A stretch of 64,000 nucleotides of DNA from Paraspadella gotoi (lineage: Eukaryota; Animalia; Chaetognatha): NCBI GenBank assembly GCA_051294375.1, contig CM119271.1:118721-182720 (forward strand), given 5' to 3'. A program made the translations under genes and the position numbers. The notes under the pieces were generated by a model, which saw only the letters and a program-made list of their open reading frames with translations, searched no databases and was not told the DNA's origin. How positions within the stretch are numbered: the first letter of the stretch is position 1; every line of letters starts with the position of its first letter. This document shows positions 1-64,000 of the stretch, piece by piece.

Positions 1-1040
1 AACTCGTTTAATCGTTTACTCGTCGCCTAGTGACGGTGGTAAAAAAAAAAGTGACTAAAAAATTATTTTTGTAAAAAGAGAGAGAGAGAGAGAGAGTCGG
101 AAAACGTTTACTTGTCGCCTTGTGACGGTGGTGAAAAAAAAAGTGAATCATTTTTTTTTGTAACAAAAAAAAAGAGAGGAAGACGGAGAGAGAGATCCTG
201 AACTCGTTTTTAAACGATTCAGAAAAGGCAGCGCCTGATCAAATATATATTTTTTTAGAAAGAAAAAAATAATCAGAATTTTTCAAAAAACGAAAGATCA
301 CGCAAGAGATCGTACAGAGAGAGACAGACGCACACAGAGAGAGACAGAGAGAGACTGAGAGAGACTGAGAGAGCCTGAACTCGTATTTAAACGATTCAGA
401 AAAGGCAGCGCCTGAAAAAAATATTATATAGTAATTAAAAAATAAATAAAAGAAAGGCAAAAAATGTTACAATGGGTTTACAATTGGAAATTTTTCCAAT
501 TTTTTCCAATCATAGGTTGTTAACGATTTATTTTTTTTTTTTGTATTCAAATTAAGATATAGCTTCTCATTAAAAAGTTCTTTTGAGTTCCCATTTTTAT
601 TATAGATTTAAAAAATTTTTTTTTAATTTCATCTTCAATATTAAATTAGATTAAAGCATTTCTATATACTAATTTGGATATTTAATGAGTACTCATAATC
701 TCATTTGCATATTGCAGTAAATCAATAATTTAGTGGAAATTCAAACAAAAATTACTTAAATCCAAATGTAATAAGAAATATCAAAGCTATTTCAAGATGA
801 GAAGCCATATCTAAATTTTTAACTTACTATGATCGCACACTTTTGTAAAACTATCATAATTCATAATAATTTTTATTTAAAAAAAACGGTAAGTCACAGC
901 CAAACTATAAAAGCGTAGTAGTTTTTATATAAAAACAGCGTGACGCCGGCGACGACGACGATGATGACTACGTCACAAAGAAGCTCACCTGAAACAAAAT
1001 CTAGCCTGAACCGGCTTCGCCGGTCATGGCTCGATAAAAA
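1..1040 (-). mobile_element. Helentron-associated non-autonomous element (HINE/DINE-1-like), family A
   Basis: Reverse-complement homolog of 41970-43230 and 52017-52820. The end at 1003-1040 has the ATCGAGCC subterminal repeat plus CCGGCTTCGCCGG hairpin next to a (GAC)n microsatellite, the DINE-1-type 5' architecture. Confidence 0.65.
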
Positions 1041-1907
1041 ATATGAGTCACATTTACTTATTATCTTTTTGCTTTCACGATCTTGTTAGTCCTGCAATGT
1101 TACTTATTTTAACCCATAATTACTCGAATTAATCATAATTGAATTAATAGATGAAAAGAAAGTGTGTGAAGAAGCTAGATATAAAGTTTTGATGGAATTG
1201 TGCCAGTGTAAATGAGTTTTAATGGAAAAACATAAGTCACATTTACTTGAATCTTTTTTACTTATGATTACTATTAAATGTTTTAATTAATTAATTAATT
1301 AATTAATTAATTTGAAAAAATGATACAATTTAAAAAAATTATGCAAGTTGAAAAAATTATGCAATTTGAAAAAAATATGCAAGTTGAAAAAAAATATGCA
1401 AGTTGAAAAAAATATGCAAGTTGAAAAAATTATGCAAGTTGAAGAAATTATGCAAGTTGAAGAAATTATGCAAGTTAAAAAATTAATGCAAGTTGAAAAA
1501 GATGCGCAAGTTGAAAAAAATATGCAAGTTGAAAAAATATGCAAGTTGAAAAAAATATGCAAGTTGAAAAAATATGCAAGTTGAAAAATTATGCAAGTTG
1601 AAAGAATTATGCAAGTTAAAAAAATTATTCAAGTTGAAAAATGATGCGAATTGTAAAAATGATGTAAATTGAAAAATGATGCAAGTTAAAAAAAATGATA
1701 CAATTGTAAAAATGATGTAAATTGAAAAAATGATGAGTTGAAAAAATTATGTGCGTGAAAAAATTCTGCGAGTTGAAAAAATGATGCGAGTTAAAAAAAT
1801 GATGCAAGTTAAAAAAATTGAACAAATAATTGTGATTTATCATCTGATTAGCAGATTACCGCTTAATTATTGGTAGGCAGATCCGACATTGTTTGCTCAA
1901 ACTTGTT
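1041..1907 (+). mobile_element. HINE family B, 3' part containing an 18-19 bp minisatellite
   Basis: Ends in GGCAGATCCGACATTGTTTGCTCAAACTTGTT, a terminus repeated at 20276 and, reversed, at about 22677, 37047, 38380, 50081 and 55456. Confidence 0.6.
1320..1820. repeat. Minisatellite, unit ~AAAAAATTATGCAAGTTG
   Basis: More than 20 visible tandem units; related arrays at 19735-20125 and 37455-37780. Confidence 0.9.
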
Positions 1908-1915
1908 ATTATAGA

Positions 1916-1957
1916 GACGAACATGTTTTGGCTGATGATTTGAGCCTTCATCAGCAT
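1916..1957 (-). ncRNA. Degenerate minimal type I hammerhead ribozyme in a Penelope-like tail
   Basis: Minus strand reads GATG-CTGATGA-A-GGCT..AGCC-AAAA-CATGTT-CGTC; the GAAA box is mutated to AAAA. Confidence 0.6.
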
Positions 1958-3399
1958 CAAAGTTTTTGTGAATTACTCACAAATTTTCTACAAAAGACGG
2001 AGAGGGAGAGAGAGAGAGAGAAAAAGAGAAAAAAGTTTCCAACACAGAGTTTAGAAAGGACAGTGGTCAATGGTGAGAATAGGCTAAGGGTAAGGACAGA
2101 TAGATTTTAGTTTAGAAAAGAAGTGAAATTGTCAATTTGAGAGAGAGAGAGACAGAGAAAATAATACATTATTTAATGTACAACAAATAAAAAGGTTTTT
2201 GTATACTGAAATTTAGACATTAACTGTTAGCTAATAATAAATAAATAATTGGAGAAAAGAAAAGAAAGAAATACATTGGGTGAGGGATAGCAAGGTAATT
2301 AGTAAAGTGAAAGGTTAAGAAAGAGCTCAAAATGAGCTGGCCCCCTTGGCTTGTGGCAAATGAGAGGCTGGGACGATGAGGCCGGTTCATTGGCGTGTCA
2401 TTGGCTGAGAGGACAGTTCGACCGAGCAATGCTCGGCGAGCATGTCAATGCTGGGGATTAGGTAAATGTTTCTTTGTCCTGATACGCCTGCCGGCTTCCC
2501 TCTTCTCGCCTGCTGGCGAGGTGGGTGGGTGACAGGAGTGGTGGACGTTTTCGCGACGCCACAAGGCGTCCGTGAGTCGGTCGAGGCTGTCCTGGTTTTG
2601 TTTAGAGAGCCCCAACGACATTTCTCTCAGCAAGCTGAGAGTTGATGGATCGGCTTCGAGTGATGTCGAGGTGCCTTGTGACGTAATAAAAAAATGTGGC
2701 GACAAGGTGGCCGCCGCGCGGGTTTGGCAGCCTGAGGGGTTCTTCCTTGCCCGTGATGTGGAGGGTGAAGGCGCCGTTGGAAAGGGGGCGCACGCGATAC
2801 ATCAGAGCAGAGAGGGAGGAGACGTGTATCACAGTCGAGAGGGTTCTCCAGTTCTTCCTTGAGGTCGCGGGCGTCGACATTGAGGGAGGTGCTGATTGCG
2901 GTGTTGTATACAAGCTCCTCATTCGGCTCAGGTGGTGCGTTGGGTCGAGTTGGTTGCGACGGCGGAGGTTCGGGTGAGTGGGGTGAGGAGGATGGAGGTG
3001 ACGCTGGTGGCCCCGCAGAGCGGTGGGGGCTGACGGGGTAGTCAGTGATGCCGGCTGGTGGCCCGGCGAGGTGCTTTTGAGATGGCAGCGGTCTGGGCTG
3101 AAGAGGAGGTTGTGGAGAAGGTGTCAGTGAGTCCCTTGATGACGGTGGAGGGCTGGCGCAAGGTGGTGTTGGAGAAGGGGCCACCCTGGGGCCGTTTCCG
3201 CTGTTGGCGTCATCGTCAACCGGAAGTGGGTTGAATTGGATGAGGATTGTGTCTTGAGGGAGGCTCTCAGCTGCAACGGCCTTTGCATTGTCTTTGGTCG
3301 ACCCCACTTCTTTTGGGCCTTCTTCAGCCGTTCGAGCTCTGCGGTCGTAACTATGAGTTAATGTGCGGAGGTATGCATTGGGCGTATGAGGGAGACTTG

Positions 3400-3750
3400 A
3401 CTCATTAGCGATCTGAAAATTTGGAGAGTTTGGTTCAATTTTTCTCCATAAGTCCTAACAATTTTGCAGCCTGATGGCACCGTGAAGTCCTCATCCAGCA
3501 TTTTGATGCAGATGCCGGACATCTCGGCGAGTAGTTTGAGTTTGGGATGTCCTCGGTTCCAGTCCTTCGCCGAGATTGTTCGGATGAAGGTGTCCACGTT
3601 TTTTGTTTTTAGCATTCCATATAGGCGTCTCGCGTTTGCTTGACGGTCAGTGAATTTCTCCGCACAAATTCAAAAAACGTTTTTCGAAAAATTTTTTGAC
3701 GCTCAGTGCGGCGGCAACAAGGGCACCCAGAGAAACCCGGGACATACGCT
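3400..3750 (-). pseudogene. Putative OTU-like cysteine protease domain remnant (frameshifted)
   Basis: VPGFSGC/LVAAALS...FRKTFFEFVRRN...VDTFIRTISAKDWNRGHPKLKLLAEMSGICIKM...RTYGE...LQIF parallels the OTU pattern (VPGDGNCLFRA...R..V.Y..N...Y...M....WGG..EL.AL..L..V.I...FG...I.L). Confidence 0.4.
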
Positions 3751-3829
3751 CCTGTGCAGTCAAACCCCGTCGGCCAGAAGGGGGTGTCGAGCAGCATGAT
3801 TTGTCCCTGGTTCGTGGGTGAGGAAATAT

Positions 3830-4040
3830 GAGGGTTGTTTTCACTTTTTACTAGTACGATCTCCTCGGGATGGCACTCTTGGCGGATCTTGGTGACCCAG
3901 CAGAGGACGTTTGTCGGTAGGACCTGTTGCTTATCATGTTGCAGGTCCATGATGCGTTTAAAGTCTGTGATTAGCGAAACTCTTTTGCCACAGATGTCTC
4001 CATTAAATTCCCTGACCATCATATTGAAAGCTAAAGTGTT
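3830..4040 (-). pseudogene. C-terminal half of Ty3/Gypsy-type RNase H
   Basis: TLAFNMMVREFNGDICGKRVSLITDFKRIMDL...LCWVTKIRQECHPEEIVLVKSENN matches the LA...KHF..YL.G+KF.L.TDHKPL...RW...EY..EI.Y.KG.EN consensus. Confidence 0.65.
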
Positions 4041-4443
4041 AGAGGGTGATTGTTGTGGGCGATGCCAACGGGCGCCGGCCAGGCTTGAGAAGCACAAGAC
4101 CCTCTAATGTGTAGACCACAATGTCAGTTAACCACACGGCGGCACAGTCGACCACAAGGTTATAGTATCTGTGAATATGAATACACAAGAGAACGGGGGA
4201 CGCCAACTAGATTAGGACTCACACTCTTACACATACTTTCTATGATAATAAACACACGATGCTCACAGGGCTGAAAGGGAAACAATAATATAAATAAACA
4301 TGAATCACTTGATTCATGTTTATTTATATTATTGTTTGACAATGATTAATAATAATATGCATCGGAGTCTTTGAGATTGTCCACGATATTGTCTCCGACA
4401 TTTTTCCCTCTCTTCTACGATCAAGCGACCCGCTCAATCCAAC

Positions 4444-5490
4444 TTAGTGAGCAAAACGTACGCAAAATTCGCAGATTAAGCACGCCGCGATGGCGCGATG
4501 GCGAAGTGCATTAGACGATGGCATTTCCTCGCCAAGAAAGTTCAATCCATGATTACAGAAGGCCTCGCCCGTTACCTTGATGGAAATCTCATCCATCGTT
4601 TTGTCCCAGCCGTTGCTGATACAGACATCTTCTGCGTCGACCCACCTTCTCGGCACCCAAGAGAGGTTTCGGCGGAAAAATTCGAGGAGCCGCGTTCTTC
4701 TAAACAGAAATAATTGGCGCGGATGCGATTCTTTGAGGATTTTGCCGATTTCCCTGGAGAATTTGGCGTGAATTTTGGGAGCAAAGTGAAAAATCCTCTC
4801 GTCGCAAACGAAAGTAAGGAAGTTGACCCGGGTCTTCTCCAAACCGGGGAGCAGCAAATGATAAACGACGCAGAAGTCTTTGGATCTCATAATTGTAGGG
4901 CGAAATCTTTGAAGAATGGTCTTATCTGACAACATTTTTCCGTGCAGACTGCCATCTCTCATCAAGGAGGGCAAGTCATGCAAGATAGAGTTTAAAGGCG
5001 ACCGGCAACGCAGGAAGAAGGCGTCATACGGTGCAGGTGTAAAGTCGCAACCCAAAAAACCGGCAAGGTCCATCAAGAAAGCCGCGAGAACGGAATGGGA
5101 GGCGGCGATTCGCCTCGCGCAAACTTTGAATAGCCTTTCGTTCCCTGTTGCAATTATATTACATGCCTTGTAAACATGCTGTTCCGCTTCTCTCCGCAAG
5201 AAAGACTCAATAAGGACGTCGGCTCGGGACTCGAAGACGATGTCGTAATAAATTTCGGGAAGCGCAATCCCATGAGCCTCACGACACGTACGGACGAATC
5301 TCCCGATGCTGTAGGGAGAGAACTTTTCTTTAAACTCGTTGATCTTGTCGAATCCAACGAAAAGGTCGGTCAAGCGCAGCTTCCGGATGATTGCATCCTC
5401 GTTTTCATAGTTCGATAACATGAAATCGGTGATGGCCACTATCTGATTGGAATGAAATATTTTTTGCAGATATCTTGAGAGTGTCAGCAC
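4444..5490 (-). CDS. Uncharacterised 348-codon open segment (3' part of a ~530-codon decayed ORF starting near 6035)
   Basis: Longest non-repetitive ORF in the window. The same frame continues upstream past a single TAA (MLTFFSGRSLKDF...CSITS*IHPTVLTL). C-terminal CLICEFC. No family recognised. Confidence 0.55.
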   Translation of the reverse strand: MLTLSRYLQKIFHSNQIVAITDFMLSNYENEDAIIRKLRLTDLFVGFDKINEFKEKFSPYSIGRFVRTCREAHGIALPEIYYDIVFESRADVLIESFLRREAEQHVYKACNIIATGNERLFKVCARRIAASHSVLAAFLMDLAGFLGCDFTPAPYDAFFLRCRSPLNSILHDLPSLMRDGSLHGKMLSDKTILQRFRPTIMRSKDFCVVYHLLLPGLEKTRVNFLTFVCDERIFHFAPKIHAKFSREIGKILKESHPRQLFLFRRTRLLEFFRRNLSWVPRRWVDAEDVCISNGWDKTMDEISIKVTGEAFCNHGLNFLGEEMPSSNALRHRAIAACLICEFCVRFAH

Positions 5491-6049
5491 GGTCGGATGA
5501 ATTTAAGAGGTAATCGAGCAAAACACCCGGTGGACAGGAAATTTTTTATAAGGGCCCTGCAGCACACCCGTACTGAAAACTTCCTTCTCGAGGGACGATG
5601 CTACAAAGTCTTTCAAACTACGGCCAGAGAAGAACGTCAACATGGCGCGCGCGAGCGAACGGACCTTTTTCGGCCAAGATCCTAGTCCAATCCTCGATCG
5701 TGTCCGAAACCGAGGCTGACTTAATCTTCCTTAAGTATTGCAGTCTTATTGAAGTCTTTTTTTCTTTATAAACTTTAGCTCATGAACGAATTCGTGACAT
5801 AGGCGCATCGGACGCGGTGAAACCGGAGCCGGAATTGGAAGAACAAAATCGCGCGGAGCGAGAGTCTCGCCGACGACGACGCGACGGTCAGCAGTCGGTG
5901 TTGGTTCACTTGGAATGTTTTGCGCATACTCTGCGACAGATAAAGATGCTGGTTCTGGTCTGAACATGTTCTCCGACACTTCCTGGTCCTCAGTCCCCTC
6001 GTCTTCGTCAGAGGAGGAGAGGAGAACAAAATCCATAGTCGGACGGTCT

Positions 6050-6340
6050 GAACAATGTGTGTTTGAGTCGATACTCATCAAGGAAGGATTTTGAGTGGAT
6101 ATTCCACGCCGTCCGCTGTGGCCATGATGAGGCTGCCCATGGCACTAGTGCTGGCGTCAGTATACAGTATTCACCATTTTTAATTTTAGCATCGTTTAAA
6201 AAGTTTAGGCCCAGAGTTGACTTAATTTCTTTTATTAACATATTTAGGCTTTCGCGATGAGCTTCAGTGAATTCAAAGTTTTTCCTATCTAGTAGGGTGA
6301 GGGCATGGAGCGGCTGTGCCAGGTAAGAGAACTGGTGCAC
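6050..6340 (-). pseudogene. RT connection region and N-terminal half of Ty3/Gypsy RNase H
   Basis: FSYLAQPLHALT...FEFTEAHRESLNMLIKEI...; LYTDASTSAMGSLIMA in an adjacent frame; IHSKSF. Confidence 0.8.
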
Positions 6341-6429
6341 AAAGGCTCAAATTATAAGCACCACCCTGCAAAATTCCCTAATTCCTCATTCGCCCCACCA
6401 ATCTTGTATACTAGATGGGTGGGTGGGTA

Positions 6430-6747
6430 GGTAAAACACCGGTAATAATTCAGGGAGGCAAGAAGCGCCCGCAGATCCTTCTGGGTTTTTAGCTCTTTCA
6501 ACTTGATCTCTGCTTGTTCCATTTTTTCACGTTGGGGGTTCAACTTGTCTTTGGAAATACTGTACCCTAGGATTTTGATGTCGTCTTTGAGGACGACGTT
6601 TTCCCTCCGACAGATTGACAGAAATTCGCGGAGCCTGACAGCTATCTCCTCAGGGTCCTTGGCCATGAGGATGAGGTCGTCGACATAAATGAACGATTTG
6701 ACATCCCTGCCAAGCTCCGCAAATATTTCATCGAGGATGGACTGGAG
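6430..6747 (-). pseudogene. Reverse transcriptase C-terminal part with catalytic YVDD
   Basis: LQSILDEIFAELGRDVKSFIYVDDLILMAKD...IKILGYSIS...KDLRALLASLNYYRCF. Confidence 0.9.
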
Positions 6748-8855
6748 TAGAGTTCCGATAACCGTTAAAAGTTAACGGTTATTAACGGTTAATTTTAACT
6801 TAACCGTTAATATATTTATTTTAACGGTTAAATTCGGTTAATTTTCAAATACGATTTTTGTTATTATTTGTTAGGAAATCTTTGATTTTTTAAAATAAAA
6901 GTTTTTTTTTCGTCCTCTTTTATTTCTCTTTTTCCTTTCAACTAATTTTATGCATTTACATCTTAGAGACAAAGTTTGAAATAATTGGCAATAACAATTT
7001 ATTTTCAAGATGAAAACGTACATGTTTCGGCTTTTTTACTAGCCTTCTTCAGCATCAATTTAGTTTGTGAAAATATTAGACAGATTTTGTGTAGAAGAAG
7101 GGGAGAGAGAGAGAGAGGGCAAAGTTTCTCTGTCTCTCTCTTTCTCTCTCTCTCCCCATCTTCTACACAAAATCTGTCTAATAATTTCACAAACTAAATT
7201 GACGCTGAAAAAGGCGAAAAAAAGCCGAAACATGTACGTTTTCATCTTGAAAATAAATTGTTGTTGCCAATTATTTAAAACTCTGTCTCTAATCTCTAAT
7301 CAAAATGAAAGAAAGGATTACATAACACAATGCATTTACATCAAAGAATATTTTGAAATATAATATATATGCAAATACATACATTTTTTTACAAATTAAA
7401 TTCTTACATGAAAAACTTTTTATTCTATTTTATTATTAAAAAAATAAATAATTCTTCGTTTTCTCACTTTTTCTTTTCCTCTTTAAAACTAACAAAGAAG
7501 CAAATGAAATAAAACCGAATGAATGAAAAAAATTAATAAAAAAATTATTATAACAAATTTAAGAATTATTAATAGAAGGAATGAATCTTTAAAAAGACAT
7601 TAAGGCTAACTAAAAATATCCTTCAATGATGATATACTTTTTAATAAAATTAAAAAAAATATTTATTAATCCATAAATCTTTTGATCAATAGCTCAATCA
7701 ATAAACCATTCAATCAATAAACTAATATTCATATTTTATATTTATAATTATGGTCATGGTTTATGAAAGACTAACAACTAGAAAAATAATGAGGAAGAGA
7801 AATAGAGAAAGAAAAAGAGAAAACAAAAGAGAGAAAGAAAGAACGAGAAAACTTAATATAAAATTAGAATTACATTGTGCTTTTTCTTTCTTTGACTTTA
7901 TCATGATGTATTATTTGATTATCATGGGTTGTTACGAAATAACTATCTATATATCACGAAGAAATCCAGCTTCTCCACTTTTTCCCGATGCTCTTTTGTC
8001 TTTTTTACTGACGCAAGAATTTCCAGCTTTCCAGCGATTACAGAGACATCTTCTATTTTAGACTTTTGTTATATATATACTTAAGTACAGATTCCGTGGC
8101 GGATTCTGATTGGTTCATCGGATTTCGATAGATTTTAATTACAATTTATCGATGTGAACGATCTGATCTGTCATTCTTGCACTTTCAGTTCTCTGAAAAT
8201 CTCGGAATCTTTAGTTTTAAGAAACTATTTGGTAATTGCTGGATTGGTGGACTTTCCTGTGAGAGAAGCAACTTTTTGTTACTATTTTGGCTTCAGAAAC
8301 AAGTAAGAAAGATTCTTTAAACTTTATATATATATATTTGCTGAGTTTGTATTAAATGTTTTGTTATTCTTTGCCCAGGACTTCTAACTTCACTTCACCT
8401 TCACTTTAACTTCAACTATGTCCTGGGCTTCGCCTTCGGCCGAGACTTTGTCGTCCTCATCTATTGAGCATCATAGACCGGCGCCATCGTCTCCTCTGCG
8501 CCATTACGCCACAAATACCAACGCTTTATTTGGCGTAGAGTTAGCCCGGGAAAGTTAGCAAGTCAATGAAACCACTCTCCGAACTTAGTTCAAAACATGG
8601 GTAATTTGAAAATAGTTTGCTCAAACCAAATTTTCTTTTACTCACTATAATGTGTATATCATCTATCTGAAATAGAGGATTAAGAAGATTCAGGAGCCAG
8701 AGTTAAAGAGAAAATTACCATTTAATACTTTAGTTTGTTTTAAATATTAGTATTTTAAATTTAAAGTTAAATTATAAAATTAGCCGATTTTAACGGTTAA
8801 CCGTTAAAAATGTTAGTTTTAACGGTTAAGCGAATTTCCTGAAAAATTAACTCTA
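6748..8855. mobile_element. Non-autonomous hAT-type DNA transposon inserted in the RT
   Basis: TAGAGTT...AACTCTA termini, perfect 8-bp TSD GACTGGAG (6740-6747 / 8856-8863), subterminal TAACGGTTA repeats at both ends; the RT frame rejoins across it. Confidence 0.9.
6962..7320. mobile_element. Fold-back Penelope-like tail pair with two opposed hammerheads (7015-7056 minus, 7201-7240 plus)
   Basis: Long imperfect inverted repeat. Cores are CTGAAGA-AGGCT..AGCC-GAAACATGTA-CGTT and GACG-CTGAAAA-AGGC..GCC-GAAACATGTA-CGTT. Confidence 0.75.
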
Positions 8856-8863
8856 GACTGGAG

Positions 8864-9440
8864 GACATTTACTGTTTACGCCGCCAATTGGTAATTTGTT
8901 CATTTCCCAGTTGTCCGGCTTCTGCGAAGGCGGTGATGGGCTTGCAGCAGTCCTTGTAGTTTACTTGGTAAAAACAGGCCAGGAAGTCAACTGAGCATTG
9001 GAGCTCGTGAGGTTTGAATTCCTCCAATATTGCTGATATTGTCTGTGGTTTGGTGGCATAAGTTGAAATATTGTCATTTACCGCGGACAGTTCACAGATG
9101 AGGCGCCATTGTTTTGTGAAGGTCTCGTCCATCTTATCTTGCCCTTGGTTTACATGGTTTGGTTTCTTTATGAGGAAAGCATTTGAGTAGGCTTCGCCTG
9201 ATGTTCTGGAAACAACGCTGGTTTTTTGTAAACTTCAAGGTATCTTTCTAAGGCGGCCTTCTTGATCGGGCCCTGGTTGACAAAATGCGGTTTGGGCAAG
9301 TCTTCCATGGTGAAACCCAGGTCTACCTTGTAATTTAAAAACCCTTCTTTGCAGTCGTTGAAGGAATCGCCGAAAACATCACGAAATTCCCATACAGCAT
9401 CCCAGACGATGGGGGCCTTGTCGGTGAGGGTCGGGTCCAC
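8864..9440 (-). pseudogene. Reverse transcriptase N-terminal part (Ty3/Gypsy-like), frameshifted
   Basis: VWEFRDVF...; WRLICELSAVND...KPQTISAILEEF...SVDFLACFYQV...KPITAF...LPIGGVNS. Confidence 0.85.
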
Positions 9441-9499
9441 CTCCTTAAGGGTTTGAGAAACTCCTCTTTGTCGCGGTCGTCATGTTTCTGTCTGCGTCT

Positions 9500-10179
9500 G
9501 TCACGTGCTTACTGCACCGCTTTTAACTCAGCTTCTGAGGTGAGTGTTTGAAGGAGAGATAACCCATAGTTCATGCGGTGAGCCGGGATCCGTGGTGGCG
9601 GTCCTGATGATGACGTAGCGATCCTCATCTTCATTTGGGGATACAAAATGTTGCCTAGGGCCGCTCACATCAGTGACAGAGGCGGGAGCAGTGGCATGGG
9701 TAATGGTACTGGGGCCGCCCGTGATGAGGGTCCTGATATCATCCTTGAGCTCCGCAAAGGCGATGTAAAATTTTTAGTTGACGGAGTCGGCGACGTCATT
9801 TAACATGGAGACGACATTGTCGACACGGGCAGTCTGCTGGCGCAAGAGCTCTCTCACGCCGGCAACTTCCCTCGCAGTTTCGTTGATGATTCGGAGGGTC
9901 GTGGAAAGCAGCGGTGACGTCCTTGGGGGACATGCTTTTCTTGCTTTTGAGAGATTCCTGCAGACGGGGCGGCTGGTTGATGAAGACGTCATCGAGACCC
10001 ATGATGCCCGGGGGCGGCGCCGCCGTCGCTTTGCCCGGAGGTGGCGGCGCCATCAATTTGCCTGCGGTTTCAGCATCGGCGGTTGGTGAGCTGGCAGCGA
10101 CATTATCAATGGCGGCGTCGGTGTCGGATGGCGCGGCGTTACTGTTTTGTGAGAGGTGCTTCCGAACGAGATCCATCAT
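9500..10179 (-). pseudogene. Ala/Pro-rich then coiled-coil ORF remnant upstream of the RT (gag-like position)
   Basis: Overlapping ORFs 9796-10179 and 9774-9992 (LRIINETAREVAGVRELLRQQTARVDNVVSMLNDVADSV). No CCHC knuckle or D(S/T)G protease motif seen. Confidence 0.45.
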
Positions 10180-10565
10180 GTCCTCACGTTAGGGGAACAC
10201 AGAGCGAGTGGGACTGCATGTGGTTGGCGTGGCGAGTGGAGGCGAGGGTGGCGTCGCAATCCAGTGGTGTCCACCACATAAACGATTTACCAAGAATTCA
10301 AGCAATTCGTGAAAAGAATGTTTTAATTCAATTTTACAATAAAATAGCGATTTTCGTGATAAATAAACATTTGTATTTTATTCGCACAAGTCCCAACGCT
10401 CCTCAGATCGCGTACAGTCCGAATGCCCCTCTCCTTTTGCTCCTCTTTCTCAGGCGCAAGTCCTTCTCCTCCTGTTCTATTGCATTGTCCTTTGCTCCTC
10501 CCAGATTCGATCGTGCGAGAGCGTTTGCTGTCGATCGTTGGTTTTCGTTGTTGTTGTTGTCGATG

Positions 10566-10602
<37 letters not shown>

Positions 10603-10648
10603 ATGATATATATATATGCCCTCATAACAATTCCCCGGATTCACTCAC

Positions 10649-13600
10649 CGCTGAGAGTTTTCCGTCGTATCTCAAGGTTCTGTTGAAATCTTCGAAAGCT
10701 TTGGCTAAACCCAATTCTGGATACTCGTTTAGATTTCCCATCTGTGGTAAAAAACGGGAACAGATGTTTTAGAGATGTTTCTTTTCTTTATAGATTTATT
10801 TAATCAGTTATTCCTTTTTTGCTGTCATATCTAAAGGGGGATGAGAGAGAAAAAACTAACTTTAAATTCCCAAGTTGTAAAACTTTAAAGATAAGACGGT
10901 TTTGTAGTGATGTAATATCACCAATTGGATACGACTGTCCCTTCCATCATCGCCGTAATAGCGCACTGGGCTAACGCTAAATGTTGGGGCTATCCACCCT
11001 CACAGAGAGGCATGGCGACCCTCTCTCCTCTCGGTCACTTCACTGATGAGCCCTTCCTGAACATGTTCAGCCTCTTAGATATTATGATTTTTCATTAATG
11101 ACTTTCTAACAGAAATGATGTGTGATATCTATTAGAAAACTAGGACAGATAGTAATCTAACCTTGTGTTGTATAGATGCTCCCTCTATTTCCAGAAGACA
11201 ACACTGACTTCCCCTTCCCAAATTGAATTATTAGATAAATAAAACATTTTTAAGAAAGAAAGCAATACATTATATTTGATTAAATAATAAGATTAAATAC
11301 TAAATCCTTCATAAAATATAAAAATAGAAAATAGTGAAACAAGTAATTTGCAAATTTTCATGCAACACCATTCATTCCCGCTTAACCACAGCGCTCCCAA
11401 AGCGCCAGACCCGCCTGTGGCTAATCAAGCCAAAGAGTCAGAAGTGACCCGTGGTCACTGACCACAGCCCCATGGGAGTACAGAAGGCATCTCCCCCCTC
11501 CTTGTACCACTTGAGGGGTGTGACCCCTTGGGGGGGTATGTGTAGTGATGTAATATCACTACCCATTGGATGCGACTGATCCGCACTGGGTTAACGCTTA
11601 ATCTCCGAACCCAATGGTTTCGGCTTCTAGCCCTGGTCCGTACAGTCCTTGAAAAAAAAGAGTGACGGGCCAGTTAAACTACCGGTAGCAAGCTTACCGC
11701 CGGATCCTCAGTTCCGGAAAGCGAGGCAACTGACGGAAAAATCTCCCAGATCAACTGGTCACAATAAGTGTGGATCTGCACTCACAGAGAGGCAATTCAG
11801 TTTTGTACATAATTTAGCCTGCAAAATCTCCCTTAATTATCATTATCTGATCGTATAGGTTAATATAAAACTCCTTAAATAGTAATAAATCAATTACTAT
11901 CTAGGAAAAAAGTATATAACATTTTTAATAAAGGATATCTATTCGAAAACTTATTTGATTTAAAAAAAATCAGAATGTTTTCGGATCTACATTGAATTTC
12001 CTTTAGGTAGGTTCCATCCATTTTTTTTGTAGGTCAAATCGTTTAGAAGTTACAGGTCAAAAAATATTGTTACTTCAAATAAAAAATGGCAAAAAAATTA
12101 TATTTAGTTTTCCTTAATTTTTAGTATTTAGTTATTTGTCTTTATTTTTAATACAGTTCGTTATTTTTTTTGTTTTTAAATTTGGCAATGCTAAAGGCCT
12201 TGTACCTTTTTTTAGTTAAAAAAAGTTTTATTATACCTTTTAGAAAAGTGGGAAAGACACGCAACATCAACATCGGGTCTGAAAAGAATTGCGTTAATGA
12301 TGTGGAAAAACATTTCACTGTCATAAATCAATTTGCTGTATGAGAGCATGCCCAGACAAATGCAGGCAGTAGCCGATTCTGAGGAAGAGTATACCAAATA
12401 TTGAGAATGTTTTACCCCTGTTTTGTATACTTTTTATTGAATAAATGAATTATGTTATATACTTTTTTCCTAGAGAGTAATAAAAAGATATCTAAGAAAT
12501 TTTTTTAATTTATAAATTCACCCCAATTTTTTTTTTAAAATGAAATCGCGAGACCTTGAAGGTGCTCCTGAGCGCGTCGAGTCGCCCGCCGATCGGAGGA
12601 CCCGCCTTCAGCGCTCCGTCGAGATGATCGTGGATTTTGCGGAGATGCGCGTGGAAGGCGCGGACGCGGCGGCGCAGCGCCAAGTATTCCTCGTCGATGA
12701 AGTCGATCACGTCCAGCTGCGGAGGAGGAGGAGGAGCAATGAGCAGCAGCAAAATAACTGCATAACTTTACAAACCAAATGACAAAATAGCAATAATATA
12801 AATATAGAAAACAGCTGCTTTAATAGCATTATCGTTTAACTTAGTCAGAGGCATGGATAATTCTCATCAATTCTATATGATATCACTAATTTTAACTATG
12901 GGTAATTTCACCCAAAAGGTGATGGGCCAAGCCCGGAAGTACTGCAATACATGATTGAGGAGGAGACCGTGCAAGCACTGAGCGCTCCTCCGATGCTCAA
13001 TAATCAGTTTAATATTCAGGGCCCGCAGTGCGGACCGTATCAGATATTAAGCTGATAATAAACACTTCCTATATCCTTATAAAATCGAAAAATTTCAAAA
13101 TAGGCTTTTCTTAATTTTGATTGCAGATTTGAATTCCTTGTCAAAAGTTGATAAAAGAAAATACAAATCATTTTTATGATGGGATAATCCTTTCTTTTCG
13201 TTGTTTTTAGTTTTAGAGAAAGCAAAGTATTTATGAAATTGTTAACAACGATTTTTATTAGGAGACGGTGTGGCGGTATATTCACAACCGCCTCACGTCA
13301 ACCATCCTTCAGCCAAATCCATTGGCTCAGAGGGGGAACACACCATCCCAGGCGTAGTGTTCAATCCACAGTTCTAATGACTTCCCTCTGCGTTGGCAAG
13401 CGAGACCGTCCTAGGGTAACCGCGCCAGTGACTGGAGGCGTCACTGAGGGTCGGAAGCCCCCAAAGCCAACGGTGAGATGCCCCATCCCAATGGGCATCA
13501 CAGGCAACCCGGCTGTTGCCATAACGGACATGTTTTCGGCTTGTTGGATTCAAGCCTTCATCAGCATTTGACATACATTAAAAAGTTTGTATAAAAGAAG

Positions 13601-16600
13601 AGTGTGAGAGAGAAAGAGAGAGAGAGGGTAAAAGTTTTCCAACAAAGTGGTGAGACAGAATAGTGGTCAGATGTGAGGGACAGGTTCAAGGTGAGGGCAG
13701 ATTGAGTGAGTTGTGAAAAGACGTGAAACTTGTTAAAGAGAGAGAGAGAGAGAATTCTTTCATTAAGTGGATAAAAAATTAAAAAATTTAATATGTAAAA
13801 AGTTAATTTTCAGCTTAAAATATAGCTTTTTTTCTAATTTTTGACCCACTTAATGAAGGAATTTTTCAAAAAGAGTTATATTTCTTCTTATCAACTTTTT
13901 ATGACGATTCCAAATCTGCAAAAAAATCTTAGAAAAAACTGTTTTGAAATTTTAAATATAAATAAATAAATAAATAAATAAATAAATATGGCTTACTACG
14001 TAAATTGTAAAATTTATTATAAATTTTTTTATTACATAAATGTTCATTAGTATAATGTTGTTCGTTCCTCACTTTTAGAATTTTAATTAAAGTTAAATTT
14101 ATAAATTTTACTACGCCTTATTGCACAGATGGGACGGACGGAGGGGAATTTGATATTCTGCCATGATATTTAAGTAATTTACCGACAAGATTGAGGGGGC
14201 GGACCGACGGACCAACAAAGTGAATTATAACTTATGCATATGTAAATATTTTTTTATATTTTAGTCGGATCTGCTTTTAGCAGATCCCCACTCTATAATT
14301 TACTTTGTCGGTCAGTCGGTCCGCCCCCCAATCTTGTCGGGCATTCACTTATATCATGTCAGAACATTGAATTATGATAAATTATGCAAAAAAGTGATGT
14401 CCGTCCGTCCGTCTGTCCGTCCCACCTTAGCAAAAAACACCAATTACTCGTGATTTGATGGATGGATTGGAATGAAATTTTGTGTGTGGGAAAGAAAGTG
14501 TTTCATTGAGCTGAAAATCAAGTTACGTTGGAATCGTCCGAGTGAAAATGAGTTTTAATAGAAAAAACAAAAAAATATATTTCACTATTTGAACGCCGAT
14601 TATTCATGAGTGAATGGGGCGATTGACTTCAAATTTTTTATGTGGGTAGGAAAGTGTGAGATTGAGCAGGGATCGTCCAAGTGGAAACAAGTTAAAATAG
14701 AAAAAACAATCTATTTCACTATTTGATTATTTGATTATGCTTTTTTTATTTTTAATGTAAATTCAAGCTGCATTAATTAATTATTAATGAATAAGAAATT
14801 AATTATTAATTATTTATAATTAATTAATTTTGAAGAGACAGTAATTATCGTTATGAGTTAGTGACAGAATCGTTCAATATAAGCAGTCCCTGAGCTTTGG
14901 ATCAGGCTGTAACACTGTTACAGGCGGGTTAAGCGCCCTGTCCCTCTTAACTGCTAGGCGACCATCAGGCTAGAAGCCTGGACCTTTGGGTTAGGAGGTG
15001 AATGACTTGCCACCGGCACCAATGGCCGCTGATGAATGGTTGGTGGATTTTAGTCCACTATAGCATCTCATTTCGTTTGTAGCAGCTTTTTGTCTCTTTG
15101 TTTTTATTAGTGTTTTTTTGTTTTTATTAGTGTCTCTTTTTGTTGACATGTGTATGTGTATAATAGTATTTATATTTTTAGTATTTATAGATTTAAGTAT
15201 TTATAGATCTCTATTATAGTATGCTTAAACCTTAATAATAAGGTCCTTATTGAACACAATAAGGCACTATTAACGATTAACTGTTAAGGATATTAATCTT
15301 ATGCTGATTGAGCTCTGATAAAGAAAAATGGACTTTAACAAGAGAGTGCATCTCCATAACCATTTTTTACAATTTAATACCAAAAACAGTATTAACATAA
15401 TCATAAACAATAACAGTGTAAAAGATATCCAGCTTCATCACACACTTTCCTACCCACACACAAAATTTTATTACAATCCAACCACCCAATCACGAGTTAT
15501 TGGAGCTTTTTGCTAAGGTGGGACGGATGGACAGACAGACAGACAGACAGACAGACGGACATAATTTTTTTTGCATAATTTATCATAATTCGATGTTCTG
15601 ACATGATGTAAGTGATTGCCCGACAATATTGAGGGGGTGGACCGACGGACCGACAAAGTGAATTATAGAGTCGGGATCTGCTGAAAGCAGATCTGACTAA
15701 AAATATAGAAATTGTAATATATAATTTTTATGAATATTTTTAATGAATCTAATATTGTGTTTTTTTCCTTTCTGTTTCGTTGTGATTTGGTTTAGAACAA
15801 AGTTTGAAGAGAGATTTAACAACGATTTTTATTTCATAGTGAAACGGACATGTTTCGACTCGTATGTGAGTCGAAACATGTCCGTTTCACTATGAAATAA
15901 AAATCGTTGTTAAATCTCTCTTCAAACTTTGTTCTAAATGAATCTAATACAAAAACTTTTTAATTCAGTCTGACCTGAGCAAAAGCCTGCGAATGGCGAG
16001 CGAAGCCCGCATTTGAGTGAAAAGAGAGAGAAGAGCAAGGACGGGAAAAGTCGTCTTCAACTTGTTCCGTGGAACCTGCAAAGATAAAATCTATTAACGA
16101 TTAAAATGTTTATAAAATTGATAAAATCTATATGCTTGAGAGACATCGTACATGTTAAATGAGTACATAATATTAGAGATTAACATCGTATTATGAGGAA
16201 AGTGCATATTATTCTAAACGGAGCAATATATTTTGTTTTACCATAGTTCATTTGCTAATAAACTATAGTTAGGCTATCTTAACCGAAATATATCGCTCCG
16301 TTTGAAATAATATGCGATGTTAAACTCTAATATTGTAGAAACGATCATGATTTTCTCTAAATGTAAACTTAAAACTGGAGTCAGAATTGACCTTAAAACG
16401 CCTCAAATAAAGGAACGAGTTTGAGGGCAAGAGATGAGGCTAAATGTTTCTTCAACCATTGTACAATATTATAAATAACAATATGAAAATTATCCATTCA
16501 TTAAATATTCACACTTACAAGATAATAATAGGAGCAAGTTTTCCATAGAGACTCTCTCAGATTATAGTTTATAGAGTAAATATAGTTTACATTATAGTTT

Positions 16601-19600
16601 ACCTCCTCGCATATTCTTCTTTTTCTTTGATGCTCTGTTTTTAATCTAGAGAAATTAAAAACATTAATAAAACATAAATGTATTTGTTAAAAAGATCAAT
16701 ATTCATACAATGAAATGATTTAGGTAATGATTTCGATCAAAGAATTCAGCAAAAAAAACACTTTTTCCAACATTGCTTGATTATTTAGCTCAAATACAAA
16801 CTTATTGATTGAAACCATCTCCCGCTTTTTCTAATCAAGAATCAATATCATTTTTACTACTTTTAATAAAAACAATTGTGTCCATTTTTGTCCATTTTGA
16901 CTTTTGTCTTGAGATTTGAATGCTAAGATGGTTTGATAAAATATGGTGGACTAAAATCCACCAGTCGTTCATCAGCGGCCATTGGTGTCGGAGGCAAGTC
17001 ATTCGCCTCCCAACCCAAAGGTCCGGGGTTCTAGCCCGGTGGTCGCCTTGCAGTTAAGAGGGACGGGGCGCTAAACCCGGTGTGACAGCCTGATCCACAG
17101 CTCAGGGACTGCTTATATTGAATGGTTCTGTCACTAACATATAACAATAATTACTGTCTCTTCATTGGTGAGCCCGACTTCCGAACACAACAGCAACAAC
17201 AACACATGATGCGACATGCCTCAACTTGGTGACGAACTTTCCACCAACAACAACAATTCACTGAAGAGACCAACAGACTTCTCCCTACGGGAGGGAGGTA
17301 TGTATGGTAGACTAATATCCACCAACCATTCATCATTCGCCTCCCAACCCAAAGGTCCGGGGTTCTAGCCCGGTGGTCGCCTGTAACACGATGTTACAGT
17401 CTGATCCAAAGGTCAGGGACTGCTTATATTGAACGGTACTGTCACTAACATATAACAAAAAACCAAATTTATAACATAAAACAAAATTTATTTCGGCTTT
17501 CAAATCTTTTTTATATTCCTTACCTCTGAGTCAGTTCATATTCAATTGAAAATCCATTGTTTGCCTTTGTATTAATTTCTAAATTCACTAGTCAAAAACT
17601 CACAATTTTAGTTTTTATTACAATTTGTTAAGCAAAAATTGTTTGATTTACTGACAAATCCAGGCAAATATTCCTTACAACACCAAAAAAATTAGAACAA
17701 AAAATTTAATATTTTGACTGAAAAAAATTTTAAGTCATCTTTTAATTTGTGAGGTTTTGTGAGGTGCGTTTTTTTAAACTAAAACTCGTTTTTAACTAAG
17801 TTTTCATCAGATGAGAAACATACTAATGCACAATTATTTTAATGTCATGGGAAGCGTCAGGAAATTTTTAGTCGGATCCCGACTCTATAATTCACTTTGT
17901 TGGTCCGTCGGTCCGCCCCCTCGATCTTGTTGGGCATTCAAATATATCTATATATTCACATATACACATAAACATCGAATTTTGATAAATTATGCAAAAA
18001 AACGATGTCCGTCTGTCTGTCTGTGTGTCTATCCATCCGTCCATCCCACCTTAGCAAAAAACTCTAATTACTCGCGATTGGATGGATGGATTGGAATGAA
18101 ATTTTGTGTGTGGGTAGAGAAGTGTGTGATTAAGCTGGATATGAAGTTTAGATGGAATTGTGAGAGTGGAAATGGAAAATGGAAATGGAAAAAACAAAAA
18201 AAATATATTTCACTATTTGAACGCCAATTACTCATGAGTGGATGGGACGATTGACTTGGAATTTTGTACGTGGGTAGGAAAGTGTGTTATTAAGCTGGAA
18301 ATCAAGTTTCGATGGAATCGTTTGAATGAAAGTGAGTTTAAATAGAAACAAAATTGAGCAAAAAATGTGGGGTCTGCTCACGATCATTATCAGTAATTAA
18401 ATAATTAATAATTAATTAATTAATTAATAATTAATTAATAAGTAATTAATTCAAGTTATTTAATTAATTAGTTGATTAATTAACTTGATCCAAAATGTTT
18501 GTTTTGATTGATTAATTGACTGATTAATTAATAATTGATTAATTAATTGACTAATTGATTGATTAACTGATTAATTATTTGATTAATTTATACATCTTGC
18601 ATTTACATTTAATATAAAAAGAAAAAGAAGCATAATCAATTAGTGAAACAGTTTTTTTTGTTTTTTCCATTTAAACTAATTTCCACTCAAACGATTCCAT
18701 CGAAACTTGATTTCCAGCTTCATCACACACTATCCTACCCAGTACCCACACACAAAATTTCATCTCATACTATCCTTCCAATTATGAATAATTTTAGTAA
18801 TTAAGGGTTAAAATTAGTNNNNNNNNNNGCTAAGGAGGGACGGATGGATGGATGGACATCATTTTTTTTGCATAATTTTCAGGTCAATCGCCCAATCCAC
18901 TCATGAGTAATTGGTGTTCAAATAGTGTAATATATTTTTTTGTTTTTTCAATTTTAACTCATTTCCACTCGGACGATTCCATCGAAACTTCATATCCAGC
19001 TCAATCACACACTTCCCTACCCACACACAAAATTTCAATTTAATCCATCCATCCAATCACGAGTAATTTTTGTTTTTTGCTAAGGTGGGAAGGACGGACG
19101 GACAGATAGACGGACAGACAGACATACGGACGGACGGACAATTAATCAATCAATTAATTATTAAATAAATAAATTATGTATCTATTGATTAATTATTCAT
19201 TCAATCAATTTATTTATTTATCAATTAATTAATTATTTAATCAATCAATCAAGTCAATCGTTATTGGCATTATTGTTGTCATCGCCATCATCGTCATCGT
19301 TGCTTTTGTCGTGGTCAGTGACGAAAAGACCTAAAAACAAACATTTTGGATCAAATTAATTAATTTATTAATTAACTACCGCTAATGATCGTGCGAGTAG
19401 AAATAAGTTTAAATGAAACAAACAAAAGTCATATTTACTTGAAGCATTTTTACTTATATTGTCCTCATAATTATAAATTTATAAACATTGAATAAATTAA
19501 ATTAAATATGAAATTTTGTGTGTTGGTAGGAAACTATGAGATTAAGTTGTATATAAGTTTTTGATGGAATCGTAGTTGTGGAAAAGAGTTTAAAACAGAA

Positions 19601-19666
19601 AACCAAAAGACACATTTATTTCAATTTTTAAAAGTTTCTCTCTATCTCTCTCTGATGAATTAATTA

Positions 19667-19715
<49 letters not shown>

Positions 19716-21904
19716 CCAAATTCTGCCGACCAAATTATGCCGTTTGATAAAATAATGCAAGTTGATCAAATAATGCCAGTTGACCAAATTATGCCAGTTG
19801 ACCACATTTTGCAAGTTAAAAACGTTATGCCAGTTGAACAAATTATGCCGGTTGCCAAATTATTCCAGTTGACCTAGTTATGTCAGTTGATCAAATTAAG
19901 CAAGTTAAGCAAATTATGCCAGTTGACCAGTTTATACCAGTTGACCAAATTACACCAGTTGACCAAATGATGCCTGTTGACCAAATTATGCCAGATGACC
20001 AAATTATGTCAATTGACCAAATTATGCCAAATGACCAAATTATGTCAATTGACCAAATTATGCCAGTTGATTTAATTATGCAAATTGATTAAATTATGAA
20101 AGTTGACCAAATTATGCAAGTTGGGATGGTAATGATTGATAGATCAATCGATTTATAGATTTTTTCATAGATTTATTAAGAAGTATGTTATGATTTTTAA
20201 TAATCACAAATTGAGAGTCAGAAATATTACCATGATTTATCATTGGATTAGCTTATTACCGGTTAATTATTGTAGGCAGATCCGACATTGTTTGCTCAAA
20301 CTTGTTTTTCTCCCAATCGATACGTTTTTCCGAAAAAAATTTAATTTATAATATAGCGTGTCGTTTTTTTGCCTAGTAGTATATCAAAAAAATGCCATAA
20401 ATATGACGAGTAATTTAATCTTTAAAAGTTGCTCTTACCATAAAAATCGTTTGTTTCATTCTAATTAGAGATCATGTCATACCGTATTTCGAAAGCTTAA
20501 AAATTTACCCAGAGTTCTATGTTATAAGGAGAAGATAACTATTTAGGCGGGCCAAAATTGATCACTTTTTATCATTAATATAATATAAAATTCATTTGTC
20601 CATGGGCGATATATATACTAACACTTTTTTAACTAGTGAAGCACAGTATAACATTGAAGCATTTAAATATTTATCAATGCATAGTATGCATTGATAGGCA
20701 TAGGCAATAAAAAAAATTTAAAAATTTAATTTTTTAAGAACAGATTCAGATAGCCCATAAAAAGTTGTCTACAGAAAGTATAATGCATTTTTCAATATTT
20801 CGATGATAAGTGGGTCAAATAATGGAAAAACTCTTTAAAATCATCATCATCTTCGTACTATGATTTTTATAGTTTTTACTAATTTTAAGCAATAAAACAA
20901 AAAAAAATGGAAATCTTATAATAACATTTTTTTTTATTTTTTCAATCACTACACAAATCCGTTTTTAAAAATTCTGATTTTGAAAAAAAAATGATTTATT
21001 TATTAATGATTTTCATGATTTATAGTAATACGGTTAACTTTAAATGCTTCTATGTTATTAACTATATATAAAATCTTAAATTTTTTTTTAATTTCGTCAT
21101 CCCACAGGGATGTTCTAACGTTATTTATATTACAGAACTCTTAGTTTTTACTTTGTTCCGCCTATAGCCAACTATAGCCAACCGTTTTTTTAAATGAAGA
21201 TTTTTTCATATTTATCCGTGAGAACAAAAGAAATAATAATTATTTCAGTTCCAGTTCCATTGTTGAAAAAACCCGAATCAAAATCACTGCCAACTTTTCA
21301 CCGGTTTACGAAACTCATTTGCATTTTCACAATTCATCCGTGAAGCTCTCATTCCGTTCAACAGCCCAAAACTTCTCACGTGTTCCTTCAACTTGGCCAA
21401 CTTTTTGACGACGGGTTTGAATTTCGAGCGCTTTTCGAAATTCTCGCCAATTTCCAATTTGCTTCGTCGATGATCGAGGCTCCGATGAGAACTCAACTTG
21501 AAGCTCTCGTCGTCGTCGTCTGATCTCTGAGGAGAATCGGGCTCTCTTATTGGTCAAGACTCAGATGGAACCGGCCAAGAGGCTGATCGTGATTTTAGGG
21601 TCATATTTGGGTCAGTAATGGGTCATGGTTGAGTCATTTTTGGGTCATTAATGGGTCAAGTTTGGGACATTGATTGGGAAAACTTGTGTCATCTTTGGGT
21701 TATGATTAGGTTAAGCTTTGTTTATTAATGGGTCATGATTGATTTATTTTTGTTGGAGCAATATTGTGACATATTTAAGTTATTAATCGGTCACATTTAT
21801 GACAATTATTCATGTTTGGGTCACGTTTGGCTCTTTTTTTATTTAACCTGATAGTCATCCCACTCTGTCCCCGAAAAGTCAAGGCGATGTCCGAAGAACG
21901 CCAT
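10649..21904 (-). CDS. Multi-exon gene, probable divergent endophilin-like BAR-domain protein (partial; exons 21848-21904, 21302-21526, 16603-16645, 15975-16075, 12555-12716, 10649-10741)
   Basis: All six exons have AG/GT borders with compatible phases. IDEEYLALRRRVRAF...KIHDHLDGALKAGPP..GRL...FKMGNLNEYPELGLAKAFEDFNRTL resembles the endophilin-A BAR helices (LDDDFKEMERKVD...EYLQPNP...YPQAEALLAEAMLKFGREL). The upstream exons are less certain; no 3' exons were identified in the window. Confidence 0.55.
10903..11793 (+). mobile_element. TRIM-like element, family 3 (degenerate)
   Basis: LTR1 TGTAGTGATG...CACTTCA (10903-11042), PBS-like TGATGAGCCC, G-run PPT plus TATG, then LTR2 from 11541 with hairpin GTAGTGAT..ATCACTAC and a B-box-like GGCTTCTAGCCC. 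Confidence 0.55.
12922..13064 (-). pseudogene. U2 snRNA pseudogene, 5'-truncated
   Basis: Minus strand has TTATCAGCTTAATATCTGATACG (stem IIa), ATATTAAA and the stem IV loop TATTGCAGTAC. It lacks the first ~40 nt including the branch-point-pairing GTAGTA, and the Sm site reads ATTATTG. Confidence 0.85.
13269..13523 (+). mobile_element. Solo LTR, family 4 (Pol III-box-bearing)
   Basis: TGTGGC...GCCATA termini, 4-bp TSD ACGG (13265-68 / 13524-27), 5' hairpin, A-box TGGCTCAGAGG, B-box GTTCAATCC. Other copies at 22455-22573, 41800-41967 and 49517-49776 (minus). Confidence 0.75.
13524..13567 (-). ncRNA. Minimal hammerhead ribozyme in a Penelope-like tail
   Basis: ATG-CTGATGA-AGGCTTG..CAAGCC-GAAAACATGTC-CGT on the minus strand. 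Confidence 0.7.
14259..14830 (+). mobile_element. HINE family B, 5' part
   Basis: TTTTAGTCGGATCTGC-TTTTA-GCAGATCC hairpin start followed by (GTCC)n. Further copies or fragments near 15430-15700, 17865-19140, 22677-23392, 37900-39080 and 52970-53460. Confidence 0.7.
14831..15062 (-). mobile_element. Solo LTR, family 1 (tRNA-like module)
   Basis: Reverse complement of the family 1 LTR; no matching TSD visible. Confidence 0.75.
15791..15938. repeat. Perfect 71-bp-arm palindrome made from a Penelope-like tail
   Basis: Arms 15791-15861 and 15868-15938, loop GTATGT; contains GAAACATGTCCGT on both strands. Confidence 0.9.
16942..17458 (+). mobile_element. TRIM with tRNA-like LTRs, family 1 (Helenus-like)
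   Basis: LTR1 16942-17164 (TATGGTGG...CTCTTCA), PBS TGGTGAGCCCGAC, ~135-bp non-coding core, PPT GGGAGGGAGG, internally deleted LTR2 from 17303. Confidence 0.8.
19735..20125. repeat. 18-bp minisatellite CCAGTTGACCAAATTATG within HINE family B
   Basis: About 20 tandem units upstream of the family B 3' terminus at 20276-20308. Confidence 0.9.
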
Positions 21905-22273
21905 GTTGCCCAGTTCCGGTATGTGTCACGTCTCCTTCAACTCTCCAGGCGCGTCTCTATCTCTGTCTTGTATTCTCTATCTCTATCTTTCTTTCTCTAA
22001 GCCTATGGTTTTTTCTAAAGACTTTGATTTAGACTACGCGGTGTCGGTAAAGAGGAAAAATACGAACAGGATTCGAAAAATATAAAATATATCTATTTCC
22101 AAAAGACAACACTAACATCTCTTTCCCCATATAATTATTAAATATGAAATAAGTCAAATAACAATTGAAATTACTACTTATGTGAAACATGTTAAACTTT
22201 TTGTCTATTTTAGTCTAATATATTAGAGACAGTTTGAGCTTAATTTTGACAACGATCTTATTTTAATGCAAAA

Positions 22274-22313
22274 GAGACATGTTTCGGCTTCATTTCAAGC
22301 CTTCATCAGCGTT
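22274..22313 (-). ncRNA. Minimal hammerhead ribozyme in a Penelope-like tail flanked by a ~28-bp inverted repeat
   Basis: AACG-CTGATGA-AGGCTT..AAGCC-GAAACATGTC; inverted repeat at about 22222-22250 / 22319-22348; CAACGAAAAGAAAGGA motif follows. Confidence 0.7.
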
Positions 22314-23766
22314 AACGCTGTCAAAATTAAGCTCAAACTGTCTCTAATCGTCCCAAACAACGAAAAGAAAGGATATATATCACAAAGTCTAATATTGTAA
22401 ATCAAGTAATATTGAATTGAGGTTTATTTCGGAGAATTTAGAGGAGATATAAAACATTGCGTTCCATCCAGTCCTAACGACTTCCCTCTACGTTGGCAAA
22501 GCGAGACCGTCCTAGGGTAACCGCGCCAGTGACTGGAGGGGTCACTGACGGTCGGATGCCCCTAAAGCCAACAGTTGGAAATGAGCATCATAGGTAGGGG
22601 GAGCCTATCTAAGTAAGGTGGTTAAGAAATTTGAATTAAAAACCTGCTCAAACAAAAATTTAAACATTTTTTAAACAAGTTTGAGCAAACAATGTCGGAT
22701 CTGCCCACGATCATTATCGTTAATTAATTAATTAATTAATTAATAAATGATTAATTAATTATTTATTAATTAATAATTAATTTATTCAAATTAATTATTT
22801 AATTAATTATGAAATTATGCAATTAATTTGATCCAAAATGTTTGTTTTGATTGATTAATTAACTGATTAATTAATTGACTAATTGATTAATTAACTAATT
22901 AATTATTTAATTAATTAATACATCTTTCATTTACATTTAAAATAAAAAGAAAAAGAAGCAGAATCAATTAGTGAAACAGGTTCTTTGTTTTTTCCATTTA
23001 AACTCATTTCCACTCAAACAATTACAAAATTTCAAGTCAATCGCCCCATCCACTCATGAGTAATTGGTGTTCAAATAGTGAAATATATTTTTTGTTTTTT
23101 CCATTTAAACTTATTTCCACTCGGACGATTCCATCGAAACTTCATATCCAGCTCAATCACACACTTCCCTACCCACACACAAAATTTTATTCCAATTGGT
23201 GTTTTTTCTAAGGTGGGACAGACGGACGGACGGACGGACGGATGAACGGACGGACGGACAAACGGACATCTTTTTTTTGCATAATTTATCATAATTCGAT
23301 GTTCTGACATGATATAAGTTAGTGCCCGACAATATTGAGGGGGCGGACCGACGGACCGACAAAGTGAATTATAGAGTCGGGATCTGCTGAATAGACAAAA
23401 AATTTAAATATTACTCCATACTCCATATATTAATTTTTTAATATTTAAAGGCTAAAATTTTTTTAGGATTTTTTTATTTTTAAGATCAGATTCAGGTAGC
23501 TTGCAAAAAGTTGTCTACACAAAGTATAATTCTTTTTTCGATATTTTGATCATAAGTGTGTGAAAAATATGAAAAACTATATATAATCATCATCATTATC
23601 ATCTTTCAATAATTTTATTACTTTTTCTTAATTTTGACCAAGAAAACATAAACAATTTTGAAAGTTGTAGTTATATTTTTTATTTAACTTTTTATGCTCT
23701 ATCAGAATCTATCAAAAAAGTTAAGACGGTTAAAAATTTTTTTTATCAATATTGTAATTTTAATAG

Positions 23767-25316
23767 TGTAGTGGTAGTATTTCATACCCCACTACTCGTC
23801 CGAGAATCAGCCGCACCTATGGCGCCGGAGGTAGCACGAGCTCCTCCCAACCCAAAGGACTCGGGTTCGCGCCCTGCTGATTCACACAAGTAAAAGCGGG
23901 ACGGGGCGTCTAACCCACCTGTAGTGTCGGACTACAGCCCGATCCGAAGTTCGGGAACTTGTGTGCAACGGACGGTAAACTGCTCTCGGCATCGTCTTCC
24001 ACATTGGTGAGCCCACACGAACACGCTGGCACGTTAATACACCTCTGCCCGGGCATGTTAACACACCTCTGCCCTCGGCCATCGTGTGTGAAGACGGGAG
24101 CAGGAATAGGCAGCCCCTCACAATTTTATTTGTATATTTTTGGATAAAAAAGGCGATCACAAGTCCATGTGGTGCATTAAAAAATCTTTAAATATGAAAT
24201 TTAATTTATTGTTGGCATATTTTCCTATCAATTAAAACCTTTTATGATAAAATATATCGAAAATTGACTCAAATATTAATATTTTTGAATATTTTTTTTA
24301 CTTTTTAAGCATTTTGGTGGAATTGTTTTTGTCAATATCTCAAAAACGAATTATCACAGAGAACTGAGATTAGACTCAAAAGAAAGATCATAATAAATGA
24401 GGATTCTTTTGGATGTATAATATTACTAATTATGCTCTTGCTTGATGTTCAATTATTTAAAAATATATATATAAAATTTAACAATTTTATACATAGCATT
24501 TCATAGTAGTATATGGTTGAAGAAAAATTTAAAATTAGGTTAATTTTGAAGCTAAGCCATTGTATGTTACATTTCTATAGTTTTTTAAAATAAGAATTGA
24601 TTAAGTCTTTCATGTAATATAATACAAAATGGTTACTATTTTTGTAATAAATTGAGTTATTTTTAATAATAACTTGGGAACGAATAATCGTAGGCTTATG
24701 AGAGTGAGTTCAAATTAAAGCTCTCTTTACATAGATAATGATTGATATAAAGAAGTAAAATTGACAAAGAATACGACAGAATGAGCAATTGTTGATTAGT
24801 TTCTCATTATTTGTTGTATGAAAAATTATAACAAAACTTTAAAATTCAATTAAAAAAAAACTTGCTTGGATCAGAATTTTTCGACTTCACTACGATGTAG
24901 TAAAAACATTATATTTTTCATTTTTTTGGTGTTTCAAAAATGGGTTATTTCTATTTTCTTTTGCTTTTGGGTGTCTAGGGAACCGTGACAACGCGTGCAT
25001 CATAGCCATCACACTTGCGCGGGTGTGTGATGCCTAGGGGGGGATGTGTGTGGTAGTATTTCATACCCCACTACTCGTCCGAGAATCAGCAGCACCTATG
25101 GCGCCGGACCAGACCGAACAGACCGGACAGGTTGAGGCTCCAGGTAGCACGAGCTCCTCCCAACCCAAGGACTACGGGTTCGCGCCCTGCTGATTCACAC
25201 AAGTAAAAACGGGACGGGGCGTTTAACCCACCTCTAGTGTCGGACTACAGCCCGATCTGAAGTTCGGGACCTTGTGTGCAACGGACGGTAAACTGCTCGC
25301 GGCATCGTCTCCCACA
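23767..25316 (+). mobile_element. Complete TRIM with tRNA-like LTRs, family 2, with an AT-rich internal insertion
   Basis: TSD ATAG (23763-66 / 25317-20), LTR1 23767-24003, PBS TGGTGAGCCC at 24005, PPT AGGGGGGGA at 25036-44, LTR2 25047-25316; A-box TGGCGCCGGAGG, B-box GGTTCGCGCCC. Confidence 0.85.
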
Positions 25317-27270
25317 ATAGAAACAATAAAAGCATTAAAATCGAACTTTTTTTAAAAATTCTTTTTTTACCTAAAAGTAGACTTCAACCCCCCGCCCCTA
25401 TTGATTTTAATTTCATAGTAGATTTCTATCACAGGCAACCCGGCTTTTGCTATAGTTCATAACATTTTAATGTTGATTTCTTGAAGTAACCCTGATATCT
25501 GATTGGTCACCCCTAGACTTGTCTTTGGACCTTCCTTTCCAACAATGTCAAATTGATCATTACCTTTGATTTCACTCACCTTGAAATGGTAAGGGCAATT
25601 CCTAATTTTATTTCTTATGAAAAAAATTATCGCGGTTACTTTCCAGGCATTTTAATTTAAGAATGGAAACATAAAATTTAGATATCGAGAAACCCTGGCA
25701 CCCGTTCCATGGCTGCTAGAGGGGGTTGTAGAAGTAACGGACAGTCATCTTCAGCCCACGTAGCGCCTTATCCACATTTATGTACGACAAAAAATACAAG
25801 AGTTCCATACAAAAGAAAATGAGTTGTCCAACAAAACTCTTCCTTTTTTTATCTTTTTCATATTTATACTTTTTATTTATACTAATTTCCAAGTATCAAT
25901 AAAAGTTATAAGGCTCCGGGTAAGTTTTCTGTAAACAAAGTGATCATTTTTATTTACCTTTGGATGTATTATCAGAACCAAGTATCAAACCAGTCACACA
26001 AAAAATCAAAGATTTTGTGGAAGTGAAAGACAATGCATTATCGTAATATGCAGCTCAAATCAAGCCTGGTTTATTTTATAGAGGATCAATCTTTTTCACT
26101 ACTTGCAAAGAACCATTTTTTACCCCAAATCTGATAAAAAAATATCATGTCAGAGATATAATATTAACAATAATGTGAGTAGTCCTCTTGATCAAAAAGA
26201 AGTGAAAACAGTTAGAGACAACCTCTTTTGGAAGTATTTGTATGCATTAAATAATTTTATGCTGTTGAGAAATAATAATTTTATTCAGTCCTAAGGTGGT
26301 TATATTATATATTAAAACTTATTTATTAGCCAAAAAAATATATTTAACAATGAAATTATTAACTGACTTTTCCAAACCGCGATAATTTTTTTTTCATCGT
26401 TGTACCAGAATTAGCTGTCTTCCCGCTCTCTCTCCCTCTTTACCTCTCTCATCCCGCTAAATAAAAAAAAACATTTTTACAAACAAAATTGTATAATTAC
26501 TACATCTGACAATCACATTGAACAAAAAAGCTGTTCACACAAATATTGAAAAAAATGCCATCTATACGAACGCAATCTGGTACGCTTAAGATTAAAATTT
26601 TTTTGAGGAAGTAAGAAAAATAAGGGAAAAAATAAAGACAAAAGGACAAGAGACCAAAACGATAATGTATATTTCACGAATATCGCCAAAAATAGTCGGC
26701 TTAGTCACCATAGCGACCATAGTCACAGTCACATAGTAATAATAATCTATGAACTCATTAAATAATAATTTGGAATTCTTTCTGCACAAAATCACCAGCA
26801 TTTTTTACGTTTTAAGTTAGTAAATTAATGGTTAAAAAAAAAGAAAATCATGAAAGTAAATTTTTGCAAAATGATTTTTACTTCTAAATGCTGAGAAATA
26901 TACGGCAACTTGTCATTTAGAAGACAATATTTGTATAAATAGGTAACTCTACAAAAATAAATTAGTATTTAATAGACGACAATAAATTCACACAGGAAGA
27001 CTAGATTATCGTGGTTGACGAGATACGGTGTACAAAAGGGCGGAGTGATGAAAGATTGAGCGATGGAACAATGTTTTTTGCTGCCTTTGTATATGTAATA
27101 TAAAATAATTAAGCCCTTTTTCAAAAAAAAATTTGCATAACAGTATCATTAATTGAATTTTGTTATAGTAATATTCTTAGGCATAGCGAATTTCCTTTCT
27201 TTTCGTTGTGTTTGGATTAGTAGAAATAAGTTTGAGTTTATTTGCAACAACGATTTTATTAGTACATAAG

Positions 27271-27313
27271 GACGTACATGTTTCGGCTTTAGTTACAAGC
27301 CTTCTTCAGCGTC
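27271..27313 (-). ncRNA. Intact minimal type I hammerhead ribozyme
   Basis: GACG-CTGAAGA-A-GGCTT(gtaacta)AAGCC-GAAA-CATGT-A-CGTC: perfect stems I and II, palindromic ACATGT stem III, GUA cleavage triplet. Confidence 0.85.
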
Positions 27314-27673
27314 TACTAGTAATATTCTTGTAAAATCATAAACTTTCAAAATCTTTTTTTTTTTAAATTTTAAGAACAGTTTTAGATTCGCCGGAAAAAA
27401 CTGACAAACTTTTGTAAAATATGTTACATGATATTTTTAGGTGAAAGCTGCGAAAAATGATAAAAACGTTTCATCATATAACAGTTTCTACTACAAAGCG
27501 TAAAAAAGTGGAGAATTTAACCCTTTTTTTCGATTTTTGACGCTGAAGACATTGAAATTTTTAATAACATATTTTATATTTTTGATCTAACTTTTTATGA
27601 AGAATCAGAATCTTTAATAAAAATTTTGGGCAAAATGATTTTTGTTTCACAACGAATTTTATTTAATCATATA

Positions 27674-27716
27674 AACGTACATGTTTCGGCTTTGGATGCA
27701 AGCCTTCTTCAGCGTC
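27674..27716 (-). ncRNA. Intact minimal type I hammerhead ribozyme
   Basis: GACG-CTGAAGA-A-GGCTT(gcatcca)AAGCC-GAAA-CATGT-A-CGTT. Confidence 0.8.
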
Positions 27717-28264
27717 AAATCATTGATCATTTTAAAAAATCATTTTAAAAATGTATTACTATAAATATATTGTAATTAATGATACTGTTCCCCAAACAAT
27801 ATAAGCAAAATATTTTTTGTACTCCTTAATCATATTATCTCACGTCTAAATATCCTTGTTTGTTCACTCAAATAAAATTTATGTTCCCCAGTGCTCCACT
27901 CTAGTGTACAAGTACATTGTCAATTGTATGTCCAATGTCCAAGGTCCATTGTACAAGCAAAATATAAATTTCTTTCAAAGTAGCACGCGGTATTTTAGCA
28001 GTTGATTCATTTTGGATAGCAGACTATTTGAAGAAAATAAAAAAATAAAATTTAGTCTGGATCGACAATCATTGTAATATAGTATATTCTACCTTGTATC
28101 AAAACGCAAATGGCACACAAACTTTTAACGTTACTGGAATATTTAAATCAGATAATGTATTTCAATTTAATTCCTGATTTAGTTACAATTATAAAGTTGT
28201 TAATTAATTATTACATTAAAAAAAATTTGGATTTTTCTGAAGATATATAAATAAACCTTCTTAA

Positions 28265-29113
28265 GGGGACCCAGTGATAAAAATGATATCATAAGCTTAA
28301 GGGTCTATCATCAAAAGAATTTGAAAGGTGATAGTCATTAATTTTTCTTTGCACGGGAAAGTGGCAAAAAAAATCCTATCTCTTATTGTAGCGGAAACAA
28401 AATTTTATTAATTATCAAAAAAAATTTAGTTGATCCTACCTAAATATTTATATGATCCATTATTTTATTTATGCATTAAAAAATGTTATTTTTTACTGTA
28501 TAAAGCTACAATTTTAGGTTTAAGCCTCATTCAACAAAGGCTTTACAAGACTAATATTTTTTTATTTTTATATTCACTTAAAAGCAAAAAAATCAAACTT
28601 AAATTATATTCTTATAGAAATAAAGCTGTAATAACCATTCATTAATATTTATATTCATCCCTTAAGCGTATTATTAAACTATATTGATTCCTAATTATAA
28701 TAATTAAAAATTTAGCAAAAGTACAGAACCTTTTTCTTTTTTTTATATTTATATTACTTCAGAGAGATTTATTTTTACAAAATTATTTAAAAATAAAGTT
28801 TAAATAAAATCAGTCGATACCTTAAATTTTGATTCATTCTTAGTTTTTTTTTTTGTTATAAATTTTTGTAATAAAAGTTGAAAATATTTTTAAAATTAGA
28901 TCTTACCCTTTTTTAACAAAAAAATTTAAATTTAAAAAAGATTTTGTTCTTACCGATTTTTTCAAGAAAATTAAACTCGCTGATTATATCGAATTTTTTA
29001 ACTACTTTCTCAAATGATTATAGAAGAAAAAATTATATAGTCAGCACCAGCTTAAATTAAAGGGTCAAACATTATGCTTTCAGATTTTTATCCCCCCTGG
29101 TCACTGGGTCCCC
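28265..29113. mobile_element. Non-autonomous DNA transposon, Kolobok-like
   Basis: 13-bp TIR GGGGACCCAGTGA / TCACTGGGTCCCC flanked by TTAA on both sides; purine-starting termini fit Kolobok rather than piggyBac. Confidence 0.75.
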
Positions 29114-29375
29114 TTAAGGAAAAAAATTAAATTCTATTTGAAAATAAGGAGTAAATATCAAAAAGCTAGTATTATAGTACTAAAAAAATAAGAAACCCCT
29201 TCCTGCTCCTGTGTATTAAAAATAATATATTCACGATTGGAAAACTGTGCATGTTAATAAGTATTTTTAAACACAACATTAATTTTTAATCTAATTTTCC
29301 TTTATTCTTCTATTTTTCTTCTTCCTCCCCATCAATGATCCTCTTCTCTCCTCCCTTCCTCCTCCTTCCTCCCCA

Positions 29376-30127
29376 TCAATGATCCTCTTCTCTCCTCCCT
29401 TCCTCCTCCTCCTTCCACTCCCTCCACCATTTCTCGATCGGCGGCCTCTCCGCCGGAAATGCAGGAATTCCGTATTTAGTTTCTCCGGCGGCGTAGTCCG
29501 GTCCTCCGCCGGAAAATTTGTATCTGGACGAGGTTGGGGGGCGAAGATGGAAGAGGAAAAGGAGGAGGAGGAGGAAAAAGAGGAGGTATAGAAAAAAGAG
29601 GGGAAGAAGAAAAGAAGAGGAAGCGGAATAGGAGGAGGAAGAGAAAATGGAAGAGGAAGAGGAAAAGTAGGAAGAAGTAGAAAGGGAAGAGGAATTTGGC
29701 ATAGTTTGCTTCTGATTTTTTAGACTGGGTGATTATATATTAATCCATATTGTACATACTACATAATGGTTCATCAAATTTTCCTATTTTTCAAGCCATT
29801 CATGACGACCCTCAAAGCTCTCTCACACATTATAAGTAAGTCGCCTCACATGCTTATTTCTCACCATTCCTTTTCACCACCCTCCCTGCACCATGCCCCA
29901 TTCCACAATGCCCCCACTCCAACGCACCTGATCGTGTTGCCATGCTCGTCCACCATGCTGTTCCACGGCTCCGGGTTAGCTCGGGGCCTGAAGGAGACGG
30001 CGGGATTGTAGAGGGCGTCCCGGATCAACTTGGCGATCCCGAGGCTGCAGCCGAATCCCACGGCGCCGAGGAGCGGCCACAGACAGTAATTGGCGCGAAG
30101 TCCGGCGCGGTTGAATAGAGGCAGCAT
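29376..30127 (-). CDS. NDUFA4: NDUFA4/COXFA4 (MLRQ) family mitochondrial complex IV subunit, 115 aa; exons 29928-30127 and 29376-29523
   Basis: LWPLLGAVGFGCSLGIAKLIRDALYNPAVSFRPRANPEPWN...IR|YKFSGGGPDY...ERP matches LIPLF..IG.G.....YL.RLALFNPDV.W...NPEPWN...YKF....DY...ERP; phase-2 GT-AG intron. Confidence 0.88.
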
Positions 30128-31232
30128 CGTTGGGTGATCTTTAATGTAATTTGGTTTTCGTTTCGTTTTTCTTTTATTTTATTTTATTTTTTTAATCTCA
30201 GACTAAAAACATTTTCTTTCGATTCAGTCCTTTTTTCGGCAGTTTTTTTTTCTTTTCAACCTATTTTTTTCCTATATTCTGTTAAGGAAACAAAGGAGTG
30301 AAATATTTAGCATCTAATTGATTTAAATCCTAAAAAACCGTTTCGTGACTTTAATCTCATTTGCATATTGCAGTATATTTTTTTTAAGATTACTGAAAAA
30401 GTATTTGGATTCTGTTTCAGAGCAGAATGATGATTCCGCCATAATTTAAAAGTAAGTATCGTTAGGATTATTTAAATCACAGTTTTGGATAACTTGTTTT
30501 TTGAACAGAAAATATATACCAAAAACAGTTGCCCCCGAACCGAGAGATTTTATAAACTACTATTTTCGAATGACGAACTCTGACTCCACGCTGGAGTTGG
30601 AGCCACGCTGATGGCCACAACTATAAAATATTATTTAAACATGTTCATAGCTGGGAACATGGAACAAGTGTGGTGTATGAGTTTCCTTCGTAAAATTGGT
30701 TCAACTAATATAAAATCATCCATTCATTTAATATGTAAGCTCTCTTGTCCTTGACTTTGGACAGGCTTTGGTGGTTTAAGGCCTCCATCACTCTTACAAG
30801 ATAATGAAGTGGCATAATATTTCAAAGAACGTTTCAATTGTATTAAAAGAACACTCCCTTAAGTATTAGACCGGGGAATACTATATTGTACTCCGCACTA
30901 GCATCAAAATACAAGGAGCGGAATTTTATTTTCCTCTCTCTTTCTCTCNNNNNNNNNNCTCTCTCTTTCTCTCTTTCTCTTTATTTTTCTCTCTCTTTCC
31001 CTCTCTCCCTTTATTTTTCTCTCTCTTTCCCTCTCTCTCTTTATTTTTCTCTCTCTTTCTCTCTCTCCCTTACATCTATTTTTTATTATTCTGCCTCAAA
31101 AATATCATCGTTGATCTGTTTTTTCTCTTCCTCCTCCTCCTCTTCTTCTTCCTCACTTCTCAGTAAGGCGCAGAAAATATTCTAAATTTAACTTTAATTA
31201 AAATTCTTAGACATCATGAATTTCCTTTCTAT

Positions 31233-32560
31233 TTAATGTTTTCTACAACGACTTTATTAGTATCAGAACGTACATGTTTCGGCTTACGTACAAGCCTTCA
31301 TCATCGGTAACATCTGGTTTGTGAATTTGTGAAATTATTTTGTGCAAAAGAAGAGAGAGAGAGAGAGAAAGGGCAAAGTTTCCAAGACAGAGATGAGAAA
31401 AGAATAGTGGTCAGATGTTTGGACAGGTTCAGTTGAGCACAGATTCTGAAAAAGAAATTAAATGGTGAAAGAGAGAGACAGAGACATATTAGAAACAATA
31501 CATTATTCAATGTACAACAAAGATAAATTCTTTAAACTAAAAGTTGATAATAAACATTTAACAGTTAACTACTATAAATTAGTGAATATGAAAATAAAAA
31601 ATGAAAGGTGAAAATTTGAGGAATATGAGTTTTGAAAAAAATTTAAGAATTAAGAAAAAGCTCAAAATGGTCTGGGCCCCCTTTGGTTGAAGCAAATGAA
31701 AGGCCTGATCGATGAGGTTGAGTCATTAACGCGTCAGTGGTTGAGAGGACAAGTCGGTTGAGCCTATTTGTGCTGGACTAGGGAGGCTTCCTTGCGGGAA
31801 GAGTCCAAGGGCTATCCGAATGTCTCTCTGGCCTGGTACGCCTGTCGACTGCCCTCTTCTCACCTGCAAGGCGGGCGGTTGTCCATTCTTGCCGCTTTCG
31901 CAACATGAGTTATGCACTCCTCCCCTTCCTCCTGCAGCCATCTTTTGGGTGGGCGCTCACACCACAGAGAGAGAGAGTGAGTTGCTGCAGGTGAAGGAGA
32001 GGCATCGTTTGCCCATTGCCTACGCAAAGGTCTCCGCCTGTTTTGTTGAGTGGATACAGGGGAATCATTGTGTGGACATGGTGGTGACGGGGCCTACACC
32101 ACCTCATTTTGAGCTCTTCCTTAATTCTTAAAAATTTTTCACTTTAACAACTATTCAAAACTCATATTCCTCAAATTTTCACCTTTCATTTTTCATTTTC
32201 ATATTCACTAATTTATAGTAGTTAACTGTTAAATGTTTATTATCACTTTTAGTTTAAAGAATTTATCTTTGTTGTAAATTGAATAATGTATTGTTTCTAA
32301 TATTTCTCTGTCTCTGTCTCTCTCTTTCACCATTTAATTTCTTTTTCAGAATCTGTCCTCAACTGAACCTGTCCAAACATTTGACCACTATTCTTTTCTC
32401 ATCTCTGTCTTGGAAACTTTGCCCTTTCTCTCTCTCTCTCTCTTCTTTTGCACAAAATAATTTCACAAATTCACAAAACAAATGTTAACGCTGATGAAGG
32501 CTTGTACGTAAGCCGAAACGTACGTTCTGATACTAATAAAGTCGTTGTAGAAAACATTAA
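31233..32560. mobile_element. Inverted Penelope-like terminal repeats (~440-bp arms) enclosing an ORF 3' remnant; hammerheads at 31267-31307 (minus, C3 mutated) and 32487-32526 (plus)
   Basis: Arms 31233-31670 and 32106-32560 are near-perfect reverse complements; part of the spacer is homologous to about 2310-2520. Confidence 0.8.
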
Positions 32561-33178
32561 AACGTCTCCAAATTAAAATTCTAAAAGTTAAGAACGAATA
32601 ACATTGTACTAATTAATATTTTTTTATAAAAAATATTATTATAAATTTCATAATTTACGTATTAGATCATATTTATACATAATACTAATACAATAAATGT
32701 TGAAATTTCGTCACAAAAAGTTGATAAAAAGATAACTCTTTTTGAAAAATTCCTTCATTAAGACTTTAGTAGGTCAAAAATCAGAAAAAGCTATATTTTA
32801 AGCTAAAAATTAACTTTTATATATTAAATATAGTTTTTCTAATTTTTAACTCACTTATTAAAAGAATTTTTAAAAATAAGTTATATTTTCTTTTATCAAC
32901 TTTTGACGAGGATTTCAAATCTGCAATCAAAATTAAGAAAAGCCTATTTTGAATTTTTTCAATTTTATTTTAGTACTCATGTGTAAATCCTTTCTATTTT
33001 GCTGTGTTTGTAGATTATAGACAGTTTTCAAAAACTAAATTCATTCTGTCCTTACCCTTGGCCTATTCTCACCACTGATCACTGTCTTTTCTAAACTCTG
33101 TGTTGGAAACTTTGCCCTCTCTCTCTCTCTCTCCCCTCCTTTAAATGAAAAATTTGTGAATAATTCACAAAACATTTT

Positions 33179-33220
33179 GGCGCTGATGAAGGCTCGAATT
33201 TGAGCCGAAACATGTTCGTC
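33179..33220 (+). ncRNA. Minimal type I hammerhead ribozyme in a Penelope-like tail
   Basis: GGCG-CTGATGA-A-GGCTC(gaattt)GAGCC-GAAA-CATGT-T-CGTC. Confidence 0.8.
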
Positions 33221-34565
33221 CTTTAATCATAAATTGTTGTTGCAAATATTTAAACTGTCTATAAAGGATAGTACTAAATATAAATATAGCCAAAAGCGAA
33301 AATTAAAAAACATAATTATTTTTTTTACAAACTAATTTTTACAGACGTAAATAATTAACTTTTAGAATTTTCACGCTCTACTCCTCATCCCCCTTTCTAT
33401 TCCCGGCCCTTACCCTAACTTTTCCGCCTTACCTAATTCTTTAATTAAACCTTCTCGCATCTCATCCTTCTTTTAAGTCGCTTGAAGCTCACGTCTCTTT
33501 TTCTTTTTCTTTGTTCCGTTTTTCTCCGTGGATTTTTCTTCCTCCCCCCCCCCCACGAAATCCTCAGAGACTTCGTATTTTCCCTCCCTTATTTCTCCCT
33601 CACCCACACAACCTTTCTCACAAAGCAGGCGTCATCCCCCCCCCCCCGCGTTGTTGTCGCGTCCGCCTCAATAAATCAAATCCTTTGCAGCGGTTTTCTT
33701 TTTTACGCCAGACGTGACGCTGGGATGGCGTGCAGTGAATTGGCGCAATAGCATGGCAGCATGGCTTTGCTTGTTGCAACTGGTTATGTAGAAAATGTTT
33801 TTGTATTATCTATGCCCGTGGAGTCGAAACGTCGTCGTAACGCCCGTCGAAATGTTTCAACATGAGTAGTGCCGAAGAATTAAGAAGAAAAAGTATTTAA
33901 TATTTATCAAAAAATCCACCGGAAAACTCGTAAAAACGGATTTTCCTCCGGGCGAAACGAAATTAATGAGATTTCAAACGAAGCTAAAGTAAAAAACGAT
34001 TTCTCTCTCGGAATACGGGTTTTACCTAAATTACCGCGAAAAATATTGGCCCATTTGAAAACTGGCCGAGAAAAAGTTAAGAGAGACAGTGGCGAGGCGT
34101 AACATCTTGCACAGGTTAGTTAATGTTAGGTAATGTAATTGTAAAGAAACGAGATTTGCGTTGGATTTCACTTAAGATCGAAACCCGGAGTGTTGAACCG
34201 AATCTGTGACCTCGGGTGTGAACTCAAAAGGTTAAACGTTTGACCCCGGCCCGAGTAAATGGTCTCATGGACCAGGCTAAACCAGATTTAGAGCGTGTTT
34301 AGACTAAGTAATCGATAATTTACTTTTAATTTATGAAATTTTCACGACCAATATAATGTTTTTTTTTTCTTTTTCTTTTCTATCTTTTCTTTTCTTTTCA
34401 TTATTTTTGGATTAATTCTTTTCATTTTGATTTTTCTTTCACCTCTCTGCTCTCATCCTATATTTTTAATGCGCCTCGACAGCTTATTTTTAGCGATACT
34501 ATATTAAATTATCGTTGTTGACAATAAAAAATCTTATTCATTTCCACTAGCGATACTATCATAAT

Positions 34566-34604
34566 CAGAGAGAGAGAGAGAGAGAACCATGTTTTCATAT
34601 CAGC

Positions 34605-34661
<57 letters not shown>

Positions 34662-34690
34662 GAGAAGAGAGAGAGAGAGAGAGAGAGAGA
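34566..34690. repeat. (GA)n microsatellite cluster
   Basis: Direct observation. Confidence 0.9.
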
Positions 34691-36319
34691 CATGTTTTCA
34701 TATCGGCGTTGAATCGAAAAATGGAAACGCAATACATCGTCGATTTTGCACGAGGCCAAAAAAAAATGTGCGAAAATGAATAAAATAACGAGAAAAATAT
34801 ATTTAATATTTTTTTTATATTCCTGAATTCGCTTATTTAGAAACTTCTTTTAGAAACGCTTTAAAGTTTAATACGTTGTCATTCATTTGTTCAGTTTTAA
34901 AATTCATTATTATTATTTCTTATTTATTCTTATTTTCCTGCTTATTTTTCTTCTCCTCCAAAAAAAAGGAACTGACACTTGGCAAATTGCAAATGCGAAT
35001 GGCAGGAATTTTTTTAGTGAACGTGACACGAATTTACTAGCGAAACTTTCGACTGTGACAAGTGACAAACTCCTCGGACCGTGACAAGAGCTCGGACGGA
35101 CTTGTTTTAAGTGACTAAATCGTTTCGTGATCTTCTGATCAGCGTGTAGCACTTTTTTCTACGAAATAGGGATAAAGAAAAATCGAAAAATTCTTGGAAT
35201 TTAAGAGATTGCACCGACGAGGTTAGATTTTTACAGATTTCCGATCCTACTGAATAATTTTCAATTTTCGCTAACCGAAACGTAGAAATTCTGAGGATAA
35301 GGAATGAAACACAAGTTATTTTGTTTTTGTTTCTTTTTATTTCTAAAACTTTGTTATACAACGCAATTAAAAATTCAATTTTTTGCGTCATGTTTTTTAT
35401 TTCTAAAAAAAATCGAGATAATATTTCGCGTTGAATTAGAAAAGTCGATTTTTTCGTTTGTTTACGTTAAAAAAATTTAAAGAGNNNNNNNNNNAGAGAG
35501 AGAGGAACGAGGACGCGCGAGCGAGATGGAGTCACCTCGAGTCACGCTCAAGGAGAAAACGGTCGCTCTCGTACTCGCTCTCTCTTTCCCCCTCATCGCG
35601 TCTCTTTTTAAAGAATCGAAGCTTAGGCTGCCGCTGCCGCCGCCGCCGCCGCCGCTGCCGCCGCTGCCAACGCTGATAATTATTCTCGGCCTTCGAGTGT
35701 ACAGTACAGTACAGACTTGAGGGCGTTCCGTTTAGACTTGGAAAGTCGCTCCCCCCCCGTTTGAAGAGTCCGTATATGAGGTGGCGGGCAGGGTAGACCG
35801 TCAAACTCGCAATATTCAGGAAATTCAGGAAATTCAGTTCGTCAGCTGTCTAATAGTGATCTGACCCAATGTCGCCGAGTAATTAAAAGTTTTTGTTTTC
35901 TTTGTTTAGTTGTTATTAATATTTTTTTTTTTTTGCTTGAAACCAGGAAAACAAATTTGTCGTGGGATGAAACAACGTAGTTTCGCTGAGAAGTTAAGGT
36001 GATCATTATTTCCCATTCACAGCTTTTTTCCGGTTCCATTTTTCGGGCCAAAGTCGCAGCACCTGCAACGACTGCGGCGGCAAAAGTTAGGAAATGTTAA
36101 AGCCAACTGAGACGCAACCCATTCACTTGATAAGCATTTGACATCGGTCCTAACTCAAATCCGAATAATTCTTAGGAGTTAACGTTCGGCTAGCATCAGC
36201 AGCTGTTTGTTCGCAGCAGGAAGACGCATCGTCGATCGGACTCATTGCAGTCGGAAACCCTTCCCCCCCCCTCACGATTCACGAGCGAAGGAAGGGAAAT
36301 CGATTTGGATGACCTCGAC

Positions 36320-36740
36320 GGTGAATGAGGAAAAGAAGGAAGAGGAGGAAGAAGATGGGGAGGAAGAGGAAGAGGAGGGGAGGAAGGAGGAAGTAGGGGA
36401 TGAGGAGGGAGGGAAGAGGAAGATGTGGAAGAAGAAGAGGAGGAGGAACAGGCTGAAGAGGAGGAGGAAGAGGGGGAGGATGAGGGGGAGGAAGAGTAGG
36501 AGGAAGAGGGGGAGGAAGAGAAGGTTTCAGAGGGAAGGCAAAGGGCCAGGGAGGGAGTGAGTCGTGGGGAGAGTCGAGGATGAAGTAAGTGAGAAAAAGG
36601 AAGAAGAGAGAGAAAGAGAGGGGGAAGCGGATGAAGAGGAAGAGAGAGGAAAAGGGAGGAAAATGGAGGAAGAGAGAGGAAAAGGGAGGAAGAGAGAGGA
36701 AAAGGGAGGAAGAGAGAGGAAAAGGGAGGAAGAGAGGGGT
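36320..36740. repeat. Purine-rich low-complexity tract with 20-bp tandem unit GAAGAGAGAGGAAAAGGGAG
   Basis: Direct observation; Glu-rich readings switch frame and hit stops. Confidence 0.75.
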
Positions 36741-37203
36741 CGAGGAAAGTCGAATCGGAAGGAAATCTTTGCATGAAAAAAAGAGAGAAAACGAATAGAG
36801 AAGCTTGAAAGGAAATAAGGAAGTAACTAGTAAGAGATAAAAGACTGACGAGTGGGAAGTTTACAAAAGCATTAGGATGAAAAGCAAAAAGTTTTGGGGA
36901 GAAAAAAAAAGGGAAAAAATGGAGTCAAGAAGTCACGTGATCAAAAGATTTGCGTCGAATAAATGAACAAAAGAGCAACGCTGGAACCGTAGGAGGCCAT
37001 TCTAGGAAGGAAAGGAAATGCACAATTGCAGTAAATCAAGACTGAACAAATTTGAGCAAACAATTTCGGATCTGCCTACTATAAAAAAGCGGTAATCGGC
37101 TAATCAGATGATAAATCACGATAATTATTTTAATTTGTTATTCTAACTGATCAAAACAGATCGTACCATACCAAACCAATGGCTGCGCCAATATATGTAC
37201 ATT

Positions 37204-37452
37204 TATGGCAACGGGGGGACATGTGTGATGCCTGGGGTGTGAGGCATCTCCCGACAGCTGTCGCTCAGGGCTTTGACCACCCCATGTAACTGGCGTGTTT
37301 ATGCCAAGCCCATCACACTTTAACCAGCGTGTCCGTGAGGGGATTGAACCCAGAACTCACGTTTGGTGAACGAGTACTTAGCTGTCTATTGGACAGTTTC
37401 CAAGCTGAGTTTCACCAAGCTATACGGGAGGCGAATTTTAGGATTCGCCACA
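37204..37452 (-). mobile_element. Solo LTR, family 5 (tRNA-like module)
   Basis: Minus strand TGTGGCGAAT..ATTCGCC hairpin start, B-box GGTTCAATCCC, end GTTGCCATA as in family 4; near-TSD ACAT (one-base offset). Confidence 0.6.
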
Positions 37453-40400
37453 ACATGCATCATTTTTTCATTTGGCATTTTTCAACTCACACCATTTTTT
37501 TAACTTGCATAATTTTTTTAACTTGAATCATTTTTTTAACTTGCATAATTTTTTTTAATTCGTATAATTTTTTTGTATTGCATTTTATTGTATTGTATTG
37601 TATTGTATCATTTTTCAACTTGTACTATTTTTTTAAAACGCATAATTTTTTTACTTTTTCTTTCAACTTGCATCATTCTTCAAATTGCATCATTTCTATT
37701 TCTACTAGCATCATTCTTTCAACTTGCATCATTCTTTCAACTTGCATCATTTTTTCAATATGTATAATTTTTTTAACTTGACTTGATTTTTTACTATTTA
37801 TGCTTACTCATGAATGTTTTAATTAATTAATTAAAAATGATGCAATTTGAAAAAATGATGCAACTTGACTTTGTTTTTTTTTCATGCGAACTAATCTCCA
37901 CTTTATATTCTGCTCAATCACATACTTTCCTAACCACAAACAAAATTTCATCTCAATCCATCCATCCAAATATGATTAATTCGAGTAATTATTGGTAAAA
38001 ATTATTAAAAAGATTTAAGTTAATGTGACTTATGTTTTTTCCATTTAAACTTATTTCAACTCACACGATTCCATCGAAACTTTATATCCAGCTCAATCAC
38101 ATACTTTCCTAGCTACAAAATACAAAAAAATTCATTCCCATTTATCCATCCAATCACAAGTAATTGGAGTTTTTTTCTAGGAGGGACGGACAGACAGACA
38201 GACGGATATTTTTTTTTTGCTTAATTTATCATAATATGATGTTCTGATGTGATAAAAATGATTTACCGACAAGATTTAGGGGTGGGACCGACGGACCGAC
38301 AAAGTGAATTATAGAGTCGGAATCTGCTGATTAGCAGATCCAACTAAAAAGAAACCTAAGGAACGAAAAGAGGAAAAAACAAGTTTGAGCAAACAATGTC
38401 GGATCTGCCCACGATCATTATCGTTAATTAAATAATTAATTAATAATTAATTAATTCAAGTTAATTAATTAATTAATAAGTCAATTAACTTGATCCGAAA
38501 GGTTTGTTTTGATTGATTAATTAATAATTAATTAATTAATTGACTAATTGATTGATTAACTGATTAATTATTTGATTAATTTATACATCTTGCATTTACA
38601 TTTAATATAAAAAGAAAAAGAAGCATAATCAATTAGTGAAACAGGTTTTTTAGTTTTTTCCATTTAAACTCATTTTCACTCTAACGATTCCATCTAAACT
38701 TGATTTCCAGCTTAATCACACACTTTCCTACCCACTTTCCTACCCACTTTCCTACACACTTTCCTACTTATGAGTAATTGGTGTTCAAATAATGAAATTT
38801 ATTTTTTTATTTTTTCCATTTAAATTCATTTCCAATCGGACATTTCCATCAAAGCTTCATATCCAGCTCAATCACACACTTCCCTAACCACATACAAAAT
38901 TTTCTTCCAATCCAATTGGTGTTTTTTGTTAAGGTGGGACGAACGGACAGACGGACAGACAGACGGAAAGACAGACGGACGGACATCATTTTTTTTGCAT
39001 AATTTATCATAATTCGATGTTCTGACATTATATAAGTGAATTATAGAGTCGGGATCTGCTGATAAGCAGTTCCGACTAAAAATATTCCAAAAAACATTCC
39101 AAGTTGAAAAGAAAGTCACACAAAAAGTAAAACAAATTTATTGCTTTGAATTATTATTGCGCTAACGTATAGGAATAGAAAAAATGGCGCTAGGGGAATA
39201 GGGTTCTACTGGTTTAGGGTAGCGGAGTAAGGGTAAAGGCATATAAGCATATACAGAAATTTTACGGAGATTTGAGATGTTATAAGCTCAATTATCGTTC
39301 TGGGAAGAACAAGGAACGGTTATTCCAAGGTGTTACGCCGCATCACTTTTCTTTTTACTTCATATATTCCTTATAGTTTATATGATTTCTTTGGTAGATA
39401 TGATGTATTAACCTTTCTTTTTCGTTGTTAGTTTGATAGTAAAAAAAACAAAGTTTTAATGATTTTTTACAACGAATAATAATAAAAACAAATTTGTTGT
39501 AAAAAATTATTAAAACTTTGTTTTTTCTACAAAGATTTCTTTAAAAACAATGAGCAAGAAACTATAGGCAAGTTATAAGTGTTTTTAATATAAGTGAAAC
39601 AGACTGACGGACAGACATAACGACCGACCGACCGAAAAGTAACTTATAGAGTTGCTCGGCGAGTACTCGCGGCGCAACTAAAAACATAGAAGATAAACGA
39701 TGGAAAAATAACGGAAAGAACTTCTCTTGAACATCTTCGTCCGAGGGTTTCGACTTCACATCCCCTTCCAAACATAAGGCATAACATCGAACGGCGTTAT
39801 TTCGAGAAGAGGTACTTGACAAAGCTGTCTTAGGTAGCAGAAGACAACAGTGCCTTGAGAGGCTGCTGCCAGAATGTTGTTTGAAAAGGGTGGGAAAAGA
39901 TAGAGGAAGAGAGGGGGAGGGGGCAGGGGACTGGAAAGGGGAGGAAGAGGGGGGAGGTGACCAGGTCAGCTGGGCCTGGTCCACTCCGATACTCAAGAAA
40001 CAGATAGGGATTCCGCCTTTCAGCTTTTCCTTCTCCTTGTTTGATTGAGCCTTCCGTTTGCCATCCGAAAGGATGTTCCCGCTAGTAACGCGTGGAGGTA
40101 GAGACGTGCTGCTAGCTTAAAGAAGAGGTAGGGATGACTACATGGTGACAATTTTACAAGCGCCGGTAGAAATACGCTGTCATTTTCAAACCAGAGGTTA
40201 TTTTATTGATTTTAAAATTTAGTTGAGTAGAAAATACTAAAACTATTTATGTGCTAAAATTTTATATTGATCAGTTAAGATATGCCTTGACAATGAGTGG
40301 AGAAAGTTGGCATGTCAAATCTGGTTTCATTTTCCAACTCACTGTTTTTAAATTCTTTTTTTTTTTAAACTTTTAGCACTTTTTTAAACAAAGTATTTAT

Positions 40401-41969
40401 TAAAATATTAACAATATTAATATCCTCAGAAAACCCTTAAAAATATCTACTTTCTCAATATCTGCTCTGTTTCAGTGTATTTCGAAGTTTAAATTGAGTT
40501 ATCGCGTGCCTTAAAATACAGACGGACAGACAGACAGACGGACAGCCTTAATGGTTCATGATAAGATAACGATGTCAACAATTCTGAGTTGAGAGCCAAA
40601 ACTCCTCGATTGATATGACCGAACAGAAGACAGGTCAAGATAACCAAGACGACGATGACCTTGAGTAGATAGGGAACAGAAAGAACTAATGCATGTATAA
40701 ACTATTAAAACCATAGAAAATATATAGATATTAGTACAATAATGTATTGAACAATCATCGTAGCTAAGAGGAATCATAAATTATGTCGATGTAAGCTGTA
40801 TAAGGGATTAATTTTTTTTTTATTCGTGTACTATTTCTTTCTTTCTTTTCTCTTTTCTCCTTAATTCAATTTAGTTCGTATTTAAAAAAACAGCGGAACG
40901 AAGCTCTCCGTCTGTGAGACTTTAAATTCACAGTCTGTGAGATGCACAGTCTTAAATTTAAAAACAATTTCGGTCTCAAGTTTTGAATATGGAACGGGTT
41001 TTTATTTTCATATGCAGACAACTAAACATTTATAACTTAGTAAGTTAAAAAAATAAGATAAACCTAACCATATCATAATATAACCTTTTAACAATTGCGT
41101 TTTCCTTTACTCGTCATCACAACCAAATTAAAATCAAATAAATTTATGGAAGTTAATCTAAAACTCTTCCTCATCGTGATTTTGGGAGACATTTTTTTTC
41201 ATCACGCCACACATGTCGCTCCGGGCTTAGAAAAAAATCCGAAAGAACAAAGCGGTTTCTGATAATTTGGTTCCGAGCAATTTTTGCACTAGTAGCGCAG
41301 TAAATATTACAAAACCATGGATTATTTCTGAAACTGCAGTGTTTGGGCTATCCAACGCAGCCGGAACAAAGAAAATCCATAAAGGTTTTGACTAAAAAAT
41401 ACTGAAAATAAATACGGTGCTTAGTCTGATTTCCTTTTGAATTTTTTTTATTTTGCGGTATTTACTGTATAAGTCAAATAAATATATAACGGTCATGCAC
41501 TGATTCCGATTCTGTTGGGTGAAGCCTATCTTTCAAGCATAAACAAAAAAAATAAATTGACGTCATAGTAAGAAATAATAGCAATTAATCAAAAATTTTT
41601 TCTCAAAATTTATCATAATTTTTGTTTCTTACTGTTTACATGCCCTTTCAAATTATAAAATTAAAGATTACCTAATGAAACTACAATGGCTTCGGTGCAT
41701 TTCGTTGCTCGAACAAAGAAAATTCATTGATATCATAGTCTCAATATTGAGCCTTGATTCGAAATACATATACATGTATTATAATAATAAATGAAAACAT
41801 GTGGCAGTATATTCACACTGCCTCACGTCCACCATCGTTCTGCCAAATCCATTGGCTCAAAGAGGGAACACACCATCCCAGGCGTAGTGTTCCATCCACA
41901 GTCCTAACGACTTCCCTTTGTGTTGGTAAAGCGAGACCGTCCTAGGGTAACCGCGCCAGTGACTGGATA

Positions 41970-43230
41970 TTGATTCGGGTGAGCTTCTTTGTGACGTCAT
42001 CGTCATCGTCGTCGTCACGCAATTTTATATAAAAACTATTTCGCTTTTATAGTTTTGGCTGGGACTCACCGTTTTTTTTTAAATAAAAATTATTATAAAT
42101 TACAATGAAGTTTTATAAAAGTGTGCGATCATAGTAAGTTAAAAATTTAGATATGGCTTCTCATCTTGAAATAGCTCTGAAATTTTCATATTACATTTGG
42201 ATTCAAGTATTTTTTGTTTGAATTTCCACTTCATTATGATTTACTGCAATATGCAAATGAGATTATAGTACTCATTATAATATCCAAATTAGTATGTAGA
42301 AATGCTTTAATCTAATTTACATATTGCAGTATATAATATTGAAGATGAAATTCAAAAAAAATTTTAAATCTATAATAAAAATGGGAATCAAAGGACCTTT
42401 TTAATGAGAAGCTATATCTTAATTTTAATACAAATAAAAATAAAATCTTTTACAAGCTGTGATTGGAAAAAATTGTAAAAATTTCCAATTGTAAACAATT
42501 GTAACATTTTTTTCCTTTCTTTATTTCTTTAAATTATATATAGATTTTGAAAAAAAAAAAAAAATTTTCTGAACCCTTTAAAAACGAGTTCAGGCTCTGC
42601 AGTGACTGTTCAGTTGCCTTCCAGCGGCTGTCCAGCTTTCTCTCTCTTTCTCTCTCTGTCTGACTCTCTCTTTCTTTTTTTTGTCTCTCTCTGTCTCTCT
42701 CTGATTCTCTCTCTCCTCTGTACGATCTCTTGCGTGATCGTTTTTTGATTATTTTTTTTCTTTTAAAAAACTTTTATTATCGCCATTTATTCGCGTTTTT
42801 TCCTCAATGCAAAATCCCAAATTTACATCCGAGATTTTCGTGGATTTATTCTCTTTCTTTCTCTCTCTCTTTCTTTCTCTCTCTCTCTCTCTTTCTCTCT
42901 CTTTTTCACTCATACACGCATTTGTTTGTTTTATTTATGATGAATGATTCATTGCGTCAATGAATGACTATCATCGCATCAATGAATGACTATCATCGTA
43001 TCAATGAATGATTATCATCACACAATAGAATGACTATCATCGCATCAACCATTTGGTTATTATCACATCAATCATTTGGTTATCATCACATCGATCATTT
43101 GGTTATCATCGCATCAATTATTGGTTATCATGCATCAATATTTGGTTATCAACGCATCAATCATTTGGTTATCATCGCATCAATATTTGGTATCATTGAA
43201 GGGAGGCTCGATCCTATTCTTTTAAGATTT
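41970..43230 (+). mobile_element. HINE family A copy with 23-bp minisatellite (ATCATCGCATCAATCATTTGGTT) at 42955-43200
   Basis: Homology to 1-1040 (reverse) and 52017-52820; ends in the GGCTCGAT subterminal repeat. Confidence 0.7.
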
Positions 43231-43549
43231 TTAACAAACAGATTGAAAAACAAATTTTTAAAAAATGTGCTTACTGATTAACTTAACAATTTTGTTATTT
43301 ACCGATTACTGATGACTACAATGTATTTCTCGATGCATTAGCTCTAATACATCAAAGATTACGCATTGTTAAGGTTAAGGCTCATTTTCTGGTAATATCA
43401 TCATTTTAAATTCGTAGTTGAGTTTTTTTAAAACCTCACATTTCGAATTAGACTCGACTCCACTGTTTTAACGTTTTAATGTCTTTTTTTTCGCCAGTTT
43501 TTTTGTTCATTTTCCCAATCATCTGGTTTGCACGTCTTAAAACCACTAA

Positions 43550-43800
43550 ATTTTCACGCGCTCGCGTAGCACGAGAGACCTAATTCACCATTGGTCGACA
43601 AGTCGGGTTTCAGGCTCTCTCATTGGCCGAATTTTCGTGGCTTATCTAAAAACGCTCGCTTCTTCGTCCAATCAGAGACGACCATAGACGCGTGAAACCG
43701 GAAACGGAAGTAAACTAAAGAAGAAAAAAATAAAGTGGAGCAAATTAAGGGCGAGGTCTAAAATGGCAGACGCCATCTGGGAAAATGGCAAGAACCGTAA
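43550..43800 (+). promoter_or_regulatory. Candidate TATA-less promoter upstream of the SLC6-like gene
   Basis: CpG-rich patch with three CCAAT/ATTGG boxes, tandem ETS-type CCGGAAACGGAAGT and YY1-type AAAATGGC/CGCCAT motifs 220-450 bp upstream of the ATG. Confidence 0.45.
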
Positions 43801-44015
43801 TCTAAGCAATAGCGAGAGACGTCGTTGATTTCGATTTCGCCATCGAACGTCAGATCGCGCTTAATGTTAACTTAAATCTGACAAATAGATATTTTAAGGA
43901 AAAATGAGTGATGAGACGCCGACAAAAAGTAATAAAAGGATATAAATACAACTGAAAACAAAATGAAAAAACAATGTAAAAAAAAAACAAAAAAAAATAT
44001 TCAACACTTCAACAA

Positions 44016-47000
44016 ATGAACATGTCTGAATTCACTTGGGGTTCCGCCCACCGGTTCGTCCTTTTGCTGACGGCGTTCTTGACGCATTCTCAACTTTCCA
44101 ACGGTCGATACGACGTTGGAATGTTCGTCGCTTTTACGGTCGCTACGCAAATCGTCGCGAATCCTCTGCTGTACTTTCAGGTTCAGTGGTAGACGGATTT
44201 AAACAATATAAATCCAGAGTCGCTACTTTTTTTAAAAATAAATTTTATTCTTACGATTGTCGTTAACGTATACACTAACGTTTATACAGGGGTGGGACCC
44301 TATATCGAGACAAAATTTTAAAAATCATTACTCTTAAGCTCTTAATTATTTTTAAAATTTGAATAAATATTCGTATGGTACTCTCTCTTAGCTTTAGACG
44401 ATATATTAATTGTTTTGACATTTTTTGATATTATGCTTTTTTGATGCAGCAAAGGCTCGGTTTTCTCAGCTTTCTCGGCACGGTTTTCTCCGCGCGGTTT
44501 GGAAGAAATATGTTTGAATATTTATTGTTAAATCTCATTCTAAATAAATTACAAATGATTAAAAATTAAAAATATTTTTGGAAGTACTTATTTGTAGTAT
44601 AATAATGCTTCTGGTATTTTGGTTAAAAAAATTTAAAGTAAGCAGGTAAGATTTTGGTAAGTTACTGTTATGGTTTAATTTTTATTAAAACTTACTTTTA
44701 TCAAGAAATTTATTAACGATATTGTTAGATAATTAAATTTATCATGTAAGATTTCTTAATGCATAATTTTAAGCGCATTCGTTATAATCTTCCTAAAGTT
44801 TTGTTTTACGTACCTTAAAAAAAATTAAATAGGTTTAATTTGGATATTGATAAAAAGCTTAAATTAGATGAATTGAAGATAAGACATGACACTGTCATGT
44901 TCAAAAATTACCACTGAAAAATAATAACAAATAACAAATAACCATCGATCTCTCACTTCAGATTCTGGTCAGTCAGTTCACTCGAAGCGGGCCGTACGGG
45001 CTGTGGAAAGCCTTTTCCCTATGCCGCGGACTCGCGCTTGCCCTCGCCTTGTGCGGTTTTATCTCCCTCAGTTTTTGGGTCACTTCCAAGTCGGCCTACT
45101 TCGTCTATTTCTACGAAGTAAGTTCGTTTGATCTGACTCATCGTCTTAAATGGTCGACACTCAAGTATTAGTTTTCCTTTTCATATTTACCTACATTTTG
45201 CCCCTCTGGTGGACTAAAATCCACCAACCGTTCATCAGCGGCCAATGGTGCCGGAGGCAAGTCATTCGCCTCCCAACCCAAAGGTCCGGGGTTCTACCCC
45301 GGTGGTCGCCTAGCAGTTAAGAGGGACGGGGCGCTTCACCCGCCTGTAACATGGTGTTACAGCCTGATCCGAAGCCCAGGGACTGCTTATATTGAATGGT
45401 TCTGTCACTAACACAACAATAATTACTGTCTCTTCATTGGTGAGCCCGACTTCCGAACATAACAGCAACAACAACACTTTCAGGCGACATGCCTCAACTT
45501 GGTGACGAACTTTCCACCAACAACAACAATTCACTGAAGAGACGCAAGACTTCTCCCTACGGGAGACATAACACATAACATAACACATAACAATAATTAC
45601 TGTCTCTTCACTCCCAACCGTAACAGGTCCTTGCCTCGGCGGCTCGTACCATGGCCGGTCATAAAGTCTCTTTTCCGTGGACGAGTTGCAAAAATCATTG
45701 GAACTCTGAGTCCTGCTCTCTCTACTTCGCCGCCAAAGACGGAAACAACAATACTGCTAACTTTTTAGGGTTGGTTCAATAAAAAAAAATTTGATTAGAT
45801 TACTATCTGTCCTAGTTTTCTAATAGATATCACACATAATTTCTGTTAGAAAGTCATTAATGAAAAATTATAATATCTAAGAGGCTGAACAGAAAGGGGT
45901 GGGAATGGATAATTTTTTGAGGGGAGACCAACGTTATATATGATTTTTTTTACAAATAGGGATAAGACTACCATGTAGAATTGTATGTTCTGATAGGGAT
46001 ACATACAGGGGAAAGGTCTATAGGGGCACCTTTATGTCATGAATATAATTTTAAAACACTTTAATTGAAATTTTATTTTTTCTTTATCCTATTTTTTAAT
46101 TATTTCTTTTTTGAATATTTTTTATCTTTTATGTTTATACAATGGGAAGGTCATCAGTTGGGAACCTATACCCTTTTTTCTTTAATCCCTATATCCAGGT
46201 ATAGGCGAGCCATCACCAAATGGTGATCCTTCGTTGTTGCTTATCTTATATTTTAAAGGTATGGTGGTCTAAAATCCACCAACCATTCATCAGGGGCCAT
46301 TGGTGCCAGAGGCAAGTCATTCGCCTCCCAACCCAAAGGGTCCGGGGTTCTAGCCCGGTGGTCGTCTGGCAGTTAAGAGGGACGGGGCGCTTAACCCGCC
46401 TGTAACATAGAGTTACAGCCTGATCCGAAGCTCAGGGACTGCTTATTAGAGTGGAGCACTCAAGAACAAAAAATTTATTTGAATGATCGAACAATGATAT
46501 TTAGATGTGAGATAGTATGATTAACTAGTATAAAAAATATTTTGTTCAGATTATCTCGGGAACAGAATAGTAAAATATAATATATTTGTAGTAATATCCT
46601 TATAAAATAGTAAATTTTAAAAATAATTTTTATAAAACTTTTATAAATGATTCAGATTCTTCATAAAAAGTTGAATCAAAAATATAAACATGTTATCAAA
46701 AATTCTGTCATCTTCAATGTTTAAAATAAGAAAAAAGGTGAAAATTCCTGACTTTTTTATTCTCTGTAGTAGAAACTTATATATATTAAAACGTTTTAGT
46801 AATTTTTTGTGATCTAAACATTAAAATATCATATAACATATTTTATAAAAGTTTCTTATTTTTTTACAGCGAATCCAAATCCGTTCTTAAAAATATAAAA
46901 AAATCATTTTGAAATTTGACGATTTTATAAGGATATTACTACATAAATAATTGAATTTGCTATACTGTTATGCTAAAATTTTTTTTAAAATGATTTAAAA

Positions 47001-50000
47001 TTCATTAATTATATGTCCATAGGCAGCAAAAAAATAATGTTCAATCACTCAATCTTTTCATCACTCCACCCTACTGCTTATATTGAATGGTTCTGTCACT
47101 AACACATAACAATTATCACTGTCTCTTCAAAGGTATATTTTGAATGTTTATCTTAAACAGACCAAAACCCTAGCATCACAGCATTATTAATTTTAGAGAA
47201 ATTTATTAAGGTTTTGTAATAATTTGTAAATTGTAAATATTTAAATAAGTTAAATAATTAGTTAAATAATAAGTTAAATAATTAATGGTATGTTAATGTA
47301 AAGTAAACATTAAGTTAATTAGTAAAAGTTAAAAAATAAGTTAAATCAAAGAGTTAAATAAGTTATTTAAATAATATTGTTGATATTATTATTATTATTT
47401 AGTGGTTTAATTTTGTATTTTTTCCTTATTATTTTTACTAGGAACAATCATGTATAATCTTTTTTGAAAATAGATTAATAATAATAATAATATAATAATA
47501 ATATTCTTATATTATATTATCAGGAAATATAGACATCAAAATATAAAAGGAGGATGTTCTCTTTTGTTCGAAGTATCATTTGGGCTCAAGTTCAACTTGA
47601 GAAAAAAGAAAATCTTACGGTCTTCCTGTAACGAATATTTACTCGTAATTTTCAGCAACTCTACTACAACAACAACAACAACAACAACAACCCCCGATCT
47701 CTACCCCTTCCTTATTCTCCACGCTCACCCAGCGACAGAGTTCTACAATCACATTCTCGAGTCTCAGTCAAAATTCCAACTCCAATCTCTCTTGGCGACG
47801 GGATTCGTCTGGGTCGTCGTCTTTTTCTCCATCGTCGCTGGTGAGAAAATGATAATGAATATTAATAAATCATTAAATGGATAACATCATTTACAATTAG
47901 GGATTTTTAGCTTTTTAAGGATTAACAACTATTGGTCGGTTTCAGTTGTCAATAGAATTCTAAATGAATTTAGAGATAAATTTCGTTTTTATAAAAATGT
48001 GGAGTAACTTTACTATTCGACGTCCACAACCAACTTTAGCTACCGCCGGTCGTTGCTTTGTTTATCCATTTAATTTTGTTTTCCCTCTAGCCTCGAGTCA
48101 GAGTTTGCGCAATATACATTTTTTTGGTTAAGAAATACAAATTTTTTAATAATATTATTTTTTAAAATTTATTTTAATTGCTATTTTTATGTTTGAGGTA
48201 GAAAATGAATTATTTTTTTACGTACGAGTTTTATAGAGAAACATAAATTTCAGAGCTTCAAAGTAAGTTCAATGTAAGCTTTCATCAGCACAAAAACGAA
48301 TTGATTGGTGAAACAAATATTTTCAGACTCTTTTTCTCTTTCTCTCTCTCTTCATATTTCAAAGCCTGTGAAAATATTTGTTTAACAAATCAATTCATTT
48401 TTGCGCAGAAAAAAGTATACATTGAAGCCGAAACATGTCCGAAATTCGTTTCTTAATAAAACCCGTTGTACGTAAACAAACAAGGAAAAGAAAGGAAAGA
48501 AAAAACAATATTTTGTTATATTTTTTAAACGGTTAGCAATTGGGTTAAGGTTGGTTACCAATGGTTAGGGATTAGGGGTCGTTAGGGTTAGGGGTGGTTA
48601 GGGATTTGTAATAAAATATTTTTTACCCTTACCAGTATATTTTTCGATTTCTATACGTCCCTCATGAGAAGCGAAAAAAAAACCGACCGCAAAATCCCGG
48701 TCGGCGAATGTAAAAATAAACCAAAATGTGTAACGAGAAAATATATACAATACAATATACTGAAACAATTTTTTGGTATATCACACTACTTCATAAGATG
48801 TGCCAGAAGTGAGAGATTCTTGCAGAGCAGGGATGTGGAGCTGACCTAATTTTGTCTCGGCTCCAGCTCCAAGCAAAATTTTTTATATATAATATTTTAA
48901 TATTAACAAATAAATTATTTTTAAAAATATTAAAATCATTAGCAAAACATTCTTTTTATTTTTGATGACGTCCTCGTTATTTAGCGATTTAACTGTAAAT
49001 TACATTTAGGGTTAAGAGAGAGGCACGGAGTTGAATGGGAGGCTCCGGTTAGGGTTGGGGGAGAGGTACGGAGTTGAACGGGAAGCCCTGGTTAGGTTTG
49101 GGTTGAGGCACGGAGATGTACTGGAGGCCAGGGCTTGGGTTAGGGTTAGGGGGAGGAATAGAGTTGAGCAGGAGGCCCAGGTAAGGGTTAGGGTTGGGAA
49201 AGCCCGCGGTTGGCGCGTTAAAGGTGGTTAGGGTTGAGGCATGGAGATGTACAGGAGGCTTAGGCCCGGGTTAGGATTGGGGAAAAAGCACAGAGATATA
49301 CGGGAGGCTTGGGTTAGGATTTAGTTTTGAGGGAAGGGCCCGCAGGTGATGCGTTTATCCCCATGTCTTAACGCCTTTCATTATATTCAACACTGGCGAG
49401 GTCACCAGAGCTTTGGCTATATCGCCATAGTAAAGTTTCGAACCAACTAGAACCACTCTTGCAACTCATGCGTAAATCGCCGGCGACATTGCTATTTGAA
49501 TGAACTACAGCAGCTCGCAACAGCCGGGTTGCCTGTGATGCCCATTGGGATGGGGCATCTCACTGTTGGCTTTTGGGGGCTTCCGACCCTCAGTGACGCC
49601 TCCAGTCACTGGCGCGGTTACCCTAGGACGGTCTCGCTTTGCCAACGCAGAGGGAAGTCATTAGGACTGTGGAAGTGTGGATGGAACATTACGCCTGGGA
49701 TGGTGTGTTCCCCCTCTGAGCCAATGGATTTGGCTGAAGGATGGTGGACGTGAGGTGGTGTGAATATACCACCACAAGTCCTCATTATTCCTTGCTAATA
49801 CCTTTTCAAACCCTGATCTGAGCCAAAGCTTTTTGTACATCACTTAGTCCGATCTTAATATAAAAATATTGACAGGATACCCGGGTTTGGTTTTTCCTTT
49901 CAGGCATATAATATACCATGAAGGAAAAAAATTAATATAATAACTTTTATAGTATATTTTTAGATTTATTTATTAAAAAGTTAAAGATAAAAAATATTAT

Positions 50001-53000
50001 ATTGAAATAATTTAGTTTTTTATCTTTTAAATGAGCAAGGTTTTATCCATATGTAACAAAAATTGTAAGAATATAATATAACAAGTTTGAGCAAACAATG
50101 TCGGATCTGCCCACGATCATTTTCGGTAATTAATTAATTAATTATTAATTAATTCAAGTTAATTAATTATTTAATTAATTAATAATTAATTTATTCAAGT
50201 TAATTATTTAATTAATTAGGCAATTAATTTATTAATTTGATCCGAAATGTTTGTTTTGATTGATTAATTGACTGACTAATTAATTATTGATTAATTAAAT
50301 GACTAATTGATTAATTAACTGATTAATTATTTGAAGTAAGCAGATCCGGCTAAAAATCTCATGAATGTTTATTACATTTTCTTTATCCCCGACCCACCTC
50401 AAAGTCATACTTTAACATCTTCAGGCCCCAAATCTCTCAACGTCGCTTTGCCCGTCGCCTTCATCGTCGTCGTCGCCGGTATCGTCGCCCTCTTCACGCG
50501 GGCCGCGGCGCTGCCCGAATTCGGCGGCGCCATACTCGACTGGCTGGGGCGCTCTTCAGCGGCGCCTACGGGCGAATCAATGGAACGCGCCGTCCAAGCG
50601 ACTTACCACTGGACGGCGTCTTCTCATTTCGGAGCGGCGTTTTTATTGGGAAAACACGCGGCGCCGAAAACGCCGACGCAGACCTGTCTGTTAGCGGCGT
50701 CGTTCCTGTTTACGGCGCTGAATTTTCTTATGAGCGCAACGACGACAGCGTTGAACGCTCGGTTGGCGGCGCTGGTAGGCTGGAGGCGCGGGGATGAGAT
50801 ATTTGCACCATGGTTGGTCAAGAATTCGCTCGGGTGGAGTTCGTTGGAAGGTGAATGAAAATGTGAATTATAATGATAAGAGAATAATAATAAGAATAAT
50901 ACATAATTTACCAAATGCATCGCTTTTTCTAGAAATTTAATTTTTTTCATGAACAGCCAATAAAAAACTCAATTTAATCGAAATATTTAATGCCTATACA
51001 TTATACAATAGATTAACTAGTATATGTACTACATAGTACATAATATTATGTATATACTGCATATACATTGTATAAAACTTAATGATGAAACTATTCTCAC
51101 AACCCCTTTTGCCTTGAAAACCCCGGCCTCCAATCGCCCCCTTCCCAGCGCCCCACCTCTGGTTAGGCGTACACCTCGCGACCCGCGCCGCCGCCGCCGT
51201 CTCTCTCTTAACCCTCTACGCCGAAACCATTCTCGCCGCTCTCTCCGAGGCGGCACCGACGCTGCTGGCGCCGCGTCACACAGCGCCCAAATCTGTCGTC
51301 GTCGGCGGCGTCTTTTGCGTCGCCGGCTTCGCGTTTGACGCCGGGGTGAAGGCGTTGGCTGCGTGGGTCGGAGACGAATTCGATTTTCTCTACAATGAAT
51401 TCAGTTTTCTTTATTATTCGATCCTCAAATCTTTATTCGGAGTTTTTCTTTATTTCGTCCTCTTGGCGGCGCTGCCAGTTTGCGTCTCAAAAGTGGCGTC
51501 GCCTGTTAATGGGGATTTGTTGACGTTCGTGGCGCGGCAAGGCGGAGGAAGAGCGGAGAGTGGAGAGCGGTGGGCGATGAGGTAAGACGTGATTAAGAAA
51601 TTATTCATTACTAAGTACACGGATCTCAAATGGGAGTGAAATGAAAAGATTTGTTATTACCCTTAGGCTTATCTGACTCAATATGATTGATATTTAATCA
51701 TTTCATTTGTTAGAAAATATATAGAAAAATTTATAGAAAATTCCTATATAACAAATTGATAAAAATTTATATCATAACCACTGGTGTGCCTGCCTTCCAG
51801 CAGCTTTTTTTGCAACATTTCTCCCCTCTTATTTGATAGTTCTATTTTATTCTCATTGTGAAAAAAATTTTGCCGAATATTTAATTTTTTTTACATTGAT
51901 TAATTCATATAATGTCTTGAGAGCATATAAAAAAATTCTTATAAATATATTTTATGGTTTAATGAGGCAACAAGCTGTTGCCAGATCCTTGTTTCCATTT
52001 TTTTTTCAATAATGTAATTTTTATCGAGCCTTGACCGGCGAAGCCGGGTCAGGCTCTATAATGTTTTAGGGTTGCTTCTTTGTGACGTAGTCGTCGTCGT
52101 CGTCGTCGTCCGTCACGCTGTTTTGTTATATAAAAACTACTACGCTTTTATAGGTTTGGCTGTGACTTACCGTTTTTTTTTAAATAAAAATTATTATGAA
52201 TTATGATAAAGTTTTACAAAAGTGTGCAATCATAGTAAGTTAAAAAATTTAGATATGGCTTCTCATTTTGAAATAGCTTTGATATTTTCTTATTACATTT
52301 GGAATTAAATATTTTTTGTTTGAATTTCCACTTCATTATGATTTACTGCAATATGCAAATGAGATTATAGTACTCATTATAATATCCAAATTAGTATATA
52401 GAAATGCTTTAATCTAATTTACATATTGCAGTATATAATATTGAAGATGAAATTCAAAAATTTTTTTTAAATTTCTAATAAAAATGGGAACTCAAAGGAT
52501 TTTTTTAATGAGAAGCTATATCTTAATTTTAATACAAATAAAAATAAAATCTTTTACAAGCTGCGATTGGAAAAAATTGGAAAAATTTCCAATTGTAAAC
52601 CATTGTAACATTTTTTGCCTTTCTTTTATTTCTTTAAATTATATATATATATTTGTTTCTCTTTCTCTCTCTCTCTCTCTGATCGATCTCATGCCTGATC
52701 GTTCGTTTTTTGAAAAATTCTGATTATTTTTTTCCTTCTAAAAACTTTTATTATTGCCATTTATTCCGCGCTTTTTTCACAATACAAAATCCCAAATTTA
52801 CATCCGAGATTCTCTTGGATTTTTTTTTATAAGTTAACTATCCATGGTATATCCTTTCTTTTCGTTGCTGTATAGAGATTTACAAGGAATTTTGAATTGT
52901 TACAACGATTTTTTTATTATTAATAAGTTGCAGACATGTTTCGACTCAGAGATTTTCGAGTCTTAATCATCTTGAGACACTTTCCTACCCGCACACAAAA

Positions 53001-53858
53001 TTTCATCTCAATCTATTAATTCAATTATGATTAATTCGAGTAATTATGAGTTAAAATAAGTAAAAAGATTCAAGTAAATGTGACTCATATTTTTTTCATT
53101 TAAACTTATTTCCACTCGCACGTTTCCACCGAATCTTTATATCAAGCTTCGTCACACACTTTCCTACCCACACACAAAATTTAATCTTAAACTATCCATT
53201 TAATTATGATTAATTAGAGTAATTATTATTTAAAATAAGGAAAAAGATTTTCGTAAATGCGACTTATGTTTTTTCCATTTATACTTATTTCCGCTCGCAC
53301 CATTCAATTGAAACTTTATATGCAGCTTCATCACACACTTTCCTACACTTTCCTACCCACACACAACATTTCATTCCAATCCAACCACCCAATCACGAGT
53401 AATTGGAGTTTTTTGCTAAGGGGGGACGGACGGACGAACGGAAGGACGGACGGACGGACAAATAAAAAGAAATAAAACAATGACTAAAAAATCAAAGAAA
53501 CATCCGAGATAATTTTTTATAATAAAAAAAAAAGGTTGACTATGAATTAGGCCGGATCGAGTTCAGAGTTAGACCTTGCCTGTCTGTGATTCCTGTACTT
53601 TCCAATTCCATGTACTTAAATATGTATTTCAAGTTATTTTTTTTTTAAATGTAAAGCGAATTATTGAATATTTATGTTTTAAAATTTAACCGCACTATAA
53701 TATGCAAATGAGATTAAAGGATAAATGATTTCTCAATATAATGCAAAATATTGGCAAATAAATTAAAATCTGCACTGTCTTATCTCAACAGTATCTCATT
53801 TTTGGACGGGGGACTCTTGAACGTTAGTTTCCGCGTACGAGAAGATAGAATTCTTCTT

Positions 53859-53900
<42 letters not shown>

Positions 53901-56466
53901 GTGAGAAAGAGAGAGAGAGGGGGAGAGAAAGAGTGAGTGACAAATATTATACCTCGCCTCGCTTATTTTTTTTCGCTTTCTTTTCTCTGTCGGTCTTTTG
54001 TCGGTCATTTGAAAATATTCTGTCTTTTTCCGAGTTGTTTTTTGACAATTTTGAAGTAGATCGCCCGTCCTCAACGAGTTTTAAGGGATTTTTTTATGGA
54101 CATTGATAAAAATTGTTAAATTTTTATTTGTTACGAGATAGTCTCTCGGTTGTTTAATGCCCTTTTTATTTTGTATTTTGCCATTACGAAATATCTGATT
54201 TTGGCTCTCCGATTGGTCCGTGCTTATGACTGTACCTTACCCAAAGATATAAAAGAGACGTGCTTACCAAAAACTAGGAGGAAGGGTTACCAATGATTCG
54301 TGACAGTCGGTAAGCATTTAAAATGTTATTTTTATAATTTTATGATTAAGTTTTAAGTTGACTATTTTTAATAATTTTTTCTCTTGTTATATTTAGAAAT
54401 AGTTTCCCGTCTTGCTTCGTCTCACGCTCATGTAATGTTTATTACAAAACATATTATAAAATTTATACTTTGAAGAGACAGTAATTATTGTTATATGTTA
54501 GTGACAGAACCGTTCAATATAAGCAGTCCTTGAGCTTCGGATCAGGCTGTAACACCGTGTTACAGGCAGGTTAAGCGCCCCGTCCCTCTTAACTGCTAGG
54601 CGGCAACCGGGCTAGAACCCCGGACCTTCGGGTTGGGAGGCAAATGACTTGCCTCCGGCACTAATGGCCGCTGATGAACGGTTGGTGGATTGTAGTCCAC
54701 CATAACTTCAAATTTTAATAAATTAAAAGCAAGTCAGAACATACTAACTCGCTCATGGCGTTACGGTAAAATCCTCAATACAAATATAAAATTTACTCAA
54801 CGTTCTTCTCTACTCTTTATTCATCAATTTCCTCGTCATTCAGCATATATTCATAAAGAGCCTATGATACACTTACAAGGGACGAAGACGCCTCGAATGC
54901 CGGTATCGCTGGGGTGAAATACAAAAGATATTTCACAGTGAGAGATAAGTCGATTGCATGTCCGGTCAGGGGCTTTATTTCTTTCTCTCGCTTATTCTCT
55001 TTTTGATATTGTTCATAAATCTTAATGTATTGCTTTATATATGTAAAATCTCCATTGCTTAACTGAGAAACAACTTTTTATTAAGTAAAAAGAATAACAA
55101 AACTAAAATTCGATGGTCACGTGACAAATTTCCACCAATCACAGATCGCTATTGAGGATTTTTTTAAAAATTGTAAAATCTGCAGTGGATCCTGAATATT
55201 TTTTTGGAAATTATTATAGTGAAACCAAATAAAACTATATTAAGTAAAGGAATCACCGACAGGCAACATATTTTGAAAAATTATATGTGCATATGATCCG
55301 CCCTACTATGGATGCTGAATTATTGGCCTATTAATAGTTATAAAAATGAAACTATAGTACATAGAAAATAGTTTAAGAAGGGGATAAAATTGTAATCAAA
55401 TCTTATCCGTTTAAAGCATTTATGTTTATGTATAAACACTGTCATTGTTTAAAAACAAGTTTGAGCAAGCAATGTCGGATCTGCCCAAGATCATTAGCGG
55501 TAATTAATTAATTAACTATTTAATTAATATAAACTATATAAACTAAAATAATAATTGTTATTATTGTCGTCGTCGCCATCATCGTCGTCGTTGCTTTTGT
55601 CGTGGTCAGTGACGAAAAGACCTGAAAACAAACATTTCAGATCAAATTAATTAATTTTAGTTTATACATTTATATTAATTAATTTGATCTGAAATGTTTG
55701 TTTTTTGTTCTTTTCTTCACTGACCACGACAAAAGCAATGACGACGATGATGGCGACGACGACAATAATGCCGATAACGATTGACTTGTTTGATTGATTA
55801 ATTGATTAAATAATTAATTAATTAATTTATAAATAAATTGATTGATTGATTAATTAATAGATAACTACTTAAAAAAAAGCAGGTGGCCCAGACGGAAAGT
55901 GATGAACTCATCGTAAGGAAAAGACTAATTCCAACAATAATATTGAAATATTGACGCTGAAATCTTATTATAAAGTTAGTAAATAGTGAATGAATAAAAT
56001 TTAACTCTTAACCAATATTTTTAACAGAAATAGAAAACGAAAAGCTAAATACGTCTGCGAGGCTAATGAATTTCAAAATCAAATCTATAATAAAATTGAA
56101 AAGGCATGTTGATTTTATCATATTTTTTTCTTTCTCTCTTATTTCTATCTCACTTGTTGTAATAAATTTCTAATAAAAAAATTCAATGACAAAGTATTCG
56201 CCGTCGTTTCTTCGCCGTCGTCTTCGTCGTTGTTGTTGTCAATGTCTTTGCCGTCGTTTTCCTTGTAATCTTCGCCATCATTTTCGGCGTCTTCTTCGTC
56301 GTTTGCGTCATTGTTGTCGTCGTCTTTGTCGTCTTCCTCGTGGTCGTTTTTGTCGTCGTATTCGTTATCGTTTTCCTCAACTTTTTTTGGGTCGAAGTCG
56401 CCATATTTTTTGTTTTCGTTGTCATAATCACAATCACAATGATTAAATTATTAATCTTTTGACGTT

Positions 56467-56500
<34 letters not shown>

Positions 56501-59440
56501 CTATGATTGGAAAAAATTGTAACAATTTTCAATTGTAAACAATTGTAACATTTTTTTCTTTCTTTTTAATTTTATTTCTTTAAATTATATATATATTTTT
56601 CTTCCTATTTTTGTCAGTTGCTGCCTTTTCTGAACCCTTTAAAAACGAGTTCAGCCTCTGCAGTGACTGTACAGCTGCCTTCCAGCGGCTGTCCAGCTTT
56701 CTCTCTCTCTTTCTCTGTCTGCCTTTCTCTGTCTGCCTCTCTCTGTCTCTCTCACTCTCTGTCTCTCTCTTTCTCTCTGTACGATCTCTTGCGTNNNNNN
56801 NNNNNNNNNNNNNNNNNNNGATCGTTTTTTGAAAAATTTTTTTTTATTTTTTCCTTTTAAAAACTTTTATTATCGCCATTTATTCCGCGCTTTTTTCTCA
56901 ATGCAAAATCCCAAATTTACATCCGAGATTTCGTGGATTTATTCTCTTTCTTTCTCTCTCTCTTTCACTCATACACGCATTTGTTTGTTTATTTTATGAT
57001 GAATGATTCATTGCGTCAATGAATGACTATCATCGCATCAATGAATAACTATCATCGTATCAATGAATGATTATCATCACATCAATGAATGACTATCATC
57101 GCATCAATCATTTGGTTATTAACACATCAATCATTTGGTTATCATCACATCGATCATTTGGTTATCATCACATCAATTATTGGTTATCAACATTATCATC
57201 GCATCAATATTTGGTTATCATCGCATCAATCATTTGGTTATCATCGCATCAATCCTATGGTTATCATCGCATCAATATTTGGTTATCATTGAAGGTAGGC
57301 TCGATCCTATTCTTTTAAGATTTTATTTATTATTATTCAACTATTCATCCCTCCTTACAAAATGATAAAACAGCTTTCAATCAATACGAGTTTAGTTTAT
57401 GAGCACCCAGAGACCACCGATACTCCTCAATACTCTCTATCAATACTCAAGTATCAAGTAATTTCAATCACTTTTCGAACCAATCAGATGTTTCCACGCC
57501 TACCTCCTACTCATTTTCCTCTTCCTCCTCGCATTCCACTATCTCCTTCCGATCTCCATCTACGACGACGTCTCCGCCATCGCATTCTGGCGCCACCATT
57601 GGACGCATCCACGTTTTTTCGTCCCTCTGCGAGCGTCGCCGGCGTAATCTTGATCGTGCTCGTCGGCGCCATCGTCGCCCTCTGTCGGGAGGGGGCGTGT
57701 CCGAAGGTGGGGTGGAACGAGGGGCGGGCGCCTTTGGCGGACGTGGGAGTGGAGGAGGAGAAAGAGGACGAGAAGGAAACGCAGAACTTCGCTTAGCTTG
57801 GAAGTTTAAATGTTTGGCAAAGCTACATTTCTTGTCTACTTTATTTATAATTTACATACAGAAGGCTTCATATTATAAAATGAGGTACCTGTTTTTTGTG
57901 ATCAGAATCTTTTCCCACCAAACTACCCGATCGAATTTCATGAAATTTTAATATATAGTCTTAATGACGATATAAATAGAACTATCCAGGCGAATTTTAA
58001 TATTCAACCCCTTTAGTAGCATCAGTACATTGACGTCTTAAACATATAAAAATATTTTAGAACAAATTAATAAATTTTCAATAATTAAGCATTATTTTTC
58101 CAAGTTTTCCAATTATTCCAAATCTGACTTGAACAGCTGATGTTTATGAAGCTGAAAATTAAAGTAACCTAATTTTTTTGAGGAAATAAATACGTTTTTG
58201 TGGAAGAATAAACGTCTGTGCAACTCTTAAAAACAAAAATAATAAAAAAAATTTTGACCATTTTCTGGCCCAATGGGGTCTCCCGGGGGGCCAATATTTC
58301 GGCTCAGGGGTCAAATATTGAAATTCGCCTCGATAGTTCTATTTATATTCACATAGGGATCATTCATACCAAATTTCAAAGAATTTGGTCCTGTAGTTTT
58401 CTCGGAACGTGTTCTGGTCACAAAAAAACAGGTACCTCATTTTATAATATGAAGCCTGTTGACGGCCATTAGTTTAAAGTTAGTTATAATATTATAAATT
58501 AGTTATAATATGAAGCCTGTTGACGGCCATTAGTTTTAAAGTGGTTTTCAAATATGTAAAAAGTATGACTTGACTAAATTGCCTGTAATGAAACAAAAGC
58601 TAAGATTTTTTTCCGACGTATTAGATATGAAGAAATATTTTTTTTCTTTCTGCACATTCTGTATTTTAAACTTCTAAAGCCTGTAAGTTTGCCAGTATAG
58701 AATGTAGTTGATCGTACAGCAAATTAGTATTTAATTAGATTTATTTTCATATTGCATTTTTTTCCGTAAATAAACTTTTTATTTGGTATTTATTAAGATT
58801 GTCCTGTAGCGTACGAAATGATGAGTGAAGACGAAAGGATATCGTAGACCACATAATATATTTTCCATGAGGAAAAGGCAAACGTACAAAAGGATCGAAT
58901 ATCGACGAATGCGAAAATCTCTATCGGCGAGAGAGGAAGAGGATAGAGAAGAGGAGGAAGAGGAGAATAGGAGAGAGGAAGATCGAGAGAGACCGCCGGA
59001 TACTACAGTCCTAAATTTTTTCAAAATTCAAAATTCCAAGTTTGATTGTACATAATTGAGGATGAGAGTTTTATTTATTATCTTCTCACAGCAGAACAAC
59101 GGAGGATAAACAATTAAAAAGTCATAAAGAAAGATTATGATAGTAACGAAGAATACAAAGATAGCAGATGGGGATGAGGTGGGGGGGAGTGGGGGAGGAA
59201 AAGAGAGAGATAAAAAACAAACTACTCATCCTCGAACTTAAATGTTACAATCAACTGGAATTTTGAATTTTGAAAAAACAAATTTTTTTTTTTTTTTTAT
59301 TTTAGGGACCTTCGTGTATCCGGCGGTCTCTCTCCCGAGAATTTCTTGGGTGACCTCGTCTCCTATCTCCTCTTTCCTCCTTGACTTTTATCTCTATCCT
59401 CTTCCTCATCAATCGCCGGAAGAGGATTTCTTTTTTTTTT

Positions 59441-59481
<41 letters not shown>

Positions 59482-60064
59482 TTTTTTTTTTTATTTTTTT
59501 TTTTTTTTTTCGCATTCGTGATATTCGCTCTACCTTTTGTAGAACGTTTGCCACTTTTCCTTTCATGGAAATTATTAAGATATGTGGTCTAACCGAGAAC
59601 ACCGATTCATCCTTCGTCTTCACATCATCATTTTCGTACGCCTAACAGGACAATCTTAATAAATACCAATAAAAGTTATTTACGGAAAAAAATGCAATAT
59701 GAAATAATCTAGTTAAAATACTAATTTTGGCTGTAAACGATCAACTACAATTCTATACCGGCAAACTTAACAGGCTTTAGAAGTTTAAAATACAAATGTG
59801 CACAACGAAAGAAAAAAAAAAAAAAAAAAAATATTTAAAAAAACATATGTCTTCATTCTAATACGTCGGAAAAAAAAATCTTAGCTTTTGTTTCATTACA
59901 GGCAATTTAGTCAAGTCAATACATATTTTACATATTTTGAAACCACTTAAAAATAGCAACTATGGCCGTCAACAGGCTTCATTATACTAAATTTATAATA
60001 ATTATAACTAACTTTACAACTAATGGCCGTCCAAACAGGCTCATATTAATAAAATGAGGTACCT

Positions 60065-60144
<80 letters not shown>

Positions 60145-61124
60145 TGCCAGAACACTTTCACCGAGAAACTACAGGAGCCAAATTCTTTGAAATTTGGTAT
60201 GAATGACCCTATGTGAATATAAATAGAACTATCGAAGGCGAATTTTTTTTTCAATATTTGACCCCGAGCCGAAATATTCATTAGGGGCGCCCCTAATAGA
60301 GCCAAAAAGTTGGCCCCAGGGGGAACCCCCCTGGGGCGGCCCCCTGGGGCAATCCAGAGGGGGCGCCCCCTCAATGACCATTTTGCTGCTCCCCCTGGAA
60401 TAGTCTGCCCCCTGGGGCCGCCCCTAGAGCCGCCCCGCGGGGCAGAGGATTTGGGAGATGACATATCTCCATCACATCGATCATTTGGTTATCATCACAT
60501 CAATTATTGGTTATCAACTTATCATCGCATCAATATTTGGTTATCATCGCATCAATCATTTGGTTATCATCGCATCAATCCTATGGTTATCATCGCATCA
60601 ATATTTGGTTATCATTGAAGATAGGCTCGATCCTATTCTTTTAAGATTTTATTTATTATTATTCAACTATTCATCCCTCCTTACAAAATGATAAAACAGC
60701 TTTCAATCAATACTGAGTTTAGTTTATGAGCACCCAGAGACCACCGATACTCCTCAATACTCTCTATCAATACTCAAGTATCAAGTAATTTCAATCACTT
60801 TTCGAACCAATCAGATGTTTCCACGCCTACCTCCTACTCATTTTCCTCTTCCTCCTCGCATTCCACTATCTCCTTCCGATCTCCATCTACGACGACGTCT
60901 CCGCCATCGCATTCTGGCGCCACCATTGGACGCATCCACGTTTTTTCGTCCCTCTTGCGAGCGTCGCCGGCGTAATCTTGATCGTGCTCGTCGGCGCCAT
61001 CGTCGCCCTCTGTCGGGAGGGGGCGTGTCCGAAGGTGGGGTGGAACGAGGGGCGGGCGCCTTTGGCGGACGTGGGAGTGGAGGAGGAGAAAGAGGACGAG
61101 AAGGAAACGCAGAACTTCGCTTAG
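44016..61124 (+). CDS. Divergent SLC6 (sodium:neurotransmitter symporter fold) transporter, ~605 aa; exons 44016-44180, 44962-45117, 45627-45769, 47656-47840, 50425-50850, 51149-51581, 60815-61124
   Basis: Phase-consistent GT-AG exons with motifs TWGS..RFVL, NPLLYFQILVSQFTRSGPYGLWK, FPWTSCKNHWNSESC (EL2 disulfide), HPATEFY, VFFSIVAGPKS, FTRAAALP and AETILAALSE in SLC6 order, plus multiple hydrophobic segments. Confidence 0.82.
45205..45610 (+). mobile_element. TRIM family 1 copy in SLC6 intron 2 (LTR + PBS + core, LTR2 mostly deleted)
   Basis: Near-identical to 16942-17295; ends CTGTCTCTTCA 16 bp before the exon 3 start. Confidence 0.8.
46260..47129 (+). mobile_element. Family 1 solo LTR split by a hAT MITE
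   Basis: TSD AAGG (46256-59 / 47130-33); the LTR sequence resumes after the MITE. Confidence 0.85.
46447..47073. mobile_element. hAT-type MITE
   Basis: TAGAGTGGAG...CTCCACCCTA termini, perfect 8-bp TSD CTGCTTAT (46439-46 / 47074-81). Confidence 0.9.
49005..49325 (+). repeat. Degenerate ~45-bp minisatellite containing GGTTAGGGTT(G/A)GG telomere-like motifs
   Basis: About 7 units; a similar TTAGGG-rich patch lies at 48540-48605. Confidence 0.7.
49517..49776 (-). mobile_element. Family 4 LTR copy
   Basis: Reverse complement of 13269-13520. Confidence 0.8.
52017..52820 (+). mobile_element. HINE family A, 5' part
   Basis: TTTTATCGAGCCTTGACCGGCGAAGCCGGGTCAGGCTC hairpin start followed by (GTC)n. 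Confidence 0.7.
54471..54704 (-). mobile_element. Family 1 solo LTR
   Basis: Perfect 4-bp TSD ACTT (54467-70 / 54705-08) defines LTR ends 5'-TATG...TTCA-3'; cloverleaf-like GCGGCCA...CGGTTGCC with B-box GGTTCTAGCCC. Confidence 0.88.
57488..57796 (+). pseudogene. Second copy of the SLC6-like terminal exon with a 1-nt deletion
   Basis: Identical to 60815-61124 except CCCTCTGC versus CCCTCTTGC, which shifts the frame. Confidence 0.7.
58805..59007. mobile_element. Solo LTR, polymorphic between the duplicated segments
   Basis: TGTAG...CTACA termini, TSD GTCC; empty site GTCC at 62189-62192 in the other copy. Confidence 0.8.
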
Positions 61125-64000
61125 CTTGGAAGTTTAAATGTTTGGCAAAGCTACATTTCTTGTCTACTTTATTTATAATTTACATACAGAAGGCTTCATA
61201 TTATAAAATGAGGTACCTGTTTTTTGTGATCAGAATCTTTTCCCACCAAACTACCCGATCGAATTTCATGAAATTTTATATATAGTCTTAATGACGATAT
61301 AAATAGAACTATCCAGGCGAATTTTAATATTCAACCCCTTTAGTAGCATCAGTACATTGACGTCTTAAACATATAAAAAATATTTTAGAACAAATTAATA
61401 AATTTTCAATAATTAAGCATTATTTTTCCAAGTTTTCCAAATTATTCCAAATCTGACTTGAACAGCTGATGTTTATGAAGCTGAAAATTAAAGTAACCTA
61501 ATTTTTTTGAGGAAATAAATACGTTTTTGTGGAAGAATAAACGTCTGTGCAACTCTTAAAAACAAAAATAATAAAAAAAATTTTGACCATTTTCTGGCCC
61601 AATGGGTGTCTCCCCGGGGGGCCAATATTTCGGCTCAGGGGTCAAATATTGAAATTCGCCTCGATAGTTCTATTTATATTCACATAGGGATCATTCATAC
61701 CAAATTTCAAAGAATTTGGTCCTGTAGTTTTCTCGGAACGTGTTCTGGTCACAAAAAAACAGGTACCTCATTTTATGAAGCCTGTTGACGGCCATTAGTT
61801 TAAAGTTAGTTATAATATTATAAAGTTAGTTATAATATGAAGCCTGTTGACGGCCATTAGTTTAAAGTTAGTTATAATATTATAAAGTTAGTTATAATAT
61901 GAAGCCTGTTGACGGCCATTAGTTTAAAGTGGTTTTCAAATATGTAAAAAGTATGACTTGACTAAATTGCCTGTAATGAAACAAAAGCTAAGATTTTTTT
62001 CCGACGTATTAGATATGAAGAAATATTTTTTTTCTTTCTGCACATTCTGTATTTTAAACTTCTAAAGCCTGTAAGTTTGCCAGTATAGAATGTAGTTGAT
62101 CGTACAGCAAATTAGTATTTAATTAGATTTATTTTCATATTGCATTTTTTTCCGTAAATAAACTTTTTATTTGGTATTTATTAAGATTGTCCTAAATTTT
62201 TTTCAAAATTCAAAATTCCAAGTTTGATTGTACATAATTGAGGATGAGAGTTGTTATTTTGCAATTTGTTACTAGTATAAGCGAATACAAATTGTATTAC
62301 AATTGTATTACAATGAACGAGGTTAGGAACGATTGGTCAATTAAAAGGGTCCCCAAAGTATGAGCCCTACCTTTTCAGCCTGCAAAAAGTACAAGTATGT
62401 CAGGAAAAGAATAAGGGGAAATGTAAGCTCAACTTTTTAAATTTTGATGCGTGATGAAGGGAATTATGAATCAGTTTGGTCTTCACTTGTGATCGCGAGC
62501 AGCGTGAGTGAACAATAATGAACGCGACCTCGACGATTCCACGATCGATTTTCATACGCTAGATCGCCCTCTTTTCTGCGAGTTACTTAAACTTGTAGAA
62601 AAAAAGTGTTTTAAATCCTAACGATTAACTATTAGTAGCATTAGTACTTACTAACAACGATAAATTAAAAAAAAACTCATTTTACTATCCGCTTTTTTTT
62701 ATTTCGTGAAGATAAGCAGGAAAAGCGTAGATAAGCTAAAAAAAGTATATGTAACAAGTAGTTCGATAGGCGACTCATAAAAACACAGCATGTAAACAAA
62801 CTTGATTCGGACTTTCGTTCTTGATAAAAATAAAAACAAACAAAAAACAAGTCAGAGATCTGACTTGAAAATATTTAGGATCAAAAAAGTTTTATATATT
62901 TAATCCGAATCTTTACTACCATTATGATGGCACTTAATAATCATGAGAAAACTACCAATTAACGACTACAAAAATGATTTGCCTGACACATAAAAAAAGT
63001 CCTATCATGCTGTTGATTTGTTTCGCATGCTCAGTAACGAATTAGCAAAGATTTGTATAACAATGATAAAACCCATACTTATGAACAAAAGACAAACTCG
63101 AAAAAAAATAAGGTTCGCCGGTGACAATGGAAAATCAGAGGCACTCGAGCTATCGTTTACTACTTAAACGAGAAGCATTGAGAAAATCTAAATAGTAAAA
63201 AAAAGCAGCTTGAATTAAGAAAAAAAATTCCAACTGATGTTCACATCTCTCAGAAACGAACAATAACAAGAAAATTCTTGAATACGTACAACAAATACCA
63301 AAAGAAAGAATATTGACCAGCGTTAACACAACTATTTTTCTATTCCACTACATCTAACGAAAGCAGAATATCCGCTACTGGGCTATTTCACAATCAAAGC
63401 GACTAGAGAGAGAAAAAAACACACAAAAACTAGAGATAACATTATTTTGTATGATTTGTTTTAGCACAAGATTCCACTCCATACTTCGTACTTGTATAAA
63501 AGGTATGTATAATTTGTAATAATATTTCTTTGTTACAAAAGACCTATAATTAACGATTGTAAAAAAAAATCCAAAAAAAGGCACACACAGAGTTGTTGTT
63601 ATACTTTTTTTTGACTAGCGAAGGGTGCGTCTAAAAAGGCAGCCCGAATGCGTAGGATGTAGATACGAAAAAAAAAGAGTAATAAATCAGCCGCACCAAT
63701 TTACAAAATGTGCGAGGGGACAGGGGGGTGTCGATTGGTGGTTGATGAAAGGATTGGGAGGCAAAGGGGTTTGGGAGAGGGTCGTATGGGCTATGAAGGG
63801 ATATCGGGAGGATGTGTGGCGGGCGAGGGGCAATGAGGATTCGCAAAATGATGTAGGAGCTTAAGGTGGACGACGTTTTGGGACAGGAGAGCGAGAGACA
63901 AAAGTTTTTTTTTACATATTTTTTGCGTGGGTTGAATTCTTAGATTTTTATCCCTCCGGTCTAAAAAGAGAAATTGCTGTCCTCAATCTTCAGAATTATT

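Follow-up and report, generated by a model that had tools for sequence, protein, structure and literature searches.

The window analysed here, a 64,000-nucleotide stretch of the Paraspadella gotoi genome (contig CM119271.1), carries on its minus strand a retroelement (1908-10629) whose parts run in the order LTR-like leader, ORF1, reverse transcriptase (RT), RNase H (RH), OTU-like segment, proline-rich linker, a reading-frame end HFELFL and a hammerhead. This order, read from the letters alone in a first-pass annotation, is borne out by the coordinates of the parts; stops and frameshifts break all coding portions. The leader (10270..10629, minus strand) starts with TG at 10629, features a TA-rich tract and AATAAA, lacks a terminal CA and has no second copy elsewhere in the window beyond microsatellite matches. 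An 18-mer starting with TGG (10259..10276, minus strand) resembles a primer-binding site (PBS), its complement apparently being spaced like a tRNA 3′ end; ARAGORN finds 0 tRNA genes in the window. Next comes the broken ORF1 (9645..10179, minus strand), proline-rich and then coiled-coil-like by its sequence, which matches no gag or protease family.

The RT and RH are preserved as four pieces on the minus strand. A basic, helical segment of ~80 aa and the N-terminal half of the RT, both broken (8864..9644), are colinear with the relative P0008 (residues 68-242; alignment score 417). The palm with its YVDD motif (6687-6676) and the start of the thumb (6431..6747) match Pfam RVT_1 (E=0.0007), this piece being 50% identical to P0003. 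The end of the thumb and the broken N-terminal half of RH, with YTDAS at 6164-6150, occupy 6059..6344, and the C-terminal half of RH (3761..4036), with ITDF near 3975, is 46% identical to P0004. The catalytic motifs of both enzymes are kept in the relatives, and 8 of the 12 listed differences between this RH and the relative family fall at third codon positions.

Directly after RH lies the OTU-like domain (3361..3760, minus strand), which along 69 aa shares 43% identity with P0007 (E 1e-13). The same adjacency, uninterrupted by an integrase, is displayed by P0004, P0006 and P0007 from ENA and JGI contigs (P0006 and P0007 are 85% alike), i.e., by 3/3 relatives reaching that far. Because the OTU-like domain follows RH both here and in three metagenome proteins, we regard RT-RH-OTU as a real family, its order recurring, at the level of sequence, in independent contigs. 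The OTU label itself has weak support: the Pfam OTU match is limited to P0007 and falls below the cut-off (E=0.0012; 19.8 bits against 23.3; profile 26-96 of 128), the window's own segment giving none. An Atlas OTU cluster at 0.85 is a lead only, and the structure predictions (pLDDT 38.6 for the OTU-like domain and 37.7) were too poor for a search. The catalytic Cys motif of OTU enzymes is not visible in P0004, P0006 or P0007, and the domain is likely catalytically dead, perhaps a binding module for ubiquitin or RNA. We found no description of an RT-RNase H-OTU architecture in an LTR-type element in the full-text literature searched, outside which lie most subscription journals and Repbase.

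Three other elements have jumped into this copy; two had been recognized from the start and are bridged by relative contigs, but the third, a small one, had been overlooked. Insert 1 (6748..8863; 2.1 kb) is a non-coding element with terminal inverted repeats (6748-8855; ends TAGAGTT/AACTCTA) and an 8-bp target duplication, which we take to be hAT-like; relative contigs join 6690 to 8870 in 4/4 runs, and within it sits an inverted pair of hammerhead tails (6963-7292). Insert 2 (4037..6056, minus strand) comprises the 3′ portion of a different LTR element: a 352-aa ORF (4447-5502; no family match and no Atlas match at or above 0.9), a purine tract (4416-4401) and a 364-bp TG...CA LTR (4400-4037); relative contigs bridge it from 3964 to 6100 across 149 letters, again in 4/4 runs, and contig depth is high at 4058-4465. 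The overlooked insert (6345..6430; ~85 bp) splits the RT thumb: the P0003 alignment ends at 6430 and restarts at 6331, where loose contig ends also lie, and the bin 6134-6439 has very high summed contig depth.

The 3′ end of the element is a Penelope-type tail (1908..2557, minus strand) defined by aligned tail copies, with the HFELFL end (2340-2314), a pyrimidine-rich 3′ UTR, a (CT)n tract and the hammerhead (1958-1916). The terminal repeat, earlier put at ~400 bp, measures ~620-650 bp and includes the HFELFL reading-frame end; 1903-2513 matches 31254-31867 at 67.6%. The aligned copies confirm a Penelope-type minimal hammerhead, and the core reported earlier is present, but one conserved position (1929), kept in the other nine of the ten aligned window copies, is altered in this one. 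Rfam returns no hammerhead match at 1958-1916; 88.9% of cells are paired across ten copies versus 15-38% when the pattern is slid, and 2 of 12 pairs changed on both sides. As monomers, 7/7 hammerheads fold no better than shuffles (z -1.7 to 0.1), as expected of minimal hammerheads of the dimer type.

At least ten hammerheads of this kind occur across the 64-kb window, insert 1 alone carrying two, so that chance landings of the tail are common in it. The 0.6-kb tail family is very abundant, its summed contig depth lying 2-3 orders above single copy. The comparison copy (31254..32560) is a 5′-truncated tail with an inverted partial copy (arms 92% identical), and its sequence upstream of 31904 is unlike the element; with the pair at 6963-7292, it shows that the family inserts as truncated and inverted copies. 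High-copy tail contigs leave the element copy at 2525 and continue as the 31254 copy (loose ends X3, X8), so that the sequence upstream of the high-copy tail differs from the element's; at the protein level, the element upstream of 2525 shows no significant homology to the 31254 copy (31/60 shuffles as high). Contig depth rises steeply towards the element's 3′ end, and the hammerhead end at 1916 is followed by 9 nt and then another dispersed repeat, with no telomeric repeats.

Between the OTU-like domain and the tail lie the proline-rich linker (2861..3360, minus strand), parts of which (3206-3271 and ~3025-3069) share a relative contig with the OTU piece (joints 3271 to 3463 and 3069 to 3206, at the same contig depth of 910.8), and an unassigned coding-like segment (2565..2860, minus strand) with no family match, of which 2565-2776 is common to the relative family at ~80% identity. 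The comparisons do not support 2300-2860 as a second OTU repeat (10/40 and 20/40 shuffles as high), as the C-terminal GPY/F domain of an integrase (lowest pairwise p=0.024, reached in 1/5 and in another register) or as a GIY-YIG or recombinase domain (no match).

The likely junction between the RT family and the tail is at 2557..2565, where two homology limits abut. In 3/4 listed runs (X6, X7, X8) the relative family piece begins at 2565, the contigs running 506, 198 and 506 nt past that point, whereas the 31254 tail can be matched as far as 2557 (1/100 shuffles as high) with no extension beyond. The complete list of 11 joints has 0 leading from 2565-2776 into the tail, although pieces of 22-26 nt from 2290-2525 are detected on other contigs. 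The piece 2565-2776, however, lies at the 80% matching threshold, and a tail that had diverged might go unseen on these contigs. Two of them stop 506 nt beyond 2565, roughly the distance at which a tail would run into the high-copy (CT)n region, although an LTR start would also fit such an end. GC content and reading sense show no break at 2560, the frame from 2860 to HFELFL has only three stops, and the junction bears no recognizable target duplication or clean mark of 5′ truncation.

Relative contigs were aligned to the window from 8/9 listed runs in 3 studies, the best of which may be the window's own source; none of the runs listed is an RNA data set matching the element. The contig depth of 2565-2776 tracks that of the RT/RH family in 8/8 runs (ratio 0.77-1.33), as compared with 0.66-1.05 for the physically linked OTU piece (7 runs) and 0.29-1.35 for an unrelated nested repeat (7 runs), a single-repeat control that replaced an earlier depth correlation with a shared denominator. 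The match in depth and divergence suggests that the family reaches within 10 nt of the tail. The relative family, put at 3-13 copies, exceeds this copy in length: upstream of 2776, 556 nt or more pass without a listed joint (248 nt here); downstream of the OTU piece, one contig extends 1543 nt before any joint to 2565-2776 is listed (640 nt here); and ~2.2 and 3.2 kb precede the RT (1.15 kb here). Given this extra length in the linker and upstream of the RT, intact members may hold an integrase, for which we set about even odds.

The claim of the first-pass annotation that this copy lacks an integrase, protease and second LTR holds up, none being detectable by HMM or repeat comparison. HMMs from Gypsy pols recover the RT (iE 3e-11) and RH (iE 0.002) in the six frames of 1900-10700, and those for integrase and protease (built from 7 and 4 pols) match nothing there; the RH control indicates limited sensitivity, so that a decayed, diverged integrase could escape detection. 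No HHCC/DDE integrase remnant was found anywhere in the copy, and no long direct repeat links the leader to the 3′ end, where neither a second LTR nor a polypurine tract is seen; no target duplication or upstream tail copy frames the element. In the element copy there is likewise no match to a tyrosine recombinase, methyltransferase, capsid or movement protein, and no inverted or split terminal repeats were found; a GIY-YIG endonuclease has no Pfam, PHROGs or PDB match in this decayed region of low sensitivity. The 147 residues before the RT of P0008 match no protease, and neither a protease nor an integrase is detected in the 80-147 residues preceding the RT, beyond which the relatives extend by a further 1-2 kb on the 5′ side. 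Possible decayed protease motifs can be picked out by eye ~180-200 residues before the RT core, in both the copy and P0008, but residues 1-70 of P0008 show no alignment with the window (14/40 shuffles as high).

The affinities of the RT-RH module lie closest to Gypsy. The thumb and RH of the family fit the Gypsy-type Pfam models PF17917 (P0004 and P0006 at E 7e-14 and 8e-15) and PF17919, and P0003 reaches 102 bits against a Gypsy RT HMM. The best PDB match is Ty3 RT/RH (62 bits), followed by foamy virus (57) and a polyprotein that is presumably caulimovirus-type (51); PDB, Pfam and nearest proteins all place the RT outside the Penelope/telomerase clade. The family RT shares only 21-30% identity with the nearest long proteins that the search returned, 9/10 of which are RT-RH pols with integrase, and no protein among 5360 long candidates joins the family RT to an integrase, a weak test. 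The relative search used E<=1e-10, outside which weaker mid-length relatives fall. Locus scans found no relative in viral contigs (P0003, A5, A3 and the hammerhead pattern), metagenome contigs (A3, A5) or prokaryote genomes (A3). In a 12-row RT tree with no named references (Gypsy-only branch 60/81), the family, on a stem of 4.5 changes per site, is not placed inside the sampled Gypsy rows; it is a candidate deep lineage lying between the RTs of Gypsy, DIRS and pararetroviruses.

Taken together, we favor, at a probability of roughly 0.55, the reading that the element is the decayed remnant of a Gypsy-like RT-RH-OTU family that has diverged deeply, the 3′ end of this copy having been replaced by a Penelope-type tail. 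The family would replicate in the LTR manner, using its own RT and RH and tRNA priming at the PBS-like site behind the leader; the leader has LTR-like and PBS-like features for which a hammerhead-ended element would presumably have no need. A 5′-truncated tail likely joined at ~2560 in place of the element's own 3′ end, probably set there by a Penelope-like RT and endonuclease acting in trans rather than by the element's RT, and this insertion along with an internal deletion probably removed the second LTR, and perhaps an integrase. The DAM-LTRs provide a precedent for an additional domain between RT and integrase, likewise placed behind RH (bioRxiv 10.64898/2026.05.21.726589).

The first-pass annotation had offered two alternatives, a hybrid retroelement class or a Gypsy module captured and mobilized by Penelope machinery. 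We consider it unlikely that the element represents a new class with an LTR-type RT/RH and a pseudo-OTU, one that has neither protease nor integrase nor a pair of LTRs, makes an RNA ending in a Penelope hammerhead and spreads as 5′-truncated and inverted copies, its tail being among the commonest repeats of this genome. The fuller version, in which the hammerhead is the element's own end and its own RT/RH copies in a Penelope-like, 5′-truncating manner, the tails being truncated products, is doubtful. It would account for the equally diverged family piece that tracks RT/RH depth to within 10 nt of the tail, the steeper depth towards the 3′ end, the very divergent RT with its long stem and the OTU directly after RH in all three relatives. 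Against it, family and tail are not connected by any contig, the high-copy tail has different sequence upstream, and no endonuclease was found. LTR elements with a tRNA-type PBS require terminal redundancy, which a single hammerhead end does not offer. As for the recurrence of its junctions, RH-OTU returns in three proteins but the hammerhead junction is seen at this locus only, and a locus-unique tail junction fits the evidence better than a hybrid class.

That the family belongs with the tyrosine-recombinase (DIRS-like) elements, or is a pararetrovirus-like replicon that does not integrate, with a DDE integrase absent for other reasons and the tail a local accident, strikes us as a slender prospect. 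DIRS elements lack both a protease and a DDE integrase, as does this copy so far as seen; a HIN-LE motif in the family RH also occurs in the DIRS-like match P0017, the Ty3, foamy and caulimovirus PDB scores are similar, and the tree leaves the family outside the sampled Gypsy rows. However, P0017 matches neither PF17917 nor PF17919, both of which the family fits, P0003 scores well with the Gypsy RT HMM, the join with P0017 in the tree is flagged as a long-branch meeting, and recombinase, methyltransferase, capsid and movement protein have no match. Least probable of all is capture in trans, whereby a tail landed in a family ancestor and Penelope machinery amplified the RT-RH-OTU-tail chimera as cargo: pLTRs alone mobilize intervening host genes in trans in Adineta (PMC3846280), and tail copies of Penelope-like inverted structure abound in the window, but the third-position bias in RH indicates purifying selection, unlike cargo, no upstream tail copy or target duplication surrounds the element and no second chimeric locus was seen.

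Among known systems, Ty3/Gypsy (Metaviridae) elements share the YxDD LTR-type RT, the Gypsy-type thumb and RH, the LTR-like leader, the PBS-like site and the best PDB match; the family differs in its OTU-like domain directly after RH and in its low identity to the nearest long pols, and this copy in having no detected protease, integrase, second LTR or 3′ polypurine tract. With Penelope-like elements, which have minimal hammerheads in their pseudo-LTRs (PMC4209133, PMC8557442), the tail shares a type I minimal hammerhead whose helix I is short, helix III palindromic and helix II preceded by a bulged base, as well as 5′-truncated and inverted copies, whereas the element's RT is outside their clade and no GIY-YIG was found. 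Terminons share a coiled-coil ORF, accessory ORFs and a 3′-terminal hammerhead but use (PMC6431247) an Athena (Penelope-type) RT and bear telomeric repeats after the hammerhead, neither of which occurs here. Plant LTR and animal non-LTR retrozymes furnish known hammerhead-Gypsy/Penelope links (bioRxiv 10.64898/2026.07.22.740005; PMC4918200); they are non-coding, and LTR retrozymes have type III hammerheads in both LTRs, unlike the element. DIRS/YR elements (PMC8557442) share an LTR-type RT/RH without protease or DDE integrase, from which the element differs in its Gypsy-type RH, its want of a recombinase or methyltransferase match and its lack of inverted or split repeats.

Were the hammerhead truly the family's own end, the rule that an LTR-type RT goes with a DDE integrase or tyrosine recombinase would be broken, and the element would test the role of hammerheads in Penelope elements. 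On the favored reading of a Gypsy-like family with a replaced 3′ end, the family represents a lineage of LTR-type RTs remote from those sequences that our searches reached, with an OTU-like domain fused behind RH, and offers an example of a retroelement with a probable ubiquitin-pathway decoy.

The element at 1908..10629 carries, on the minus strand of the window, all the parts listed in the first-pass annotation (leader, ORF1, RT, RNase H, OTU-like domain, Pro-rich linker and hammerhead tail), with every coding part interrupted by stops and frameshifts. Its RT, RNase H and OTU-like parts represent a real family: protein searches recovered eight fragments from ENA and JGI contigs (two matches in one search, one of 58 candidates in another, one cluster member, and five of 7525 at E<=1e-10, one of these being the query itself). 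The fragment P0003 is an unbroken RT-RNase H with 41-58% identity to the window pieces, in which Pfam recognizes RVT_1, RT_RNaseH and RT_RNaseH_2; the relatives retain YVDD and the four acidic RNase H positions. Three fragments (P0004, P0006, P0007) run from the RNase H end directly into the counterpart of window segment 3760-3361, placing the RNase H-OTU junction beyond this locus. P0007 is 43% identical to that segment over 69 residues and matches Pfam OTU at E=0.0012, under the cut-off of that model (profile positions 26-96 of 128); an OTU cluster (18% of members) that the Atlas gives at 0.85 serves as a lead only. The OTU-like domain is likely a pseudo-enzyme, because no Cys motif is seen at the position that carries it in OTU proteases. 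Third codon positions hold 8 of the 12 listed RNase H differences between the window copy and the organism's relative family; therefore, the two diverged under selection. Further copies are visible solely as proteins from public contigs and as contig pieces, the latter from a single organism (eight of its nine listed runs).

Three insertions break what is a single RT-RNase H module. Both nested inserts originally described exist, and a third of ~85 bp (6345-6430) has to be added. Short inverted ends and an 8-bp target duplication mark insert 1 (6748-8855), across which relative contigs connect 6690 to 8870 in 4/4 runs. It is a 2.1-kb non-coding TIR element composed of several high-copy repeats, among them, at 6963-7292, two hammerhead tails in fold-back arrangement whose arms are 88% identical. 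Insert 2 (4037 to ~6056, minus strand) represents the 3' portion of a different LTR element and includes a purine tract (4416-4401, minus strand) and a high-copy 364-bp TG...CA LTR; relative contigs connect 3964 to 6100 across it, with 149 letters between, likewise in 4/4 runs. Its LTR holds a perfect 28-bp palindrome (4280-4337), and a 352-aa unbroken ORF (4447-5502), with a broken acidic ORF upstream, lies just before the purine tract and LTR; family, Atlas and fold searches with the 352-aa ORF found no match. The surrounding window is AT-rich eukaryotic DNA crowded with repeats. It also displays GC-rich ORFs with hydrophobic stretches (50340-51585, 57299-57951 and 60695-61285, the latter two near-identical duplicates) and a U2 snRNA-like sequence (12917-13103, minus strand; 66.7 bits) whose 5' stem matches poorly and which may be a pseudogene.

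The tail (1908..2557) ends in a hammerhead (core 1958-1916) of a family with at least ten copies in the window, eight found by pattern and two from BLAST matches. In the 10-copy alignment 88.9% of cells are paired, versus 15-38% with the partners slid, and both-side changes occur in 2 of 12 pairs (22/500 shuffles as high). Together with a design fitting the minimal Penelope type with palindromic helix III, as described in PMC4209133, this bears out the Penelope-type identification. The hammerhead at this locus is likely inactive, because one conserved core position (1929) is altered. The hammerheads, of several subfamilies, lie at 1958, 7056, 7201, 13566, 22313, 27313, 27716, 31308, 32487 and 33179. 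The tail repeat takes in the ORF end HFELFL (1903-2513 versus 31254-31867, 67.6%), and the 31254 locus, a truncated tail copy with an inverted partial copy, shares a layout that PMC8557442 describes for Penelope-like elements. Ten N (30950-30959) in a (CT)n tract beside it mark an assembly gap. Over the tail, summed contig depth exceeds single copy by two to three orders, these being sums rather than copy numbers. The longer ORFs of the window showed no noticeable Penelope RT or GIY-YIG ORF. Between 2300-2525 and 31649-31878, the two copies compared, three reading frames appear conserved by turns over ~200 nt, which may reflect overlapping ORF ends, common frameshifts or RNA-level constraint. 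A short dispersed repeat (1855-1907; at least five further copies in the window) adjoins the tail and ends sharply at 1907, where many contigs stop matching; downstream lies a degenerate tandem array of ~18-20-bp units (1300-1810).

The hammerhead end had been read as the mark either of a hybrid retroelement class or of a Gypsy module captured and mobilised by PLE machinery. The family probably extends to 2565, because a relative of 2565-2776 at ~80% has a contig depth that follows the RT/RNase H contigs in 8/8 runs (ratio 0.77-1.33; 0.29-1.35 for the single unrelated repeat used as control). A single relative contig links the OTU to the linker up to ~3025, and none of the relative contigs bridges 2776-3025. 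Beyond 2565, relative contigs go on for 198-506 nt, spanning the place where the most conserved tail blocks lie, yet no entry among the 11 listed joints ties them to the tail, though 22-26-nt pieces were detected there on other contigs; pieces were mapped at an 80% likeness threshold, which the 2565-2776 relative itself barely passes. The relative's match starts at 2565, whereas the 31254 tail is homologous only as far as 2557; two independent limits within 10 nt look like an insertion junction. High-copy tail contigs depart from the element at 2525 and continue as the 31254 copy does. We favor, at a probability of roughly 55%, a reading in which a divergent Gypsy-like RT-RNase H-OTU family member would have decayed, received three insertions and had its own 3' end supplanted by a Penelope-type tail truncated on the 5' side. 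A hybrid class that copies itself would gain from the family's reach to 2565, but with 0/11 joints to the tail we regard it as unlikely. Also unlikely is a DIRS-like or pararetrovirus-like family free of integrase.

The annotated lack of integrase and protease holds up for this copy: a six-frame scan of 1900-10700 gave no match to HMMs from seven integrases and four proteases of long pol proteins, while HMMs for RT and RNase H detected the broken domains, that of RNase H just weakly. Those proteins come from a family-profile search of 5360 candidates (10 found, 21-30% identical); nine have an integrase, and one, P0017, has DIRS-like motifs. Intact members are longer than the window copy, so the absence is established for this copy rather than for the family: upstream of the RT start, relative contigs extend for ~2.2 kb and 3.2 kb versus 1.15 kb here; upstream of 2776, they continue for at least 556 nt without a listed joint where the window gap is 248 nt; and an OTU-bearing one extends 1543 nt downstream without a listed joint to 2565-2776. 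In P0008, the 147 residues preceding the RT have no Pfam or PDB match; colinearity with the window covers 80 of these. P0003 scores 62 bits against the Ty3 RT structure, 57 against foamy virus and 51 against a third viral RT. A 12-row tree, with a family stem of 4.5 changes per site, a Gypsy-only branch at 60/81 and a long-branch warning, gives the family no firm placement. With a thumb and an RNase H that are both Gypsy-type, 'divergent Gypsy-like' describes a way of working rather than a demonstrated membership.

A chimera spread in trans by Penelope machinery has precedent in PMC3846280 and is very unlikely. In the literature searched we found no account of an LTR-type RT-RNase H-OTU element, nor of an LTR-type RT with a Penelope hammerhead at its end; the supplementary family lists of PMC8557442 or Repbase could hold a relative. 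In the review PMC6431247, the Terminon section and the other passages covered mention OTU for Helentrons only. The hybrid reading is unproven, and it is the divergent OTU-bearing lineage that deserves follow-up.
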